In this document: positions 1-64,000 of the stretch, in pieces | How the letters are laid out: each line of letters opens with the position of its first letter | Numbering within the stretch: position 1 is the stretch's first letter | NCBI GenBank assembly: GCA_035717485.1 | Contig: DASTIQ010000044.1 | Location: forward strand, 3,791 to 67,790 | Reading direction: 5' to 3' | Origin: Thermoanaerobaculia bacterium | Lineage (GTDB): Bacteria; Acidobacteriota; Thermoanaerobaculia; UBA5066; DATFVB01 | DNA: 64,000 bases | Position numbers and translations under genes: made by a program | Notes under the pieces: model-generated | What the model was told of the DNA's origin: nothing | Seen by the model: the letters and a program-made list of their open reading frames with translations, nothing else | Database searches by the model: none

Positions 1-854
1 TCGTACGGCGCCGGCCTTCGAGAAGGATCTCGTCGTGGGCCGCGGAACCGAAACCGCGGGAGGCTTCGATCGCGGAGCCGAACTCCACGGCCTTGACGGC
101 GGGAATCGAGAGGATCGCGCGTCCGATCCGCCCGTCGAGCTTCCGGTCCCACGCGACGTACGAGCCGAGTCCCGGAGGAACGTTCGCGGCGCCGATCAGG
201 ATCGATCCGCCGAGCGTTTCGCCCTTCGCTTTCGCTTCGTCGATCGCCGCGACCATCTTCTTCTCGGCGGCCCGATCCAGGGCGCGGAGCGGGGAGGAAT
301 CGTCGACCCGTTCGAGGGAAGCAAACGTCCGGGGTACGTCGCCTTCGACGGCACCGAGCGACAGGACGCCGCTCGCGATCCGGATGCCGCATTCGGAGAG
401 GAGCATCCGGCAGACCGCGCCGGCCGCCACCCGGGCGGCGGTCTCGCGCGCCGACGCGCGCTCGAGGACGTTCCGCAGGTCGTCGGCGCCGAACTTCTGC
501 GCGCCGGCGAGGTCGGCGTGTCCTGGGCGCGGCCGGCGGACGCGGCGGGAGGCGGCGGCTTCGGGATCGACCTCCCACGGGTCCATCACCGCTTTCCAGT
601 TGGCGAAATCCCGGTTCTCGATCCGGAAAGCGACCGGAGAGCCGAGCGTCACCCCTCCGCGGACACCGCCGGTGATCTCGACCGCGTCGGTCTCGATCTT
701 CATTCGCCCGCCGCGGCCGTATCCATGCTGCCGGCGCGACATGTCGGACCGGAGGAGTTCGCGGTCGATCGTCAGGCCGGCCGGTATCCCCTCGAGAATC
801 GCGCTCAGCGCGGGTCCGTGGGACTCGCCGGCGGTCGTCAGGCGCAACGTCATC
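1..854 (-). CDS. aroC: chorismate synthase, partial (C-terminal end runs off the window start)
   Basis: Minus-strand translation from ATG at 854-852 reads MTLRLTTAGESHGPALSAILEGIPAGL..., the canonical chorismate synthase N-terminus. It is absent from the ORF track because it runs off the edge. Plus-strand ORFs 35..1849 and 93..869 are antisense artefacts. Confidence 0.85.
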
Positions 855-914
855 GCGCGGAGAGTCTGACCGATCCTTTTTCAAAAGACAAAGAAACAGG
901 AATAGGATTTCCGT

Positions 915-2249
915 TTGACGATCATGCTTTCGACGGCGGCCGGAGGCGCGCTCCTCTCCCGGTTCACCGCGGCGCGGAAGCGCACCGAGGACCTCTTCTC
1001 GTTCATCCGCGACGAGGCGTTCCTCGCGCGCCCCATTCCTCTCCGGCACCCGATCGTGTTCTACCGCGGACACCTGCCCGCCTTCGCGGTCAACACCCTC
1101 CTGAAGAGAGCGCTCGGCCGGCCGGGGATCCGCGCCGACTTCGAGACGCTCTTCGAACGCGGCATCGACCCCGCCGACGCCGCCACCGCCGAGAAGGTGT
1201 CGATCGCCCGATGGCCGGAGCGGTCCGAGATCGAGGCGTACCTCCGGGAGGCCGGCGAGCGGCTTTCGGCGGCGTTCGAGGCCATCGACGCGGGGGAAGT
1301 CGCGGACGTCGATTTCGCGCGCGAGGCCGCGGCGATGTGCATCGAGCACGAGGAGATGCACCAGGAGACCCTCCTCTACATCTTTCACCGGCTCGATTTC
1401 TCGATGAAGTGCCCGCCGGAGCGTTCGCCACACGCGCCGCTCGGGGCCGGACCGGCTCCGGAAACGGTCCGCGTTCCGGCGGGAATCGCGACGCTCGGTG
1501 CCGAACGCGGCGGGATCCCGTTCGGATGGGACAACGAGTTCCCGAAGCTCGCCGTCGACGTGCCGGCCTTCGAGATCGACCGGAACGACGTGACCAACGG
1601 CGAGTACCTCGAATTCGTCGATGCCAGCGGCTACGGGAACGCGCGCTGGTGGGACCATGCCGCCCGCGCGTGGATCTCGGGCGGGAAGATCGCGCATCCT
1701 CTCTTCTGGGAGCGGGACGGAGGGCGCTGGAAGTGGCGAACGATGTTCGAGGCCGTCGAGCTTCCGCTCGCGTGGCCGGTCTACGTCAGCCACGCCGAAG
1801 CGTCGGCGTTCGCCCGCTGGCGCGGGAGACGGCTGCCGACGGAGGCTGAGATCCATCGGGCCGCGTACGGGACGTCTTCGGGCGAGGAGCGATCGTTCCC
1901 GTGGGGAGAGGACCCGCCCGATTCCTCTCGCGCGAACTTCGGGATGTTCCGGTACGATCCCGTTCCCGTCGGAAGCTTTCCCGCCGGCGAGAGCTTCTGG
2001 GGCGTGCGCGACCTCGTGGGGAACGGCTGGGAGTGGACGTCGACGCCGTTTTCCGGCTTTCCGGGCTTCCGGGCGAGCCCGCTCTATCCCGGCTATTCGG
2101 CCGATTTCTTCGACGGCGCGCACTACGTGATGAAGGGGGGATCGCCCGCGACGGCGCCTTCGATGCTTCGCCGGAGTTTCCGGAACTGGTTTCAACCGCG
2201 CTACCCGTATCCGTACGCCACGTTCCGCTGCGCCCGGGACGCGGTGTGA
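915..2249 (+). CDS. egtB: ergothioneine biosynthesis sulfoxide synthase EgtB-like (DinB_2 N-domain plus FGE-sulfatase C-domain)
   Basis: 444 aa. HEEMHQETLLY two-His iron motif sits in a DinB-like N-terminal half. C-terminal half has FGE-like signatures (GNGWEWT, YVMKGGS). Immediately followed by an EgtD-like methyltransferase. Confidence 0.75.
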   Translation: MTIMLSTAAGGALLSRFTAARKRTEDLFSFIRDEAFLARPIPLRHPIVFYRGHLPAFAVNTLLKRALGRPGIRADFETLFERGIDPADAATAEKVSIARWPERSEIEAYLREAGERLSAAFEAIDAGEVADVDFAREAAAMCIEHEEMHQETLLYIFHRLDFSMKCPPERSPHAPLGAGPAPETVRVPAGIATLGAERGGIPFGWDNEFPKLAVDVPAFEIDRNDVTNGEYLEFVDASGYGNARWWDHAARAWISGGKIAHPLFWERDGGRWKWRTMFEAVELPLAWPVYVSHAEASAFARWRGRRLPTEAEIHRAAYGTSSGEERSFPWGEDPPDSSRANFGMFRYDPVPVGSFPAGESFWGVRDLVGNGWEWTSTPFSGFPGFRASPLYPGYSADFFDGAHYVMKGGSPATAPSMLRRSFRNWFQPRYPYPYATFRCARDAV

Positions 2250-3199
2250 GCTCGGCGGCGACGCTTTCCGCGTTCGCGCTGGACGTCGCACGCGATCTCG
2301 CCCTGACGCCGCGCCAGCTCCAGTCCAAGTACCTCTACGATCGGCTCGGAAGCCGGCTCTTCGAGGCGATCTGCCGGCTGCCCTGGTACACGATCACCCG
2401 CGCGGAGCTCGGTCTTCTCTCGCGGCACGCCGACGAGATCGCCGCGGAGCTCCCCGATCCGCTGACGCTGACCGAGCTCGGCCCCGGAGACGGGGAGAAG
2501 ATCGCCCTGCTCGCGGCCGCGCTCGTCCGGGAGCGGGCGGCTCTCGCGACGCATCTGATCGACATCTCGCAGTCCGCGCTCGACCAGACGGAGCGGCGGC
2601 TCGGCCGGTACGAAGGCGTCTCCGTGGTCGGGCACCGCGCGTCCTACGAGGAAGGGCTGCGGCGCGTCGCCCGCGAGCGCAACGGCGGCGGGCTCCTCGT
2701 CCTCTTCCTGGGATCGAACCTCGGCAACTTCGACCGCGGCGCGGCGGCCGATTTCCTGCGCGCGATCCGGGCGACGCTCCGCCCGGGCGACGCGCTCCTC
2801 CTCGGCGCGGATCTCGTCAAGCCGGAAGCGGATCTGCTCCTCGCCTACGACGATCCCCTCGGCATCACCGCCGCGTTCGACAAGAACGTCCTCCTCCGGA
2901 TCAACCGGGAGCTCGGCGGGGACTTCGACCTCGCGTCCTTCACCCACCGCGCGGTCTTCGATCCGGCCGAATCCCGGGTCGAAATGCGGCTCGTCTCGCT
3001 TCGCGACCAGGACGTCTCGATTCCCGCGGCCGGAATCCAGGTGCGGTTCGCCGAGGGCGATTTCATCTGGACGGAGAGCTCGTACAAGTACACGCCCGCG
3101 GACCTGACACGGCTCGTCGAGGGCGCGGGATTCGCCTGCCGCCGGCAGTGGATCGACCCCGTGGCTCAATTCGCGCTCGCGCTCTTCTTCGCGGGGTGA
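2246..3199 (+). CDS. egtD: histidine N-alpha-methyltransferase EgtD-like (SAM-dependent)
   Basis: GTG at 2246 overlaps the egtB stop (GTGTGA) and translates VSSAATLSAF.... It contains LTELGPGDGEKIALL (EgtD ELGxGxxxK motif) and the DFL/ESSYKYTPADL C-terminal region. The track ORF 1901..3199 begins with a spurious upstream extension. Confidence 0.75.
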   Translation: MSSAATLSAFALDVARDLALTPRQLQSKYLYDRLGSRLFEAICRLPWYTITRAELGLLSRHADEIAAELPDPLTLTELGPGDGEKIALLAAALVRERAALATHLIDISQSALDQTERRLGRYEGVSVVGHRASYEEGLRRVARERNGGGLLVLFLGSNLGNFDRGAAADFLRAIRATLRPGDALLLGADLVKPEADLLLAYDDPLGITAAFDKNVLLRINRELGGDFDLASFTHRAVFDPAESRVEMRLVSLRDQDVSIPAAGIQVRFAEGDFIWTESSYKYTPADLTRLVEGAGFACRRQWIDPVAQFALALFFAG

Positions 3200-3248
3200 T
3201 CCCGGCAGGGCCGGAACGCGGCTAAGATTCCGCGAGACCGACGAGCGC

Positions 3249-3365
3249 ATGCTGACTGTGGGAACCCGCCTCGCACCTGGCGATCCGCCTTCGCTCCTTC
3301 GGAGCCGGAAGCCTCGCCGAAGCCTTGGCGAAGGCGGGTTCGGCGCGACGACGGGTTTGCCATGA
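3249..3365 (+). other. 38-codon leader ORF (MLTVGTRLAPGDPPSLLRSRKPRRSLGEGGFGATTGLP) resembling a decayed kinase 5-prime end; its TGA overlaps the kinase-1 ATG (ATGA)
   Basis: ATG at 3249, stop 3363-3365 overlapping ATG 3362. Contains GC-rich inverted repeat CCGCCTTCGC (3285-3294) / GCGAAGGCGG (3328-3337). A homologous element precedes kinase 4. Confidence 0.4.
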
Positions 3366-5755
3366 CGCTCCCGGCCGGCGACAGACTCGGACCGTACGAG
3401 ATCATCTCGCTCCTGGGTTCAGGGGGCATGGGAGAAGTCTACCGGGCGCGCGACACCCGGCTGGGCCGGACGGTCGCGCTCAAGATCCTCCCCGAAGCGG
3501 TCGCCGCCGACCCGGAACGCGTGCGGCGATTCGAAATGGAGGCGCGGTCGGCCTCGGCCCTGGCCGATCCCCGCATCGTCACCGTTTTCGACGTGGGCGC
3601 CGAGCGGGGCATCCACTTCATCGCGACCGAGCTCGTCGAGGGTTCGGACCTCCGACATCTCCTCGAGGGCGGTCCCGTCCCTCCCGCGAGAGTGATCGAA
3701 ATCGCCGCGCAGATCGCCGAGGGACTCGCCGCCGCACACGAGCAGGGAATCGTGCATCGAGACCTGAAGCCCGAGAACGTCCTGATCAACCGGTCGGGCG
3801 CCGTCAAGATCGCCGATTTCGGCCTCGCGAAGCAGACGGATCGGTCCTCGGGCGATCTCTCGCAGATGGCGACGGCGGCAGCGGATTCGACGGCCACCGG
3901 CATCGTGATGGGAACGGTCGCCTACATGTCGCCGGAGCAGGCTCGCGGCGCGAGAGTCGACTTCCGGTCCGACCAGTTCTCGCTCGGACTGATCCTCTAC
4001 GAGATGGCGGCGGGAAGGCGGGCGTTCGCCCGTGGCAATCCCGCCGACACGCTCTCCGCGATCCTCAGGGACGATCCGCCCCCGCTCGCGTCCGCCTCTC
4101 CGGGGATGTCGGAGCCTTTCGCGAGGATCGTCCACCGATGCCTCGAAAAGGACCCGGAGCGGCGGTACGGCTCGACGAGCGACCTCGCCCACGACCTGAA
4201 AGGGCTCGTCGCTTCCTCTCCGTCGACCGTGGCGGCGAAGACGTCGCCGCCCCTTCGGAAATTCGTCATCCCGCTCGCCCTCGCCCTCGCCGCCGCCGCG
4301 CTCGCGGCGTTCCTTTTCCTGCGGCATCCGAAGCCGGTGTCGGAACCGATCAATTCCCTCGCGATCCTGCCCTTCGTCAGCTCGAGCGGTAAGGCGGACA
4401 TGGAATTCCTGACCGACGGGATCACGGAGAGCCTGATCAACAAGGTGTCGCAGGTCTCCGGCCTGCGGGTGATCTCTCGCACGTCGGCGTTCCACTACAA
4501 GGGGAGGGAAATCGACCCCGCGAAAGTCGCGAGGGAGCTGGACGTTCGGGCGATCCTGACCGGGCACGTGGCGGCGGTGGGAGACTCCCTCTCCGTCGGC
4601 GCCGAGCTCGTGGACGCGCGCGACGGGCGGCACCTCTGGGGAGAGCAGTACAACCGGAAGATCTCGGACGTCTTCGCGATGCAGAGCGAGATCGCGTCGG
4701 TGATCGCAACCTCGCTTCGCGGCCCACTGACGGGACAGGAGCAGGGTCGGATCGAAAAGCGCCCGACGCGCAACCTCGCCGCCTACCAGGAATATCTGAA
4801 GGGGAAATATTTCTTCGGCCGCAGCAACCCGGGCGATCTCGAAAAGGCCCGGGCCGCTTTCGAGGAGGCCGTGTCGCTCGACCCGGATTTCGCCCTCGCC
4901 CACGTCGGCATCTCGGGCTGTTACGGGATCGAAGGGTCCGCGAGCTACCTCAACCCCACGGAGGCATGGCCGAAGTCCCGTGAGCACGCCGAGCGGGCCA
5001 TTGCCCTCGACGCGTCCCTGCCCGACGCGCACACGGCACTCGCCGCCGTCTATCTGAACCACGACTGGGACTGGGCGGCCGCCGAGAGAGAGTTGAAGCG
5101 CGCGATGACGCTCGGGCCGGTCGACCTGTCGCTCGCCGAGCCGAACGACCTTTTTTCCTTCTACCTGGCGGCCATGGGCCGTCTCGATGAGGCCGTCGCC
5201 GCGGAGAAGACGGCCCAGAAGACGGATCCTCTTTCTCCCTTCCTCGCGGCGGACCTCGCTCAGGAGTACTACTACGCGAGGAAATTCGACGCCGCGATCC
5301 GGGAGGCGCGCCGTGCCCTCGAGCTCCAGCCCGATTCCGTCTTCGGGTTGACGGCATTGGGCCTGTCGTTCGTCATGGAGGGGAAGTCCGAGGCGGGGAT
5401 CGCGTCGCTCCAATCCGCGGTCGAGCGGTCGGGGGGAGAGTCGTTCAATCTCGGTAACCTCGGGTGGGCATACGGGCGCGCCGGACGGATCGCCGACGCG
5501 AAGGAAGTCCTGCGCCGAATGGAGGTGTCGTCTCGGGAGCGCTACGTCGCGCCGTTCGACCGCGCAATGGTCGAGATCGGCATGGGGAACGCGGACGCCG
5601 CGTTCGCCGGGCTCGACCGTGCGGTCGAGGAGCGCAATGCCTGGCTGATCTTCCTCAACGTGGAGCCGATGTTCGACCCGATCCGCGCCGATCCGCGCTT
5701 CGCGAAGGTCGTCGCGCGCGTCGGCCTGCCTCCCCCGAAGGCGAGGACCTCGTGA
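3362..5755 (+). CDS. Ser/Thr protein kinase with TM segment and C-terminal TolB-N-like plus TPR sensor region (paralog 1)
   Basis: GxGxxG loop (LGSGGMGEVYRARD), VALK, HRDLKPENVLI, DFGLAK and SPEQ motifs. A hydrophobic segment (FVIPLALALAAAALAAFLF) is followed by a TPR-like C-terminus. Confidence 0.9.
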   Translation: MTLPAGDRLGPYEIISLLGSGGMGEVYRARDTRLGRTVALKILPEAVAADPERVRRFEMEARSASALADPRIVTVFDVGAERGIHFIATELVEGSDLRHLLEGGPVPPARVIEIAAQIAEGLAAAHEQGIVHRDLKPENVLINRSGAVKIADFGLAKQTDRSSGDLSQMATAAADSTATGIVMGTVAYMSPEQARGARVDFRSDQFSLGLILYEMAAGRRAFARGNPADTLSAILRDDPPPLASASPGMSEPFARIVHRCLEKDPERRYGSTSDLAHDLKGLVASSPSTVAAKTSPPLRKFVIPLALALAAAALAAFLFLRHPKPVSEPINSLAILPFVSSSGKADMEFLTDGITESLINKVSQVSGLRVISRTSAFHYKGREIDPAKVARELDVRAILTGHVAAVGDSLSVGAELVDARDGRHLWGEQYNRKISDVFAMQSEIASVIATSLRGPLTGQEQGRIEKRPTRNLAAYQEYLKGKYFFGRSNPGDLEKARAAFEEAVSLDPDFALAHVGISGCYGIEGSASYLNPTEAWPKSREHAERAIALDASLPDAHTALAAVYLNHDWDWAAAERELKRAMTLGPVDLSLAEPNDLFSFYLAAMGRLDEAVAAEKTAQKTDPLSPFLAADLAQEYYYARKFDAAIREARRALELQPDSVFGLTALGLSFVMEGKSEAGIASLQSAVERSGGESFNLGNLGWAYGRAGRIADAKEVLRRMEVSSRERYVAPFDRAMVEIGMGNADAAFAGLDRAVEERNAWLIFLNVEPMFDPIRADPRFAKVVARVGLPPPKARTS

Positions 5756-8154
5756 CGCTGTCGACGGGCGTCAGGCTCGGTCCCTACGAGATCCTTTCTT
5801 CCCTGGGCGCCGGCGGCATGGGAGAGGTCTATCGGGCGCGCGACACGCGGCTGGGCCGGACGGTCGCGCTCAAGATCCTCCCGGAAGCAGTCGCAGGCGA
5901 CCCGGAACGCGTGCGCCGATTCGAAATGGAGGCGCGGTCGGCGTCGGCCATGGCGGACCCGCACATCGTCACCGTTTTCGATGTCGGCACCGAGCGCGGC
6001 ATCCCTTTCATCGCGACCGAGCTCGTCGAGGGTTCGGACCTTCGACATCTCCTCGAGGACGGCCCGATCCCTCCCGCGAGAGTGACCGACATCGCCGCGC
6101 AGATCGCCGAAGGACTCGCCGCCGCGCACGAGGGGGGGGTCGTGCATCGGGACCTGAAGCCCGAAAACGTCCTGATCAACCGGTCGGGGGTGGTCAAGAT
6201 CGCGGACTTCGGTCTCGCGAAACAGACGGAATCCTCGGGCGATCTCTCGAGAATGGTGACCGCGGCGGCGGATTCGACCGCGACCGGCATCGTCATGGGT
6301 ACGGTCGCCTACATGTCGCCGGAGCAGGCGCGCGGCGCGAAAGTCGACTTCCGGTCCGACCAGTTCTCGCTGGGACTGATCCTCTACGAGATGGCGGCGG
6401 GAAGGCGCGCGTTCGCCCGCGGCAATCCCGCCGACACGCTCTCCGCGATCCTCAGGGACGATCCGCGCCCGCTCGCGTGCGCCTCACCGGGGATGTCGGA
6501 GCCCTTCGCGAGGATCGTTCACCGATGCCTCGAAAAGGATCCGGAGCGGCGGTACGGCTCGACGCGCGACCTCGTCCACGACCTGAAGGCGGCGGGACAC
6601 GACGCACGCACGCCGTCCGTCCCGGTGGCGGCGCCCGGAGCGACGCCCGCCGCGCGGCGGAATCGGATGATCGCGGCCGCGGTCGTCGCGGCGGCGCTCG
6701 CGGCCGGAGCGTTCTTCCTCCTGCGGAGACGCGCTTCCGCCCCGGCCGGGATCGACTCCCTCGCGATCCTTCCCTTCGAGAACTCCAGCGGGAAGCCGGA
6801 CACGGAGTTCCTGAGCGACGGGATCACGGAGAGCCTGATCAACAAGGTTTCGCAGGTCTCCGGCCTCCGGGTGATCTCGCGGGCCTCGTCGTTCCACTAC
6901 AAGGGGCGGGAGATCGACCTCGAGAAGGTCGGAAAGGAGCTGAACGTCCGCGCGGTCCTCACGGGCCATGTCCTCGCGGTGGGCGATTCGCTTTCCGTCG
7001 GCGCGGAGCTCGTCGACGCGCAGGACGGGCGGCACCTCTGGGGAGACCAGTACCGCCGGAAGATGTCCGACATCTTTTCGATGCAGAGCGAGATCGCTTC
7101 CGAGATCGCCACGGCGCTTCGCGGGAGGTTGACGGGGGAGGAAAAGGGACGTCTTCAGAGGAGACCGACGGGGGACCCCGAAGCCTATCAGGCGTACCTG
7201 AAAGGCAAATATCTCCTGAATCGCGTCGGCCCGGAAGAATTCGACAGAGCGAGAGAAGCGTTCGAAGACGCGACCCGCCGCGATCCGAAGTTCGCTCTCG
7301 CCTTCGTCGGCATCTCCGTGACCTACGCGGTGCAGGGCTTCAACGGTTTCCGCGATCCGGCCGAGTCCTGGAGGAAGTCCCGGGAGAGCGCGCAACGGGC
7401 GATCGAGCTCGACGGCCAGCTGCCGGACGGGCACGTTGCGCTGGCGGCAGTCCTCCTGAACCGGGACTGGGACTGGACGAGGGCCGAAAGCGAGCTCACG
7501 CAGGCGATCGCTCTCGAGCCCGCCGACATATCCTGGACGGTGCCCGAGGACCAGTATTCGTTCTACCTCGAGGTCATGGGCCGCTTCGATGAAGCCATCG
7601 CGGTGATGAAGAAGGCCGAGAAATTTGACCCGCTCTCCGCGAATCTTGCGTCCGATCTGGCACAGGCTTACTACTTTGCGAGGAGATACGACCTTGCGGC
7701 CGCGGAAGCCCGCCGGGGGATCGAGCTCGATCCCCGCTCGCTGCTTGTGAACTGGGCGCTCGGTCAGATCCTGACGGCGCAGGGAGACCATGCCGGCGCC
7801 GTCCGAGCCCTGGAGTCATGCGTCGAGCCTTCGGGCGGATCCCCGCAGTCTCTCGGGCTCCTCGGCTGGGGATACGGGCGCGCGGGTCGAAAGACAGATG
7901 CGGAACGCATCCTCCGCCGGCTGGAGGAACTCTCCCGAAGCCGTTACGTCGAGCCGATCGATTTCGCCCTCACGCACATCGGCCTCGGAAACCGGGACGA
8001 GGCCTTCGCGTATCTCGACAAGGCCGTCACCGAGCGCAACGGCTGGCTGATCTACCTCAATGCCGATCCGATGTTCGACCCGATTCGGACGGATCCGCGA
8101 TTCGGGAAGATCGTCGCGCGCGTCGGCCTGCCGGCCTCGGGGAAAACGCCGTGA
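5752..8154 (+). CDS. Ser/Thr protein kinase with TM segment and C-terminal TPR-like region (paralog 2)
   Basis: GTG 5752 overlaps the upstream stop (GTGA). Translation VTLSTGVRLGPYEILSSLGAGGMGEVYRARD... has the same motif set. The track ORF 5464..8154 has a spurious N-terminal extension. Confidence 0.9.
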   Translation: MTLSTGVRLGPYEILSSLGAGGMGEVYRARDTRLGRTVALKILPEAVAGDPERVRRFEMEARSASAMADPHIVTVFDVGTERGIPFIATELVEGSDLRHLLEDGPIPPARVTDIAAQIAEGLAAAHEGGVVHRDLKPENVLINRSGVVKIADFGLAKQTESSGDLSRMVTAAADSTATGIVMGTVAYMSPEQARGAKVDFRSDQFSLGLILYEMAAGRRAFARGNPADTLSAILRDDPRPLACASPGMSEPFARIVHRCLEKDPERRYGSTRDLVHDLKAAGHDARTPSVPVAAPGATPAARRNRMIAAAVVAAALAAGAFFLLRRRASAPAGIDSLAILPFENSSGKPDTEFLSDGITESLINKVSQVSGLRVISRASSFHYKGREIDLEKVGKELNVRAVLTGHVLAVGDSLSVGAELVDAQDGRHLWGDQYRRKMSDIFSMQSEIASEIATALRGRLTGEEKGRLQRRPTGDPEAYQAYLKGKYLLNRVGPEEFDRAREAFEDATRRDPKFALAFVGISVTYAVQGFNGFRDPAESWRKSRESAQRAIELDGQLPDGHVALAAVLLNRDWDWTRAESELTQAIALEPADISWTVPEDQYSFYLEVMGRFDEAIAVMKKAEKFDPLSANLASDLAQAYYFARRYDLAAAEARRGIELDPRSLLVNWALGQILTAQGDHAGAVRALESCVEPSGGSPQSLGLLGWGYGRAGRKTDAERILRRLEELSRSRYVEPIDFALTHIGLGNRDEAFAYLDKAVTERNGWLIYLNADPMFDPIRTDPRFGKIVARVGLPASGKTP

Positions 8155-10817
8155 CGCTGGCCTCGGGGACCCGCCTCGGGCCCTACGAAATCCTGTCTCC
8201 GCTGGGCGCCGGGGGGATGGGGGAGGTGTACCGCGCCCGCGACACGCGTCTCGGGCGGGAGGTGGCGGTCAAGATACTTCCGGAGGATCTCGCGAACGAC
8301 GCGGAGAGGATTTCGCGTTTCGAGCGCGAAGCGCGGTCGGCTTCGGCACTGTCTCACGCGCACGTCGTTTCGGTATTCGACGTCGGCCGGGAGAAAGACC
8401 GCTTCTACATCGTCACGGAAGTCGTTGCGGGAGGGAGCCTCCGGGATCTCCTCGATCGCGGTCCGCTGCCGTTCCGGCGAGCGCTCGATCTCGCCGTTCA
8501 GATCGCTTCGGGGCTCGCGGAGGCCCACGAGAGCGGGATCGTGCATCGGGACCTGAAGCCCGAGAACATCCTGCTCACGAAGTCGGGCGATGCGAAGATC
8601 GCGGATTTCGGCCTGGCGAAGCTCGTGGAGACGGAAGGGGCGGACCTCTCTCAGCTTCCGACCTCGGACGGCCTGAAGACCTCCGACGGCCTGGTGATGG
8701 GGACGGTCGCGTACATGTCGCCGGAGCAGGCGAGCGGGCGTGCGGTGGATTTTCGGTCGGATCAATTCGCGTTCGGCTCGATTCTCTACGAGATGCTCGC
8801 CGGGAAGCCGCCTTTCCGGCGAGCGTCGCCCGGCGAGACGATGGCCGCGGTCATCCGCGACGAGCCCGATCCGCCGGGGGCCGGAGTTCCGCCGCAGCTC
8901 TTCTGGGTCGTCGAACGGTGCCTTTCCAAGGAGCCCGCCGACCGTTACGGGTCGACGCGGGACCTCGCGCGCGAGCTCGCGTTGCTGCGGCAGCATCTTT
9001 CCGAGGTCATGAGCGGCCCGGCCGCCGCCCCGGCACCAAGCCCGATTATCGGTCGACGACGCGACGTCATTCCCTGGGCGATTGCCGGCGTGCTGCTCCT
9101 CGGCGTCGTTGTGCTCGTCGCTCGCCGGGGATCTCACTCCCCGCCCGACGCCGGCCCGATCCGCTTCTCCGTTCCGCCCCCGGCAAACGGCGCCTTCTCG
9201 TTCTTCGTGGAGGACTCTTTTCTCGCCGTCTCCCCCGACGGGTCGCGGCTCGCGTACGTCGCGTCCGATCCGGAAGGCGGCCAGCGGATCTTTCTGCGGC
9301 GGCTGTCAGACGCCAACGCCCGGCCGATTCCGGGGACCGAAGCCGCCGACTCGCTGTTCTTTTCTCCCGATGGCCGTTCCATCGCTTTCTTCGCCGAAGC
9401 CAAGCTGAAGCGCGTCGAGCTCTCCGGGGGCGCGGCCGTCCCGATCTGCGACCTTCCGCTCATCGGCCGGTACTGGTCGGGGACCTGGGGCAGCGACGGC
9501 GACATCCTGTTTGCCGGAGTTACGAGGGGGCGAGGGATCTTCCACGTTTCGGCGTCGGGCGGCGCGCCAGCCAATTTGATTCCGGTCGATCTCTCGCGCG
9601 GCGAGGCACGCATCGGCTGGCCCTGGTTCCTGCCGGATGGAAGGCGGTTTCTCTACCTGCTCCGCTATGCCGATGGTCATGGGAGCCTCATGCTGGCGGA
9701 GCCGGGAAAAAAGCCGCGTCCCGTCATGCCGATGCTATCGGCCGTGCAGTACGTCGACCCCGGTTATCTGATCTTCGTGAAGGACGGAGCCCTTCTCGGA
9801 CAGCGCTTCGATTCGGAGAGCGGCCGGGTCACCGGCGAGCCCTTCTCGATCGCCGAGCAGGTTCGTTACTTCCTCACGACGGGGGGCGCCGCCTTCGCCG
9901 TTTCGCGGACCGGCACCCTCGCGTATCAGTCTCAGGGGGACGTGAGCCAACTGGCCTGGTTCGACCGAACCGGCCGGGAGTTGGGCTCTGTGGGTCCGCA
10001 CGGGAGGTACGTGACGGTCTCGATCTCTTCCGACGGCCGGCGGGCTCTCTTCGATCGGGCGAGGCCGGGGGTGGGAACGTGGGACGTCTGGTCACTGGAC
10101 CTCGAGCGTGGTACCGAGACTCCCGTCGTTGCCGCCCCGGAAACCGATGTCTTTCCCATCTGGTTGCCCGACGGAAAGAGCATCGCCTTTTCGGCCGACC
10201 GCGGCGAGGCGGCGACGCTCTTTCGAAAGGACCTCGCGACGGGGAGAGAAGAGAAGCTTGTAGCGAACGCTCCGAGCGAAGAATTCCAGATCGCGCAGGA
10301 CGTCTCGCCCGATGGCCGGTCTCTGGTCTACATGGAGGCGACCCAGCATGGTTGGTTCGATCTCTGGACGTACCCGCTCGACGGCGGCGGAAGGCCGGTC
10401 CCTCTCCTCAGGGCGCCATTCCCCAAGAGCGAAGCGCGCTTCTCGCCCGACGGCCGGTACGTCGCGATGATCACCGCCGAGTCAGGCCGACCGGACGTTT
10501 ACGTGACCCCTTATCCCGGGCCCGGAGAGAGAATCCGTGTCTCGACCGGAGGCGCGCGAGCTCTGCGCTGGAGTCGCGACGGAGAGCTTCTCTTCGTCTC
10601 GGGCGACGATCGCTTGATGTCGATACCGATTCGAACCGCTCCTTCCCTGCAGATCGGGACGCCGACGGAGCTCTTCGCCTTGAAAGGGAAATGGCCCTGG
10701 CTCGACTTCGACGTTTCCAAAGATGGAAAACGTTTTCTCGCCATCGTTCCCGAAGTCGTCGCCGACGAGCTCCCGCTGAACGTCGTCGTCAACTGGAAAC
10801 CGGGTGTGGCCGAATGA
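8151..10817 (+). CDS. Ser/Thr protein kinase with TM segment and C-terminal TolB-like (PD40) beta-propeller (paralog 3)
   Basis: GTG 8151 overlaps the kinase-2 stop (GTGA). Translation [31 protein letters not shown].... The C-terminal region has [10 protein letters not shown] / [10 protein letters not shown] / [10 protein letters not shown] repeats. Confidence 0.9.
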   Translation: [888 protein letters not shown]

Positions 10818-10900
10818 CACTTGCCACAGGTTCTCGACTCGGCCCATACGAGATCCTCGGACCGCATCCCGTCTCGATCGCGCCTCGGCGTGCCTCATGA
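10814..10900 (+). pseudogene. 28-codon relic of a kinase N-terminus ([28 protein letters not shown]); its ATG overlaps the kinase-3 stop (ATGA)
   Basis: The first 15 codons match the paralog N-termini, then the frame leaves the kinase sequence. Codon usage is lower-GC than the neighbours. Confidence 0.5.
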
Positions 10901-10980
10901 TCATCGCTGGCGAGGAGAACGGCGAACGCCGGATATCCTCGCCGCGATAAGATCCCGCGAAGCTTCGAAGGAGGTTGGAA

Positions 10981-12567
10981 GTGAAACGAGTCGCGGCGGC
11001 ATGTCTGGTGGCGGGCTTCCTGGGATTCGGCGCGAGCGCGCAGGAGAAGCCGGCGGAATCGCCGAAACGGGAGCCGGCTCGGAGCGAGCCGGGGCGCAGC
11101 GAGACGCCTCGGGACGAGACGCCGAAGCGGACCCCCACGGAACCGCCGAAGGCCGAGCAGTCCGTCACCTCGCATTCGATCGTGATCGGCGGGGCGACCG
11201 TCGCTTACACCGCCACCGCGGGAACCTTCGTCGTTCGAAACGAGAAAGAGGAGCCCGTGGCGAACGTCGGATACACCGCCTATGTCCGGCGCGGCGGCGA
11301 TCCCTCGTCGCGCCCCATCACGTTCGCCTACAACGGCGGTCCGGGCTCCTCCTCGGTGTGGCTGCACATGGGAGCGCTCGGTCCGCGCCGCGTCGTCGTG
11401 ACGGACGCGGGCTTCACCCCGCCCCCCCCGTATCGCGTCGTCGACAACGCGGAGAGCATCATCGACCGGAGCGATCTCGTGATGATCGATCCCGTCGGGA
11501 CCGGTCTCTCGCGGGCGGCGGGAGAGGCGAAGGACAAGGATTTCTGGGGAACCGACCCCGACATCGAATCGGTCTCGAACTTCATCAAGGAGTGGGTGAC
11601 CGAGAACGGCCGATGGAACTCCCCGAAGTACCTCCTCGGCGAGAGCTACGGCACGACCCGCTCGGCGGGAATCGTCGACCGGCTCCAGAGCCAGGGAATG
11701 GCGTTCAACGGCGTGATTCTCGTCTCGGTGGCGCTCGATCTGGAAGCGATCTTCAACGCGCCGGGGAACGACCGGCCCTATCCGCTCTTCCTTCCGACGT
11801 ACGCCGCGGTCTCCTGGTACCACAAGGCGCTCCCCAACCGGCCGGCGAAGCTCGAGCCGTTCCTCGACGAGGTGCGCGCCTGGGCCACCGGCCCGTATGC
11901 CGCCGCGCTGATGAAAGGCGACACGATCGGAGACGCCGAGCGCGACGCCGTCGCCCGCAAGCTCCACGAATACACGGGACTCCCGGAGGATTACGTCAAG
12001 CGGTCGAACCTCCGGATCGACGAGGCGGCCTTCACGCAGGAGCTGCTCCGGGATCGGGGGGAGACCGTCGGCCGTCTGGACGCGCGCTTCACCGGCCCCA
12101 CCCTCGACGCGATCGGCCGAGACGCCGAGTACGATCCGCAGAGCGCGGCGATCACCGCGGCCTATACCGCGGCCTTCCTCGACTACTACCACCGGGATCT
12201 CGCCTTCGGAAAGGGAAAGACCTACATCATCACCAACTACGGGCTCTTCCCGCAGTGGGATTTCAAGCACAAGGCGCCCGGTGCGCGTTTCCCGTCCCCC
12301 TTCACGAATACCGGCCTCGACCTCGCGCATGCGCTGACCGTCAATCCGAACCTGCGCGTGCTCGTGCTGAACGGGTACTTCGATCTCGCGACGCCGTTCC
12401 TCGCGACCGAGGAGATGATGTCCCACCTCCTGCTCGCCAAGGACCTGCGGCCGCACGTGGAAATGAAGTACTACGCCGCGGGCCACATGATGTACGTCAA
12501 CGAGGACGCGCTCAAGGCGATGAAGACCGACGTCGCGGCGTTCATGGATCGAACGAGCCGGCGCTAG
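10981..12567 (+). CDS. secreted peptidase S10 family serine carboxypeptidase-like protein
   Basis: GGAGG at 10969-10973 precedes GTG 10981 (alternative start TTG 10975). Signal-peptide-like N-terminus and the LLGESYGT active-site serine context. About 530 aa. Confidence 0.65.
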   Translation: MKRVAAACLVAGFLGFGASAQEKPAESPKREPARSEPGRSETPRDETPKRTPTEPPKAEQSVTSHSIVIGGATVAYTATAGTFVVRNEKEEPVANVGYTAYVRRGGDPSSRPITFAYNGGPGSSSVWLHMGALGPRRVVVTDAGFTPPPPYRVVDNAESIIDRSDLVMIDPVGTGLSRAAGEAKDKDFWGTDPDIESVSNFIKEWVTENGRWNSPKYLLGESYGTTRSAGIVDRLQSQGMAFNGVILVSVALDLEAIFNAPGNDRPYPLFLPTYAAVSWYHKALPNRPAKLEPFLDEVRAWATGPYAAALMKGDTIGDAERDAVARKLHEYTGLPEDYVKRSNLRIDEAAFTQELLRDRGETVGRLDARFTGPTLDAIGRDAEYDPQSAAITAAYTAAFLDYYHRDLAFGKGKTYIITNYGLFPQWDFKHKAPGARFPSPFTNTGLDLAHALTVNPNLRVLVLNGYFDLATPFLATEEMMSHLLLAKDLRPHVEMKYYAAGHMMYVNEDALKAMKTDVAAFMDRTSRR

Positions 12568-12592
12568 GAGTCGTCCGGCCGGCGTCGGCTAT

Positions 12593-12610
12593 CATCGGGT
12601 CGACCCGATG
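12593..12610. promoter_or_regulatory. perfect 18-bp palindrome CATCGGGTCGACCCGATG between the peptidase stop and the leader-B start codon
   Basis: Identical to its own reverse complement. The right arm contains ATG 12608 of leader ORF B. Could act as a terminator or operator. Confidence 0.35.
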
Positions 12611-12781
12611 AATCTGGCCACGGGAACCCGTCTCCGCCCCGGCGATCCGCCCTCGCTCGCGACGGCGAGCCGTCAGGCGCGCCGAAGCGCCGGCGAGGGC
12701 GGGTACGGCGCGACGCGCCCGCCTTCGCCCCGCCTTCGCCAAGGCTTCGGAGGGCGACGGCGGACTTCGGGTGGGCGATGA
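12608..12781 (+). other. 57-codon leader ORF (MNLATGTRLRPGDPPSLATASRQARRSAGEGGYGATRPPSPRLRQGFGGRRRTSGGR), homologous to leader A; its TGA overlaps the kinase-4 ATG
   Basis: Shares M.L.TGTRL.PGDPPSL and GEGG[FY]GAT with leader A. Contains GGCGAGGGCGG (12692-12702), tandem CCGCCTTCGCC x2 (12719-12740) and GGCGACGGCGG (12753-12763), which could form alternative hairpins. Confidence 0.4.
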
Positions 12782-15477
12782 GTCTCGCCGCCGGAACCCG
12801 CCTCGGTCCTTACGAAATCGTTTCCGCCCTGGGCGCCGGCGGCATGGGAGAGGTGTACCGGGCCCGCGATACCCGCCTTGGCCGCGACGTCGCGATCAAG
12901 GTCCTCCCCGAAGCGCTCGCCGACGACCCGGAGCGCGTCGCGCGTTTCGAAAGGGAGGCGCGCTCGGCCTCCGCCCTTTCGCACGCGCACGCGGTGTCGG
13001 TCTTCGACGTCGGAAGGATCGGCGACCGCCTCTATCTCGTCACCGAGATCGTCGAGGGGGGCAGTCTTCGGGACGCGATCGACCGGGGTCCCGTTCCGCT
13101 CCGCCGGGCGATCGACCTGGCCGCGCAGATCGCGTCCGGGCTCGCCGCGGCGCACGAGAGCGGGGTCGTCCACCGGGACCTCAAGCCCGAGAACGTGCTC
13201 ATCGCGCGGACCGGCGAGGCGAAGATCGCCGACTTCGGGCTCGCGAAGCTGACCGAAACGGCGGGCGACTCCGACTCGCACCTGCCGACGTCGGACGGCT
13301 TGAGCACGTCGGCCGGGCTCGTGATGGGAACGGTGGCGTACATGTCTCCGGAGCAGGCCAGCGGAAGGAAGGTCGACTTCCGTTCCGACCAGTTCGCCTT
13401 CGGCGCGATCGTCTGGGAAATGCTCACGGGGCGGCCCTGCTTCCGGCGCGCTTCGGCGGCCGAGACGCTGTCGGCGATCATGCGCGACGAGCCGGAGCCG
13501 GTGCGCGGCGTGAACTCCGCCGTTCCGCCGCCCCTCGCGTGGATCATCGACCGATGCCTCGCGAAGGAGCCGACGGGGCGCTACGCGTCGACCCGGGATC
13601 TCGCCAGCGAGATCGTGACCGTGAGAGACCACCTCTCGGACCTCTCCGCGGGCTCCGGGGCCGCCGCGATCCGGGAGGGGCCGGGGAGCCGCCGGAAACT
13701 TCGCGCCGGGGCAATCGCGGCGGGCGCGGCGCTCCTCGGGGCGGCCGCGGTGCTCGGAGTACGCTTCGGCCGGCGTCCGGCTTCGCCGGCCCTCCCGGCG
13801 GTGCGGTTCTCGCTCCCACCCCCCTTGCCTTCGCTCTTCTACTCGAGGTTCGACGCGATCGCGCTCGCGATGTCGCCCGACGGCACGCGACTCGCGTTCA
13901 TCGGCGACCGGACCGCCTCCGCGCGGGAGGTCGCTCCGGCGGCCGAGCTGTCGACGCAGATCTACCTGCGGTCGCTCTCGGATCTCGACCCGAAGCCGGT
14001 GCCCGGGACGGACCGCGCGACCTCCATTTTCTGGTCGCCGGACGGGCGCGCAATCGGATTCTTCGCCGAGGGACAACTGAAACGAGAAGAGCTCGGCGGG
14101 GAATCGCCGGTGACCGTCTGCGCGCTCCCGCCCGGCAGGCTGATCACGGGGACGTGGGGAGCCGGCACGATCCTCTTCGGCTCGACTTTCGAGGGGATCA
14201 TCTACCGCGTGCCCTCCGACGGCGGCGCGCCGGCGGTCATCGTCCGCCCCGACCCGGCGCGCGGCGAGACCCGCATGATGTGGCCGCATTTCCTTCCCGA
14301 CGGCCGGTCGTTTCTCTATCTCGCCGTGCACCGCAACAGCGCGGGGACCCTGATGCTCGGCTCGATCGACGGCAAACCGCCTCGCGCCGTCGGCGAGATG
14401 GCGTCCCGCGTCGAATGGACCGCGCCCGGAGATCTCGTCTTCGCCGCGGACGGGGCGTTGTTCGCCCGGCCGTTCGACGCGAAGGCGGCTCGGTTCACCG
14501 GACCGCCCCGGCCGCTCGCGCCGTCGGTTTATTCCTTTTTCACGAGCAAGTGGGCCGGATTCACGGCCTCGAAGAACGGAAGTTTCGCGTACCAGCCCCG
14601 GGGAAACGTGAATCGCCTCACGTGGTTCGACCGCGCCGGCCGGAACGTGGGAGAGATCGGCTCGTCCGCGGCCGGGGAGATAATCGACGTCGCGATCTCG
14701 CCGGACGGACGGCGTGCCGCATTCGACCGGAGCGGGCTCAGTCTCGGGACGTACGACGTCTGGCAGATCGACCTCGAGCGCAGCGCGGAGACGCGCGTGA
14801 CGTCGGACCCGAACACGGAGTTCGATCCCGTGTGGCTGCCGGACCAGTCGCATCTGGTCTATTCGGTCGTCCGCGACTACCTGCCGCAGCTCGTCCGGCG
14901 CGACCTCGCCGGCGGACCCGAGGAGCCGCTGCTCCCTCCCGGGACTTTCCAGGAGGCCCTGGACGTGTCGCGCGACGGCCGTCTCCTCTTCTCGCAGAGC
15001 GATGCGAAGGGCGTGTTCGGCATCTGGATGCTCCCGCCCGGGCTCGCAGCGACGCCCTCTCCGATCGTCGTTTCGCGTTACCAGGCGGAGATCGGCCGTT
15101 TCTCGCCGGACGGCCGGTTCCTCGCCTTCCTCTCGAACGAATCGGGCGCGGGGGACGCCGCTTACGTTCAGCCGCTCGGCGCGCCCGGCGAGAAGGTCCG
15201 TGTCTCGCCGGGGGCGGCGATGCTCCTCCGCTGGAGCCGCGACGGGAAGGAGATCTTCTACACGACGCCCGACGGCCATCTCGTCGCGGTTCCGGTCGAG
15301 ACGTCGCCGGCCCTCCGCGTGGGGGACCCCGCGACGCTCTTCGCGCTTCCGGCGAAAGGCTGGCGCGCCTTCGACGTGTCGCCGGACGGCCGGTTCCTCG
15401 CCGCGGTGCCGACCGTGAGCTATGCCACGGAGCCGATCTCCGTGGTGGTCAGCGGTACCGGCTCACTGCCGGAATAG
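12778..15477 (+). CDS. Ser/Thr protein kinase with TM segment and C-terminal TolB-like beta-propeller (paralog 4)
   Basis: [31 protein letters not shown]..., [17 protein letters not shown]. The C-terminal region has SPDGR repeats. Confidence 0.9.
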   Translation: [899 protein letters not shown]

Positions 15478-15491
15478 GGAGCGGCCGCTCC
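15478..15491. terminator. GGAGCGGCCGCTCC palindrome between the convergent kinase-4 and ispG 3-prime ends
   Basis: 14-nt self-complementary sequence with no U-tract. Weak terminator candidate. Confidence 0.2.
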
Positions 15492-15494
15492 GGG

Positions 15495-16742
15495 TCACCG
15501 CGCGGCCGGCGCAGGCGCGGCCTTCCGCGGGTACTTCGTCTCGACGTATTCCTCGACGAGGCGCCGGAAGCCCTCGGAGAGCTCGTCGTAGTTTCCCTTC
15601 AGCGTCGTGAAGTGCTTCCCGTCGATGTAGACGGGGCAGTGGGGCTCTTCGCCCGTTCCCGGAAGGGAGATGCCGATGTTGGCGGCCTTCGACTCGCCGG
15701 GACCGTTGACGATGCACCCCATCACCGCGAGCGTCATCGCCTCCACTCCCTCGAACTCGCGCTTCCATTCCGGCATCCGATCGCGGACGTAGCCCTGGAT
15801 CCGCTCGGCGAGCTCCTGGAACGTGGTCGACGTGGTGCGCCCGCAGCCGGGGCACGCCGTCACCGACGGGGAGAAGGATCGGATTCCGAGCGCCTGCAGC
15901 AGCTCGCAGGCGGCGTAGACCTCTTCGCGGCGGTCGCCTCCCGGGCGCGGCGTGAGCGAGACGCGGATCGTGTCGCCGATCCCCTCCGCCAGGAGAACGC
16001 CCATCGCGGAGGCGGACCAGACCAGCCCCTTCGTCCCCATCCCGGCTTCCGTCAACCCGAGATGCAGCGGCTGGTCGGTACGGCGCGAGAGCTCCCGGTA
16101 GACCGCGATCAGATCGAGAGGGCGCGAAACCTTGCAGGAGACGATGATGCGGTCGGCGCCGAGGCCCGAAGCCTGAGCGAGCTCGGTCGACTGGAGCGCC
16201 GACAGCACCATGCACTCGTTGACGATCTCCTCCGAGGTCCTGCCGAGATCGCGGTCGGTGTTCTCCTGCATCTTCGCCATGACGAGCTCCTGGTTCAGGG
16301 AGCCGCCGTTGACGCCGATCCGCACGGGCTTGCCGTTGTCGGCGGCGATGCGGCAGATCGTCGCGAACTGCTCGTCGCGTCGCTCGCCCTTGCCGACGTT
16401 CCCCGGGTTGATCCGGTACTTGTCGAGGGCCCGCGCCATCTCCGGGTATTTCGTCAGAAGAACGTGGCCGTTGTAGTGGAAGTCGCCGATCAGGGGAGCT
16501 TCGCACCCGGCATCGAGCATCCGTCGCTTGATCTCGGGGACCGCGGCGGCGGCCTCCGGGACGTTGACGGTCACCCGGACCATCTCCGAGCCCGCCTGCG
16601 CGAGCTCGATGCACTGCCTTGCCGTGCCGGCGGCGTCGGCCGTGTCGGTGTTCGTCATCGACTGGACGACGACGGGCGCGCCTCCGCCCACGAGGACGTT
16701 CCCGACCTTCACTCCGACCGTTCGGCGGCGGCTTGCCGGCAT
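15495..16742 (-). CDS. ispG: 4-hydroxy-3-methylbut-2-enyl diphosphate synthase (IspG/GcpE)
   Basis: 415 aa with the characteristic MEP-pathway IspG sequence (VGNVLVGGGAPVVVQSMTNT..., C-terminal CPGCGRT...GC cluster motif). Confidence 0.9.
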   Translation of the reverse strand: MPASRRRTVGVKVGNVLVGGGAPVVVQSMTNTDTADAAGTARQCIELAQAGSEMVRVTVNVPEAAAAVPEIKRRMLDAGCEAPLIGDFHYNGHVLLTKYPEMARALDKYRINPGNVGKGERRDEQFATICRIAADNGKPVRIGVNGGSLNQELVMAKMQENTDRDLGRTSEEIVNECMVLSALQSTELAQASGLGADRIIVSCKVSRPLDLIAVYRELSRRTDQPLHLGLTEAGMGTKGLVWSASAMGVLLAEGIGDTIRVSLTPRPGGDRREEVYAACELLQALGIRSFSPSVTACPGCGRTTSTTFQELAERIQGYVRDRMPEWKREFEGVEAMTLAVMGCIVNGPGESKAANIGISLPGTGEEPHCPVYIDGKHFTTLKGNYDELSEGFRRLVEEYVETKYPRKAAPAPAAR

Positions 16743-16855
16743 CCGGTCAGTCTACCAAACCCGTTCTCTTGCGCGGGTTCCCGCTCCTCGCGTAGAATCC
16801 GCCCTCGAAAAATCCGGTTCAGAATCGACGCCAGACCCGCATCGAGAGGAGCATC

Positions 16856-17446
16856 ATGAAGGAACGCCTCGCCCGCCTGGCCCGTCCCGTTCTCGTCGTC
16901 GCCGCCGTCGCGGCGGTCTTCTCGTCCGCGCTCCTCCGCGCGGCCGCGATCAGCGCCGATCTCTCGGTCGTCAAGACCCGAACGACTCCCGCGCCGGCGC
17001 ATCCCGGCGACGTGATCGGCTACGACATCGCGGTGACGAACAACGGCATCGACGCGGCGACGAACGTCGTGGTCACCGACGTCGTGCCGGCCAACACGAC
17101 GTTCGACGAGGGAGGAATCGTGACGGCCCCAGGCTGGAACTGCACGCTTCCCCCCGTCGGAGGGACCGGAACGATGACGTGCACGATCGCCTCGTTCGCC
17201 TCGGGCGCCTCCGCAGATTTCTATCTCGAGGCGGACGTCGACGTCGGATCGAAGGTCGTCGAGGTCGACAACACGGCGGCCGTTTCCTCCGACACGCCGG
17301 ATCCCGACACGACGAACAACAGCTCGACCGTTTCCACCGAGGTGAATGCGCCGGTCGTGCCGGCCGTGCCGACGCTCACGGGGGCCGCGCTCGCCGGCCT
17401 GGCTGCCGCCGTGGCCTTCGCCGGCCTCTTGCTGCTCCGCCGGTAG
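16856..17446 (+). CDS. DUF11-like repeat surface protein with a C-terminal hydrophobic/basic sorting-signal-like tail
   Basis: Signal peptide, DLSVVKT...PGDVIGYDIAVTNNG DUF11-type fold signature. Tail is VPAVPTLTGAALAGLAAAVAFAGLLLLRR. Confidence 0.55.
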   Translation: MKERLARLARPVLVVAAVAAVFSSALLRAAAISADLSVVKTRTTPAPAHPGDVIGYDIAVTNNGIDAATNVVVTDVVPANTTFDEGGIVTAPGWNCTLPPVGGTGTMTCTIASFASGASADFYLEADVDVGSKVVEVDNTAAVSSDTPDPDTTNNSSTVSTEVNAPVVPAVPTLTGAALAGLAAAVAFAGLLLLRR

Positions 17447-17474
17447 AGCGGGGGCCCGCGGCCGGTGCTGCCTT

Positions 17475-17506
17475 CGCTATAATGGGTAACCTTATGGTTA
17501 CCGATA
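17475..17506 (+). promoter_or_regulatory. putative arsR promoter/operator: TATAAT at 17477-17482 followed by inverted repeat GGTAACCttatGGTTACC overlapping the arsR ATG
   Basis: Sequence cgcTATAATGGGTAACCTTATGGTTACCgatatgg. 7-bp perfect IR arms; ATG 17494 lies in the spacer. Confidence 0.4.
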
Positions 17507-17769
17507 TGGTATTTCGCGCCATCGCCGATCCGACCCGCCGGAGGATCCTCGCCCGGCTCCGGGGAGCGCCGCTCGAGACCGGGAGGATCGCGCGCTCCTT
17601 TCCCGTCAGCCGGCCCGCGATCTCGAGGCACCTGCGAATCCTGGCCGAGGCCGGGCTGGTCCGGCGCCGGAGGGCCGGGCGCCGATGCTTCTACTCCCTG
17701 CATGCCGGGCCGTTGGGGGAGATCGGGAAATGGGTCGCCCGGTTCGCGGCGGAGCGATCCGATCGCTGA
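17494..17769 (+). CDS. ArsR/SmtB family transcriptional regulator
   Basis: 91 aa. AIADPTRRRILARL and the HTH region SRPAISRHLRILAEAGLV are typical of ArsR. The track ORF 16528..17769 is an upstream artefact extension. Confidence 0.8.
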   Translation: MVTDMVFRAIADPTRRRILARLRGAPLETGRIARSFPVSRPAISRHLRILAEAGLVRRRRAGRRCFYSLHAGPLGEIGKWVARFAAERSDR

Positions 17770-17796
17770 GCCGGGTGGACCTGCCATAATCGTTTC

Positions 17797-19854
17797 GTGG
17801 CGGAGCGCAGATACGTCCTCAAGACCCCGTCGGCTCCGAAGACGTACCGCGTCGACTACGACGGGGAGCTGAACGCCGAGCAGAAGGACGTCGTCTTCGC
17901 CGGCAGCGGGCCGGTCCTCGTGATCGCCGGGGCCGGCTCCGGGAAGACGCGGACGCTCGTGTATCGCGTCTCGCGGCTCATCGAATCGGGCGTCGATCCC
18001 TCGAAGATCCTGCTCCTGACGTTCACCAACAAGGCGGCGCGCGAGATGATGCGGCGCGTCGAGGCGCTCCTGACGATCGACGCCCGGAAGATGGCGGGCG
18101 GGACCTTTCATTCGCTCGGAAACCGGCTGCTCCGCCAGTACGGCGAGCGGATCGGTCTCTCTCCGCACTTCACGATCCTCGACCCCGAGGACGCGCGCGA
18201 GATCCTCGAGGCGTCGACGTCCGACCTCCAGATCAAGACGCTCGACCGCCGCTTCCCGAAGGGGGACGTCCTCCTCGATCTCTACTCCTTCACGATCAAC
18301 ACCGAGCGGAAGCTCTCCGAGGTCCTCGCCGAGCGCGCGCCGCATTTCCTGACGCTCCACGAGGAGATCGTCCGGGTGTTCGGGCGCTATCTCGAACGGA
18401 AGAAGGCGGCGCGCGCGTGCGATTACGACGACCTGCTGCTCCACTGGAAGACCCTCCTCGACACCGAGACCGGGGGGGAGCTGTCGCGCCGGTTCTCCCA
18501 CGTCCTCGTCGACGAATACCAGGACACGAACCGTCTCCAGGGGGAGATCGTCGACGGAATGGCGCGGGGCCACGGAAACGTCACGGTGGTGGGCGACGAC
18601 GCCCAGTCGATCTACGCCTTCCGCGGCGCCTCGTTCGACAACATCATCGGTTTTCCCGAGCGGTGGCCGAAGGCGCAGGTCTTCCGGCTGACCACGAATT
18701 ACCGTTCCGTTCCCGAGATCCTCGCGCTCGCGAACGCGTCCATCGATAAGAACGAGCGTCAGTTCCGGAAGGAGCTGACCGCCGTCCGGCCCGCCGGCCA
18801 GATTCCCGGGGTCGTTCCCCTTCCCGACGCGTTCGACCAGGCGCGGTTCGTGGCGCAGCGGATCCTCGAATGGCGGGACGAAGGAGAGAAGCTCTCCGAC
18901 TGCGCCGTGCTCTACCGTTCGCACTACCAGGCGATGGAGCTCCAGATGGAGCTCACCCGGCGTTCCATCCCGTACGAGATCCGCTCCGGGATCCGGTTCT
19001 TCGAGCAGAGACACGTCAAGGACGTCCTCGCGTTCCTCCGGATCCTCGTCAATCCGCACGACGAGATCTCCTGGAAACGGGCGCTCAAGATCTTTCCCCG
19101 GATCGGTGAGCGCACGGCCGCGTCGATCTGGGACGCGATCGGGCAGGCGCGCGAGCCGCTCGAAACGTTCCGCCGCGGCGATTTCTCCGGCGCGGGCCGG
19201 GGCGCGGAGACGGCCCTCGCCCCCTTCCGGAAGCTCCTCGGCCGGCTCGACGCGCCCTCGATGCGCAACGCCCCGGCCGAGGCGATCCGGGAGATCGTCG
19301 ACTCCGTGTATCGCGACTTCGCGCGCGCGAAGTTCGCCAACGGCGACGCGCGCCTGGACGATCTGGAGCAGTTCGCGCAGTTCGCGGCCGGTTACGCGAG
19401 CCTCCCGGACTTCCTGGACGAGGTCTCGCTCTACAACGAGCTGTCGGGAGAAGACACGGTGGCGGGACTTCCCGAGGACGAGCGCGTCGTTCTTTCCTCG
19501 ATCCACCAGGCGAAAGGCCTCGAGTGGCGGCGCGTCGCGGTGATCGGTCTCTCCGAGGGGAGGTTCCCGAACTACCGCGCTTCGGCGACGGCCGAAGGGC
19601 TGGAAGAGGAGCGCCGGCTCTTCTACGTCGCGTGCACGCGCGCGAAAGACGAGCTCCTCCTGACCTATCCGATGCTCGCGCGCGACCGGTATTCGACCGA
19701 CGTGATCCTCGAAGCGTCCCGCTTCGTCTCGGAGCTCCCGGGCGAGGTCTACGAAAAGTGGATCGTCGAGCTCGAGCCGGAGGAGCGCCCCGAGCGGCCG
19801 TCCTCGTTCGAGCCGGAGGACGAGAACCAGGAAGTCCCGGAAGACGTGAACTAG
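17797..19854 (+). CDS. UvrD/PcrA/Rep family ATP-dependent DNA helicase
   Basis: 685 aa. Walker A AGAGSGKTRTLVYRV, LLLTFTNKAAREM, DEYQDTN and later helicase motifs. Confidence 0.85.
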   Translation: MAERRYVLKTPSAPKTYRVDYDGELNAEQKDVVFAGSGPVLVIAGAGSGKTRTLVYRVSRLIESGVDPSKILLLTFTNKAAREMMRRVEALLTIDARKMAGGTFHSLGNRLLRQYGERIGLSPHFTILDPEDAREILEASTSDLQIKTLDRRFPKGDVLLDLYSFTINTERKLSEVLAERAPHFLTLHEEIVRVFGRYLERKKAARACDYDDLLLHWKTLLDTETGGELSRRFSHVLVDEYQDTNRLQGEIVDGMARGHGNVTVVGDDAQSIYAFRGASFDNIIGFPERWPKAQVFRLTTNYRSVPEILALANASIDKNERQFRKELTAVRPAGQIPGVVPLPDAFDQARFVAQRILEWRDEGEKLSDCAVLYRSHYQAMELQMELTRRSIPYEIRSGIRFFEQRHVKDVLAFLRILVNPHDEISWKRALKIFPRIGERTAASIWDAIGQAREPLETFRRGDFSGAGRGAETALAPFRKLLGRLDAPSMRNAPAEAIREIVDSVYRDFARAKFANGDARLDDLEQFAQFAAGYASLPDFLDEVSLYNELSGEDTVAGLPEDERVVLSSIHQAKGLEWRRVAVIGLSEGRFPNYRASATAEGLEEERRLFYVACTRAKDELLLTYPMLARDRYSTDVILEASRFVSELPGEVYEKWIVELEPEERPERPSSFEPEDENQEVPEDVN

Positions 19855-19948
19855 GTTCCGCGCGGAGCGCGGCAGTCGGGAGTTCCGAGTCTTCGGGTCG
19901 AAAGTCGGGTGCCTCGCGGCGAAAACGAGTCGCGAGTCCCGAGTCGGA

Positions 19949-21331
19949 TCAGGGGGAAGGAGTCCCGACCTTCGACTCGGTACTCGCGACCCGGGATCGG
20001 CCGATTCCGAACCGGTACATCAATCCGAGAAGAATGCGGTTGCTTCGCGACGTGTCGTCGCGCAGCTGCTCGCCCGTGAGCATCAGCGAGAAATGGCGAT
20101 CCACGTTCCAGAGGCCGTAGAGGCTGTAGCGTTTCGTCTTGGGCCGCGACTGGATGGTGACGTCGCCGGAGACGAACGTGAGCCGGGAGAGCGAGGTCGA
20201 ATAGTCCGCCGAGAGGTAGAACTTCGTGCCGAGGTTCCGTCCCAGCGACGCGTACCACGAGTCGAATGCGCCGCCCGTCCGGTCGGACCGATAGTCGGAG
20301 ACGACGACGTCGAAGCCCGATCCGAAGACGTTTCCGGCGAAGAGGCCGAGGTTCGTCCGGCCGTAGGAGCGGTCGTCGCGATTGTCCCGCTCCCGCGAAT
20401 ATCCGGCATAAACGTTGAGGCTGGGCGTGATCCGGAACGTGACCCGCCCACCCGCCGAGTCGAAGAGGAATCCCTCGATCGTCCTCGCGTCGACCGGGAT
20501 CCCGTCGAGCTGGTCCTGCGTGATCGTGCGCGCATCGACGGAACGGCCGTGGTGGTAGAGCCCCTGCAGCTCGATCCACGGGGCGGGGGCCCAGCGCACG
20601 TTCGCGAAGAGATAGTTCAGTCCCGCTTTCGCCAGGCCGCCGGGCTTTTCGACGTCGTACTCGGCTCCCTGGTAGAGGAAGAACGTGTTTCCTCCCGGGA
20701 TGAAGTTCGTCAGCGTCAGGACCGATCGCTCGGTCATTCCCGCGTCCCGGATCTGGACGAAGCCGAGGACGTGGCTCCGCGCGCCGTCGCCGTCGAGCGC
20801 GACGTATCCGCCGAATTTCCGGACGTCCTTCGCGTACCCGGCTTCGAGGATCTTCGGCTCGAGCCCGCCGAAGATGCCCAGGCGCAGGCGTCCCGCCCGC
20901 CAGGGGTCGTGCTGGCGGTAGTCGAGGAGGAGGCCGCCCACGGAACCGAGTGCACCGAGCTCGTTCAGCCACATCTGCCCGGCGCGGAACCCGAACCGCC
21001 CTCCCGCGGTCCGCGCTCCGACGTACGCGTCGTAGATCGAGTAGCGGTTGCGGCGTTCGGAGGTCGAGGGAAAAGTTTCGCCCCGGAGATCGAATCCGTA
21101 CTCGAAGCCCCCGTTGAGGTTCGACGGGCTCCGCACGGTCGCCGAAAGCGACACGTCGCTGAAATCGGTCGAATAACCGTCTCCCGTCGTTCGGCTTTCC
21201 ATCCCGAACAGCGAGATCCGTCCCCAGCCCGGCGTCTCGGGGGATTCGGGCGTTTGAGCGTCGAGCGCCGCGGCGAGGAGAACGGCGGCGACGAAGGCGA
21301 GCGCGTGAGGCAGGCGGGAACGCGGCGCCAT
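19949..21331 (-). CDS. secreted putative outer-membrane beta-barrel protein (last gene of the cytochrome operon)
   Basis: Signal peptide MAPRSRLPHALAFVAAVLLAAALDAQ. Gly/Tyr-rich alternating amphipathic segments. Its ATG 21331 lies 4 nt from the cytochrome stop (21335-21337). Confidence 0.45.
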   Translation of the reverse strand: MAPRSRLPHALAFVAAVLLAAALDAQTPESPETPGWGRISLFGMESRTTGDGYSTDFSDVSLSATVRSPSNLNGGFEYGFDLRGETFPSTSERRNRYSIYDAYVGARTAGGRFGFRAGQMWLNELGALGSVGGLLLDYRQHDPWRAGRLRLGIFGGLEPKILEAGYAKDVRKFGGYVALDGDGARSHVLGFVQIRDAGMTERSVLTLTNFIPGGNTFFLYQGAEYDVEKPGGLAKAGLNYLFANVRWAPAPWIELQGLYHHGRSVDARTITQDQLDGIPVDARTIEGFLFDSAGGRVTFRITPSLNVYAGYSRERDNRDDRSYGRTNLGLFAGNVFGSGFDVVVSDYRSDRTGGAFDSWYASLGRNLGTKFYLSADYSTSLSRLTFVSGDVTIQSRPKTKRYSLYGLWNVDRHFSLMLTGEQLRDDTSRSNRILLGLMYRFGIGRSRVASTESKVGTPSP

Positions 21332-21334
21332 GGC

Positions 21335-24300
21335 CTAGTCTCCGAGTCCCGTGGGATGACACGAATAGCAGGCGGGGGAGCTGTACAGGTAGCCCGCCAC
21401 GCCCGTGTGATGCGAGTCCGTCGTGGCCTTGTCGTGACAGGTGAGGCACGTGAATACGGCGAAGTTCAGCGGGTTCGTGTGACAGTCGGAGCAGAGGCGG
21501 CCGGCGTGCGCGCCCGACGTGATCACGAACCACGTGTGGTTGAACGTTCCCTGGAGCCAGCTCGTGTCGGAGGCCCTGTGGCAGTTCTGGCACGTCGTCG
21601 GGAAGCCCGCCGCCACGTGGTTCGGGTTCGTCGTGTTCTGGTAGGCGGTCTTGTGGCAGGAATAGCAGTCGGTCGGCGTCCCCTTGTAGACGTTGTTGAC
21701 GTGGCAGGCGGTGCACGGCTGCGTCGCGTGGACGCCGAGGAGCGTGTAGAACGTCGAATGGTTGAACGTGCCCTGCGACCAGCTCGTGTCGGAGGCCTTG
21801 TGGCAGTTCTGGCACGTCGTCGGGAAGCCCGCCGCCACGTGGTTCGGGTCGGTCGCGTTCTGGTAGGCGGTCTTGTGGCAGGAATAGCAGTCGGTCGGCG
21901 TCCCCTTGTAGACGTTGTTGACGTGGCAGGCCGAGCACGGCTGCGTGGCGTGGACGCCGACGAGCGCATAGAAGGTCGAATGGTTGAAGACTCCCTGTTG
22001 CCAGTTCGCGTCGGACGCCTTGTGGCAGTTCTGGCAGGTCGTCGGGAACCCGGCCGAGACGTGGTTCGGATTGGCGGCCGCGGCGTATTGGGCCTGATGG
22101 CACGAATAGCAGTCGGTCGGAGTGCCGGCGAAGACGTTGTTGACGTGGCACGCGGCGCACGGCTGGGTGGCATGGACGCCCACGAGCGGAAAGACCGTCG
22201 AATGGTCGAAGGCGCCCTGCTGCCAGGTCGCATCGGAGGCCTTGTGGCAGTTCTGGCAGGTCGTGGGGAATCCGGCGGAGACGTGGTTCGGATTGGCGGC
22301 CGCGGCGTATTGGGTCTTGTGGCAGGAATAGCAGTCGGTCGGAGTGCCGGCGAAGACGTTGTTGACGTGGCAGGCCGAGCACGGTTGGGCGGAGTGGACG
22401 CCGAGCAGCGGGTAGACCGGCGTGTGATCGAAGGTTCCGAGCTGCCAGGTGGGATCGCTCGCCTTGTGGCAGCTCTGACACGTCGTCGCGAATCCGGCCG
22501 CGACATGGCTCGGATTCGTCGTCTGATGGTACGCGTTCTGGTGGCACGAGTAGCAGTCCGTCGACGTTCCCTTGAAGACGTTGTTGACGTGGCACGCCGA
22601 GCAGGGTTGGGCCGCGTGGACGCCGACGAGCGGATAGACCGCACCGTGGTTGAACGTTCCGAGCTGCCAGGTGGGATCGCTCGCCTTGTGGCAGCTCTGG
22701 CACGTCGTTCCGAATCCGGCGGCCAGGTGGCTGGGATTCGTCGCCTGGTGGTAGGCGTTCTGGTGGCAGGAGTAACAGTCGGTCGGCGTTCCTTTGTAGA
22801 CGTTGTTGACGTGGCAGGCGGAGCACGGCTGGGCCGCGTGGACGCCGACGAGCGGGTAGACGGCGGTATGGTTGAACGTCGCCTGGTGCCAGGTCGTGTC
22901 GGACGCCTTGTGGCAGCTTTCGCACGTCGTCGGGAAGCCCGCCGCCGCGTGGTTCGGGTTCACCGAGCGGTCGTAGTCGCGCTGGTGGCAGGAGGCGCAC
23001 GCGGACGTCGCCGCCGTGAACACCTGATTCCCGTGGCAGGACTCGCACGCGAGCGTCCCGTGCGCCCCGTTGAGCGCGAAGCCCGTCTGGGCGGCGTGGT
23101 TCCAGACGACGGCGGCCCACGAGGTCGCGCGATGGCAGTCCTCGCACTGGTTGCCGAGACGCGTGCGGTACGGGTCGTCCTGGCGGCGGATCCAGTGGCA
23201 GTCGAAGCAGCGCGTCGGCGTTCCTTTGATCACGCCTTTCAGGTGACACGACTCGCACGGGACGAGGAGATGCCTCCCCTCGAGCGGGAAGACCCCGACC
23301 TTGTGGAACGCCCGCGACGCGTTCTTCCACGACGACGCGACCGAATGGCAGCTCTCGCAGCGGGCGCCGAGAACGCCGCGATGGGGGTCTCCGTGGCAGG
23401 AGCCGCAGGTCGTCGGCGTTCCCGCGTACCGGACGGCCGTGCCGCGTCCCGCCGGGAAGTCGGCCTCGACCTTCCGGTGACAGCCGGCGCACGCGACCGC
23501 GGCATGGCGCGCGGAGAAGAAGGACCCGGCCGCCCTGTCGGCGTGGACGTATCGCGGAATCGCGAACGTGTCGGTCGAGTGGCAGGACGCGCAGGTCGCC
23601 GCCTTCATCTGTCCGAGATGCGGGTCCTTGTGGCATCCCGCGCAGTCGAGCGGCAGGCCGCGGAGCCGCACCGCGGACCCCGTTCCGGAGGGGAAGGAGG
23701 CGGTTTCGCGCCTGTGGCACTTCTCGCAGGCGAGCGCAGCGTGCTTTCCGGTCAGCGCGAATTTCGAGCGCGCGTGGGAAAAGAGATCGGGCGCGAACTT
23801 CGAGCCCGCGACCGAGTGACAGCTCTCGCATGACGTCCCGAGCTGGCCGAGATGGGGGTCTTTGTGGCAGGAGGCGCACGCGAACGGGACCTGTGTGAAT
23901 CGCCGCTCGGCGCCGGCTTTCGGGGCGCCGTGGCATTTCTCGCAGGCGACCGCCGCGTGCCCCGCCGCGAAGAATTCGGGCCGACGGGGATGCGTGTAGT
24001 CGGTCACGCGGAAAGTCCGCGTCGTGTGGCACTTCTGGCAGGCGGTCCCGAGCTCGCCCCGGTGGACGTCCGTGTGGCACGACGCGCAATCGGACCGGGC
24101 TCCGCGGAAATCGACCGCGGCCGGGCTTCCGGCGCCCTGCGCCGGGGCGTTCTTGTGGCACGACGCGCAGGGGATCTCCGCGTGCCTTCCGTCGAGCGGG
24201 AACTTCGTGCGCGCGGCGTGGTCGAACGCGGCCTTCCGGAAGCCGTCCTCCCGGTGGCAGGAAGCGCAGTCCTCCTTGAACACGCCGCGATGGGGATCCC

Positions 24301-25246
24301 GGTGGCAATCCGCGCAGCGGGCGGCCGGGATCCGGACTTTCACCGCGCTCTGGACATGGCATTTCGCGCAGGGCACGGTCGCGTGCGCCCCGAGCAGCGG
24401 ATACCCCGTCTTCCCGTGATCGATCTTTTCCGTCCGGAAGGTCGCGGTCGTGTGGCACGACTCGCAGGCGCCGAGCGGCTTGCGGTGCGGGTCGCGGTGG
24501 CAGTCGGCGCACGCGGCGAACTTCTCGATCTTCCAGGCGCCGGCCCGGTGACAGCTCTCGCACTTGAGGGCGGCGTGAGCGCCCGTGAGCGGAAAAGCGG
24601 TCTTCGCGTGGTCGAATCCGCGGCGCGTCTCCTTGAACGCGACCGACGCGGAATGGCAGCGCGCGCAATCGGCGCCCAGCGCGCCGCGGTGCGGGTCGGC
24701 GTGGCACGACGCGCAACCGGGCGAGGCGGCGAGGTACGACCGCGCCTTGTGGCAGCTCGCGCACGAAAGCCCGGCGTGCTTTCCCTCGAGCGGAAAGCCG
24801 GCGTCCTTCGCGTGGTCGAAGGTCTTCGGGTCGAAGCGCGTGATCGCGGCGTCGGCGCCGGCGTGCTCGACGTGGCAGGAAACGCAGCTTTCGCCGGCGG
24901 TTCGGTGAACTCCCTTTCCGGCCGCGATCCGTTCGGCGATCGGCCGATGGCAGGCGAGGCACTTCGCGGGCGTGACCTGTCGACCCGGTTCGTGGCACTT
25001 CTGACAGTTGTCGATCCCTTCGAGCTTCGCGTGAAACCGCGAAAGCGGCCCGGGCGAGACCAGGCCACCGAGCTGCTGGGCGCGGGCGATGGGCGCGAGC
25101 CCCGCGGTGAATGCCGCCAGGAGGAAGCATGGGAGAAGGGCGTGGCCGACGGGGAGCGCCCGGCGCCGCGAGCGGGTCCGACCGCGGTCGTCTCTCCCGG
25201 CGGGCGCGGGCGACGAGGCGGTGCGCGCCGTCCCGGCCCTCACCAC
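21335..25246 (-). CDS. giant multihaem cytochrome c (about 1300 aa, about 51 CxxCH motifs) with seven tandem 74-aa triheme repeat modules
   Basis: I counted about 51 CxxCH in the minus-strand translation. Probable GTG start at 25246 or 25243, overlapping the upstream gene stop. N-terminal ...SRRRALPVGHALLPCFLLAAFTAGLAPIARAQ signal. The track ORF 21335..25738 includes a spurious extension. Confidence 0.8.
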   Translation of the reverse strand: MVRAGTARTASSPAPAGRDDRGRTRSRRRALPVGHALLPCFLLAAFTAGLAPIARAQQLGGLVSPGPLSRFHAKLEGIDNCQKCHEPGRQVTPAKCLACHRPIAERIAAGKGVHRTAGESCVSCHVEHAGADAAITRFDPKTFDHAKDAGFPLEGKHAGLSCASCHKARSYLAASPGCASCHADPHRGALGADCARCHSASVAFKETRRGFDHAKTAFPLTGAHAALKCESCHRAGAWKIEKFAACADCHRDPHRKPLGACESCHTTATFRTEKIDHGKTGYPLLGAHATVPCAKCHVQSAVKVRIPAARCADCHRDPHRGVFKEDCASCHREDGFRKAAFDHAARTKFPLDGRHAEIPCASCHKNAPAQGAGSPAAVDFRGARSDCASCHTDVHRGELGTACQKCHTTRTFRVTDYTHPRRPEFFAAGHAAVACEKCHGAPKAGAERRFTQVPFACASCHKDPHLGQLGTSCESCHSVAGSKFAPDLFSHARSKFALTGKHAALACEKCHRRETASFPSGTGSAVRLRGLPLDCAGCHKDPHLGQMKAATCASCHSTDTFAIPRYVHADRAAGSFFSARHAAVACAGCHRKVEADFPAGRGTAVRYAGTPTTCGSCHGDPHRGVLGARCESCHSVASSWKNASRAFHKVGVFPLEGRHLLVPCESCHLKGVIKGTPTRCFDCHWIRRQDDPYRTRLGNQCEDCHRATSWAAVVWNHAAQTGFALNGAHGTLACESCHGNQVFTAATSACASCHQRDYDRSVNPNHAAAGFPTTCESCHKASDTTWHQATFNHTAVYPLVGVHAAQPCSACHVNNVYKGTPTDCYSCHQNAYHQATNPSHLAAGFGTTCQSCHKASDPTWQLGTFNHGAVYPLVGVHAAQPCSACHVNNVFKGTSTDCYSCHQNAYHQTTNPSHVAAGFATTCQSCHKASDPTWQLGTFDHTPVYPLLGVHSAQPCSACHVNNVFAGTPTDCYSCHKTQYAAAANPNHVSAGFPTTCQNCHKASDATWQQGAFDHSTVFPLVGVHATQPCAACHVNNVFAGTPTDCYSCHQAQYAAAANPNHVSAGFPTTCQNCHKASDANWQQGVFNHSTFYALVGVHATQPCSACHVNNVYKGTPTDCYSCHKTAYQNATDPNHVAAGFPTTCQNCHKASDTSWSQGTFNHSTFYTLLGVHATQPCTACHVNNVYKGTPTDCYSCHKTAYQNTTNPNHVAAGFPTTCQNCHRASDTSWLQGTFNHTWFVITSGAHAGRLCSDCHTNPLNFAVFTCLTCHDKATTDSHHTGVAGYLYSSPACYSCHPTGLGD
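21548..23100. repeat. tandem 222-bp repeats (about seven copies, adjacent copies near-identical) inside the cytochrome gene
   Basis: ctcgtgtcggaggcc... recurs at 21561 and 21783 (222-nt period). Protein unit is FNH..Y.L.GVHAAQPC.ACHVNNV..GT.TDCYSCH....NP.H.AAGF.TTCQ.CHKASD..W. Confidence 0.8.
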
Positions 25247-26181
25247 CGCACCATTCCGTAGCCGAGGTAGATCGCGACCGCGACGTGCAGCGCCGCGATC
25301 ACGAGCATCACGTAGACGAGCGGCTTGTGGAACACGTGCCAGAGGGAGAAGAGCTTCTTCGTCCGGCCCAGATACGCGATCCGCCGGCGGAGCACCGCGC
25401 GATCGCGGATCAGGGCGAAAACCTCGGCGAGCCGCTCCTCCTCGAGGCCGGTGCGACGGATCTCGCGCTTGAGCTCCCGGAGCGCCCGCCGAAGGAGCAG
25501 GTCGCCGACGAGGAACGCCCGGCCGCTGCTCTCCGCGCCCCGAGCGACATGCCGCTCGAAAGCGTCGATCTTCGAGACCACCGCCGGGGGAAGACCTTCG
25601 CCGGCGAGCTCCGCCGTGAGCTCCGCGGTCCGGGCGGCGAGCTCCCCGTACGTCAGTTCGTTTCCGCGAATGCTCTTCGGGACCCGGACGTAGAGATACC
25701 GCCCGACGAACCCGGAGAGGACGACGAGCGCCATGCACCAGTACGCGACCGAGATCACGCCGTTGAATTTGAAGGAGGTGTGGAGCGTGATGAGAACGGG
25801 GCCGACGATGCCGCAGAAGATGTGGGCTTCGAGCCAGTTCTTCGCCGATCCCACTTTCGAGAGGCGGCGGGATTTCTTCCGGACGACGTAGAGCAGCGTC
25901 GCCAGGAGAAGGATCGAGCCGCCGACGGCGAAGAGCTGCCCCCCCGTCCCCGCCGGGCGGAGGAGACGGTGCGCCGGATCGAACCCTCGAGCGCGGAGCG
26001 GCGTACGGTAATAGCTCCAGCCGCCGAAGCCCGCGAGGGTCGCGATGATGAAGACGCCGCTGACGATCCCCGCGAGGAGGAGAACGTTCGTGAGGCCGGG
26101 CATGGGGGCCCAGCCCGGACGAGCCGGCGCTCCGGCGGGCGCCTCCGGACGCGCTCCTCCGGCCTCGGGCCGCTCAGGCAT
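25240..26181 (-). CDS. polytopic membrane protein with conserved His in TM helices (candidate haem-b electron-transfer subunit)
   Basis: 313 aa, five predicted TM helices (e.g. WLEAHIFCGIVGPVLITLH; LWHVFHKPLVYVMLVIAALHVAV). Its stop overlaps the cytochrome start and its start overlaps the reductase stop. Confidence 0.5.
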   Translation of the reverse strand: MPERPEAGGARPEAPAGAPARPGWAPMPGLTNVLLLAGIVSGVFIIATLAGFGGWSYYRTPLRARGFDPAHRLLRPAGTGGQLFAVGGSILLLATLLYVVRKKSRRLSKVGSAKNWLEAHIFCGIVGPVLITLHTSFKFNGVISVAYWCMALVVLSGFVGRYLYVRVPKSIRGNELTYGELAARTAELTAELAGEGLPPAVVSKIDAFERHVARGAESSGRAFLVGDLLLRRALRELKREIRRTGLEEERLAEVFALIRDRAVLRRRIAYLGRTKKLFSLWHVFHKPLVYVMLVIAALHVAVAIYLGYGMVRW

Positions 26182-27517
26182 CGATCACGCACTTTCCCCG
26201 CGCGAAGGAAACGCACGGAAGGATCCACCCCTCCCGCCGGTCGGCATCGTCCAGGTCCGCCTCCGCCTCGACGTCTCCTTCGACCAGGCGGGTCCGGCAC
26301 GTTCCGCAGATTCCCGAGCGGCACGAGAACTCGATCGCGACGCCGGCCCGCTCGGCGGCATCGAGGAGGGTCTCCGAGGCGGAGGCCGACGCGCGGCGGC
26401 CCGACCGCGCGAACACCACCTCGGATGCTTCTCTCGAGGAGGGCGCGAAGCCCCGGGAGCCTCCGGGCATCACCGGCTCGCGCGACGCCCACGCGACGGC
26501 CGCTTCGAACGCTTCCGCGTGGATGCGTTCGGCGGGGACGCCGATCGCTCCGAGGAGCTCCGTCATCGAGGCGATCATCGGAAGGGGCCCGCAAAGGCAC
26601 GCGACGGACTCCGCCGCTTCCGGCGCGACGCTGCGCACGAAGTTCTCGTCGATGCGGCCGGGAAATCTCCGCGGATCGCCCTCCCCCCGGGTGAGCGCGA
26701 CGACGATCCGCGTTCGCGGATGGAGACTCTCGATCCGGTCGAGCTCGCGGCGGAACGGGACGTCGGCTTCGGTTCGCGCGGAGAGGAGGAGGGTGACGGG
26801 CCGCTCCGGATCGGCTGCCACGGCATGCCGAATCATGCTCATGAGCGGCGTCGCGCCGACGCCCCCTCCGATCAGGAGAATCGGGCGGCGGTCCTTCGAG
26901 GGATACCGGAAATGCCCGCCCGGGCCGCGGATCTCGAGGGTCGATCCGGTTCGCAGCGTCTCGTGGAGAGCGGTCGAAACCACCCCCTGCCGTTTCACCG
27001 TGATCTCGAGATGGCCGCGAGATTCCGGCGCCGAGCTGATCGTGTAGCAGCGGACGAGAGGCTTCCCCCCCACCCGGACCCGGATGGAGAGGAACTGGCC
27101 GGCCGCGAACTCGAACCCGGGCGGGCGGGCGATGCGGAACGTGCGGATATCGGGCGTCTCGTCGAAAGCCGAGAGGACCGGCGTCGGCAGGAAGCCCGGC
27201 GCGGGCCTCCCGGGAATCACGGCGTTCGCCGGGGCCCCGGGTTCGCCCGTGGTCTTCGGCGTGCCGAGCTTCTCGCACGCAGCGAACCACGCGACGTGGA
27301 GAAGGAGTCCGAGAGCGAGCCCGGCGGGGCTCGGCAGGAGCCAGGGAGCGGCGACGAAGAGAAATGACGCGAAGAGAAGCGGCTTCGATCTGCTTCTTTC
27401 GCGGCGCAGGAGCGCGAGAGCGAGGTGGAGGGTCGTGACGAACGCGAGAGCGGACGAGGAGGCGGGAGAGACGAGGATCTCCCGGTACACCCCGATGTCA
27501 CCGCCCGCCATCGGCAT
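26174..27517 (-). CDS. membrane-anchored FAD/NAD(P)H oxidoreductase with C-terminal 2Fe-2S ferredoxin domain (FNR-like / phthalate-dioxygenase-reductase-type)
   Basis: GGAGGAAAAC then ATG at 27517. N-terminal TM helices, RCYTISS FAD motif, LLIGGGVGATP NAD motif, C-terminal CRSGICGTC...C plant-type ferredoxin motif. Confidence 0.7.
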   Translation of the reverse strand: MPMAGGDIGVYREILVSPASSSALAFVTTLHLALALLRRERSRSKPLLFASFLFVAAPWLLPSPAGLALGLLLHVAWFAACEKLGTPKTTGEPGAPANAVIPGRPAPGFLPTPVLSAFDETPDIRTFRIARPPGFEFAAGQFLSIRVRVGGKPLVRCYTISSAPESRGHLEITVKRQGVVSTALHETLRTGSTLEIRGPGGHFRYPSKDRRPILLIGGGVGATPLMSMIRHAVAADPERPVTLLLSARTEADVPFRRELDRIESLHPRTRIVVALTRGEGDPRRFPGRIDENFVRSVAPEAAESVACLCGPLPMIASMTELLGAIGVPAERIHAEAFEAAVAWASREPVMPGGSRGFAPSSREASEVVFARSGRRASASASETLLDAAERAGVAIEFSCRSGICGTCRTRLVEGDVEAEADLDDADRREGWILPCVSFARGKCVIDA

Positions 27518-27808
27518 CCGTTTTCCTCCCGGAAATCGAAAGCGGACTTACTTCGTCGCTGCCGAGGCGGCATCGATGGAGAAAACCCGCCTGACTCGGA
27601 AGTTACCCGGGAGAGAATTTCCGGAAAAGCGAAAAACGTTCCGCGAATCAAACGACGCAGCGGGGCCGCGTGGACCCCTTGGAGCACGGTCGATTCGATC
27701 GTTTCGATCGGTTCGGGCAGGTAGATTCGCGGGACGGAAGATGAATGCAGGATGAACGAGAGCCCGGCGAGGAGGAGCTCCGCATCCCCTCCCCGCCGGG
27801 TCGGAGAT

Positions 27809-28942
27809 TCAGCGCCGGCCGTGGACGATGGCGGCGCGGGCGGGCGCCGGCACCCCGGCGACGGCGGGGATCGCCCGGATCGAGCCGAAGAGCCCGTGGC
27901 TCTCGCCATCCGGGCCCGACGTGAAGAAAAGGAGGTTGGTGCTTCCGCCGGAGCCCCCGTTGCCGAACCGCAGTCCCCACAGCCCGTCGATCACGAGAGG
28001 CTGGCCGCTCGGGAGGAGCATCTGTCCGAGGAAGTCGCCCGTCGACGGGTCGAAGGCGTTGATCCGGCCGTCGCCGAAGTTGCCGACGAGGATGGCTCCC
28101 GCGAACGCCCCGAAGTTTCCGGGCGCGAGCACCATTCCCCAGGGAGAGTTGAGCGCGCCCTGGGCGGCGAACTGCCGGATCAGGGTGCCGCTCGTGTCGA
28201 ATTCGTCGACGTAGCCGTTGCCCGCCCCCGCGACGTCGTCGTGCGCGTCGGCGTCCTGTTTGGCGAAGGAGACGTAGAGATTCCCGCCGATGTTCGCGAT
28301 TCCGAACGGGGCGAAGCCGAGGGCGGTGAGACTCGAATCGGTGAACGTCGTCGTGGGCGTGAACGTCGAATCGAACACCTGGACGAAGCCGTCGTGGAAG
28401 TCGGTCGCGTAGAGGAAGTTCCCCGAGCCGGTGCTGCCGAGCGCGAGGCCTTTGAACACGGCTCCGCTCGCCGAGAGATCGGCGGAGGCCGGAAGGATCG
28501 CGTGGGTCGCATCGACGCTCGGGTTCCAGCCGGAAATCGTCCCGTCCTCTCCGGCGAAGATGAACACCGCGGAACCGCTCACGGAGTTCTCCGTCACCAT
28601 GAACTGGCCGGTCGCGTTGAAGACGAGTCCCGTCGGAACGGCGCCTTCGGTGTTGGCCGCCCCGGCGGGGATCGTCACGACGAGCGGAAGGGGAGTCCCG
28701 TTTCCGTGATAGATGGTCGACGTTCCCGAACCGTTGTTGGCGATCCAGATCGGTCCGCTTCCGCTCGAGGCGATGCCCCAGGCGTTCACGAGATTCGGAT
28801 CCGTGAAGGCCGCCAGGCCCGGCTCGTCGGAGACGAGGTTGTGGGGAATGTAGCGCTGCGCCGACGCGGGGATCGCCGCGAGCGCGAGCAGCGCGGCGGC
28901 GGCGCCGCGGGTCATGAAAGAGACGACTCGGGTTTTCGTCAT
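27809..28942 (-). CDS. secreted beta-propeller repeat protein (function unknown)
   Basis: GGAGGA then ATG 28942, signal peptide MTKTRVVSFMTRGAAAALLALAAIPASA. Gly/Asn/Thr-rich repeats. The track ORF 27809..28999 has a slightly extended start. Confidence 0.55.
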   Translation of the reverse strand: MTKTRVVSFMTRGAAAALLALAAIPASAQRYIPHNLVSDEPGLAAFTDPNLVNAWGIASSGSGPIWIANNGSGTSTIYHGNGTPLPLVVTIPAGAANTEGAVPTGLVFNATGQFMVTENSVSGSAVFIFAGEDGTISGWNPSVDATHAILPASADLSASGAVFKGLALGSTGSGNFLYATDFHDGFVQVFDSTFTPTTTFTDSSLTALGFAPFGIANIGGNLYVSFAKQDADAHDDVAGAGNGYVDEFDTSGTLIRQFAAQGALNSPWGMVLAPGNFGAFAGAILVGNFGDGRINAFDPSTGDFLGQMLLPSGQPLVIDGLWGLRFGNGGSGGSTNLLFFTSGPDGESHGLFGSIRAIPAVAGVPAPARAAIVHGRR

Positions 28943-29060
28943 TTTTCCTCCTTCCGGGGAGATTCCCGGTTGACGATTTCCGGCGGCCGGGGCGTGCAAC
29001 GGGAATGCCTCGCGGGCGGTTTCTCAAGGCGGTTTAATGAAAACGGAATAGATTTCCGCG

Positions 29061-30296
29061 ATGCATCCCGCTTCGGCGATCGATCTCGTGCCCTTCGGCG
29101 CGGCCCTCGTTTCGCTGGCAGTTCTGCCCGCCGCTCTCCCGCATCTCTGGGAAACGCGGATCTTCCGTCTCGCCTGGGCGCTCGCTCTCGCCGTGCCGGC
29201 GGTCGCGATGGCCGCGGCGCGGGGGGCGTGGAGCTCGATCGTCCACGCCGGCGGGGAATACGTCGACCTCGTGGCGCTGCTCGGCGCTCTTTTCATGATT
29301 TCCGGCGGGATCGCGCTCGCGGGCCGCCTCGAGGGCACGCCCCTCGTCAACACGGGGCTGCTGGCGATCGGAGCGGTCCTCGCGTCATTCCTCGGAACGC
29401 CCGGCGCCGCGACGCTGATGATTCGGCCCTATCTCCACGCGAACCGCCGGCGGGTCGGTGTCGCGCACGGCGTCATCTTCCTGATCGTGCTCGCCGGGAA
29501 CATCGGCGGCCTGCTCCTGCCGATCGGGGATCCTCCCCTCTATCTCGGCTATCTCTCCGGCGTGCCGTTCTTCTGGACGCTCACGCTCTGGCGGGAATGG
29601 CTCTTCCTGACGTCGGCCCTCCTGCTCGTGTTCTTCTTCTGGGATCTCCGGCTCTTTCGGCGGGAAGGTTTCGTCGGCGAAGACGAGACGCGCACGCTGG
29701 CGAGGATCAGGATCCACGGGCTCGTGAACGTGCCGATCCTCGTCGCCGCGCTCGCGTCGGCCGCGCTCCTCCGCGGCGCCCTTCGCCCCGTCGCGCTCGC
29801 GGCGTGCGCCGCGCTCTCCTGGTGGGCGACGCCGAAGGAGGTGCGGCAGCGGAACCGGTTCACGTTCGAGCCGGTCGAGGAGATCGCGGTGATCTTCTTC
29901 GCGATCTTCGGGACGATCGCTCCGGCGCTCGCGTTCCTCGCCCGCCATCCCCTGCCGCTGTCGACGCCGCGCGCATTCTTCTGGGCGACGGGCGGATTCT
30001 CGGCGATCCTCGACAACGCTCCGACGTACCTCTCGGCGGTCGAGTCGGCACGGCGGCTCGCGCCCGTGCCGGGAATCGCGATGGTCGCCGGCCTTCGGGA
30101 GGATTTCCTGCGCGCGATCTCGCTCGGCGCGGTGGCGTTTGGCGCGCTCACCTACATCGGCAACGGCCCGAATCTCCTCGTCCGCTCGATCGCTTCGGCG
30201 CGAGGGGTGAAGATGCCGGGGTTCTTCGGATTCACGGCCGTCGCCGCCGTGATCCTCCTGCCGCTCTTCGCGGTCGTGACGATCGTCTTCCTGTAG
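29061..30296 (+). CDS. anion permease of the ArsB/NhaD/citrate-transporter superfamily
   Basis: 411 aa, about 10-12 hydrophobic helices, Pro/Gly-rich loops typical of the family (GNGPNLLV, LLLPIGDPPLYLGY). Confidence 0.55.
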   Translation: MHPASAIDLVPFGAALVSLAVLPAALPHLWETRIFRLAWALALAVPAVAMAAARGAWSSIVHAGGEYVDLVALLGALFMISGGIALAGRLEGTPLVNTGLLAIGAVLASFLGTPGAATLMIRPYLHANRRRVGVAHGVIFLIVLAGNIGGLLLPIGDPPLYLGYLSGVPFFWTLTLWREWLFLTSALLLVFFFWDLRLFRREGFVGEDETRTLARIRIHGLVNVPILVAALASAALLRGALRPVALAACAALSWWATPKEVRQRNRFTFEPVEEIAVIFFAIFGTIAPALAFLARHPLPLSTPRAFFWATGGFSAILDNAPTYLSAVESARRLAPVPGIAMVAGLREDFLRAISLGAVAFGALTYIGNGPNLLVRSIASARGVKMPGFFGFTAVAAVILLPLFAVVTIVFL

Positions 30297-30343
30297 GCGA
30301 GTCGCGAGCCGGAGAGTCTCGAGTCGCGGGTCGGGACCGGGCT

Positions 30344-31402
30344 CTAGGCGCGCGCGACGTTGCGCGCGACGGCGTCGCCGGCGGCCGAGGTCGTGAGCGT
30401 CCCGCCGACGTCGCTCGTGCACTCGCGGGATTCGAGGCAGGCGACGACCGCGCTCTCGACCGACCGCGCCGCCTCCGCGAGCCCGAGGTGCTCGAGCATC
30501 AGGGCGGCCGTCAGGATCGCGCCGAAGGGATTCGCCTTGCCGGTTCCCGCGTACTTCGGTGCGGAGCCGTGAACCGGCTCGAACATCGAAATCCGTCCGG
30601 GGTGGATGTTCCCGGACGCCGCCATTCCGAGGCCGCCCTGCAGCGCGGCGCCGAGGTCGGTCGTGATGTCCCCGAACATGTTGTTCGTGACGATCACCTC
30701 GAACTGCCCCGGGTCCTTGACCATCTGCATCACGAGAGCGTCGACGTAGAGATGCGACGGCGCGATTCCCGGAAATTCCGCGGCGACCTCGCGGAACGTC
30801 CGCTGCCAGAGGTCGCCGACGAAGCGCATCGCGTTCGATTTGTCCGACATGCAGACCTTCGTCCGGCCGTGCGCCTTCGCGTATTCGAACGCGTGGCGGA
30901 CGATGCGCTCGACCCCCTTGCGCGTCGAGACGTCTTCCTGGAGTGCGACCTCGTCGGGCGTGCCCTTCTTGAAATTGCCTCCGGTTCCCGCGTACGAGCC
31001 TTCGGTGTTCTCGCGGAAGATCACGAAGTCGATCGCGGTGGCGGGGACGTTCTTGAGCGGGTTCAGGCGCTCGGCGAGGCAGCGCACGGGGCGGTAGTTC
31101 ACGTAGAGGTCGAGCACGAAACGGGCGCCGAGGAGGATGTCGCGGGCGTGCGCCATGTCGGGGACGCGCGGGTCGCCGAAGGCCCCCATGAAGATCGCGT
31201 CGTAGTTCTCACGGAGGTCGTCGAACGCGCCCTTGGGCAGCGATTCTCCCGTCTCGAGATAGTGGTCCGCGCTCCACGGGAAGAAAACCTTCTCGAACGA
31301 CGCCGTCCCGGGGGGAAGCGCGTCGAGCACCTTCACCGCCTCGCGGGTGACGTCGACTCCGATCCCGTCGCCGGGGACGATCGCGAGCCGGAAATTCCTC
31401 AT
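30344..31402 (-). CDS. isocitrate/isopropylmalate dehydrogenase family enzyme (LeuB or tartrate-dehydrogenase-like)
   Basis: 352 aa. LAIVPGDGIGVDV N-terminus, NMFGDITTDLGAALQGGLGMAASGN, ENTEGSY motifs. Confidence 0.8.
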   Translation of the reverse strand: MRNFRLAIVPGDGIGVDVTREAVKVLDALPPGTASFEKVFFPWSADHYLETGESLPKGAFDDLRENYDAIFMGAFGDPRVPDMAHARDILLGARFVLDLYVNYRPVRCLAERLNPLKNVPATAIDFVIFRENTEGSYAGTGGNFKKGTPDEVALQEDVSTRKGVERIVRHAFEYAKAHGRTKVCMSDKSNAMRFVGDLWQRTFREVAAEFPGIAPSHLYVDALVMQMVKDPGQFEVIVTNNMFGDITTDLGAALQGGLGMAASGNIHPGRISMFEPVHGSAPKYAGTGKANPFGAILTAALMLEHLGLAEAARSVESAVVACLESRECTSDVGGTLTTSAAGDAVARNVARA

Positions 31403-31421
31403 GGGCGCGCGGAGGATACCA

Positions 31422-31865
31422 TCAGGCCTTGCGCGCCTGGCGCTCGGCGCGGATCTTCCTCTGGTAGTCCCGCATTCCCGCGGCGCGCTCCTGTCCGCCC
31501 GGCGTTTCGCGGACGAAGCGCTCGACGTTGGCGAGGAAGCCGTGGTTGCCGGTCATGTCGCGGAAGCCCGGCACCCATTCCCCGACCTTCGCCCAGAGGA
31601 AGAACGCCTCGCCGCCCGCCTCGACGAACAGGCCGCGGTGGATCACGCCCAGGTTGACCATCGACGTCGCGATGTCCCAGTATCCCGCGACCATCCGCAG
31701 GTAGTTGTCGGAAGACATGTAGGCGTCGTACAGCTCCTTCGCGGAGTCGGGGTAGAAGCTCCCCATCCAGCCGCGGGCCTCGCGGAGCTTCGCTTCGCGG
31801 CGCAGGTCGAACAGCCGGAGCACGAGCTCCGCGTCGTGGTGGTTCGGGGCGCGGTCGTCGGACAT
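31422..31865 (-). CDS. conserved hypothetical cytoplasmic protein
   Basis: 147-aa ORF with normal composition and a plausible start. No recognisable motif. Confidence 0.4.
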   Translation of the reverse strand: MSDDRAPNHHDAELVLRLFDLRREAKLREARGWMGSFYPDSAKELYDAYMSSDNYLRMVAGYWDIATSMVNLGVIHRGLFVEAGGEAFFLWAKVGEWVPGFRDMTGNHGFLANVERFVRETPGGQERAAGMRDYQRKIRAERQARKA

Positions 31866-31920
31866 GGTTCCTCCCTCTTCTCGGGTCGGATCGTATCGAA
31901 TCCGTTTTCGCGGCGCTCGG

Positions 31921-34900
31921 TCAGTCCCCCAGGACGACCCTCACGTCGTGGCGCTTTCCGTCGCCGTGGCGCGGAATCGACCGGTCGGCCGAGGGCGCGC
32001 CGTCCACGACGACTTCCCGCACGCCGCGGCACGCACCGCGCGGGTTCTCGACCGTGATCGCGTAGAGCGTCTCGTTGCCGTCGCGGAGCTGGATCTCGAA
32101 GCGCGGCCAGCGCCGCGGAATGCACGGATCCACGCGGAAACGGGAGCCTTCGAGCCGCAGGCCGAGGATCGACTCGGTCGCCGCGCGATAGAGCCACCCG
32201 GCCGAACCCGTGTACCAGGTCCAGCCGCCGCGCCCCGTGAGCGGCTCGACCGAATAGACGTCGCCGGCGGTCACGTACGGCTCGACCTTGTAGCGGTGAA
32301 GGCCCGCGCGGGTGCTGGTCGGCGCGATCGGGTTGACGAGCGCGAGGAGCTCGCCGGCGAGGTCACCCTGACCGAGCTCGGCGAACGCCATGATCGTCCA
32401 GGCCGCCGCGTGCGTGTACTGGCCGCCGTTCTCGCGGATCCCGGGGAGATACCCCTTGATGTAGCCCGGGTCCCTCGGCGTCGTATTGAACGGAGGGGTG
32501 AAGAGGAGGATCAGCCCGTCCTCGCGGCGGACGAGATACTGCTCCACGGCGACCATCGCGCGCTCGACGCGGACGCGGTCGCCCGCGCCGGAGAGCGCCG
32601 CCCACGTCTGGGCGAGCGAATCGATCCGGCATTCGGCGTCGCGCGCGGAGCCGAGCGGCGTCCCGTCGTCGTAGAAGGCGCGGACGTACCAGTCCCCGTC
32701 CCACGCGTGCTCTTCGATCGCGGACTTCAGCGCGCCGGCCTGCCCGCGATAACGCGTCGTGCGCTCTCCGTCGCCGCGCCGCTCGGCGACGGCCGCGAAC
32801 CGGCTGAGCGTGGCGTGGAGGAACCAGCCGAGCCAGACGCTCTCTCCCTTCCCCTCGAATCCGACGCGATTGAACCCGTCGTTCCAGTCTCCCGAGCCGA
32901 TCAGCGGAAGGCCGTGGGAGCCGACGGCCGCCGAGCGGTCGAGAGCGCGCACGCAGTGCGCATAGACGCTCTCCCGGAGGTCCGATTCCTTCGGCTCCTG
33001 GTACGACTCGACCTCGCCCTCCGCCAGCACCGGCCCCTCGATGTAGGGAACGGATTCGTCCAGGAGCCCCTCGTCTCCGGTCGCGTCGACGTAGCTCGCG
33101 ACCGCATAGGGGAGCCAGAGATAGTCGTCGGAACATCGCGTCCGGACACCGCGGCCGCTCGGCGGATGCCACCAGTGCTGGACGTCGCCTTCGAGGAACT
33201 GATGAGAGGCGAACCGGGGAATCAGCCGCCGCGCGATTTCCGGCGCGAGCGAGGCCACGCCGAGCGCGTCCTGGATCTGGTCGCGGAATCCGAAGGCGCC
33301 GCTCGATTGATAGAACGCCGTCCGCCCGCGAATCCGGCACGAAATCGCCTGGTAGGGGAGCCAGCGATTGACGAGGAGGTCGAGAGCGGGATCCGGGGTC
33401 CGGACGACGATTCCGCCGAGGAGGCGATCCCAGGAGCGGCGGGCCTGCTCCAGCGCGCCTTCGACGGACGCCGGGTCCCGGAAACGTTCGATCAGGGCGG
33501 ATGCCCGCTCGCGATCGCCGGCCTGGCCGAGGAGGAACACGATCTCGCGCGTCTCGCCGGGAAGGAGCGGGAACGAGGCCAGGTGCGCGGCGCACGGATC
33601 GAGCCCCGCTCCCGCGCGTCCGAGGAGCGTCGTCCGTCGAAGCGCCGCCGGGTCGGAAACGTGTCCGTTCCGGCCGAGGAACTCGCGCCGGTCCGCCGTC
33701 GCGGCGAGGCGCGCGCCGGGAGCGTGGACCGCCGAGAACGCGACGCGCGATCCGAACTCGGCGTTGTAGGGATTGCGCGCGAAGATCGCTCCTCCGGCCG
33801 GGTCGCTCTGCGTGATCACGAACCGCGCGGTGGACCGGTCGACGCCGAGGACCCATTCGGCGTAGTGCGCGGCCGACAGTCGCCGGGCCGCCGTGCCGTG
33901 GTTCGTCAGCCGCAGGCGCGTGATCTTGACGGCGCCCTCTTCGGGAACGAACGTCGTGACCTCCGCGGCGATGGCGCCCCGGCGATGTTCGAAGACGGTG
34001 TATCCCTGCCCGTGGCGGCACACGCACGGTTCGGGTCCGCGGATCGGGAGGGCGGTCGGCGACCAGAGATCCGCCGTTTCGTCGTCCCGGAGATAGATCG
34101 CCTCCCCCGAAGGGTCGGAGACCGGATCGTTCGACCACGGCGTGAGCCGGTTCTCCTGGCTGTTCTCCGACCACGTGCAGGCGGAGCCCGATTCGCTCAC
34201 GAAGAAGCCGAACTCGTCGTTGGCGACGACGTTGACCCACGGCGCCGGCGTGTACTGCCGCTCGGCGAGGCTGACGACGTATTCCCGCCCGTCCGGCGTG
34301 AACCCGCCGATTCCGTTCCCGAAGAGGAGACGGCGCGGCTCGGGAGGAGGTCCCGCGGGTCGCGCCGCGGCCGCGGTCGAGGCCGTGAGCGGCGCCGGCC
34401 AGGATTCGAGAGCGGGGGGACGCTCGATCTGTTCGGCGAGCGTCCCGCGCTCACCGACGAGGACCGCGCGCGCCGCCGTCTGCAGGAGAGTCGCGTCCTC
34501 CTCGGAGATCTGGTCCCCCCTCCGGACGAAGACCCCTCCCGGCTTGTCGACGAGGGCCTGCGAGGGCGACGCGCCGATCAGCCGCTGGATCTGTTCCTGG
34601 ACGGGCTGGAAGTACCCGGACGGGTCGTCGTTGACGATCACGAGGTCGACCGAGAGACCCTTCAGGCGCCAGTACTCGTGCGCGCGGATCAGCTGACGCG
34701 CGAGTTCCGTCTCGTCCGCGCTTCCGATCCGGAGGAGGACGATCGGCAGGTCTCCGGAGATCCCGTGGCCCCACAGGTTCCGCTGCGATCCGGCGTTTCG
34801 CGACAGGACCTCCGGCGGCGGGCGCAGGCTCGGGTCGTCGTAGACGATGCGGGTCGCGAGCCGCTGGAAGAGCTGCGCCTCGTCGGCCGTGACGTCGAGG

Positions 34901-37900
34901 TGGCGGAGAAGGACCTGCGACCGCATCCAGGCGAGGGACGCCTCCCGGTCGAAGAGCCGCGGGTCCTGGAAGCGCTCCGCGAGCGCGACGGCCGCTTCGC
35001 GGCTGTCGGCGACGCCCGTCGAAAAGAGGAGGCGCGCGGTCTCGCCGGGCGCGATCCGCACGCGCTGCCGCAGCGAGAAGATCGGATCGAGCACCGCGCC
35101 GGTCGTGTTGGAGAGCGGCCGGTCTTCCACGAGCACGGCCGGCGCGCGCGGCGACCGTCCTCGGCCCAGGAACCGGGCCCGGTCGGTCTCGTACTGCACC
35201 GCGCCGAGCGTGGCGCCGCGGACGGCGAGGACGTGGACCGCCCAGACCGGCGCCTCCTCCGCCGAGCGCGGACGACGGCGGGCGAGAAGGGCGTTGCCGA
35301 TCCATTCGGTTTCGACGAAGAGCTTCGAGAAGGCCGGATGCGAGACGTCCGCCGCCCTCGCGCCGAGGACGATCTCGGCGTAGCTCGTCACCTCGATGTC
35401 GCGCGCATCGCGGGCGCGCGGGGACGTGTTGGCGAGCGTGACGCGGCGGATCTCGGCGTCGTCCTGCGACGAGACGATGACCTCCATCGTCGTGTCGATT
35501 CCCTCGTCGGATCGGGAGATCTCGACCTTGTGTTCCGAGAATCGCGCCTCGAAACGCTTCGGCGGCCGCACGGTCGGCTGGTAGCCGGCCGACCAGTTGA
35601 CGCCGCTCCGGACGTCCCGCAGATAGATCCACGATCCCCACGAATCGGTCGTCGCGTCGTCCCGCCAGCGGGTCACGGCGAGGTTTCCGCGCCGGCTCTC
35701 TCCGGCTCCGGCCGCGGTCATCAGGACGGAATAGCTGCCGTTCGAGAGGATCTGGGTGCGCGGCGTCGGAGTGTCGGGCGTCTCGAACCGCCGGAACGGG
35801 ATGGTCGCCTCTTCCCGGACGACGCGGCCCGCCGCGACCTGGGCCACGATCGCACCGGCCAGCGCGGCGGTGTTGCGCGGGATCCGTTCCTGCAGCAGGA
35901 GCTCGGTCGCCTGGACGGAGGGGTCGGCGTGGAACCGCTCCCGCATCACGTCGCGGTTGAGGTAGTTGTCGAGCGCGAGAAGGATCATCCCCTGGTGGTG
36001 CGCCATCGACGCCTTGATCACCGCTCGGCCCGCGTCCGGCGGCAGGCGCCTCTCGGTGTAGTCCACGGACTCCCAGAAGCCGAACGGACCGCGCGCGCCC
36101 TCGGCCGCGAGCCGCCGCAGATTCTCCGCGGCGCCCGAAGGGTCGGCGAGGAGGGCGAGGAAGGTCGAGTAGGGGGAGACGACGAGCTCGTCGGGAGAGG
36201 TGCGCCGCAGGCCGAGCTCCGGCACGCCGAACGGTCCGTACTGGTAGTTCAGGTGCAGATCGCGGGCGTTGTACGCCGATTCGGAGACCCCCCACGGAAC
36301 GCCCCGCGCGCGCCCGTACTGCATCTGCGCGGCGACGGCGTTCCGGCAGGTCGACGCCAGGAGCGTCCCCGGATAAGAACGGAGCAGGAGGAGGGGCATG
36401 AGGTACTCGAACATGCTCCCCGACCAGGAGAGGAGGAGCGGCTTTCCGGCGGCGACCGTGAAAGGCCGCTGGAGGCGGAACCAGTGCTCCGTCGGCGCGT
36501 CTCCCTTCGCGATCGCGAGGAAGCTCGTCAGGCGGGCCTCCGACACGAGGAGGTCGTAGTACGAACGGTCGAGGCGGCCGAGCGCCGGATTGAAGCCGAT
36601 CGAGAAGACCTTGCGGTCCGGATCGAAGAGGAACCCGAAATCCATTTCGCGGACGAGCGATTCGGCGCGCTGCGCGATCGCCAGGAGCCGTTCCGCCCGG
36701 GACGGGGGCGGATCTGCCGCGGGCGCGACGGCTCCCGCCGCCGATGCCGGGACGGCCGCCGCGGGCGGATCGCCCGGGAGGCCGCGCCCGAGCGAATCGA
36801 CCTGCGCGAGGAGATCGGCGAGCCAGCCCCTCAGGTCGGCGATCTCGAGCTCGCGGTGCTCCGCCGCGAGGGCGGAGAGCCCGTCGGCGATCTCGGCGGC
36901 GAGGCGCGCCATTTCGCGGAGACACTTTTCCTCGTCCCGCTCGGCCAGGGCCGTCTCCGAGAGCATCCGAATCTGCTCGCGGAGCTGGTGCACCGGGACC
37001 GCCTCGGTCCGGACGCCCGACGGCGGGACCTTTTCGAACTCGCGGGCGACGATCCGCGCGACGTCCGCGAGGCCGTCGCGCCAGGCGTCGCTCTCGCCGC
37101 CGGATGCCGCGAGCGCCTTCGCCCCTTCTTCGAGAGCGACGAGGCATGCCGCGAGATTCCCGCTGTCCACCGACGAGACGTAGAGCGGGTGGAGGGGCGT
37201 CAGCGTCAGCGTGTCGTACCAGTTGTAGAAGTGGCCGCGGTGGCGGGGGAGCCGCTCGAGCGAGCCGAGGGTGCGCTCGAGGCGGCCGATCGCGTCGTCC
37301 GTCCCGACGTAGCCGAAATCGTGAGCGGCGAGCACGGCCAGGAGCGAGAGTCCGACGTTCGTCGGGGACGTCCGGTGCGCGACGGGCGGATCGCGGTCTT
37401 CCTGGTAGTTGTCCGGCGGGAGGCCGTTCTCGGCGGCGCCGCAGAACCGGTCGAAGTATCGCCACGTCTGCCGGGCGATCTCGCGGAATTCCCGCCGCTC
37501 GGCGTCGGAGATCTCCGGCCGCGCTTCGGGGATCGGGCGGGAGAGCTGGGCCGCGAGCGCCGGGGCGACGACCCAGAGCAGGAGGAAGGGAGAGGCGGCG
37601 ACGAGGCTTCCCGGAGCGAACGCCGCGGTCGCCGCGGCGAGGACGATCGTGAGCGTCCAACCCGCCCCCATGCGCCGGAAGTAGGCGGGCACCGAGTCGG
37701 CCCGGTTCTTCTCGGCGGCGGCGGCGGTGGTCCAGTCGAGGAGGCCCCGGTGCGACACGAACTGCCGCCAGGTGGCGCGGAGAGCCGCGTCGAGCGACAC
37801 GATCGCCAGATGCGGGAGGAAGGCGACGCGGAGCGCGAACTGCGCGCAGTTGTCCATCGCGTCTCCCCAGACGCTCCAGAAATGGCTCGTCCAGGGAATG

Positions 37901-40485
37901 CCGCGGGGGTGGATCGAGAGGCCTTCCGCGAGGTGGAAGACGATCGGGAACGCGATCGTCAGCACGGCGAGGGCCGACCAGACGAACGGCGATCCGGGGA
38001 GGACGAGCCACGCGGCGGCGAGCCACAGGAGGAGAGCCGGCGGGACGAGGCTCCTCCGGAGGTTGTCGAAGATCTTCCAGAGCGAGAGCGCCGAGAGATC
38101 GTTCCGCCGGGGTCCCCGTTCCCCCGGGACGCGCGGCCAGAGCCACCGGAGGAGCTGCCAGTCGCCGCGGATCCACCGGTGCTGTCGGCGCGTGTAGACG
38201 TCGTAGGAGGAGGGGTGATCCTCGAAGACCTCGATGTCCGTCGCGAGCGCGGAACGGGCGAAGCTCCCCTCGAAGAGGTCGTGCGAGAGGAGCGCGTTCT
38301 CCGGGATGCGGCCCGCGAGCGCCGCCTCGAAGGCGTCCACGTCGTAGATCGCCTTCCCGGTGAAGCTCCCCTCGTCGAAGAGGTCCTGGTACACGTTGGA
38401 GACCGCCGTCGTGTAGGGGTCGATCCCCGCGTGCCCGGAGGAGATCTGCGCGAAGGCGGAGCGGTTCGCGCTCTCCGGAGAAATGGAGACGCGCGGCTGG
38501 ACGATCGCATGGCCCTCGCGGACGACGCCGCTTCCGGAATCGAGTCGCGGACGGTTGAGCGGATGGGCGAGCGTCCCCGCGAGGGCGCGCGCCGAGTCGC
38601 GCGGCAGCCGCGTGTCGGCGTCGAGCGTGAGGACGAAACGGATCCGGCGGAGAGCGGCCGGATCGTCCGGGAGGATCTCGAAGGTCGTCGGCTCCTTCCC
38701 GCGGAGCGCGCGATTGAGCTCCGTGAGCTTCCCTCGCTTCCTCTCCCACCCCATCCATTTCCGCTCGGCCGGGTTCCATACGCGGCGGCGATGGAAGAGC
38801 CAGAAGCGGTCGCCTCCGTCGGCGGACCGCGTCCCGGCGGCTTCGTTGAGCAGCCGGATCCCTTCGACGAGGAGCGGGAGAAGGGCTTCCTCTCCGGATA
38901 CCGTTTCTTCCGGGGCGTCGGCGAAGTCGGTCAGGAGGGCGAAGCGGAGGCGGGGATCGGGATTCGCGTACGAACGGATCTGGAGGCCGGTCAGGAGGTC
39001 CCGGATGCCTTCTTCGTCGTCGAGGAGCGCGGGAATGGCGACGAGCGTCTCGAACTCGTCCGGGATCCCCTCGCGCCATTCGAGCTTCGGGAGGAGGCGC
39101 GGCGGAAAGAGGAGGGTCGCCGCGAAGTTCACGAGGGTCATCGCGAGCTCCGAGACCGGGACGAGCGCCAGGGTCGCGGTCGCCGCGACGAGACCCGGCG
39201 GGGCTCCCCAGCGGGCCGCATAGCGGACGACGAGAGCCTCGACGAGGGCCGCGATCGCGGCGATCGATCCGACGTAGAAGAGCGTCGGACGACCGAGGAC
39301 GACGCGGCGAATCGCGTCGGGGAGCGGCGGCCGCCACCCGACGGAGCGCTCGAGTCCCTCCCGCCCCCGGTCGATCAGGTACCAGCCGACGTGGCGCTCG
39401 GGTTCGCTGCGCGCGGCGGACGCCAGATCGATCGCCCGCCGGGCGATGCCCTTCTCGCGCTCGCCGTCCCGGCGTCCCAGCGTTTCGACGACGTGGCGGT
39501 AGCGGTCCCGGGTCGCGAAGTCCTGCTGAAGGTACGCGCCGGCGGGATCCTCGGAAAGGATCTTCTCGACGAGGCTGACCGACTCGAAGAAGTCGGACCA
39601 GTCCGTCTGCGCGAAGAGCCGCATGCTCGCGATGATGTTGGCGATCGTCGCCTGCGCGGTCGTCTGCCGGTGGTGCTCCGCGTGGACCGCGGCGTCGGTC
39701 GTCATCCCCTCCCGCGCGAGCCCCTCCTCGATCCAGCGCTGCGCCGCCGAGAGCGCGGGGTCGATGTCGCGGAGGCGCTGCATGACGCGGACCGCGAACG
39801 TCGGGTTCAGGACGATCTCCCGGCGCTCCGGGGTGCGGAGGACCGTCTCCGCGGTCTTCTCCCTTTCGCCGGGAGCGGCCCCGTCGATCGCCGCGAGGAT
39901 CCGGTCGCAGAGCGCGTCCGCCTTCGCGCGTTCCCGGCGGGCGACTTCCATCCGGCCCGCGAGCCGGCGAAGGTTCTCGATCAGGGCCATGCGGAACGCG
40001 ATCGGGACCGCCCACAGCTCGCCGATCGAGAGCGTCGTCACCCGCTGGTACGCCGTCAGGAACCGCCGCAGCGTCTCCATGTCCGGGTTGCTGTCGGTGT
40101 GGGCGATCACGTCGATCGCGATCGCGTACACCCGCGGATACCCCCGCCATTCCCCTTCCGCGAGCTGGGGGAGCTGCTTCTCGTAGGTCGCGGGAAAGTC
40201 CTGCCGGACCTCGCGGATCTGGTCGAGCACGAGGTGGAAGTTGTCGAGGAACCACTCGGCGGCGGGGGAGATCGGCTCGCCGCGGCGCGCGCCGGTGACG
40301 ATCGACTCGTGGATCGCCCGGAGCTCGCGATCACTCTCCTCGAGGCGCCGGCGGAGGAGATGCCGCCGCGACAGACGCGATACGGTCTCGTGGCTGGCGG
40401 CCAGGCGTTCGGCTTCGTGCTCGAGGCGTTCGGGTCCGTAGATGTCCGCCCGGATCGGCTCCTGCCGCCCGAGGCTCTTCCACAT
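31921..40485 (-). CDS. cgs: cyclic beta-1,2-glucan synthase (giant GT84 glycosyltransferase plus GH94 phosphorylase-like protein, about 2855 aa)
   Basis: Size and architecture (N-terminal TM and glycosyltransferase region, C-terminal cellobiose-phosphorylase-like region) fit Cgs/NdvB/ChvB. Proposed start is ATG at 40485 (MWKSLGRQEPIRADIYGPERLEHEAERLA...). The track 3009-aa version extends through the intergenic region. The 2895-aa plus-strand ORF 31864..40551 is its antisense artefact. Confidence 0.75.
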   Translation of the reverse strand: MWKSLGRQEPIRADIYGPERLEHEAERLAASHETVSRLSRRHLLRRRLEESDRELRAIHESIVTGARRGEPISPAAEWFLDNFHLVLDQIREVRQDFPATYEKQLPQLAEGEWRGYPRVYAIAIDVIAHTDSNPDMETLRRFLTAYQRVTTLSIGELWAVPIAFRMALIENLRRLAGRMEVARRERAKADALCDRILAAIDGAAPGEREKTAETVLRTPERREIVLNPTFAVRVMQRLRDIDPALSAAQRWIEEGLAREGMTTDAAVHAEHHRQTTAQATIANIIASMRLFAQTDWSDFFESVSLVEKILSEDPAGAYLQQDFATRDRYRHVVETLGRRDGEREKGIARRAIDLASAARSEPERHVGWYLIDRGREGLERSVGWRPPLPDAIRRVVLGRPTLFYVGSIAAIAALVEALVVRYAARWGAPPGLVAATATLALVPVSELAMTLVNFAATLLFPPRLLPKLEWREGIPDEFETLVAIPALLDDEEGIRDLLTGLQIRSYANPDPRLRFALLTDFADAPEETVSGEEALLPLLVEGIRLLNEAAGTRSADGGDRFWLFHRRRVWNPAERKWMGWERKRGKLTELNRALRGKEPTTFEILPDDPAALRRIRFVLTLDADTRLPRDSARALAGTLAHPLNRPRLDSGSGVVREGHAIVQPRVSISPESANRSAFAQISSGHAGIDPYTTAVSNVYQDLFDEGSFTGKAIYDVDAFEAALAGRIPENALLSHDLFEGSFARSALATDIEVFEDHPSSYDVYTRRQHRWIRGDWQLLRWLWPRVPGERGPRRNDLSALSLWKIFDNLRRSLVPPALLLWLAAAWLVLPGSPFVWSALAVLTIAFPIVFHLAEGLSIHPRGIPWTSHFWSVWGDAMDNCAQFALRVAFLPHLAIVSLDAALRATWRQFVSHRGLLDWTTAAAAEKNRADSVPAYFRRMGAGWTLTIVLAAATAAFAPGSLVAASPFLLLWVVAPALAAQLSRPIPEARPEISDAERREFREIARQTWRYFDRFCGAAENGLPPDNYQEDRDPPVAHRTSPTNVGLSLLAVLAAHDFGYVGTDDAIGRLERTLGSLERLPRHRGHFYNWYDTLTLTPLHPLYVSSVDSGNLAACLVALEEGAKALAASGGESDAWRDGLADVARIVAREFEKVPPSGVRTEAVPVHQLREQIRMLSETALAERDEEKCLREMARLAAEIADGLSALAAEHRELEIADLRGWLADLLAQVDSLGRGLPGDPPAAAVPASAAGAVAPAADPPPSRAERLLAIAQRAESLVREMDFGFLFDPDRKVFSIGFNPALGRLDRSYYDLLVSEARLTSFLAIAKGDAPTEHWFRLQRPFTVAAGKPLLLSWSGSMFEYLMPLLLLRSYPGTLLASTCRNAVAAQMQYGRARGVPWGVSESAYNARDLHLNYQYGPFGVPELGLRRTSPDELVVSPYSTFLALLADPSGAAENLRRLAAEGARGPFGFWESVDYTERRLPPDAGRAVIKASMAHHQGMILLALDNYLNRDVMRERFHADPSVQATELLLQERIPRNTAALAGAIVAQVAAGRVVREEATIPFRRFETPDTPTPRTQILSNGSYSVLMTAAGAGESRRGNLAVTRWRDDATTDSWGSWIYLRDVRSGVNWSAGYQPTVRPPKRFEARFSEHKVEISRSDEGIDTTMEVIVSSQDDAEIRRVTLANTSPRARDARDIEVTSYAEIVLGARAADVSHPAFSKLFVETEWIGNALLARRRPRSAEEAPVWAVHVLAVRGATLGAVQYETDRARFLGRGRSPRAPAVLVEDRPLSNTTGAVLDPIFSLRQRVRIAPGETARLLFSTGVADSREAAVALAERFQDPRLFDREASLAWMRSQVLLRHLDVTADEAQLFQRLATRIVYDDPSLRPPPEVLSRNAGSQRNLWGHGISGDLPIVLLRIGSADETELARQLIRAHEYWRLKGLSVDLVIVNDDPSGYFQPVQEQIQRLIGASPSQALVDKPGGVFVRRGDQISEEDATLLQTAARAVLVGERGTLAEQIERPPALESWPAPLTASTAAAARPAGPPPEPRRLLFGNGIGGFTPDGREYVVSLAERQYTPAPWVNVVANDEFGFFVSESGSACTWSENSQENRLTPWSNDPVSDPSGEAIYLRDDETADLWSPTALPIRGPEPCVCRHGQGYTVFEHRRGAIAAEVTTFVPEEGAVKITRLRLTNHGTAARRLSAAHYAEWVLGVDRSTARFVITQSDPAGGAIFARNPYNAEFGSRVAFSAVHAPGARLAATADRREFLGRNGHVSDPAALRRTTLLGRAGAGLDPCAAHLASFPLLPGETREIVFLLGQAGDRERASALIERFRDPASVEGALEQARRSWDRLLGGIVVRTPDPALDLLVNRWLPYQAISCRIRGRTAFYQSSGAFGFRDQIQDALGVASLAPEIARRLIPRFASHQFLEGDVQHWWHPPSGRGVRTRCSDDYLWLPYAVASYVDATGDEGLLDESVPYIEGPVLAEGEVESYQEPKESDLRESVYAHCVRALDRSAAVGSHGLPLIGSGDWNDGFNRVGFEGKGESVWLGWFLHATLSRFAAVAERRGDGERTTRYRGQAGALKSAIEEHAWDGDWYVRAFYDDGTPLGSARDAECRIDSLAQTWAALSGAGDRVRVERAMVAVEQYLVRREDGLILLFTPPFNTTPRDPGYIKGYLPGIRENGGQYTHAAAWTIMAFAELGQGDLAGELLALVNPIAPTSTRAGLHRYKVEPYVTAGDVYSVEPLTGRGGWTWYTGSAGWLYRAATESILGLRLEGSRFRVDPCIPRRWPRFEIQLRDGNETLYAITVENPRGACRGVREVVVDGAPSADRSIPRHGDGKRHDVRVVLGD

Positions 40486-40547
40486 CGCCGTGCTCCTGCC
40501 CAACCCACCTCCGGGGCGCGCGAGCAGCCTCGCGGGGCGCGCCTCGC

Positions 40548-40577
40548 TTGACAATACCGCAATCTTTTCTATGCTTC
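40548..40577 (+). promoter_or_regulatory. sigma70-like promoter candidate (TTGACA-N16-TATGCT) in a local low-GC patch upstream of cysK
   Basis: cTTGACAataccgcaatcttttcTATGCTtcc; AT-rich island in a 70% GC background, about 120 nt upstream of cysK. Confidence 0.35.
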
Positions 40578-40696
40578 CGGCGTGCCTGCCCGCCGCGCCT
40601 GTCCCCGCTGTCGCTCCACCCCGTAGCGCCCGGGCGGCTGACCACGTGTCGACGAGCCCGGATTGACCGGGCTCTTTTATTTGGGGAGAGGTGCCC

Positions 40697-41635
40697 GTGA
40701 GAATCGCCAGCGACGTCACCCGGTTGATCGGAAATACCCCGCTCGTGCGTCTGAACCGCGTCACGGAGGGCGCGGTCGCGACCGTGGCGGCCAAACTCGA
40801 GTTCTTCAATCCCGCGCACTCGGTCAAGGACCGCATCGGGGTCGCGATGATCGCCGCCCTCGAGCGCGCGGGGAAGCTCGATCCCCGGAACGCGTCGAAG
40901 TCGACGATCGTCGAGCCGACGAGCGGCAACACCGGTATCGCGCTCGCCATGGTCGCGGCGCAGCGCGGCTACTCCTGCGTGCTCGTGATGCCGGACACGA
41001 TGTCGAAGGAGCGCGTCAAGGTCCTGAAGTTCCTCGGCGCCGAGGTCGTCCTGACGCCCGGGGCCGAGGGCATCAAGGCGGCGCTCGCGAAGGCCGAGGA
41101 GATCGCGAAGGACCGGGGCGGTGTCATTCCCCAGCAGTTCGAGAATCCGGCGAACCCCGAGATCCACGAGCGGACGACCGCGATGGAGATCTGGAACGAC
41201 ACGGACGGCGACATGGACATCTTCGTGGCGGGAGTCGGCACCGGCGGGACGTTCACGGGCGTCGGCCGCGTCTGGAAGGCCTGGAAGCCGCAGGTGAAGC
41301 TGATCGCCGTCGAGCCGGCCGAGTCGCCCGTCATCGCGGGCGGCACGCACTCGAAGCACAAGATCCAGGGGATCGGAACGGGGATGATTCCGAAGAACCT
41401 CGACATGCGCTTCGTGGACGGCACGTTCTCGGTGTCGTCGGACCAGGCGCTCGTGATGGCGCGGCGCCTCGCCCGCGAGGAGGGGATCCTCGGCGGCATC
41501 TCGTCGGGCGCGGCGGCGCACGCGGCGGTCGAGATCGCGAAGCAGCCCGACAACCGGGGAAAGCTGATCGTCTGCATCTTCCCGTCGACCTCGGAGCGGT
41601 ACGTCTCGACGGATCTCTTCCAGGGAATCGACTGA
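40697..41635 (+). CDS. cysK: cysteine synthase A (O-acetylserine sulfhydrylase)
   Basis: [13 protein letters not shown] lysine context [17 protein letters not shown] and GIGTGGT motifs. GTG 40697 is preferred over 40691 on RBS spacing. Confidence 0.9.
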
Positions 41636-41789
41636 TCGAAGCGGCGTGAGCGGGAGCGGCCGGGGATTCCCGGCCGCCCCCGATTCCCGCTCGCGGGTTC
41701 AGGTTCCGCGATTCGGCCGCTCCTTTCCGGGCACATCCGTTGCACGGCTTCCCTCCGCCCGGAAAAATCGCGGGCGGGAAGGAAGCACG

Positions 41790-42311
41790 ATGCGACGACT
41801 GGCGATTCCGGCGGCTGTGTTTTTCCTCTTCGGGGGGCTCGCGTCCGCCCAGCCGCGTCACGGGCGGTCCGGGTCGGGGGACGAGCACGACATCCGGCAG
41901 ATGGTGGACTCGATGAATTCGTTCTGGGAACGCGGCGACGCCCGGAACTACGCGAGCGGGCTCTCCGCCGACACCGACTGGGAGAACGCCGCGGGTTGGC
42001 GCATTCGCGGCCGCGACGGAGTCGAGCGGTTCCTCGGGCAGTATCTCTGGAAGGAGGGAGCGCGGCCGACCTTCCGTCCCGTCGGGGAACGCGTGAGAAT
42101 GCTCGGAGGAGATCTCGCCGTCGCCGAACAGGCGGCGGACGCCTCGTCGTCCGTCGAGCCCGGCGGCCCGCCGCGTCGGATCCAGGAGATCCTCTTCTTC
42201 CGGAAGCACGCGGGTCGCTGGGAAGTCATCTCGACGTTCATCTGGGAGCTTCGCCAGGGACCCCCGCCGCCCCGGATGCCCGATCTCAGCCCGGAGCCGT
42301 TCCGGCAATAG
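41790..42311 (+). CDS. secreted NTF2/SnoaL-like fold protein (hypothetical)
   Basis: ATG 41790, signal peptide MRRLAIPAAVFFLFGGLASAQ, about 170 aa. Confidence 0.45.
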   Translation: MRRLAIPAAVFFLFGGLASAQPRHGRSGSGDEHDIRQMVDSMNSFWERGDARNYASGLSADTDWENAAGWRIRGRDGVERFLGQYLWKEGARPTFRPVGERVRMLGGDLAVAEQAADASSSVEPGGPPRRIQEILFFRKHAGRWEVISTFIWELRQGPPPPRMPDLSPEPFRQ

Positions 42312-42460
42312 GGGAAAGGCCCCGCGCCGCGGCCGCGGGAGGGCGCCCGGTCGAAGAGGCGGCAGCCGGTTCCAGAGCCGGTGCTCGAGGACGGCTTTCT
42401 CGGCCCCCGGTCGATCCCGGAACTCGCAGACTCCGAGACCCGAATTTATCGCCGGTCCGG

Positions 42461-42474
42461 ATGATCCGGGTCAT
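42461..42474. promoter_or_regulatory. FNR/Dnr-type box candidate aTGATccggGTCAt upstream of the nnrS fusion gene
   Basis: Matches TTGAT-N4-GTCAA at 8/10 positions, centred about 52 nt upstream of ATG 42520. An adjacent palindrome CCGGATgATCCGG lies at 42454-42466. Confidence 0.3.
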
Positions 42475-42519
42475 ATGCCGGCCGGAGGTCGCCGGGTAAC
42501 TTCCCTCTCGGAGGCACTC

Positions 42520-44343
42520 ATGGCCACGATCGATCCGGATCTCCCCGTCAAGGACCTCCTCGAGCGATTGCCGGAAATCCGGCCGGTGCTCGCGGCCTTC
42601 GACATCGATACCTGCTGCGGGGGACAGCATCCGCTGAAAGAGGCGTGCATCGCCCGGGGCGTCCCGCTCGAGGAGGTCCTCCGAGAGATCGGCCACATCC
42701 TTCCGGAGCCCGCCGGCGGCAGAACGCTCCGGGCCGTCCCCGCGCCGGGGGGCGATCTCGTCATCCCCGCGATGTCGATCCGGGAGATCGTCCGGCGGTT
42801 CCCGTCGACCGCGGCCGTGCTCGAGAAGCACGGGCTCGGCGACTGCGGGGGAGAGGACGGGCCCGACGAGCCGCTCGGGTGGTTCGCCACGGTCCACCGC
42901 ATCGCCCTCGGCCCGCTGATGGCCGACGTCAACGCCGCCGCGGCGCGCGACGGCCGCAAAGCTCCGGCGGCTTCCACGCCGAAGGCTCCGCCCCGTCCGT
43001 TCTCACCCGAGTTCATCGTCGGTTCGCTCGTCCTGACGCTGACTCTGGGCGCCACCACCGGGATGATCAACCTCCTCCGGATCGCGGCGGGGGGAGACGT
43101 GCCGTTCTCCCATCGCCAGATGCACGCGCACACGCAGATCCTCGGATTCGCGGCACTTTTCCTCATGGGGATCGCGTTTCACGCGCTCCCGCGCATCTCG
43201 GGAGTCGGCGGCGGTCCGCCCCGCTCCTCGAAGGCGACGTTCTGGCTGATGGCGGGCGGCGTGATCCTTCGGAACTTCGGGCAGCCGTTCAACCTCGCGC
43301 CGATCGGGCGAATCGCATCGCTGCTGTCGGGCGTGGCGGAGCTGGCGGCGGGCTGCCTCTTCGCGATCTTCGTCGCGGACCTGATTCGTCGCGCTCCGGC
43401 CGGCAAATACGGGAAGAAGGATCCTTTCCTCGTCCTGCTCGGATTCGGGACGACGTTCTTCCTGGCGGCCCTCGTCGTGAATGCCGCCCAGAGCGTCTGG
43501 CTCGCCGGACACCTCGAGACCGCGCTGCCGGCGGCGCTGGTCGACCCGTTCTACTTCGTCGCGCTGTACGGATTCCTGCTGGGGTGGGTGTTCGCCTTCG
43601 CGCACCGCGTCGTCGCTCTCTTCCTGGGCCTCGAGGCGCCGGGACCGAACCCGGCCCGCGCCGCGCTCGTTCTCCAGACGCTCGGCGTCGCGACGTTCCT
43701 CGCCGCCGGGATCCCCGGCCTTTCGAATCCGGCCGCCGCGCTCCTGCGGGACGCGGGAATGGCGGGCGTGGCCCTCGCCGCCATCGTCTTCGTCGCCGGA
43801 GCGAAACTCCTCGGCCGCCCGAAGCTTCCCGCGCTCGCTCCTCCCGGCAATCCGCTGTTCGCCATCCGGGCGGCGTTCGTCTGCCTGATGCTCTGGGCGG
43901 TCCTGGAGCTCGGCGCGATCGTCGTCGCCCGGACCACCGTGTTCCCGGCCCAGAACCTCTGGTGGGCGGATGCGGCGCGCCACGTCTTCACGATCGGGTT
44001 TCTGACGCTGATCATCGTGGGGATGAGCCTCCGGATCCTCCCGGTGTTCTCCGGAAAGACGCTCTGGTCGCCGAAGATGGCGTACGCCACGTACGCGCTG
44101 ATCCTGGCGGGGGTGGCGCTGCGGCTCCTCCAGTACCCGGCCGCGTTCCACGCGAAGCTCTACGAAGTCGGGTCCTGGATGGGCGTCTTCGTCGTGGGCG
44201 GTCTCGTCCTGTTCGCGGTCAACCTCGTCCGGACGATGCGCGCCCGGCCTCCGGCGCGCTCGACGCTTCCGGTCGCGCCCCCGGCGACCCCGGCCGCCTC
44301 CCCGGCGCCGTCGCGGTTCGTTTCCCGGCTGCCGGTCCGATGA
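42520..44343 (+). CDS. DUF1858-like redox domain fused to an NnrS family haem-copper membrane protein
   Basis: N-terminal about 70 aa LPVKDLLERLPEIRPVLAAFDIDTCCGG (DUF1858/ScdA-N-like), then a polytopic His-containing membrane domain typical of NnrS. Confidence 0.65.
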   Translation: MATIDPDLPVKDLLERLPEIRPVLAAFDIDTCCGGQHPLKEACIARGVPLEEVLREIGHILPEPAGGRTLRAVPAPGGDLVIPAMSIREIVRRFPSTAAVLEKHGLGDCGGEDGPDEPLGWFATVHRIALGPLMADVNAAAARDGRKAPAASTPKAPPRPFSPEFIVGSLVLTLTLGATTGMINLLRIAAGGDVPFSHRQMHAHTQILGFAALFLMGIAFHALPRISGVGGGPPRSSKATFWLMAGGVILRNFGQPFNLAPIGRIASLLSGVAELAAGCLFAIFVADLIRRAPAGKYGKKDPFLVLLGFGTTFFLAALVVNAAQSVWLAGHLETALPAALVDPFYFVALYGFLLGWVFAFAHRVVALFLGLEAPGPNPARAALVLQTLGVATFLAAGIPGLSNPAAALLRDAGMAGVALAAIVFVAGAKLLGRPKLPALAPPGNPLFAIRAAFVCLMLWAVLELGAIVVARTTVFPAQNLWWADAARHVFTIGFLTLIIVGMSLRILPVFSGKTLWSPKMAYATYALILAGVALRLLQYPAAFHAKLYEVGSWMGVFVVGGLVLFAVNLVRTMRARPPARSTLPVAPPATPAASPAPSRFVSRLPVR

Positions 44344-44570
44344 GCGGCGAGCCGCGCGTGATCGACGTGCGTCCGATCCTCCAGTCGGGCGGCGAACCGC
44401 TCGATGCGATTCTCGCGGCGGCCGAAACCGTCGCGCCGGGGGAAGCCCTCGTCGTGATCGCGCCGTTCGAGCCGATGCCGCTCTACGGTCTGATGCGACA
44501 GATGGGCTTTTCCCGCGACGTCGAGGAGCTGGACGGCGGCGGATTCCGGGTGACGTTCACGCGCGGCTGA
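44340..44570 (+). CDS. DUF2249 domain protein
   Basis: 76 aa, MSGEPRVIDVRPILQSGGEPLDAIL...; ATG overlaps the nnrS stop (ATGA). DUF2249 is commonly linked to NnrS/hemerythrin NO-response genes. Confidence 0.6.
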   Translation: MSGEPRVIDVRPILQSGGEPLDAILAAAETVAPGEALVVIAPFEPMPLYGLMRQMGFSRDVEELDGGGFRVTFTRG

Positions 44571-44781
44571 GCCGTTGGAACGCCGCCGGCCGATTCGGTA
44601 GAGTGGCGACGTCCGGTTCCGGGGGACGGCGGGATCGGGAGGAGGGACGACGGCAGGCGAAGCGACCACCCAGGGCTCGGACGTCCGGCACGCGGCGGCC
44701 TGGGGTCTTCTCGCGGCGATCCTGGTCCTCGCCGGGATCTATGTCGGAAGCCGACGTCTCAAGGACTTCGATCCGGCGCTC

Positions 44782-45714
44782 GTGTCCTACGCGGGAGCGA
44801 CCGTCTTTTGCGCGTTCGGGCTCGGCTACCGTTACTCGATGTGGCTCCGCCGCCCGCCGACCCGCCTCTTCTGGTTCCGCGGCTGGCGGCTCTTCCTCGA
44901 TCCCCGGCGGCTGCCGAGGAACGCCGCCCGTCTCGTCTCGCTCTTCTGGAACAACATCCTCGCCCAGACCTTCATCCGCCGGCGATCGCGCGTCCGATGG
45001 GCGGCGCACTGGCTGATCTTCTGGGGGTGCATTCTCGCGGCGGCGGTCACGTTCCCTCTCTCCTTCGGGTGGATCCGCTTCGAGACCCCGCGCGATTCCC
45101 AGAGCGTGTACCAGGCATACGTCTTCGGCATCCACGTCTTTTCGTTCCCGCTCGCGAGCATCGTCGCGCCGCTCGTTTTCAACGTGCTCGACATCTCGGC
45201 CTTCCTCGTTCTCGGGGGCATCTTCTTCGCTCTCTGGCGCCGCGGCCGGGATCGGGGCGCCTTCGCGGTGCAGCAGTTCGCCAACGACCTCCTCCCGCTT
45301 CTCCTGCTCTTCGCGGTTTCGGCGACCGGCCTCTTCCTCACCGCCTCGACGCACTTCATGAACGGCTTCCATTACGTCTTCCTGTCGCAGATCCACGCCG
45401 TGACGGTGATCTTCACGCTCCTCTATCTCCCGTTCGGCAAGTTCTTCCACATCTTCCAGCGTCCGGCGCAGCTCGGCGTGGCGTATTACAAGAAGATCGG
45501 GGCGGAGGAGGCGGCGGCGCGGTGCGCCGTGTGCGGCGAGGCGTTCGCGTCCGTGATGCACCGCGAGGACCTCAAGACGGTCGAGAGCGCGCTGGGGATC
45601 CGGTATGCGCTCGAGTCGGGCGGCCATTACCAGGACGTCTGCCCGTCCTGCCGGCGGAAAACGCTCGCCGTCGTTCAGGACGGGCTGTGGCGCGCCGGGA
45701 CGCGGGAGGTCTGA
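44782..45714 (+). CDS. NarI-like cytochrome b membrane subunit (respiratory nitrate reductase gamma family) with a Cys-rich C-terminal tail
   Basis: [17 protein letters not shown] aligns with the NarI TM1 region. The [10 protein letters not shown] motif and conserved His in TM2/TM5-equivalent helices are present. C-terminal CAVCGE...CPSCRRK. Start uncertain (see findings). Confidence 0.6.
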
Positions 45715-47936
45715 TGGCGAAGCTTCCGGCCCCCCTTTCGCAGATCGTGGATCGTTTCGGCCCGCACACCAAGGGAGTTCCGGCGGGTGGATGGGCGCCG
45801 ATCGGAGAGCCGGACCGATTCGTCAAGACCCACTGCTGCTTCTGCGGCCAGCAGTGCGGGATCCAGCTGAAGGTCAAGGACAACAGGGTCGTCGGATTCG
45901 AGCCGTGGGAGGACTTTCCGTTCAACGCCGGCAAGCTCTGCCCGAAAGGCGTCAAGCGATACATGCAGGACGAGCACCCGGACCGGCTCCGGTCGCCGCT
46001 CGAGCGCGTCGAAGGGGAGGGCTTTCGGCCGGTCTCCTGGGACCTCGCCCTCGATCGCACCGCGAAGGAGATCCGCCGCATCCAGGAGCGGTACGGCGAC
46101 GACGCCTTCGCGGTGCTCACGGGAGCGTCGCTGACCAACGAGAAGGCCTACCTGATGGGGAAGTTCGCGCGCGTCGCGGTCCGCACCGCGAACATCGACT
46201 ACAACGGACGGCTCTGCATGGTGTCGGCCGCCGCGGCGTCGAAGAAGGTCTTCGGGATCGACCGGAGCGCGAATCCGTGGAGCGACATCCCGAAGGCGAA
46301 GGCGATCCTCGTCGCCGGCGCCAACGTCGCCGACTGTGCGCCGATCACGACCGACTACCTCTGGCAGGCGCGCGAGAACGGGGCGAAGATCATCGTCCTC
46401 GATCCCCGGATGACCCCGATCGCGCGCACGGTGGATCTCTTCATCCCGGTTCGCCCGGGCGGCGACATCGGGATCTTCAACGGGATGCTCCACGTGATGA
46501 TCGAGCGAGGGTGGGTCGACCGCGAATTCATCTCGGAGCACACGACCGGATTCGAGAAGGTCGAGGAGTCCGTCCGCAAGTACACGCCGGAATACGCGGG
46601 CAGGATCGCGGGGGTGCCTCCCGCGATGATCGTGAAGGCCGCGGAGATCTGGGGACCCGCGGAGACGAGTTTCCTCCTCCATGCGCGCGGCATCGAACAC
46701 CACTCGAAGGGCGTCGAGAACTGCATGGCGGCGATCAACCTCGTCGTCGCGACCGGGCGGATCGGCCGCGAAGGGTGCGGCTACGCCATGATCACGGGGC
46801 AGGGGAACGGCCAGGGGGCGCGGGAGCAGGGGCAGAAGTGCGACCAGCTCCCCGGCGGGCGCGACATCGAGAACCCCGACCATCGCCGCTTCATCGCGGA
46901 AGTCTGGGGGGTCCCGGAGGAGTCGATCCCGCACAAGGGTCTGTCGGCGGTTCCCCTCCTGGAGGCGGTCCACGCCGGCAAGATCAAGGGGCTGCTCCTC
47001 ATCTGCTTCAATCCCATGGTTTCGCTCCCCGACCAGAATTTCATCCGGGAAGCGCTCGAGAAGCTCGAGTACTTCGCCGTCATCGACTTCTTCCTCTCCG
47101 AGACGGCGCGGTTCGCGGACGTCGTCCTCCCCGGCTCGCTCATGGAGGAGGACGAGGGGACGACGACCAGCGTCGAGGGAAGGGTGATCCATCACCGGAA
47201 GGCGGTCGAGCCGCCGGCCGGCGCGCGGGAAGACTGGCGGATCGTCTGCGATCTCGCCGCGCGGCTCGGGGCCGGGGTGAAGTTCCCGTACGGCTCGCCG
47301 CGGGAGATCTTCGAGGAGCTCCGCACCGCGTCGAAGGGGGGCGTCTCCGACTATTTCGGCATCACGTGGGAGAAGATCGACGCGCAGAAAGGGGTCTTCT
47401 GGCCCTGCCCGTCGCTCGATCACCCCGGGACCCCGCGACTCTACGAAGGGGCGCGATTCGGCCATCCCGACGGCCGGGCGCATTTCCAGGCCGTCGAGTG
47501 GCGGCCGGCGGCCGAAGAGCCGGACGCCGAATATCCCGTGATCCTCACGACCGGCCGCGTGGTGTCCCAGTATCTCTCGGGGACCCAGACGCGGCGGATC
47601 GCCGGGCTCATGGCCCAGGAGCCGGAACCCTTCTGCGAGATCCACCCCAACCTCGCCGCCCGGTACGGGATCGAACCGGACGGGTTCGTCAGCGTCGAGA
47701 GCCGCCGCGGATCGACGGTCGTCCGCGCGCGGATCGTCCGGACGATCCGGCCCGACACGGTCTTCGTGCCGTACCACTGGCCCCTCGCGCGCGCCGCGAA
47801 CAACTGCACGATTCGGGCGATCGATCCCGTGTCGAACATCCCGGAATTCAAGATCTGCGCCGTCCGCATCTCGGCGGCGCCGCGCCCGGACGATGCGATC
47901 GCCCGGCTCCCGCCGGAAGCCGGGGGAATCGCGTGA
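45714..47936 (+). CDS. molybdopterin (bis-MGD) oxidoreductase catalytic subunit, about 740 aa, no Tat signal (nitrate-reductase / arsenite-oxidase-like)
   Basis: GGGAGG then ATG 45714 overlapping the upstream TGA. N-terminal [10 protein letters not shown] (C-x2-C-x3-C) FeS motif, MopB-type body. The track ORF 44808..47936 is an N-extended fusion of frames. Confidence 0.8.
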
Positions 47937-48553
47937 GCGAGCTCGCCTTCTTCATCGACTATTCGCGGTGCATCGGATGCCGGGCGTGCGTGCAGGCGTG
48001 CGAGGAATGCGACACCCATCGCGGAGTCTCGATGATCCATCTCGAGACGATCCGCCGCGCCGATACCGTTCAGACCGCTCCGCAGGTCTGCATGCACTGC
48101 GAAGATCCGATCTGCGCGCGCGTCTGCCCGGCCGACGCGATCAAGCAGACCCCCGACGGCGTGACCCAGTCGGCGCTGAAGCCCCGCTGCATCGGATGCA
48201 GCAACTGCGTCCTGGCGTGCCCCTTCGGCGTGCCGAAGTACTTCGGCGCGATCGACCAGATGATGAAGTGCGACTACTGCTACGACCGGACGAGCGCGGG
48301 AAAGCGCCCGATGTGCGCGACCGTCTGTCCTTCCCAGGCGCTCGCGTTCACGACGCGCGAGGAGATCGAGAGGAAGCGCCAGGGAACCGCGATCAACCTC
48401 TGGAAGTTCGGCGGCGAGGTCGTCCGAACGAAGATCTCGGTGATCGTTCCCTCGGGAGTGTCCGAGATCCGGATCGGCGAATCGGCACTTTCCCGTGCGG
48501 GAGGCCCCGCCGGCGCGACCGAGGACGTGGCCGTGCTGCTGGGAGAGATCTGA
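47933..48553 (+). CDS. four-cluster 4Fe-4S ferredoxin-type electron-transfer subunit (complex iron-sulfur molybdoenzyme beta-like)
   Basis: GTG 47933 overlaps the MopB stop (GTGA). Four Cys clusters: [43 protein letters not shown]...CATVCP. Confidence 0.8.
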
Positions 48554-48554
48554 C

Positions 48555-49052
48555 GTGGAGGAGCGCGAGGGAGCCGGCCCGCGCTGGCGCGAGGACTTCC
48601 CGATCGCGTGGGAGCGGGACCACTACGTCACGCGCCGCGAGCTCGCGAAGTTCCTGACGCTCGGCTCGGCTCTGCTGGCGGGCGCCAGCGCCGTGATCGC
48701 GCTGGCGGGACGGCTGTGGAAACCGGCCCGCCGCCGGCGCACGCGGATCGCGAGCGCGGCCGCGGTTCCGCGCGGCGGCTCGCTCCTTTTCCGGTTCCCG
48801 ACCGACGAAGACCCCTGCATCCTCCTCCGCGCGCCGGACGGCTCCTTCGAGGCCTACTCGCAGGTCTGCACGCATCTTTCCTGCGCCGTCGTCTACCGGC
48901 CCGAGGATCGGACGCTCGCCTGCCCCTGTCACAAGGGGGTATTCACGTGCAGCGAAGGGCGGCCGATCGCAGGACCGCCGACGCGCCGGCTCCCGCGGAT
49001 CGTCCTCGACGTCCGCGGCGACGACGTTTTCGCGACCGGAGTGGAGCTGTAG
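48555..49052 (+). CDS. Rieske 2Fe-2S protein with twin-arginine (Tat) signal
   Basis: TRRELAKFLTLGSALLAGASAV Tat-like motif. Rieske boxes CTHLSC and CPCHKG. Start GTG 48555 (alternative ATG 48495 would overlap the FeS gene). Confidence 0.7.
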   Translation: MEEREGAGPRWREDFPIAWERDHYVTRRELAKFLTLGSALLAGASAVIALAGRLWKPARRRRTRIASAAAVPRGGSLLFRFPTDEDPCILLRAPDGSFEAYSQVCTHLSCAVVYRPEDRTLACPCHKGVFTCSEGRPIAGPPTRRLPRIVLDVRGDDVFATGVEL

Positions 49053-49062
49053 GGAGATCGCC

Positions 49063-49308
49063 GTGGAGACGCGCAAACAGGGAACGACCCTCTTCACCGC
49101 GATCGCGGTGCTCATCGGCATGCTCGTCGTGATCCAGCTCTGGCTGGTCGCGGCGGCCCTCGAGGCGCTCCTCTCGGGGAATCGCGGCGCGCTGCTGCCC
49201 GCGGCGATCGCCTCCGTCGTCCTCCTACTCGTCAACGCCGGGCTCCTCCTCTACATCGTCCGGTTCGACGAGCGGATCCGGCGCCTCGAGGCGCCTCCGC
49301 GTGACTGA
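49063..49308 (+). CDS. small two-helix membrane protein (81 aa)
   Basis: Two hydrophobic helices. Its stop overlaps the GTG start of the HPP gene. Confidence 0.4.
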   Translation: METRKQGTTLFTAIAVLIGMLVVIQLWLVAAALEALLSGNRGALLPAAIASVVLLLVNAGLLLYIVRFDERIRRLEAPPRD

Positions 49309-49936
49309 GCGGCGGCCGCCGCTCTCGCTTCTCGAGCCGCAGGTCGTACGGGGGCTCGCGGAACGGCTGCGGATCGCCCGGCTCCTCCGGCGCTTTCCCG
49401 AGCGGAACGTCTGGGCGGCATTCATGTTCGTCAACGGATTCATCACGATCGCGCTGCTCGCCGCCCTCGCGATGGTTTCGCGGACGCCGTTCGTCTTCCC
49501 GTCGCTCGGACCGACGGCGTTCCTCTTCTTCTTCACGCCGACGCTTCCGACGGCGAGCCCGCGGCATTCGATCTACGGGCACGCGATCGGGATCGCCTGC
49601 GGATACGGGGCTCTGCTCGCGACCGGGCTCCAGCACGCGCCTCCGGCGATGGTCGCCGGGGTGGACTTTCGGCGCGTGCTGGCGGCGGCCCTCTCGCTCG
49701 CCGCGACGGGCGCGCTCATGATCCTCTTCAAGGCGGCGCATCCGCCGGCAGGCGCCACGACGCTCATCATCTCGCTCGGAATCGTGACGAGGCCGTCCTA
49801 TCTTCTGGTCATCGAGATCGCGGTGGCCCTTCTGACGATCCAGGCCATCGCGATCAACCGCCTCGCCGGCATCGACTACCCCCTGTGGTCCCGACGAGCG
49901 GAGCCGTCTGGCAGAACGGACGGCCCGCTGGCGTAG
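49301..49936 (+). CDS. HPP family integral membrane protein (family implicated in nitrite transport)
   Basis: 211 aa, four hydrophobic segments, HPP motif context ...KAAHPPAGATTLI.... Confidence 0.6.
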   Translation: MTERRPPLSLLEPQVVRGLAERLRIARLLRRFPERNVWAAFMFVNGFITIALLAALAMVSRTPFVFPSLGPTAFLFFFTPTLPTASPRHSIYGHAIGIACGYGALLATGLQHAPPAMVAGVDFRRVLAAALSLAATGALMILFKAAHPPAGATTLIISLGIVTRPSYLLVIEIAVALLTIQAIAINRLAGIDYPLWSRRAEPSGRTDGPLA

Positions 49937-50035
49937 TCGTGGTCCTCCCGGGACCAATGACTCTTATGATGCATTTGAGCTATTCCCTGCGCCCCGATCC
50001 GGCAGGAGGATGGGCCCAAGAACAGGAGAGGTGAA

Positions 50036-51442
50036 ATGGAGAGAAACCACCGGCGAATCCTCGTGGCTCTTCCCCTGGGAATGGCGATATTCCTCGCCCT
50101 GGGGGCCCCGCGGCAGGCGGGCGCGGTCCCCGTCTTCTCCCGGAAATACCAGACTTCGTGCCAGACCTGCCATGCGATCTTTCCGAAACTGAACCCCTTC
50201 GGCGAAGCCTTCCGCTTGAACGGATACCGGATGCCGATGGAAACGCCGGAGCTGGTCAAGCAGCCCCCGGTGTCGCTCGGCTCCGAGGCGTATGAGCGGA
50301 TCTGGCCGGCGATGGTCTATCCGAGCGACCTGCCGTCGTTCGTGCCGCTCGCGATCAACGTCAAGATGGCCGACATCTACGCTTCGAGCCACGACGACAG
50401 CGGCAAAACGATCACGCACAACGACTTCCAGTTCCCGCAGGAAGCAAACCTCTTCTCGGCCGGCACTCTCGGATCGCATTTCAGCTTCTTCGGCGAGGTG
50501 ACGTACGCGGAGAGACCCGACGGCGGCACGGACGTCGAGATCGAGCACGCGCGGCTCGACCTGGATTCGGCGTTCGGGCCGGAGCATCTCTTCAACTTCA
50601 AGATCGGCAAGTTCGCGCCCGACCTCTACGACGGCTTCCAGGAAATGTGGCTGATGACCGACAACGGCGTCGACTCGCTCTTCGCCTTCAGCCCGATCGG
50701 GATCCACGGCGGGACCGGACTCTCCGAGGAAGGGCCCGGCGTCAGCCTGCCGGACCGGATGCGCGCGATCGAGATGTACGGCGTGGCCGCGCATCGGTTC
50801 TTCTACACGATCGGCTACGGGAGTCCGATCGGGCCGGGCGGCCCGAACGACACGTTCGGGAGCAGCAGCCGGAAGGACGTCTACGCCCGGATGGACTACA
50901 AGTTCGGCGGGATGGGGCTCGACGGCGACACGACGGGGGTCACGCTGCCCCCGGAGAACTGGCGCGAGCATTCCCTCCGCATCGGCGTCCTCGGCTACTA
51001 CGGCGACGGCTCTCAGGCCGACCCCTTCGACATCACGGACGAGGAGGGGAACGCGTTCAAGATGCGCGACACCCATTACGGGAGGATCGGCGCCTACGCG
51101 TCCCTCTACGTCGGCGACCTGAACCTCTTCGGCGTCGCGCTCCACGGGACCGACAAGCTCCAGCTCAGCGACCCCGACACGCTGACCGAGATCAGCACGA
51201 CCACGCGGACGTACGACGCGTGGTTCGCCCAGGCGGACTACGTCATCGTGCCGCCGTTCCAGCTCTCGCTCCGCTACGAGAACCTCCGGGTCGCCGATCC
51301 CGTCACGCCGACGATCAAGACCCTGAACGCGAACGCGAGCTTCCTGATCCGGGCCAACATCAAGGCCATGATCGAATACAACCGGGACCTCCGCGATTCC
51401 GAGAATTACACGCTCGCGACGGTCCTCCGATTCGCTTATTGA
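50036..51442 (+). CDS. Cyc2-like fused monohaem cytochrome c / outer-membrane beta-barrel (porin) protein
   Basis: Signal peptide, then a single CQTCH haem motif followed by PKL within 12 residues. About 420 aa of alternating amphipathic beta-strand-like sequence ending in an aromatic C-terminus (...LRFAY). Confidence 0.65.
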   Translation: MERNHRRILVALPLGMAIFLALGAPRQAGAVPVFSRKYQTSCQTCHAIFPKLNPFGEAFRLNGYRMPMETPELVKQPPVSLGSEAYERIWPAMVYPSDLPSFVPLAINVKMADIYASSHDDSGKTITHNDFQFPQEANLFSAGTLGSHFSFFGEVTYAERPDGGTDVEIEHARLDLDSAFGPEHLFNFKIGKFAPDLYDGFQEMWLMTDNGVDSLFAFSPIGIHGGTGLSEEGPGVSLPDRMRAIEMYGVAAHRFFYTIGYGSPIGPGGPNDTFGSSSRKDVYARMDYKFGGMGLDGDTTGVTLPPENWREHSLRIGVLGYYGDGSQADPFDITDEEGNAFKMRDTHYGRIGAYASLYVGDLNLFGVALHGTDKLQLSDPDTLTEISTTTRTYDAWFAQADYVIVPPFQLSLRYENLRVADPVTPTIKTLNANASFLIRANIKAMIEYNRDLRDSENYTLATVLRFAY

Positions 51443-51456
51443 AGGAGAAAGGAACC

Positions 51457-52038
51457 ATGAAGAAGATCCTGATCGCCCTGATCGTCGCCGCTTCGTCGGC
51501 GCTCCCCGCGGCCGCCGGAGACATCCACGGCAAAGTGACCTGCAAGGGCTCCTCGACGTGCGCCGACACGGTCGTCTACGTCGCCGCGATCCCCGGCAAG
51601 ACCTTCCCCGCGCCGGCGGCGCACGCGAAGATGAACCAGCTCAACATGAAGTTCGTCCCGCGAATTCTCCCCGTTCTCGAAGGCACCACCGTCGACTTCC
51701 TGAACTCCGACGCCGTGCTGCACAACGTCTTCACCCCGGACGCTTGCGCGGACAAGTTCAACCTCGGCACCTGGCCGAAGGGAGAGACGAAGACCTACAC
51801 GTTCAAGAAGGAATGCGCAGCGGCCCTGCTCTGCAAAGTGCACCCGGAGATGGAGGCGTATGTCGTCGCCGTTCCGACGCCGTACTATGCGCAGGCCAAG
51901 GCCGACGGCAGCTACCAGATCGCCGACGTGCCCGACGGGAGCTACACGCTGAAAGTCTGGCATCCGCGGCTCAAGGGCAAGGAAAAGCCGGTGAAGGTCG
52001 CGGGAGCGACGGAAGCGGACTTCGAGATCGCCCGCTGA
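51457..52038 (+). CDS. periplasmic type-1 copper (amicyanin/pseudoazurin-like cupredoxin) protein
   Basis: AAGGAGAAAGG RBS, signal peptide MKKILIALIVAASSALPAAA. Candidate copper ligands His in VLHNVF and C-x2-H-x2-M (CKVHPEM). Confidence 0.6.
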   Translation: MKKILIALIVAASSALPAAAGDIHGKVTCKGSSTCADTVVYVAAIPGKTFPAPAAHAKMNQLNMKFVPRILPVLEGTTVDFLNSDAVLHNVFTPDACADKFNLGTWPKGETKTYTFKKECAAALLCKVHPEMEAYVVAVPTPYYAQAKADGSYQIADVPDGSYTLKVWHPRLKGKEKPVKVAGATEADFEIAR

Positions 52039-52042
52039 CGCC

Positions 52043-53038
52043 GTGAGAAACCGGGTGGGTCGGCCGCGCCTTCTCTTCCGCATCGCCGCCCTTCTCCCTC
52101 TGCTGGCCGCCCTCGGGTGGGCGGCCGGCGAGCGGGGAGGCGACCGAGGAGGAAACCGTCCCGCGAGCCACGTTCCGGAAAAGCCGACCTCAACGGTCGG
52201 CGAGAGCTGGGTGCGCCATCTCCGGATCTCTCTCGAGAACACGACGCTCGGGGGGATCGGCCGCTGGGGACCGTCGAGCCCGCAGCCTACCGGGTCCGTT
52301 TCGGCTCCCCGGGAGTCGCTCGGTTCCCCGTTCGTCCTGAGCGGGAAGGACCTCTACCGGCTGAACTGCCAGGCATGCCATCGCGAAGACGGAAGCGGAG
52401 CGCCTCCCGAGGTCCTCCCCGTGACGAGCCTCGCGCGCGCGACGTCCCGGCAATACTTCCGGGACAAGATGAAGGAACGGGGGCTGCCGGTCGACGAGGC
52501 CCAGCTCGCCAAGAACGCGGCGGAGGCGGAAGCGTCCCTCCGCAAGAGGATCCGGAGCGGCGGCGAGAAGATGCCGCCGTTCCCGCAGCTCGACCACGCC
52601 GAGACCGAGAGCGTGATCGCGTACGTCAAGCAACTCTCCGGAGTGCCGGAGCCGGGGCCCCCTCCCGCGCCCCTCGAGGAGCCCGTCAACCGCGTCGGCG
52701 AGCTCCTCGTCAAGGGAACGTGCCACGTGTGCCACGACGCCTCGGCGACGCCGACCACGGCGTTCGAATACCGCGTCGGCTACGGAGAGCCGCCCCCTCT
52801 CTCGTTCTTCACGGAGCAGCGAACGCCCGCCCAGCTCGTCCGGAAGGTCCGGGAGGGGCTCGCGGAACCGAGCGTTTCCGCCCGGCACGGACGCATGCCG
52901 ATCTTCGACTATCTCACGCCCGAGGAGGTCACCGCGGCCTACATCTACCTCCTCACGGAACCTCCGGGACGCGGCGCCGCCGCATCCCCGGGAGCGTCGG
53001 TGCCGGCGGCGGCCGGAGGAGGGCGCCCGAAACTATAA
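52043..53038 (+). CDS. dihaem cytochrome c (periplasmic)
   Basis: GTG 52043, signal peptide, two CxxCH motifs (CQACH, CHVCH). Confidence 0.7.
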   Translation: MRNRVGRPRLLFRIAALLPLLAALGWAAGERGGDRGGNRPASHVPEKPTSTVGESWVRHLRISLENTTLGGIGRWGPSSPQPTGSVSAPRESLGSPFVLSGKDLYRLNCQACHREDGSGAPPEVLPVTSLARATSRQYFRDKMKERGLPVDEAQLAKNAAEAEASLRKRIRSGGEKMPPFPQLDHAETESVIAYVKQLSGVPEPGPPPAPLEEPVNRVGELLVKGTCHVCHDASATPTTAFEYRVGYGEPPPLSFFTEQRTPAQLVRKVREGLAEPSVSARHGRMPIFDYLTPEEVTAAYIYLLTEPPGRGAAASPGASVPAAAGGGRPKL

Positions 53039-53047
53039 TCGCGGGTC

Positions 53048-53734
53048 GTGCCCCCACGGCCTCCGATTCCTTTCGAGGCGATCCCGATCCTCGCGTCGCT
53101 CCGGCCCGAGGACCGCGACGCTCTCGCGCCGCTGTGCGAGATGCGCGGCTACGAGAAGGGGGAGACGATCTTCCGGGAGGGGGATCCCGGCGAGCGCATC
53201 CACTTCGTGTTCATCGGCCGCGTCAAGATCGTCAAGGCCGGCCCCGGGCGAGACCTGATCCTGGAGATCCTCGGCCCGGGGGAGCCGGTCGGCGCGGTCG
53301 CGGCGTTCGAGCGCAAGGCCTTTCCGGCGACGGCCGTCGCGCTCGAAGCCTGCGGGGTCCTCTCGATCCCGGAGCGACAGTTCTTCGAGCTCCTGGAGAA
53401 GCGCCCGGAGATCACCCGCCGGCTCTTCGCCGGGCTGACGATGCGGCTCATGAACCTCAACCGCCATCTCGCCGACATGCTGGGCTCGGTCGAGTATCGC
53501 GCCGCGCGGCTCTTCCTGACGCTCGCCGCGAAGATGGGCCAGAAGCGCGACGGCGCGGTCTTCATTCCGGTCGCGCTCTCGCGCCAGGAGCTCGCCGACC
53601 TGATCGGGACCACGATCGAAACGGCCATCCGCGTGATGAGCCGGTGGCAGAAGGACGGGCTCGTCGAGACGGAGAAGAACGGCTTCCTTCTTCTCCGGCC
53701 GGCGGCGCTTCGCGAGATCAGCTCGGTGGCGTGA
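53048..53734 (+). CDS. Crp/Fnr family transcriptional regulator lacking an N-terminal Cys cluster (Dnr/NnrR-like)
   Basis: cNMP-binding-like domain (GETIFREGDPGERIHFV...) and C-terminal HTH (SRQELADLIGTTIETAIRVMS). No FNR-type Cys motif. Confidence 0.75.
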   Translation: MPPRPPIPFEAIPILASLRPEDRDALAPLCEMRGYEKGETIFREGDPGERIHFVFIGRVKIVKAGPGRDLILEILGPGEPVGAVAAFERKAFPATAVALEACGVLSIPERQFFELLEKRPEITRRLFAGLTMRLMNLNRHLADMLGSVEYRAARLFLTLAAKMGQKRDGAVFIPVALSRQELADLIGTTIETAIRVMSRWQKDGLVETEKNGFLLLRPAALREISSVA

Positions 53735-54248
53735 GGGCGCGGGCCAGCCGGCGGGCGCGGGCGCGCTTGCCCGCGACGGAGACGGCGAGATCGGCCAGCG
53801 TGCGCCGTTCGAGCTGGCGATCGAGAAGCGCCCGCGCCCTCTTCCAGACCGGGTGAGCGGGACACGGCGTCTCGTCCGTGCACTCGGAGAACCCCAGGAG
53901 ACACCGGCCGCCGAGTCCGAATCCGTCGATCGCCCGCACGACCTGGAGCACCGTGATCCGATCCGCGGGCCGCGAGAGCACGATGCCGCCCAGCGGGCCG
54001 CGGCGCGTCTTCACGATGCCGGAATTTCGCAGCTGCTGGACGATCTGGGCGAGCGCGGTCGTGGAAATTCCGACGTCGTTCGCGAGCTCTTCCTGGACGA
54101 CCATCCTTCCCGGATTGGCGTGTTCCGCCGCCGCGAGCCGCTCCGCCGCCCGCAGCGCGTGCTGGCAGGTCCGGGAATAGAGAAGGGGGCGCCCCTCGGC
54201 GGCCGCGTCGTAACGAGGTCGGGCGGGCATGCCGCCGAACCATAGCAC
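53718..54248 (-). CDS. Rrf2 family transcriptional regulator with three-Cys Fe-S cluster motif (IscR/NsrR-like)
   Basis: HTH LANDVGISTTALAQIVQQLRNSGIV and C-x7-C-x5-C (CLLGFSECTDETPC). Alternative start at 54230. Its 3-prime end overlaps the crp gene convergently. Confidence 0.75.
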   Translation of the reverse strand: MLWFGGMPARPRYDAAAEGRPLLYSRTCQHALRAAERLAAAEHANPGRMVVQEELANDVGISTTALAQIVQQLRNSGIVKTRRGPLGGIVLSRPADRITVLQVVRAIDGFGLGGRCLLGFSECTDETPCPAHPVWKRARALLDRQLERRTLADLAVSVAGKRARARRLARALTPPS

Positions 54249-54254
54249 GGCTTG

Positions 54255-54275
54255 ACTCCCGTCCGGCCCGGGAGT
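54255..54275. promoter_or_regulatory. inverted repeat ACTCCCG-N7-CGGGAGT in the divergent rrf2 / multihaem-cytochrome intergenic region (candidate Rrf2 operator)
   Basis: 7-bp perfect arms. A second palindrome ATCAAttcTTGAT lies at 54283-54295, and TTGAC at 54252-54256. Confidence 0.35.
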
Positions 54276-54305
54276 ACCGTTTCATCAATTCTTGATGGAG
54301 AACTC

Positions 54306-56366
54306 ATGAATAGGCCGTGCGTCCCGCGCACCGCGGAAGAGAGGGCCGCCGGATGGGGAGGCGCGCTCGCCCGTTTCACGGGCGGAACGCTCGCCTATCT
54401 CCTGCTGAGCGGCCTCGCGATCCGGTTCGTTTCGTTTTCGGCGCTCGCGGAATGGACGGTGATCGTCCACAGCGCGGCGGGGGTCCTCTCGTTCGCGCCG
54501 CTCGGCGTGTACCTCTTCCGGCACTGGCGCGCCTACCGCGCCGACGCCCTCACCCCGGCAAAGGTGCTCGGGTGGTTCGCGTTCGCGGCCGTCGCCGCGG
54601 CGGAGATGTCGGGATTCTGGGCGGCGGGCCTCGCGCTCTTTTCCCGCCGGGTGCCCGGCTGGGTCCGGGACGTCCACCTGATCCCGTCGATCGCGGTCGG
54701 CGTCTTCGCCGTCGCTCACCTCTGGCCGATCTGGAAGCGCAAGGCCCTCTCGCCCGACCTCGCCCGCCGGGCGCGGGCGCTCCGCGAGGGGTACCTCGCG
54801 TCGACGGTCCTCGTTTCCGCCGCGCTCCTGCTCGCCGCATTCCCGGCGACGCTCGCCCAGCGGTCGCCGCGCCGCGCCGGATCCTTCCCGAAGGATTATC
54901 GGATGCCCTTCGGGAAGAACCGTCCCTTCGCGCCCAGCCTCGCGCGCACCGAGCACAACGGAGCGCTGGCGCCCGAGGCGCTCTCGGGATCCGCGTCGTG
55001 CGGCTCGTCGGGGTGCCATGAGTCGATCTATCGGGAGTGGTCCGTGTCCGCCCACCGATGGGCGGCGCTCGACCCCGCGTTCCAGCGCGTCCAGGAGGAG
55101 ATGGCTCGCCAGAACGGGCCGGAGTCGACCCGTTACTGCGGCGGCTGCCACGATCCCATCTCCCTCTTCTCGGGGTCGAAGACCGTCTTCAAGGCGGACC
55201 TGACGAGCGATGCCGGCATGACCGAGGGGGTCTCGTGCCTCTCCTGCCATTCCGTCGGAAAAGCGGACGTGCAGGGAAACGCGAACTACGTCGTCCATCC
55301 GCCGGAGCGCTATCTCTTCGAGACGTCCCGCTCGCGCGCGGCGCGCCTCGTCTCCGATTTCCTGATCCGCGCCTACCCGAAGCACCACGTCGCGTCCCTC
55401 GAGAAGCGCCTGTTCAAGACGCCGGAGTACTGCGCCGCGTGCCACAAGCAGTTCGTCGACCAGGAGGTCAACAACTTCGGGTGGGTACAGCTTCAGAACC
55501 AGTACGACAACTGGCGAAAGAGCAAGTGGAACCACCCGGGCGATCCGCGCCGCACGATCGAGTGCCGCGAGTGCCACATGCCTCTCCTCGGCGGCCCCGA
55601 GCCCGCTTCGGGGGACACGGCGGACTACAACCGCACGGCGGCCGACGGACAGCACCGCAGCCACCGATTCCTCGGCGCGAACCAGTACATGCCCGCGCTC
55701 CTGAAGCTCCCGGGGGGCGAACGGCAGGTGGAACTCGTCGACCGCTGGCTGCACGGCTCGTACCCCGTCCCGGAGATCGCGTCGAAATGGGCCGCCGGCC
55801 CGGCGGTGTCGCTCGCCCTCGACGTCCCCTCGCACGCCGACGCGGGCCGCCCGCTGCGGGTGCGGGCGATCATCACGTCGAACAAGGTGGGGCACGACTA
55901 TCCCACGGGTCCGCTCGACCTGATCCAGTCGTGGATCGAGATCGACGTCCGCGATGCCTCCGGGGCCGTCGTCTTCACGTCGGGGCGTCCGGACGCGAAG
56001 AAGATGATCCCGCCCGGTTCCTTCCTCTTCAAGGCGGAGCCCGTCGACCGCTACGGCAATCTCATCGATCGCCACAACCTCTGGGAGATGGTCGGCGTCC
56101 GGTACCGGCGCAGCCTCTTCCCGGGATACTCCGACGTGGCGGAGTACACCTTCACGTGCCCCTCCTCGGGTGGCACGCCCGCGCCCGTTCGCGACCTCGT
56201 GGTTCCCGACCCGCCGGTCGGCGCCGTCTCGATCGAGGCGATCCTCCACTACCGCAAGCTCGACCAGTTCCTCGTCGATTTCCTTTTCCCGGGCAAGGGG
56301 CTCTCGGCGCCGATCACCGATCTCGCCCGGGCCCGGGCGGTCGTCCACATCGTTCCCGCCGCATGA
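54306..56366 (+). CDS. membrane-anchored multihaem cytochrome c (N-terminal four-helix His-containing domain plus periplasmic domain with four CxxCH and one CxxxxCH)
   Basis: GGAG then ATG 54306. TM helices with His (IVHSAAGVL, AVAHLWPIW). Haem motifs CGGCH, CLSCH, CAACH, CRECH and CGSSGCH. Confidence 0.7.
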   Translation: MNRPCVPRTAEERAAGWGGALARFTGGTLAYLLLSGLAIRFVSFSALAEWTVIVHSAAGVLSFAPLGVYLFRHWRAYRADALTPAKVLGWFAFAAVAAAEMSGFWAAGLALFSRRVPGWVRDVHLIPSIAVGVFAVAHLWPIWKRKALSPDLARRARALREGYLASTVLVSAALLLAAFPATLAQRSPRRAGSFPKDYRMPFGKNRPFAPSLARTEHNGALAPEALSGSASCGSSGCHESIYREWSVSAHRWAALDPAFQRVQEEMARQNGPESTRYCGGCHDPISLFSGSKTVFKADLTSDAGMTEGVSCLSCHSVGKADVQGNANYVVHPPERYLFETSRSRAARLVSDFLIRAYPKHHVASLEKRLFKTPEYCAACHKQFVDQEVNNFGWVQLQNQYDNWRKSKWNHPGDPRRTIECRECHMPLLGGPEPASGDTADYNRTAADGQHRSHRFLGANQYMPALLKLPGGERQVELVDRWLHGSYPVPEIASKWAAGPAVSLALDVPSHADAGRPLRVRAIITSNKVGHDYPTGPLDLIQSWIEIDVRDASGAVVFTSGRPDAKKMIPPGSFLFKAEPVDRYGNLIDRHNLWEMVGVRYRRSLFPGYSDVAEYTFTCPSSGGTPAPVRDLVVPDPPVGAVSIEAILHYRKLDQFLVDFLFPGKGLSAPITDLARARAVVHIVPAA

Positions 56367-58879
56367 GCGGCTCGCGCCTCCGACGCTTCACTCACCCGCG
56401 CGCCGTGATCGCCGCGGCGCTGGCGGTGGTCGCGGCGGCGGCGGCGCTCTACGCGACGCACGGAGGAGAGGAAGCCCCCTACCGCCCCGGAGAGGCCGTC
56501 GAAGGAATCACCGACGTCAATCGCCACCAGGTCTCCGGCGCGGACTGGGGGATCCGCTGGACCGACGTCGCCGCGAAGTCCGGCCTCGCCTTCCGGCACT
56601 TTTCGGCGGGGGCGCGGTCGACGCAGCTTCCCGAGGACATGGGCTCGGGGCTCGCCTTCGGCGACTACGACGGAGACGGGTGGTGGGACCTCTTCGTGGC
56701 CGACACGACCGGACCGCTGACGATGAGCGCGAGCGAGCTCGCGAGCGCTCGCGGCGGCTGCCGTCTCTACCACAACCTCGGAGGCGTGTTCACGGACGTG
56801 ACCGAGGAGGCGGGTCTGGGAGGGCTCCGCGGGAACTATCTCGGCGCGGCGTGGGGCGATTACGACAACGACGGCCGACCCGACCTCGTCGTGACCTCCT
56901 TCGGGGGGATCCGTCTCTTCCACAACCGCGGAGACGGGACGTTCGAGGACGTGTCGCACGCGTCGGGCGTCGACGCGTTCCGCGGCTTCTGGACCGGCGC
57001 GACATGGGGAGATGCCGACGGGGACGGGCGTCTCGATCTCTACGTGTGCGGTTACGTCGACTACCGTTTCGACCCCGCCGATGCGGGGCGATCGTCGAAA
57101 TTCGGCGCCGCCGACAGCCCTTTCACCATCAACCCTTCGTCGTATCCGCCGATCGCGAACCTGTACTTCCACAACGAGGGAGGGGGCCGGTTCCGGGAGA
57201 TGGCCGCCGAGGCCGGAATCTCCGACCCGGAGGGACGCAGCCTGTCGGCGACGTTCGCCGATTTCGACAATGACGGGCGGTCCGATCTCTACGTCGCCAA
57301 CGACGTGTCCGAAGGGGCGCTCTACGTCAACGCGGGCGGCGGCCTGTTCGCCGAACGGGGGCACGACGCGCACGTCGCCGACTACCGCGGCGCGATGGGG
57401 ATCGCGGTCGGCGACGTCGACGGCGACGGCGCGCTCGACATGTTCGTCACCCACTGGATCGCGGAAGCGAACGCGCTTTACCTCAACCGGCTCTTCGCCG
57501 GGCCCTCGCGGCGGCTCGACTTCGAGGACGCGGCGGAGCGTTTCGGGCTCGGCGAGATCTCGACCGACGACATCGCCTGGGGCGCCGCCTTCCTCGACGT
57601 CGACGGCGACGGTTTCCCGGATCTCGCCGTGGCGAACGGCTCGACGTTCGAGGACGCCGCCGACCGTCGCCGGCTCGTCCCGATGCCGATGCGACTGTTC
57701 CGGAACCTCGGCGGCCGGAGGTTCACCGACGTCGCTCCGGCTTCCGGCGAGGTCTGGACCACCCCACGGGTGCATCGCGGCCTCGCCGTGGCGGACGTGG
57801 ACGGAGACCTCCGGCAGGAGATCGCCGTGGTCGTCCACGGCGGAGAATTGATCCTCCTGAAGGCGGCCGGGGGGCCCGCGAACCACCGAATCGCGTTTCG
57901 ACTGGAGGGAACGCGGTCGAACCGGTCGGCGTACGGCGCCCGGGTCACGCTGCTCGCCGCGGGGAGGACGCAGATTCGCGAGATCGGCGCGGGGTCTTCC
58001 TATCTTTCCCAGAACGCCCCGGAGGCCGTCTTCGGCCTCGGCGCGGCGGCGAGCGCCGACCGGGTCACGGTCCGGTGGCCGTCCGGCGCCGCGCAGACGT
58101 TCACGGACCTCGCCGCCGATCGCGCGTACCGGCTCAAGGAAGGGCGGGGGGCGCCCGAGGCGATCCCGGGAGGGCGGGGCGGCGAACTGGCCTTCTGGGA
58201 CGCCTACGCGCGGGCGCGGGACCGCGCGGGCCGCGGAGATGCGGTCGGCGCGATCGCGGGCTACCGCGAGGCGCTGGCCGTGAACCCGAGGCACGAGGAC
58301 AGCCTCTATGCGCTCGGGAACCTCCTCCTCGAGAGCGGCGACCGGTCCGGCGCCCGAAAAGCGTTCGAGACGCTCGCGGCGTTCGCCCCGCGGAGCGCCC
58401 GAATGCACGGGGCGCTCGGCGACCTGCTTGCCGAAGAGGCCGCCGGGAGCGGCGCCGGGTTCGACGCGGCAAGAACGCATTACCGCGCCGCCGGCGAGTT
58501 GAACGGCGAAGAGACGGGCTGGGTACTCCGGACGGGGGAGATTTCGCTCGCCGAGGGGAAGACCCGGGACGCGGCGGTCGCGTTCCGGAACGTCCTCTCG
58601 ACGAATCCCCGCTCGTTCGAAGCGCTCTATCTCTCCGGTTTTCTCGCGTACCGCCGGGGCGATCTCACCGAAGCCGGGCGCCTTCATGCGCACGCCTTCG
58701 CGGCGATCCCCCTTCCGGCCGGGCCGGCGTCGGCCGAGGGGGACGCGCGCCGCGCGGGATCCGCGCTTCCGCGGCGGGGCGTCTTCGCCGCGCACTGGAG
58801 ACGCCTGGCATCGGGTCCGATGACGATGGAAGAAGCCTACGCGGACCTGTCGCGGCGGATCGGGAAACCTTCCCGCTGA
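56363..58879 (+). CDS. FG-GAP repeat / ASPIC-UnbV (CRTAC1-like) protein with C-terminal TPR repeats
   Basis: ATG overlaps the upstream stop (ATGA). Repeated DxDGDG.D...V motifs (GDYDGDGWWDLFV, GDYDNDGRPDLVV, GDADGDGRLDLYV...), then RVTLLAAGRTQIREIGAGSSYLSQ ASPIC region and TPR-like tail. Confidence 0.75.
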   Translation: MSGSRLRRFTHPRAVIAAALAVVAAAAALYATHGGEEAPYRPGEAVEGITDVNRHQVSGADWGIRWTDVAAKSGLAFRHFSAGARSTQLPEDMGSGLAFGDYDGDGWWDLFVADTTGPLTMSASELASARGGCRLYHNLGGVFTDVTEEAGLGGLRGNYLGAAWGDYDNDGRPDLVVTSFGGIRLFHNRGDGTFEDVSHASGVDAFRGFWTGATWGDADGDGRLDLYVCGYVDYRFDPADAGRSSKFGAADSPFTINPSSYPPIANLYFHNEGGGRFREMAAEAGISDPEGRSLSATFADFDNDGRSDLYVANDVSEGALYVNAGGGLFAERGHDAHVADYRGAMGIAVGDVDGDGALDMFVTHWIAEANALYLNRLFAGPSRRLDFEDAAERFGLGEISTDDIAWGAAFLDVDGDGFPDLAVANGSTFEDAADRRRLVPMPMRLFRNLGGRRFTDVAPASGEVWTTPRVHRGLAVADVDGDLRQEIAVVVHGGELILLKAAGGPANHRIAFRLEGTRSNRSAYGARVTLLAAGRTQIREIGAGSSYLSQNAPEAVFGLGAAASADRVTVRWPSGAAQTFTDLAADRAYRLKEGRGAPEAIPGGRGGELAFWDAYARARDRAGRGDAVGAIAGYREALAVNPRHEDSLYALGNLLLESGDRSGARKAFETLAAFAPRSARMHGALGDLLAEEAAGSGAGFDAARTHYRAAGELNGEETGWVLRTGEISLAEGKTRDAAVAFRNVLSTNPRSFEALYLSGFLAYRRGDLTEAGRLHAHAFAAIPLPAGPASAEGDARRAGSALPRRGVFAAHWRRLASGPMTMEEAYADLSRRIGKPSR

Positions 58880-58906
58880 GACCGAGTCGCCTTCGACCCG
58901 GAACCG

Positions 58907-59208
58907 CTACCGGTGGGCGGGCGCCGCGCCGAGTTCGTCGGCCCGCACGCGGCCGAGGCATTCCTGACCGCACCCGCGGTTCTCGGGCCAGAGCGAGCAC
59001 TCCGCGACCCGGAGCGGCAGGCGGTCGAACGCCGAGCCGATCGCGATCGAAAGCGCGTCGACCCGAACGCCCGCCGGCCCCCCCGTGCGCGGGCAGAGGA
59101 GCGAGCGGGTCCCTCGAAATCGCCGGTAGGCGCCCACGGCGACCGGCAGGGCGACCAGCAGCAGCCCCGCGCCGACGACTCCCACGATCTCCCAGGCCGA
59201 ACCGTTCA
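58907..59208 (-). CDS. small membrane protein with Cys-rich C-terminal part (hypothetical)
   Basis: ATG 59208 (MNGSAWEIVGVVGAGLLLVALPVAVGAY...), 100 aa. Confidence 0.35.
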
Positions 59209-59258
59209 TGACCGCCTCCTTCGCTCCGCGGCTCGCGCCGCGATCTCGAGGTCCGACT

Positions 59259-59855
59259 TCAGCGCTTCGGGTGCTCGCTCTCCGCCGGCGCGGAACCGGC
59301 ATCGAACAGCGACTCCGCCGCATGGACGTACTCGACGTAGGCGCGGACGTACGCGCGTCCCGCCGCCACGCTCTCCGACGCATGCCGTCGCGCTTCGCGG
59401 ACGCGGGCGAACCGTTCGCGGAGGAAGGCGGCGTCGCGGTCCGTGACGAGGCGGACGAGATCGTCGGCCGACCCGGTCTCGAGCGATCGGTCCGCGGCCC
59501 GCACCGCGGGAGAGACTTCCGTCCCGGCTGCCTTGACGCCCGTGAACGGCTCGCCTTCGGAGGCGCGATGCAGGCGCACGACGGTCTCGAAAAACGAACG
59601 ATCGGCCAGGGCCTCGGCGGCCGGCCCGAGTCGCCGCACGACGGATACTTCGTCGAATGCGCGCCGGACCTCCGCCTCGCTCGCCGGAGCCACCCACTTC
59701 AGCACCGGATCGACCGCGCCCGACTCGAGCGCGGCGCGCGCGTCGGCGACGACGGGACCATCCAGCGTGTCGCAGTGGGCGGCGGCGGGACGGGCGGTCG
59801 CGACGGCCGCGAGGAAGAACGCCGCGATCGCGACGCGGAGCGGGGAGCGGAGCAT
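59259..59855 (-). CDS. secreted hypothetical protein
   Basis: GAAGGAGGGAG RBS then ATG 59855, signal peptide MLRSPLRVAIAAFFLAAVATARPAAA. The track ORF 59259..61163 is an artefactual 634-aa extension. Confidence 0.5.
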   Translation of the reverse strand: MLRSPLRVAIAAFFLAAVATARPAAAHCDTLDGPVVADARAALESGAVDPVLKWVAPASEAEVRRAFDEVSVVRRLGPAAEALADRSFFETVVRLHRASEGEPFTGVKAAGTEVSPAVRAADRSLETGSADDLVRLVTDRDAAFLRERFARVREARRHASESVAAGRAYVRAYVEYVHAAESLFDAGSAPAESEHPKR

Positions 59856-59869
59856 CGGCTCCCTCCTTC

Positions 59870-61096
59870 TCATGCCGCGCGCGGCTTCCGCTTCCACGCG
59901 ATGTAGGGACGCGCGAGCGTCCGCATCGCGGCGAGCTTGGCTTCGTAGAACCGGGTCCCGAGCGTCGGCGGAACGAGGTCGGCGGCCTCTTCCGGCTGCA
60001 CGACGAGAGAAACCTCGATCGGAAGGATGCCGACGGGAAGGCCGGTTCGCCGGCATGCCTCGTACAGGTACGCGAAGACCTCTTTCATCGCTGCCGGTTC
60101 CGGCGACGGGACGTCCTGCATCTCGCTGTCGACGGTCGGCCGGAAGATGCAGACCGTGGGGAACGCGCCGGCGTCGACGATCCGGTCGATGCCGCGTTTC
60201 GTCGCTTCGATCGGCTCGACGCCCGCGATGATCTCTCCCGAAACCCGGCCGGCTCCGAGCTTCTTTGCCGCGTATTCCATCGCGTCGAAGAAGCCCTGCT
60301 GCCCGACGGTGTCGGCCTTGCCCGGGCAGAGCCGGGCGAACCATTCGGGGTCCTCGAACTCGTAGCAGAAGGAGAAGTGGTCGGCACCGGCGTCGATGAG
60401 CGCGTCGTACTCCCCGAACTTGCGCTTCGGGACCGGGTGGGCCTGGACGCCGATGAATCCGCCGACGCGCTCCCGAACGGCCTTCACGAACGGCTCGCAT
60501 TGCCGCAGGCCGTGGATCGGCTCGAGCTTGTCGACGTCCTCGAAGTGGTAGCCGGTGTTGAAGTGCGTGAAGATCGAACCCGATTCGTCGCGGGCCGCGA
60601 GGGCGACCTCGACGACGTCCTCCACCTTCTTGCGCGACTGCTCGACGACGCCGACGTTCTTTCCGGTCGTGCAGAACTTGCAGGCCCGGGAGGGGGTCGA
60701 CGCCCAGTAGAGGCAGGAGTTCGAGACGTAGACGCCGAGGTAGTTCCCCTGGAGAACGCCGATGCGGGACATCTCGACGCCGGTCTCCGTCCGGCGGGAG
60801 TACCACCCGGGCTCCGGAGGGATCTCGACGGGGTAATGCATCCCCGAGCGGACGTCCTCGACGAAGTAGCTCCCGGCGCGCTGCAGGAGAAAAGGGGAAG
60901 CCTGTGCGAAAGGCTCGACGACGGGAGCGTTCATCCAGATGTTCTTCCGGGGCGACGGCAGGACGAGCTCGAGCCCCGACCCGAGGCCGGCGCGCGTCCG
61001 GGCGATCCGCCGGGCGTCCTCGTCGGTGTGGCACGACGGGTCGATCCGGACTCCCCGGCAGAAGAGTTCGATCTCGAGTTCCACGGGTGACAGCAT
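59870..61096 (-). CDS. Fe-S / radical-SAM-like TIM-barrel protein with noncanonical Cys motif (function unknown)
   Basis: GGGAGGGAAC RBS then ATG 61096. 408 aa, C-x10-C-x2-C (CLYWASTPSRACKFC), normal composition. Confidence 0.45.
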   Translation of the reverse strand: MLSPVELEIELFCRGVRIDPSCHTDEDARRIARTRAGLGSGLELVLPSPRKNIWMNAPVVEPFAQASPFLLQRAGSYFVEDVRSGMHYPVEIPPEPGWYSRRTETGVEMSRIGVLQGNYLGVYVSNSCLYWASTPSRACKFCTTGKNVGVVEQSRKKVEDVVEVALAARDESGSIFTHFNTGYHFEDVDKLEPIHGLRQCEPFVKAVRERVGGFIGVQAHPVPKRKFGEYDALIDAGADHFSFCYEFEDPEWFARLCPGKADTVGQQGFFDAMEYAAKKLGAGRVSGEIIAGVEPIEATKRGIDRIVDAGAFPTVCIFRPTVDSEMQDVPSPEPAAMKEVFAYLYEACRRTGLPVGILPIEVSLVVQPEEAADLVPPTLGTRFYEAKLAAMRTLARPYIAWKRKPRAA

Positions 61097-61149
61097 GGGT
61101 TCCCTCCCTCTCTCTGCCCGCAGCGTAGGCGGACCGCCGCTTTCCCGCC

Positions 61150-61206
61150 ATGATGCAAATCATCCAGAACGCCCGAAAAACCCGCGTTTCTTATGACGGA
61201 AATCAT
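61150..61206. promoter_or_regulatory. two FNR/Dnr-type boxes (aTGATgcaaATCAt at 61150-61163; aTGACggaaATCAt at 61193-61206) upstream of the nosZ-linked cytochrome gene
   Basis: Each matches TTGAT-N4-ATCAA at 8/10 positions. Box 2 is centred about 41 nt upstream of ATG 61241 and about 68 nt upstream of ATG 61268. Confidence 0.35.
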
Positions 61207-61267
61207 GGGGCGCCCGGCGGGGCCGCCCTACGCTCGCGGCATGAAACAGAACACGAGCGGAGGATGT

Positions 61268-62422
61268 ATGCGGAGAGCTTCCCGGACGATTCCCGCCGCC
61301 CTTCTGGCCGCGGCGCTCGGCGCCGCCGGCTGCGCGCGGAAGGCGGCCACGGCCGGACCGGGGTCCCTGACGCCCGCCTTCCTGGACGTGGCGGTCGCGA
61401 AGCGCCCGCCGGTCTCGCCGGCCACGATCGCGCGGGGCCGGACGGTCTACCTCGCCAATTGCGTCCAGTGCCACGGCGAGGACGGCGCGGGCGACGGCTT
61501 CGGCGCGCCGTTCCTGGTGCCGCCGCCGCGCGACTTCACGACCGCCGAGTTCAAGTTCCGGACGACGGCGGCGGGGGAACTCCCGACGGACGAAGACCTC
61601 TTCCGAACGATCTCGCGCGGCGCGTCCGGGACCGGGATGCCGCCGTGGGCCTACCTGCTCCCGGCGGAAGACCGCTGGGCGCTCGTCGACTACGTCAAGA
61701 CCTTCTCGCCGCGCTTCAACGGGGCCGCCGCGCGGACGATGGCGGCGATCCCGCCGCCGCCGTCCTCCGAGGACGCGGCCCGGGGAAAGCTCGTGTACCA
61801 GCAGATGCAGTGCGCGAAGTGCCACGGCGACGACGGGCGCGGCGACGGACCTTCGGCGCTGACGCTCCAGGATGCGAAGGGGCGGCACATCAACTCGCGC
61901 GACTTCACGACGCCCGGCGCCTTCCGAACCGGATGGACCGACCGGGAGATCGTCCGCACGTTCCAGACGGGGCTGAACGGCACCCCGATGCCTTCCTACG
62001 CCGGGCTGATGACGCCGCAGCAGGCCTACGACCTCGCCGCGTACGTGAGGAGCTTCGCCGGGCCGGGATCCGGCAACCAGAAGCGCCAGACCGCCCGCGG
62101 GATGGAGGGGGTCGGAGCGCCGTCGCGCGTGATCGAGCTCCGCGAGCACGCGTGGCGGTACGAGCCCGCCGAGATCCGCGTCCGGAGAGGCGAGGTCGTC
62201 CAGATCCGCTTCTCGGCGACCGACAACGGGCTGGGCGCCGGCCACGGCTTCGCGATCGACGGCTACGACCAGCAGGTGTTCATCAACGGCGCGATGGTCG
62301 GCTCGCCGCAGACGGTCACGTTCAAGATCGACGAGCCGGGGACCTACCGCTACTACTGCGCGACCCAGTGCAGCACGACGGAGCTCCATCCGAAGATGCA
62401 CGGAACGCTGATCGTCGAATGA
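61268..62422 (+). CDS. dihaem cytochrome c fused to a CuA-like cupredoxin domain (probable lipoprotein)
   Basis: GGAGGA then ATG 61268 (alternatives 61193, 61241). MRRASRTIPAALLAAALGAAGC lipobox-like signal. CVQCH and CAKCH haem motifs. C-terminal C-x3-C-x5-H-x2-M (CATQCSTTELHPKM) resembling CuA ligands. Confidence 0.65.
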   Translation: MRRASRTIPAALLAAALGAAGCARKAATAGPGSLTPAFLDVAVAKRPPVSPATIARGRTVYLANCVQCHGEDGAGDGFGAPFLVPPPRDFTTAEFKFRTTAAGELPTDEDLFRTISRGASGTGMPPWAYLLPAEDRWALVDYVKTFSPRFNGAAARTMAAIPPPPSSEDAARGKLVYQQMQCAKCHGDDGRGDGPSALTLQDAKGRHINSRDFTTPGAFRTGWTDREIVRTFQTGLNGTPMPSYAGLMTPQQAYDLAAYVRSFAGPGSGNQKRQTARGMEGVGAPSRVIELREHAWRYEPAEIRVRRGEVVQIRFSATDNGLGAGHGFAIDGYDQQVFINGAMVGSPQTVTFKIDEPGTYRYYCATQCSTTELHPKMHGTLIVE

Positions 62423-62450
62423 TCGATCGTCGAAAGGAAAGAGGAAGAAC

Positions 62451-64000
62451 ATGAATCGGAAATCCCTTCTCCTGGTCCTGGTGGCGGTCGCGGGGACGAT
62501 CGCCTTCATGCGGACGGTCGGATGCGGCTCGGCGCGGACGGCCCGATCCCTCGCGGCGGACAAGGTCTACGTCCCGCCCGGCGAGCACGACAAGTACTAC
62601 GCCTTCCTCTCCGGAGGGCAGAGCGGCTCGGTGTTCGTCGTCGGGATTCCCTCCTGCCGGCTCATCCGGGAAATCCCGGTCTTCGAGCCCCGGGCGGCGT
62701 ACGGCTACGCCGTCCACGACGGCGATCCGCGTCGGCAGCAGCTGATCGATACCGGCGGCCTCTGGGGCGACACGCATCACCCGGCGCTCTCCGAGACGAA
62801 CGGCGTGTACGACGGGCGCTATCTCTGGATCAACGACCTTTCGAACGCGCGGCTCGCCCGGGTCCGGCTCGACTACTTCGAAGCGGACAAGATCGTGAAG
62901 ATCCCGAATCTCCAGGGGGCCCACGGCATCGCCGTCGTCTCTCCCGATACGAAGTACATCGTGGTCAACGGCGAGTTCGAGCAGCCGACCGACGGGATGG
63001 TGACGAACCCGGCGCCGTACACGTCGGTCGTCGCCTTCGTCGAGCCGAACACGATGGAGGTCCGGTTCGAGGTCCGGGTACCCGGAAACATCGACATCGC
63101 CGACACGTCCAAGGACGGGCGCTATTCCTTCTCGACCGTCTACAACCTCGAGCAGGGGAAGGACATGGGCGGCATGATCCAGTTCGACCGCGACGCCGTC
63201 GCCGCGATCGACATTCCCCTGGCGGAGAAGAACGCGGCCGCCGGGAAGGGTCACGTCCGCAACGGCGTGCCGATCCTGGAGCCCTCGGAGAATCCGGGCG
63301 TCCTGACGCTCATCCCCGTCCCGAAGAACCCGCACGGCGTCAACGTCACGCCCGACGGGAAATACGCGATCGCCGCCGGCAAGCTCTCCCCGACCGTGAC
63401 GATCATCGACGCCCGCACGTTGAAGATCGTCGCGGAGCCCGAGGTCGGCCTCGGACCGCTCCACACGACGTTCGACGGCCGCGGCAACGCGTACACCTCG
63501 CTCTTCCTCGACAGCCAGGTCGTCAAGTGGAACATCGAGAAGGCGGTCAAGGGCGCGCCCGATTACATCGTCGACCGCATCAACGTCCATTACAACATCG
63601 GCCACCTCCAGGCGGTCGGAGGCGCGTCCATGAAGCCGGCGGGAGACTACCTGCTGGCCCTGAACAAGCTCTCCAAGGACCAGTACCTGCCGGTCGGCCC
63701 GGACATGCCCGAAGATCAGGAGCTGATCGACATCTCGGGCGAGAAGATGAAGATGCTCGCCTCGTTCCCGACTCCCCCCGAGCCGCACGACGCGGAGTTC
63801 ATCGCGGCGTCCGTGCTCTCTCCGAAGGTCAAGCAGGTCTTCACGCCGGCCCCCGACGCGGTCGCCGCCGGACAGGAGAGCGTCGTCCGGACGGGGCCCC
63901 ACGCCGTCACCGTCAACATGACGATGATCCGGAGCGCCTACACGCCCGACCACTTCGAGGTGAAGGAAGGCGACACCGTGACGTTCCGGCTGACGAACGT
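62451..64000 (+). CDS. nosZ: nitrous-oxide reductase, Sec-dependent (clade II-like), partial at window end
   Basis: AAGGAAAGAGGAAG RBS, Sec-type signal without RR (MNRKSLLLVLVAVAGTIAF). Beta-propeller region with conserved His, and the cupredoxin domain starting at HFEVKEGDTVTFRLTN at the window edge. Confidence 0.8.
   Translation, partial: MNRKSLLLVLVAVAGTIAFMRTVGCGSARTARSLAADKVYVPPGEHDKYYAFLSGGQSGSVFVVGIPSCRLIREIPVFEPRAAYGYAVHDGDPRRQQLIDTGGLWGDTHHPALSETNGVYDGRYLWINDLSNARLARVRLDYFEADKIVKIPNLQGAHGIAVVSPDTKYIVVNGEFEQPTDGMVTNPAPYTSVVAFVEPNTMEVRFEVRVPGNIDIADTSKDGRYSFSTVYNLEQGKDMGGMIQFDRDAVAAIDIPLAEKNAAAGKGHVRNGVPILEPSENPGVLTLIPVPKNPHGVNVTPDGKYAIAAGKLSPTVTIIDARTLKIVAEPEVGLGPLHTTFDGRGNAYTSLFLDSQVVKWNIEKAVKGAPDYIVDRINVHYNIGHLQAVGGASMKPAGDYLLALNKLSKDQYLPVGPDMPEDQELIDISGEKMKMLASFPTPPEPHDAEFIAASVLSPKVKQVFTPAPDAVAAGQESVVRTGPHAVTVNMTMIRSAYTPDHFEVKEGDTVTFRLTN

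Follow-up and report, generated by a model that had tools for sequence, protein, structure and literature searches.

A Cyc2-family cytochrome-porin and its conserved cupredoxin partner, a candidate electron conduit in a Thermoanaerobaculia genome

The 64,000-nucleotide stretch of Thermoanaerobaculia DNA analyzed here (the window) encodes a fused monohaem cytochrome-porin, well supported as a member of the Cyc2 family, directly followed by a periplasmic cupredoxin with which it forms a conserved module. Four open reading frames on the + strand encode the 468 aa cytochrome-porin (50036..51442), the 193 aa cupredoxin, here called Cup (51457..52038), a 331 aa dihaem class-I cytochrome c (52043..53038) and a 228 aa Crp/Fnr-family transcription regulator (53048..53734); Cup and the dihaem cytochrome carry signal peptides. 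The intergenic gaps are only 14, 4 and 9 nt, and the four genes thus constitute one operon-like unit. A first-pass annotation had described the same set, a Cyc2-type cytochrome-porin, an amicyanin-like cupredoxin, a dihaem cytochrome c and a Crp-family regulator lacking the FNR cysteine cluster, all close to N-oxide genes; each of these features was recovered at the positions it gave, and the analyses below bear out their assignments. It is about evenly balanced whether the operon encodes a Cyc2-type conduit that carries electrons from outside the cell to the periplasm.

The cytochrome-porin gene begins with an ATG positioned 5 nt downstream of GGAGAGG, and its base composition carries a coding signal (GC3 0.91 vs GC2 0.44). 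The protein has no match in Pfam or NCBIfam models; more than 1,300 homologues found by sequence search support it as coding, and a second homologue search returned 3,289 representative clusters. Sequence conservation among relatives reaches 68–93%, a very high level for a protein of the outer membrane. A Sec signal peptide is predicted by eye at residues 1–30 (50036..50125, MERNHRRILVALPLGMAIFLALGAPRQAGA|VP), with a basic n-region, a hydrophobic core and a cut at AGA|V, and the structural model places a helix at residues 3–21. The Cyc2 signature AVPVFSRKY lies at 50123..50149, and the haem c attachment motif CQTCH (residues 42–46, 50159..50173) is the sole CxxCH in the protein, with C42, C45 and H46 invariant in all three family alignments. 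It is followed by PKL (residues 50–52, 50183..50191), in which P50 is the fourth residue after the haem motif; within the segment H46-AIF-PKL, P50 is invariant in the third alignment, where K51 and L52 each reach at least 90% conservation. The protein ends in LRFAY, and no conserved Met or His is evident in the family alignments as a sixth haem ligand.

Membership in the Cyc2 family was judged by the criteria of Keffer et al. 2021, which use the upstream motif AXPXFAR[Q/K][T/Y] and the screening pattern PXFAR[Q/K][T/Y] (PMC8406198). The window protein has a signal peptide, exactly one N-terminal CXXCH with PXL beginning at the fourth residue on, and a length of 468 aa against a minimum of 365 aa. 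AVPVFSRKY agrees with six of the seven specified motif positions and, with S in place of A, misses the literal pattern by one residue. The full register, AVPVFSRKY-x3-CQTCH-x3-PKL, is shared widely: the literal signature occurs with the same spacing in 213 of 370 family members, and in 337 when A or S is allowed. It is also identical to that of a Ralstonia Cyc2 homologue (AVPAFARQT-GMA-CMACH), which the family HMM detects through the cytochrome domain at 56 bits (E 1.5e-13 at Z=1e6). The Betaproteobacterial homologues of Ralstonia and Ideonella continue in the same register (CMACH-VSF-PEL), are of similar length and likewise end in an aromatic residue, and a periplasmic c-type cytochrome gene lies directly downstream of them; unlike the window locus, no Cup gene stands beside them, and the barrels give no significant sequence alignment.

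The predicted structure agrees with this assignment. The AF2 model of the 468 aa protein (pLDDT 88.9, pTM 0.85) contains 16 long strands, and DSSP assignment on the model (m156ee0798a07) delimits a 16-stranded beta-barrel porin domain at residues 105–467 (50348..51436). Foldseek matches it to OmpF, OmpU, PhoE and OprP with E-values of about 1e-12 to 1e-11 (8jto, 6e-13; PhoE 1pho, 7e-12; OprP 2o4v, 2e-11); of these, OmpF, PhoE and OprP are also reported as structural neighbours of Cyc2 (PMC8406198). The window protein resembles Acidithiobacillus ferrooxidans Cyc2, Mariprofundus Cyc2 PV-1 and Leptospirillum Cyt572 (McAllister 2020, Keffer 2021) in its signal peptide, its single N-terminal CxxCH, its AXPXFAR[Q/K][T/Y]-type motif, separated by three residues from the haem motif, which PXL follows, its ~440 mature residues, its 16-strand OprP- and PhoE-like porin and the confinement of clear sequence similarity to the cytochrome domain. 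It differs from them in carrying FSRKY (FARKY in its wider clade) rather than FAR[QK][TY], in a barrel that is unusually well conserved within its clade, and in being obligately paired with a neighbouring cupredoxin instead of a cytochrome. Cyc2 homologues have already been reported in Acidobacteriota metagenome-assembled genomes (MAGs), and the Cyc2 of one such MAG was placed in Cluster 3 (PMC9671151); the clade described here is probably Cluster 3-like as well. The authors of the Cyc2 family analysis regard the function of these divergent homologues as the most uncertain (Keffer et al.).

Cup consists of a type-1 copper domain at residues ~50–138 and a CarboxypepD_reg-like beta-sandwich at ~139–190, to which an N-terminal strand at 22–45 possibly belongs. 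Copper-bind (PF00127) is matched at 23.0 bits (cut-off 21.2), as are CarboxypepD_reg and fn3_3. The ligand set, an upstream His followed by C-x2-H-x2-M, is that of a type-1 copper site and is complete (51721..51852): H89 (51721–51723), C126 (51832–51834), H129 (51841–51843) and M132 (51850–51852) are conserved in 97%, 100%, 100% and 100% of 71 Cup orthologues. Both the ligands and their spacing resemble those of amicyanin- and plastocyanin-type blue copper proteins, and a Cup profile searched against the PDB matches the cupredoxin extension of a copper nitrite reductase (9cck, 1.3e-10), a Nitrosopumilus blue copper domain (5fc9, 2.3e-9) and amicyanins (4e-7 to 3e-5). Unlike classical amicyanin and plastocyanin, Cup is joined to a beta-sandwich domain and lies outside any methylamine dehydrogenase context. 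Assignment as an amicyanin equivalog was rejected at 16.6 bits against a TIGR02657 cut-off of 110.2; Cup is amicyanin-like in ligand spacing only.

The dihaem cytochrome c has two CXXCH motifs, CQACH (52367–52381, residue 109) and CHVCH (52721–52735, residue 227), each within a cytochrome c domain with a downstream Met, as in class-I (c4-like) dihaem cytochromes. Candidate ligand methionines lie in GGEKMPPF and HGRMPIF, and Pfam Cytochrome_CBB3 is matched over two stretches (4.5e-15). Comparison with the PDB gives weak matches to dihaem QcrC and none to Cyc1. The operon contains the same three component types as the rus operon of A. ferrooxidans (cyc2-cyc1-...-rus), namely an outer-membrane Cyc2, a periplasmic dihaem cytochrome c (there Cyc1) and a periplasmic cupredoxin (there rusticyanin), and to that extent the rusticyanin analogy drawn in the first-pass annotation stands. 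It does not extend to Cup itself, since no rusticyanin chain occurs among its 60 PDB matches at E <=1; the analogy would be one of function, not orthology. The window operon also differs from rus in gene order and content, in lacking an aa3 oxidase, in the extra CarboxypepD_reg-like domain of Cup and in its neutral-pH, high-GC Acidobacteriota host.

The association between the cytochrome-porin and Cup is widespread. A Cup gene lies directly 3' of the Cyc2-like gene in 73 of 75 species genomes or loci with room for one, down to 31% Cyc2 identity, and the hosts are mostly Acidobacteriota, including cultured Geothrix such as G. terrae SG184 and G. oryzisoli SG189. What follows the pair varies. 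In 48 of 80 loci it is a GltD-like NAD(P)H-type flavoprotein together with a Rieske/cytochrome b complex and a multihaem cytochrome; in 14 of 80 it is the dihaem cytochrome, as in the window. Domain models identify an NnrS fusion (42475–44343), a nitrate-reductase-like Mo enzyme (45714–47936), an Rrf2 regulator (53718–54248, - strand) and nosZ (62412 to the window end), all within the same 22 kb. NnrS-Cyc2-Cup-dihaem-Crp occurs in the same order in L067; linkage to NnrS and nosZ is found only in this lineage (the window, L067 and L075), and elsewhere the same three-gene cassette lies amid housekeeping genes or beside the Rieske/cytochrome b complex.

The fourth protein matches cNMP_binding (1e-20) and HTH_Crp_2 (4e-16) and is probably the regulator of its own operon. 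Its only two cysteines are C30 and C101, and the FNR arrangement of three N-terminal cysteines and Cys122 is absent. The label "Dnr-like" given by the first-pass annotation was a guess that finds no backing here: the best NCBIfam matches are generic and all far below their cut-offs (CRP 69.8 bits, FixK 59.8 bits), and no FNR/Dnr box (TTGAT-N4-ATCAA, up to two mismatches) occurs upstream of the operon in the window or its relatives. The one sequence that comes close to such a box is ATGATGCAAATCAT, located upstream of the nosZ operon. A weak candidate for a regulatory site is the box ATGATGCA (49966..49973, + strand), ~70 nt upstream of the operon; its one other copy in the 64 kb, at 61150, lies upstream of the nosZ operon, and TTGATGCATTTGAGCTATTCCC is conserved in L067. 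In the window the module lies between a gene for NnrS, from a family of NO-stress proteins, and one for an Rrf2/NsrR-like regulator, and it has a regulator of its own directly behind it. This setting would also suit a sensor of redox state or metals, or a device protecting against periplasmic NO, reactive oxygen or copper and iron stress, and the literature contains the suggestion that Cyc2 senses iron. Such a system without bioenergetic function is quite improbable, given the tight and wide conservation of the operon with respiratory-type Rieske/cytochrome b, multihaem and dihaem cytochromes and the level of conservation among the cytochrome-porins themselves.

If the operon does encode a conduit, the N-terminal monohaem domain of the outer-membrane porin would exchange electrons one at a time with a redox species dissolved outside the cell, Fe2+ being the most likely. 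From there the electron would pass to Cup, the soluble periplasmic type-1 copper protein that this Cyc2 clade has as its conserved partner, and on through the dihaem cytochrome c to whichever terminal reductase or oxidase facing the periplasm is at work. N2O reductase and the other N-oxide enzymes encoded nearby are candidate terminal acceptors here. Met-ligated type-1 copper centres, such as those of amicyanin and plastocyanin, have potentials of roughly +250 to +370 mV. The value for Cyc2 of strain PV-1 is +208 mV (PMC8406198), and a chain built on these potentials would be downhill for electrons entering from Fe(II) but not for electrons leaving towards ferric minerals; we infer the inward direction from this established redox chemistry.

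Flow in the opposite direction is rather unlikely. Respiratory electrons would pass from NAD(P)H or quinol through the Rieske/cytochrome b complex or cytochrome c to Cup and the Cyc2-like haem, and reach soluble acceptors outside the cell, for example chelated Fe(III), humic quinones or Mn(III/IV). The hosts, cultured and uncultured, fall in groups known for Fe(III) and humics reduction; Thermoanaerobaculum reportedly belongs to such a group. Geothrix is a known Fe(III) and humics reducer, and a FeGenie-based study lists no oxidative extracellular electron transfer genes for lake Geothrix MAGs. The flavoprotein, Rieske/cytochrome b and multihaem chain could in principle run forward, and Keffer et al. 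allow for further functions of Cyc2. However, at the potentials typical of type-1 copper, Cup would be a poor donor to most forms of Fe(III) and to humics, solids are regarded in the literature as out of reach of a single haem buried inside a small porin, and every characterised Cyc2 is an oxidase (PMC8406198).

Inward flow from a natural donor other than Fe(II) is likewise unlikely, whether that donor were Mn(II), reduced humic substances or some different one-electron donor in solution. According to the literature, the Cyc2 homologues of 'Ca. Manganitrophus' are candidates for Mn(II) oxidation, and many Cyc2-bearing organisms are not iron oxidisers; members of the family abound in Acidobacteriota MAGs from soil and peat, habitats rich in humics. 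The potentials of Mn(II)/Mn(III) would, however, lie far above a chain at +200 to +370 mV. Fe(II) would be the most likely substrate of the conduit, with the carrier order given above. The first-pass annotation had gone further and hinted that iron oxidation is coupled to denitrification. The N-oxide genes near the operon are real, and their adjacency is all that suggests this hypothetical coupling, in a linkage confined to this lineage. The lineage-specific linkage, the lack of an FNR/Dnr box upstream, the lack of an evident sixth haem ligand, the uncertain function of divergent Cyc2 homologues and the Fe(III)- and humics-reducing habit of the host Geothrix count against the inward Fe(II) conduit, as does the likelihood that a purely periplasmic chain from Fe(II) to NosZ would by itself build no proton gradient.

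A broader reading, tentative and unlikely, is that a large Acidobacteriota-centred Cyc2 clade with a dedicated periplasmic cupredoxin in place of a cytochrome constitutes a previously undescribed oxidation module for iron or another dissolved donor. Such a module would feed the Rieske/cytochrome b and GltD-like "uphill" complex in most genomes and N2O or nitrate reduction in this Thermoanaerobaculia lineage. If this is true, abundant soil and sediment Acidobacteriota would be unrecognised lithotrophic, and partly N-oxide-dependent, iron oxidisers.

The operon at 50036–53734 consists of four forward-strand ORFs (50036–51442, 51457–52038, 52043–53038 and 53048–53734) separated by gaps of 14, 4 and 9 nt. 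The window is high in GC (~69%), and GC3 values of 0.85–0.92 give all four ORFs, which share one strand, a strong coding signal. The first ORF encodes a 468 aa protein with a signal-peptide-like N-terminus, a single CQTCH (residues 42–46), PKL at residues 50–52, and a C-terminus ending in LRFAY. The second encodes a 193 aa protein, here termed Cup, with a signal peptide and the arrangement H89...C126-x2-H129-x2-M132; the third product contains two haem motifs, CQACH and CHVCH, and the fourth combines a cNMP_binding with an HTH_Crp_2 domain and lacks the FNR cysteine cluster. The features that the first-pass annotation assigned to these ORFs (a haem-porin, a cupredoxin, a dihaem cytochrome and a Crp-family protein lacking the FNR cysteines) are thus all present in the sequence.

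The 468 aa protein is a member of the Cyc2 superfamily, and this identification is solid. Cyc2 proteins are defined by five features: a signal peptide, a single CXXCH, the motif AXPXFAR[Q/K][T/Y] before the haem site, PXL after it, and no fewer than 365 aa, including a 16-strand porin that resembles OprP/OprO (Keffer et al. 2021, PMC8406198). The corresponding string in the window protein is AVPVFSRKY-QTS-CQTCH-AIF-PKL, and the consensus of the wider family is A[IV]PxFARKY-xTS-CxTCH-xxx-PKL. At the spacing of the window protein, the literal published pattern occurs in 213 of 370 family members, rising to 337 when A/S is allowed; FSRKY is, for the most part, the usual form in Thermoanaerobaculia orthologues. 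An independent reference homologue is provided by a Ralstonia solanacearum megaplasmid gene recovered by tblastn, Ralstonia being among the genera named as having many Cyc2 homologues (Keffer et al., PMC8406198). Its string, AVPAFARQT-GMA-CMACH-VSF-PEL, is in identical register, and the family HMM matches the protein with 56 bits (E 1.5e-13 when the database is set to a nominal one million sequences). Nearly the whole of this score derives from the first 69 residues, in keeping with Cyc2 proteins generally, in which the cytochrome domain is conserved and the barrel poorly so.

Pfam and NCBIfam searches of the 468 aa protein return zero matches; neither collection has a curated model that covers Cyc2. 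Its homologues nevertheless number more than 1,300, and the nearest 120 (68–93% identity) are without exception named ‘hypothetical’ and come from metagenome-assembled genomes (MAGs) of Thermoanaerobaculia and other Acidobacteriota. Searched with a profile, 1.84 billion cluster representatives yield 3,289 clusters at E ≤1e-3 and 267 at ≤1e-30; none of the 10 representatives checked for member names has an informative one. Acidobacteriota MAGs have been reported to carry Cyc2 homologues before, and others have placed one annotated by FeGenie in Cluster 3 (PMC9671151).

When the sequence profile of the 468 aa protein is compared with the PDB, the matches are to chitoporins only and are non-significant (E about 0.6), so that a comparison of folds is needed. 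A first AF2 model, built on 51 sequences at 67–93% identity, was set aside for its pLDDT of 60 and a spurious C-terminal helix. A second model from a deeper alignment (134 sequences, 30–93% identity) reaches a pLDDT of 88.9 and a pTM of 0.85, and exhibits 16 long beta-strands within residues 105–467, with the haem motif surrounded by a small helical domain. Foldseek matches this model to 16-stranded general porins of the PDB (E 6e-13 to about 5e-11), including PhoE (1pho) and OprP (2o4v, over 461 aligned columns), which are the structural neighbours reported for Cyc2. The beta-barrel proposed from the sequence alone is therefore recovered as a 16-strand barrel in the predicted structure, and the Cyc2-type architecture is borne out by the register of the signature, the porin model and the HMM similarity to the Ralstonia homologue.

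Cup scores 23.0 bits against PF00127, just over the gathering score of 21.2, and its C-terminal 55 residues match CarboxypepD_reg/fn3_3. The best PDB match of a profile built on 49 orthologues is the cupredoxin extension of a Cu nitrite reductase (9cck, 1.3e-10), followed by a Nitrosopumilus blue copper domain (5fc9, 2.3e-9) and by amicyanins and plastocyanins (4e-7 to 1e-4); rusticyanin is absent among the PDB matches of this profile. Assignment to the amicyanin equivalog is ruled out, at 16.6 versus 110 bits. All four predicted Cu ligands, H89, C126, H129 and M132, are present and are kept in 97–100% of 71 orthologues, consistent with a complete type-1 copper site. The Cup family is very large, and its members are automatically annotated as ‘plastocyanin’ or ‘carboxypeptidase regulatory-like domain-containing protein’.

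A scan for stretches encoding RKYxTSCxTC, using one genome per species, identifies at least 600 stretches, 580 of them confirmed by tblastn, and neighborhoods were counted in the best 80 of at least 580 loci. These 80 are mostly from Acidobacteriota (Thermoanaerobaculia, Holophagae and Vicinamibacteria), with a few from other phyla; the Holophagae loci include the cultured Geothrix terrae SG184 and G. oryzisoli SG189. Cup lies directly downstream of the Cyc2-like gene in 73 of the 80 loci, or of the 75 whose contigs extend far enough to show it, and the pairing persists down to 31% Cyc2 identity. Beside the Betaproteobacterial Cyc2 homologues of Ralstonia and Ideonella, Cup was not found; there the next gene encodes a c-type cytochrome, unlike in the Acidobacteriota-centered clade. 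Other genes found near the Cyc2-like gene encode a cytochrome b (50/80), a GltD-like Fe-S flavoprotein (48/80), a Rieske protein (46/80) and a ~670 aa multihaem cytochrome (40/80); a PAS-LuxR regulator is encoded upstream in 36, and the dihaem cytochrome c of the window's version is present in 14. Several MAGs carry the Cyc2–Cup module in two copies (loci L015/L079 and L022/L027), and one Acidobacteriota genome has a second Cup-like gene, with a CarboxypepD_reg domain, between those for Cup and the dihaem cytochrome (L050:8203–8832).

The dominant operon among relatives runs in the order PAS-LuxR, Cyc2-like, Cup, GltD-like Fe-S flavoprotein, Rieske, split cytochrome b, ~670 aa multihaem cytochrome and small cytochrome c (loci L001, L002, L005, L007–L012, L019–L042 and others; for example L032:6001–13428 in Geothrix terrae). 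This operon resembles an ‘uphill’ electron-transfer unit, and both G. terrae SG184 and G. oryzisoli SG189 carry it (L032 and L038). Upstream of Cyc2-like genes preceded by the PAS-LuxR regulator, a two-box element, roughly TG(G/A)TGC..TTCCC-N4-5-..GAA(T/A)TGGTG.., is conserved (L002, L003, L005, L007–L012, L020, L032 and L038), and it is probably the binding site of that regulator.

Dihaem-type cassettes in other lineages are flanked by housekeeping genes (menaquinone synthesis, Rho, tRNA synthetase, SDR and others), and N-oxide genes as their general flank are accordingly rejected. NnrS or Crp adjoins the cassette only in the window and in two related loci, L067 and L075. The first of these, 83% identical, has the order NnrS-Cyc2-Cup-dihaem-Crp-rSAM. 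In the window, the forward strand upstream of the operon contains a 622 aa fusion (42475–44343) of ScdA_N, the N-terminal domain of an Fe-S repair di-iron protein, with DUF1858 and an NnrS membrane domain, which keeps its synteny with the Cyc2 cassette in both L067 and L075. Between this gene and the operon lies a nitrate-reductase-like block of unusual assembly (44782–49936, forward strand), encoding a NarI/QmoC-like membrane protein, a NasC-like molybdoenzyme, a 4Fe-4S subunit, a Rieske protein, a small membrane protein and an HPP protein. The molybdoenzyme scores 831 bits on the NasC model, below the cut-off, and is presumably cytoplasmic because it lacks a signal peptide.

Downstream of the operon follow, in order, a convergent Rrf2 regulator, a five-haem cytochrome, an FG-GAP/ASPIC/TPR protein, a variant radical-SAM protein and a cytochrome/nosZ operon. 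The gene for the 704 aa cytochrome, a protein membrane-anchored by an N-terminal multi-helix domain and with one of its five haem motifs of the form CX4CH, overlaps that for the 838 aa FG-GAP/ASPIC(UnbV)/TPR protein (together 54252–58879, forward strand). The MSMEG_0568-like radical-SAM gene (59870–61096, reverse strand; NF045502, 176 bits) is divergent from the nosZ operon and also adjoins the Cyc2–Cup–dihaem cassette in L067 and in a further locus, L004. The nitrate-reductase-like block is missing from L067, and relative to that locus it and the Rrf2/cytochrome/ASPIC block have the appearance of insertions flanking a core of NnrS-Cyc2-Cup-dihaem-Crp-rSAM. The nosZ gene, for N2O reductase (62412–63998, forward strand), is partial, running off the window end, and scores about equally on the TAT-dependent (472 bits) and Sec-dependent (449 bits) models. 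Directly upstream, and overlapping it, a gene at 61193–62422 (forward strand) encodes a 409 aa dihaem cytochrome c (two CxxCH) fused to a C-terminal cupredoxin that matches the CuA domain of NosZ (TIGR04246 positions 490–577); this protein is a candidate for a dedicated donor of electrons to N2O reductase. Neither nirK, nirS nor nor was found among the Pfam-scanned ORFs of the window, a set without two giant and several smaller ORFs. Two very long reverse-strand ORFs (21335–25738, 1,467 aa; 31921–40950, 3,009 aa) have coding-like GC3.

The regulator of the operon had been called Dnr-like. Its Crp-family membership without the FNR cysteine cluster holds, but the Dnr-like designation is unproven: at up to two mismatches, no TTGAT-N4-ATCAA box occurs upstream of the operon in the window or in the relatives (80 loci). 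The octamer ATGATGCA is present in just two copies in the 64 kb window, both in promoter regions: one at 49966–49973, some 70 nt before the Cyc2-like gene, and one upstream of the cytochrome c/nosZ operon, inside the near-palindrome ATGATGCAAATCAT (61150–61163). Two copies were reached in 5 of 100 shuffles, and TTGATGCATTTGAGCTATTCCC is conserved upstream of the Cyc2 gene in L067. As a lead rather than a result, the pair may represent sites of a shared regulator.

The best-supported reading of the module is a Cyc2-type conduit leading electrons from an extracellular donor inward to periplasmic terminal enzymes. A dissolved donor, most likely Fe2+, would reduce the porin-embedded haem, from which the electron would pass to the type-1 Cu of Cup, then to the dihaem cytochrome c, and finally to terminal enzymes facing the periplasm. 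The window's Cyc2–Cup–dihaem version recalls the cyc2-cyc1-rus set of Acidithiobacillus ferrooxidans, and the common Cup/GltD-like/Rieske–cytochrome b version recalls the ‘uphill’ branch of that organism. We infer the inward direction because every characterised Cyc2 protein is an oxidase and because of the potentials of Cyc2 and of type-1 Cu centers. Met-ligated type-1 Cu centers usually lie at +250 to +370 mV. The Cyc2 of Mariprofundus strain PV-1 has a potential of +208 mV (PMC8406198). Against this evidence stand two considerations, namely that reduction of metals or humics is known from several of the hosts and that the authors of the Cyc2 family themselves regard the role of its divergent members as uncertain; because of them, outward transfer to soluble acceptors, an inward conduit with a donor other than Fe(II), and a sensing or protective role remain as rivals to inward Fe(II) oxidation. 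For the favored inward conduit, coupling to N2O or nitrate reduction, at which the first-pass annotation had hinted, is possible on the basis of lineage-specific adjacency, and the literature already contains a proposal of nitrate-dependent iron oxidation via Cyc2 for other bacteria. The physiology of the module is hypothetical.

No description of the conserved Cyc2–cupredoxin pairing or of the two operon types was found in the part of the literature that was searched. Cyc2 is the main genetic marker for inferring microbial iron oxidation, and one very large Cyc2 clade, matched by no fewer than 580 genome stretches and by 3,289 protein clusters, mainly of Acidobacteriota, travels with a conserved cupredoxin and defined downstream electron-transfer modules. 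Since the module is present in cultured Geothrix species, the question of its function is experimentally testable. If it does not oxidise Fe(II), caution would be warranted against taking each Cyc2 match as iron oxidation. If it does, Acidobacteriota would join the iron oxidisers, and an Fe(II)-to-N2O link in the window's lineage would be relevant to N2O sinks in anoxic soils.

Follow-up and report, generated by a model that had tools for sequence, protein, structure and literature searches.

Membrane cytochromes that link the quinone pool to the periplasm decide which respiratory substrates a bacterium uses. The 64,000-nucleotide stretch of Thermoanaerobaculia DNA analyzed here (the window) carries one such candidate at positions 54306 to 56366, which fits none of the characterized families NapC/NirT, ImcH and CbcL, and which lies back to back with a gene for an Rrf2-family regulator. 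A first-pass annotation, made from the letters alone, had read the protein as an ImcH-like, NapC/NirT-type quinol oxidase feeding an extracellular electron transfer chain, with Rrf2 acting as a switch on two palindromes between the genes. We asked what kind of cytochrome this is, which gene accompanies it, and whether the Rrf2 regulator and the palindromes control it.

Architecture of the fusion cytochrome

The features of the gene and its product are as follows.

54306 to 56366, plus strand: fusion cytochrome open reading frame, 686 aa; five-helix His-bearing membrane domain followed by a pentahaem c domain and a C-terminal beta-sandwich
54306 to 54860, plus strand: membrane domain, residues 1 to 185 (membrane-only AF2 model, pLDDT 84.5)
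Plus strand: membrane-domain helices at residues 17-39, 46-77, 84-112, 118-144 and 150-184
Plus strand: codons of the invariant His55 (54468), His73 (54522), His124 (54675) and His138 (54717)
54999 to 55577, plus strand: the five haem c attachment motifs, whole span (each found by regular expression on the translation)
54999 to 55019, plus strand: haem c motif 1, CGSSGCH (CX4CH), residue 232
55137 to 55151, plus strand: haem c motif 2, CGGCH, residue 278
55236 to 55250, plus strand: haem c motif 3, CLSCH, residue 311
55431 to 55445, plus strand: haem c motif 4, CAACH, residue 376
55563 to 55577, plus strand: haem c motif 5, CRECH, residue 420

The ATG is preceded by a GGAG at 54297 to 54300, and the TCATGA at the start of the gene is invariant across seven orthologous loci. 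The product is 100% identical to an NCBI protein from a Thermoanaerobaculia MAG, labeled merely "multiheme c-type cytochrome". Relatives were found in at least 582 species genomes, and identity between phyla amounts to 48 to 57%. Pfam recognized only Cytochrome_C554, at residues 236 to 316. As judged from sequence, the fusion cytochrome is outside every curated family, and its own family is uncharacterized. The general layout given by the first-pass annotation was confirmed, since the five helices, the four His and the haem motifs of a polytopic membrane domain with a periplasmic multihaem domain are all there, and the regular expression returned the four CxxCH and one CxxxxCH motifs that it had counted.

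The membrane domain resembles a dihaem cytochrome b

Two AF2 models and hydropathy agreed on five transmembrane (TM) helices, and the K/R-rich stretches fall on the side predicted to be cytoplasmic. Residues 1 to 190 contain no His other than those at positions 55, 73, 124 and 138, and all four are invariant in two sequence sets (n = 20 and n = 23). As seen in the model, TM2 bears His55 and His73, TM4 bears His124 and His138, and each pair has one His near each membrane face. A dihaem cytochrome b has four conserved His on its TM helices in positions suited to two haems, and the domain looks like one on these grounds; the four invariant His would ligate two b haems that stack across the membrane.

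Matches to known families were weak and below the gathering score, both for DUF4405 (17 of the 23 members, best E 1.7e-3) and for Ni_hydr_CYTB (9 of the 23, best E 7.8e-4). A DUF4405 protein binds haem b experimentally, has four central His and has been proposed as a transmembrane electron carrier (PMC11334425). The class formed by DUF4405, MsrQ and prokaryotic cytochrome b561 likewise has four central His on transmembrane helices, although DUF4405 proteins are described with six such helices and the fusion cytochrome has five. A Foldseek search of the PDB with the membrane-only model returned no significant match (best E 0.15), the top matches including haem-binding helical bundles, and a profile of the domain found only chance matches among PDB sequences (imidazoleglycerol-phosphate dehydratase). 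Run against 1.84 billion representatives, the same profile matched 442 clusters. Among the 150 matches listed, the match starts near the N terminus in most and many are short; they look like members of the fusion cytochrome family or pieces of such members, and the domain was not evident in any other architecture among them. Because the 150 listed of the 442 are confined in this way, the domain appears to represent a separate, family-specific lineage.

The periplasmic part combines five haems and a beta-sandwich

The Cys and His of all five haem motifs are invariant across 20 homologues. The sole PDB match was the pentahaem cytochrome c552 of Thermochromatium tepidum (5ZE8; phmmer E 7.7e-4, and Foldseek E 1e-4 on a low-confidence model), a weak likeness at 15% identity over 199 columns, and its first motif is CX2CH in contrast to the CX4CH of the fusion cytochrome. 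The full-length AF2 model has a pLDDT below 50 across most of residues 186 to 460, and its other Foldseek matches were generic Ig-like sandwiches. Among curated models the best for this domain was ExtKL, which corresponds to MccSep and was touched by all 20 members with a best E of 6.3e-7, far under its 250-bit cut-off. Taken together, the periplasmic part appears to join five haems and a beta-sandwich in a domain with a weak relationship to the T. tepidum c552 and to ExtKL/MccSep. PtdA and MccSep/ExtKL are grouped with c552 as the closest pentahaem systems, and the sources describe no membrane b-type domain in them; 5ZE8 and MccSep are crystallized proteins.

Outside the motifs, seven His are invariant (residues 250, 361, 410, 450, 453, 530 and 590), and C618 is the only conserved non-motif Cys of the periplasmic domain in the homologue alignment. 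The beta-sandwich contains long invariant blocks such as GNLIDRHNLWEMVGVRYRR.

The cytochrome gene is followed by a conserved propeller gene

The gene that follows the cytochrome overlaps its stop codon by ATGA.

56363 to 58879, plus strand: FG-GAP (seven repeats)/UnbV_ASPIC/TPR protein with an N-terminal signal or anchor (Pfam)

Pfam found seven FG-GAP_3 stretches (1.5e-45) and UnbV_ASPIC (9.3e-22), the combination of propeller repeats and ASPIC domain that marks the CRTAC1/ASPIC family. In 78 of 78 assessable loci the cytochrome gene is followed, in the same orientation, by such a CRTAC1-like gene; these loci come from at least eight phyla, with record labels of Acidobacteriota, Gemmatimonadota, Bacteroidota/Rhodothermales, KSB1, Calditrichaceae, Planctomycetota, Poribacteria, Krumholzibacteriia and Chloroflexota. 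Its conserved residues are mostly DxDxDG-type Ca sites, and the search for a redox cofactor revealed neither a conserved Cys nor a haem motif. This periplasmic protein is the sole invariant partner, and no outer-membrane or porin-cytochrome conduit is conserved alongside the cytochrome, which speaks against the proposed entry into extracellular electron transfer.

In non-anammox bacteria, a CRTAC1-like FG-GAP gene has been described that lies between genes for c-type haem proteins, some with c554 domains (PMC12758564). The cytochrome partners in that system are different ones, homologues of hydrazine synthase (HZS) alpha and beta-gamma, with no membrane b-type domain described. In the literature on ASPIC/UnbV, CRTAC1, FG-GAP, DUF4405 and multihaem proteins, we found no description of this cytochrome-propeller gene pair, nor one of the function of a bacterial CRTAC1/ASPIC propeller. 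The pairing with a cytochrome would give a first functional handle on bacterial CRTAC1-like proteins.

The Rrf2 regulator and the intergenic region

The region upstream of the cytochrome contains the following features.

53718 to 54230, minus strand: Rrf2-family regulator with C-x6-C-x5-C-x2-H; probable leaderless ATG at 54230, alternative GTG at 54248
54239 to 54247, minus strand: inferred extended -10 of the Rrf2 gene, TGCTATGGT
54252 to 54280, plus strand: inferred sigma-70-type promoter of the cytochrome operon (-35 TTGACT at 54252-54257, 17-nt spacer, -10 TACCGT at 54275-54280)
54255 to 54275, either strand: palindrome 1, ACTCCCG-N7-CGGGAGT, exact, inside the -35/-10 spacer
54283 to 54297, either strand: palindrome 2, CATCAA-TTC-TTGATG, exact, straddling the predicted transcription start (about 54287, plus strand)
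54287 to 54300, plus strand: conserved AATTCTTGA block, then GGAG Shine-Dalgarno; invariant columns A66, A67, T68, T69, T72, G73, A74 and G76

The divergent neighbor, first called at 53718 to 54248 on the minus strand, is indeed an Rrf2 protein (Pfam Rrf2 4.4e-26, 92 bits against a cut-off of 30; TIGR00738 84.7 bits against 73.3). The ATG at 54230 is its more probable start, since orthologues keep a start codon 7 to 8 nt downstream of a minus-strand TGnTAnnnT element, and an ATAGCAcG block is kept at this fixed distance in seven orthologues. The divergent spacer that had been reported is present, with a length of 75 bp rather than 57 bp if this start is used. Likewise, the three-Cys Fe-S type of the regulator was borne out with a corrected spacing, C-x6-C-x5-C-x2-H in place of C-x7-C-x5-C, and this motif recurs in 11 of 11 Rrf2 copies near the cytochrome-propeller module, as expected of the Fe-S cluster type. 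The further assignment as NsrR/IscR-like held in part. The three Cys with an IscR-like C-x2-H, the Rrf2 fold, the position divergent from a candidate target and the NO-stress genes (NnrS, ScdA) in the neighborhood all resemble NsrR and IscR, but the x6/x5 spacing of the window's Rrf2 differs and the protein falls under every NCBIfam equivalog cut-off (IscR, NsrR, RirA and CymR), with 56.9 bits against 207.55 for IscR, 43.5 against 182 for NsrR and 42 against 193 for RirA; overall, NsrR/IscR-type scores were 43 to 57 bits against cut-offs of 182 to 275 bits. No NsrR- or IscR-like box was recognized by eye in the intergenic region.

This region (54231 to 54305) includes the conserved blocks AATTCTTGA and ATAGCACG. 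The seven orthologous promoters keep the -35, the -10, the AATTCTTGA block and the Shine-Dalgarno, with CTTGAC and the two T of TAnnnT invariant. A consensus promoter scanner did not call the cytochrome promoter because its -10 matches at only three of six positions. The 75-bp spacer would hold back-to-back promoters, the cytochrome using a -35/-10 pair and Rrf2 an extended -10 together with a leaderless start.

Both palindromes exist exactly as claimed, yet neither is kept in the seven orthologous Rrf2-cytochrome promoters. Palindrome 1 is found in none of the six orthologous promoters; in palindrome 2 conservation does not extend to the left arm, and the invariant part is limited to AATTnnTGAnG (54287 to 54297). 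Moreover, the type of palindrome 1 is common in the window: it is one of 185 inverted repeats whose arms measure 7 bp and whose loops do not exceed 10 nt, such a repeat turns up in about 7.6% of 57-bp windows, and with up to two mismatches its motif was observed twice in the 64 kb against 1.0 expected. Palindrome 2 belongs to a class with nine start/loop combinations at about six distinct sites in the 64 kb, rarer only because AT-rich hexamers are scarce at 69% GC. Neither palindrome was enriched elsewhere in the window. A canonical Fnr box is absent from the cytochrome promoter, the half-sites of palindrome 2 having the wrong orientation, and a search for 12-mers common to this promoter and the island's other intergenic regions returned nothing convincing.

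Adjacency to Rrf2 is conserved only within a subclade of Thermoanaerobaculia, where a divergent Rrf2 occurs in eight of nine contigs at 71 to 88% identity. Rrf2 would probably control the cytochrome operon, and the flagged palindromes would not be its conserved operator. Alternatively, Rrf2 may be a mere neighbor that acts on its own gene or on others in the island, the cytochrome operon being under Crp/Fnr or constitutive. Such an arrangement would agree with the absence of Rrf2 beside the module in most genomes, including most of the closest relatives at 63 to 70% identity (L001 to L012), with the small Cys4 membrane protein that takes its place in L083 and L084, and with an intergenic region devoid of a conserved dyad. 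We consider it somewhat unlikely, given that the divergent order persists in the subclade and arose again independently in the Gemmatimonadota locus L076, and that Rrf2 genes lie within 8 kb of the module in 7 of 80 loci.

Genomic setting

Further genes of the window bear on the context of the module.

42475 to 44343, plus strand: ScdA_N-NnrS fusion protein, NO-stress type (Pfam)
53048 to 53734, plus strand: Crp/Fnr-family regulator (Pfam cNMP_binding, HTH_Crp_2 and Crp), convergent with Rrf2 and overlapping its 3' end
61193 to 64000, plus strand: dihaem cytochrome c-cupredoxin gene (61193 to 62422), followed by nosZ, which starts at about 62442 and continues past the end of the window (Pfam)

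A gene for an HPP protein is also present, and with all these genes in the window the NO or N-oxide context suggested by the first-pass annotation is plausible. The Crp/Fnr gene is kept beside Rrf2 and the cytochrome in L082, L083, L085, L094 and L096, and the order cytochrome c-cupredoxin to nosZ also occurs in L083. In this Thermoanaerobaculia subclade, the module would sit inside a denitrification or NO-stress island beside Rrf2 and Crp/Fnr. Neighbors counted across 80 loci were NnrS (10), ScdA-hemerythrin (7), DUF438-hemerythrin-PAS (5) and Crp (5 to 6), and 19 of the 80 have one or more such NO-type genes no farther than 8 kb from the module, to either side; about three quarters of the loci have none, and several positive loci share ancestry. 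A haem-motif outer-membrane-like protein is encoded 3 kb upstream of the fusion cytochrome.

Judging by gene content, the recurrent neighbors point to NO or N-oxide metabolism. A bolder and, in our view, quite unlikely interpretation is that cytochrome and CRTAC1-like propeller/TPR protein form an unrecognized quinone-linked periplasmic enzyme complex that transforms, or defends against, NO or another N-oxide and occurs widely among the phyla of soils and sediments (Acidobacteriota, Gemmatimonadota and Bacteroidota among others). It would explain the recurrent placement by NnrS, ScdA/YtfE, Dnr-like Crp, Fe-S Rrf2 and nosZ, and would represent an unrecognized nitrogen-cycling step in abundant, poorly cultured soil phyla.

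Comparison with ImcH, NapC/NirT and CbcL

ImcH has three TM helices, one CX3CH and six CX2CH motifs (seven haems; five to nine CX2CH in homologues), and NapC/NirT-like similarity around TM3 and haems 1 to 3 (PMC6295460). The fusion cytochrome shares with it an N-terminal membrane anchor followed by an atypical first haem motif (CX3CH in ImcH, CX4CH here), but differs in its five TM helices, four invariant His, five haems and lack of a NapC/NirT signal. Cytochrom_NNT of Pfam gave no match at E up to 0.1, searches of Pfam and NCBIfam with the protein and 20 homologues returned nothing of NapC/NirT or ImcH, the NrfH model was touched by 2 of the 20 members at E 0.18, and none of the 120 homologues listed carries the name ImcH. 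The single N-terminal TM helix and tetrahaem domain expected of the NapC/NirT family (CymA, NrfH) were not found, nor was the C-terminal HydC/FdnI-like dihaem b domain (about six TM helices) after the haem c part that CbcL, MtrH and MtoC would have; FdnI/HydC-type models gave no significant sequence match. Of the quinol-oxidase reading, a membrane-periplasm electron transfer link remains plausible; the ImcH type and the extracellular role are not supported.

The architecture is closer to that of CbcL of Geobacter sulfurreducens, in which a His-bearing dihaem-b-type membrane domain and a periplasmic multihaem c domain form one polypeptide, and which shares the presumed exchange of electrons between quinone pool and periplasm (PMC6295460). 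CbcL has nine CX2CH within the N-terminal half plus six HydC/FdnI-like TM helices within the C-terminal half, whereas the fusion cytochrome has the reverse order, five TM helices, five haems, an extra beta-sandwich, and as fixed partner a propeller protein rather than other cytochromes. Even if only an electron transfer module, it would define a new bc-type architecture.

Proposed mechanism and alternatives

The explanation that best covers the whole, which we hold with moderate confidence, is that 54306 to 56366 encodes a bc-type fusion cytochrome that passes electrons from quinol to the periplasm in complex with the propeller partner, with Rrf2 as probable regulator. The five c haems would exchange electrons with the quinone pool (or the cytoplasmic face) on one side and with the propeller protein on the other, and both proteins would belong to a single complex that faces the periplasm. 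The direction is more likely from quinol to periplasm, by an action like that of a CbcL-type quinol dehydrogenase without kinship to it. Why the propeller partner, which has no evident redox cofactor, should need electrons is unexplained by this model.

The ImcH-like model with its palindrome switch has in its favor the polytopic anchor followed by multihaem c with an atypical first motif, the outer-membrane-like protein upstream, and palindrome 2, which, lying across the predicted transcription start, is well placed for a repressor. However, the missing NapC/NirT signal, the helix, His and haem counts and the periplasmic nature of the invariant partner all run against it, as do the poor conservation of both palindromes and the chance frequency of the palindrome 1 class. 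The first-pass annotation had itself named the lack of family similarity and a random frequency of the repeat as grounds for giving up its reading, and on these grounds, as run here, both its ImcH part and its operator part fail; the model is largely refuted already, and we regard it as highly improbable.

Another, unlikely alternative is that the pentahaem domain is itself an enzyme, like the MccSep polysulfide reductase or NrfA, and uses electrons from quinol to reduce a periplasmic substrate such as NO, nitrite, hydroxylamine or a sulfur compound. The propeller/TPR protein would then be an accessory subunit or one that delivers the substrate. The nearest curated model does correspond to MccSep, a five-haem enzyme of c552-like fold with one catalytic haem; conservation across phyla is very high, with invariant beta-sandwich blocks, and NO-stress genes recur nearby. 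Nevertheless, the ExtKL similarity lies far under the cut-off, and the seven invariant non-motif His suffice to make all five haems bis-His, so that no open coordination site is evident. Compared by description, MccSep has a Cys-ligated catalytic haem and a selenocysteine (C239/U325), and no conserved Cys or Sec equivalent to these is evident in the fusion cytochrome alignment. Finally, the module might run in reverse, the complex oxidizing a periplasmic substrate and the b haems carrying electrons inward to quinone in an FdnI-like redox loop. Two haems stacked across the membrane are the arrangement of FdnI/HyaC-type quinone reductases, Ni_hydr_CYTB matches some members weakly, and TM4 has two His 14 residues apart. 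FdnI likewise has two His 14 residues apart on TM4. We still judge this direction very unlikely, as the partner has no visible enzyme domain or cofactor for an oxidizable substrate, and the neighboring genes are reductive (nosZ, electron carriers) or stress related.

The cytochrome is a probable bc-type fusion with an obligatory CRTAC1-like partner

The cytochrome matches, at 100% identity, an NCBI entry labelled only "multiheme c-type cytochrome" (Thermoanaerobaculia, Acidobacteriota; MAG).

54306-56366, + strand: cytochrome ORF, 686 residues, with GGAG five bases before the ATG

The sequence features flagged by the first-pass annotation are real. The polytopic, His-bearing N-terminal membrane domain comprises five hydrophobic helices with four His within residues 1 to 190, and the four CxxCH motifs and one CxxxxCH motif were all located in the translation (CGSSGCH at residue 232; CxxCH at 278, 311, 376, and 420). 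Pfam recognized a Cytochrome_C554-type segment at residues 236 to 316 and nothing else, and the NCBIfam scan gave no match above any cut-off.

The membrane His residues are exactly 55, 73, 124, and 138, two on TM2 and two on TM4, and all four are invariant in a 20-homologue alignment and in a 23-sequence alignment of N-terminal domains; the Cys and His of the haem motifs are likewise invariant in the 20 homologues. Since the c-haem domain must be periplasmic, the topology is fixed, with the K/R-rich stretches on the cytoplasmic side; TM2 and TM4 therefore both run from outside to inside, placing His55 and His124 close to the periplasmic side of the membrane and His73 and His138 close to its cytoplasmic side. 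Such an arrangement is the one of a transmembrane stack of two b haems, each with bis-His ligation, from which we infer haem b. When scanned one by one, 17 of the 23 N-terminal domains touched DUF4405 and 9 touched prokaryotic cytochrome b561 (best E ~1e-3); haem b binding has been shown for a DUF4405 protein, and trans-membrane electron carriage has been proposed (PMC11334425). Neither fold search nor profile search matched the TM domain significantly to a solved structure. Against 1.84 billion representatives, its profile found 442 clusters and no more, and those among the matches listed resemble the cytochrome's own family or its fragments, suggesting that the domain represents a dihaem-b-type lineage specific to this family. 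For the periplasmic domain, the PDB contains one relative only, pentahaem cytochrome c552 from Thermochromatium tepidum (5ZE8; sequence E 7.7e-4, Foldseek E 1e-4), and the ExtKL model was weakly touched by 20/20 members (best E 6.3e-7).

In a homologue scan using one genome per species, at least 582 genomes encoded a relative, and neighborhoods were counted at the best 80 loci among them. An FG-GAP/UnbV_ASPIC/TPR (CRTAC1-like) gene lies downstream of the cytochrome, on the same strand, in 78 of these; the two exceptional loci run out no more than 320 bp from the cytochrome gene, and the synteny is therefore universal (78/78 assessable loci). Every other gene family is common to at most 10 of the 80, and the conserved unit is therefore the cytochrome-propeller pair. 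By record label, it ranges over Acidobacteriota, Gemmatimonadota, Bacteroidota/Rhodothermales, KSB1, Calditrichaceae, Planctomycetota, Poribacteria, Krumholzibacteriia, and Chloroflexota. Cytochrome and propeller genes share an ATGA overlap in the window, which suggests translational coupling. The propeller partner has a signal or anchor sequence, and conservation in it falls mainly on DxDxDG calcium sites; its alignment contains no conserved Cys and no haem motif. CRTAC1-like genes also occur among hydrazine-synthase-like haem protein genes of other bacteria (PMC12758564). We found no description of the pair in the literature on ASPIC/UnbV, CRTAC1, FG-GAP, DUF4405, or multihaem proteins. The cytochrome is an uncharacterized, widely conserved, probable bc-type fusion with an obligatory CRTAC1-like partner, and the main weight of the finding lies on the conserved gene pair and the recurrent N-oxide neighborhood.

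A Gemmatimonadota locus (L048) additionally encodes, at 3-2447 and 2060-4258, another five-CxxCH protein, which lacks the 5-TM domain and likewise precedes an ASPIC-like gene of its own. This paralogue is 28% identical to cytochrome residues 237 to 621, so the pairing also exists without the b-type anchor.

Comparison with ImcH and CbcL

The cytochrome had been likened to ImcH, which is defined by three TM helices, NapC/NirT-like similarity, and CX3CH plus six CX2CH motifs (PMC6295460). It departs from ImcH in TM count, NapC/NirT similarity, and haem motifs alike; the domain search proposed for this comparison returned no NapC/NirT signal in Pfam, NCBIfam, or homologue scans and no significant CbcL homology. 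CbcL is similar in principle alone, as a b-type membrane domain fused to a multihaem c domain, whereas its domain order is opposite. The cytochrome is a member of neither family, but its mode of action is plausibly that of a bc-type quinol:periplasm electron-transfer module.

The intergenic region contains conserved, putative promoter blocks

As described in the first-pass annotation, an Rrf2 gene (Pfam Rrf2, 4.4e-26) lies upstream of and divergent from the cytochrome. Its three-Cys cluster motif is present, with the spacing C-x6-C-x5-C-x2-H, one residue shorter than the C-x7-C-x5-C reported. All Rrf2 copies found near the module (cytochrome plus propeller gene) retain the three Cys and the His, and none reached the NsrR, IscR, or RirA equivalog cut-offs.

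Both intergenic palindromes, earlier called operator-like, are present exactly as described. Inverted repeats with arms of 7 bp and a loop no longer than 10 nt number 185 in the window, whose GC content is 69%, and ~7.6% of all its 57-bp stretches contain one. With up to 2 mismatches, palindrome 1 (ACTCCCG-N7-CGGGAGT) occurs twice in the window versus 1.0 expected, the second copy inside a coding region, and is thus not above chance; palindrome 2 (CATCAA-TTC-TTGATG) is rarer only because AT-rich hexamers are rare there. In the comparative test, which is the decisive one, neither is conserved intact across seven orthologous Rrf2-cytochrome intergenic regions (cytochrome identity, 71 to 88%). 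Palindrome 1 sits in the -35/-10 spacer, which differs in every orthologue; in palindrome 2, conservation extends to the right half alone, which merges into the AATTCTTGA/SD block, and not to the left arm. Overall, the earlier observation was largely correct, while support was lacking for the ImcH label and for the palindromes as operators. The same alignment revealed the following blocks.

CTTGAC, + strand, invariant in the seven regions: read as -35
TAnnnT, + strand, exactly 17 nt downstream of the -35, invariant: read as -10
AATTnnTGAnG, then a purine-rich Shine-Dalgarno and TCATGA, + strand, invariant
ATAGCAcG block, 7-8 nt before the Rrf2 start codon: read on the - strand as an extended -10, TGnTAnnnT

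These blocks imply putative back-to-back promoters and a leaderless Rrf2 mRNA that would start from ATG 54230, not GTG 54248. A consensus promoter scanner did not call the cytochrome promoter, as its -10 fits 3/6 positions only. As an operator candidate, the invariant AATTCTTGA block, which sits at the predicted transcription start, outranks both palindromes. CTTGA is also invariant at 54251-54255 (the -35 element) and 54291-54295 (the AATTCTTGA block), 40 bp apart, in 7/7 promoters, which could be coincidence or a pair of direct-repeat half-sites.

The module lies in a denitrification neighborhood

In the subclade with 71 to 88% identity, the module is inside a denitrification island. In the window, the island also carries an HPP protein, a Crp/Fnr regulator, a cytochrome c-cupredoxin gene, and nosZ, and its gene order is the same in L083, a homologous locus. 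Within 8 kb of the module, the best 80 loci contain NnrS (10), ScdA-hemerythrin (7), DUF438-hemerythrin-PAS (5), and Crp (5-6) genes, with at least one in 19/80 loci, on either side. By our own estimate, which ignores kinship, nnrS (once or twice per genome) is near the module roughly 30-fold above a random neighborhood; since this value is uncorrected, the NO link of the module is a lead, not a result.

One further ORF of the island merges two NO-stress protein types, ScdA_N being the N-terminal domain of an iron-centre repair protein.

42475-44343, + strand: ScdA_N-NnrS fusion, one ORF with ScdA_N, DUF1858, and NnrS membrane domain

In another Thermoanaerobaculia genome (L006), a 507-aa NosL-domain protein is encoded directly upstream of the module (1718-3241), a further tie to nos genes.

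Proposed mechanism and alternatives

We propose that two b haems would relay electrons through the membrane, linking the quinone pool with the five c haems, and that in the periplasm the c haems would serve the propeller/TPR protein translated together with the cytochrome. In this Thermoanaerobaculia subclade, the operon would be transcribed from a sigma-70-type promoter, probably under the divergent Fe-S Rrf2 and perhaps also the adjacent Crp/Fnr, in an N-oxide response.

Three alternatives were considered. The pentahaem domain may itself be a catalytic enzyme of the MccSep or NrfA type; the c552/ExtKL class, defined by five c haems and a beta-sandwich, includes MccSep, a polysulfide reductase, as well as PtdA, of unknown function. 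Electron flow may also be reversed, as in an FdnI-like redox loop. Finally, Rrf2 may be a mere neighbor of the cytochrome operon; against this, it is divergent beside the cytochrome in 8/9 contigs of the subclade and, independently, in a Gemmatimonadota locus (L076). In L083/L084, a small Cys4 membrane protein stands in its place.

Other recurrent proteins and candidate regulatory sites

Recurrent beside the module is a small protein with one TM helix and four conserved Cys, unmatched by any Pfam family.

Window 58907-59383, - strand: Cys4 small protein, downstream of the propeller gene
L082 884-1159; L083 5657-5974; L094 2038-2337; L096 2070-2372; L030 13959-14267: Cys4 small protein in homologous loci

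In L082 it is flanked by Crp and Rrf2, as is apparently the case in L094 and L096, judging from position and size only; in L083/L084 it is the protein that replaces Rrf2. Several further proteins of the window were observed.

59870-61096, - strand: 408-aa protein with a C-x11-C-x2-C stretch and no Pfam match
50036-51442, + strand: 468-aa protein with a signal peptide and a single CxxCH (SCQTCH) close to the N-terminus; unmatched in Pfam and NCBIfam
51477-52038, + strand: secreted protein, ~187 aa, bearing a type-1 copper-like motif (His ... CKVHPEM); unmatched in Pfam

The 408-aa protein recurs near the module in L016, L019, L035, L045, L082, and L083, and in the subclade its gene always separates the module from the cytochrome c-cupredoxin/nosZ genes. 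The C-terminal ...RFAY of the 468-aa protein resembles that of an outer-membrane beta-barrel, and the copper-motif gene is flanked by this outer-membrane-like gene and a dihaem cytochrome c.

The motif ATGATGCAWWT occurs twice in the window versus 0.23 expected, both times intergenic and inside the island.

61150-61163 and 49966-49976: ATGATGCAWWT copies

One copy is a perfect palindrome, ATGAT-GCAA-ATCAT, which agrees with the Fnr/Dnr box at 12/14 positions; it has the divergent 408-aa gene (- strand, start 61096) on one side and the cytochrome c-cupredoxin/nosZ operon on the other. The second copy precedes the haem-motif outer-membrane-like gene by 60 nt. Both are candidate targets of the adjacent Crp/Fnr regulator.
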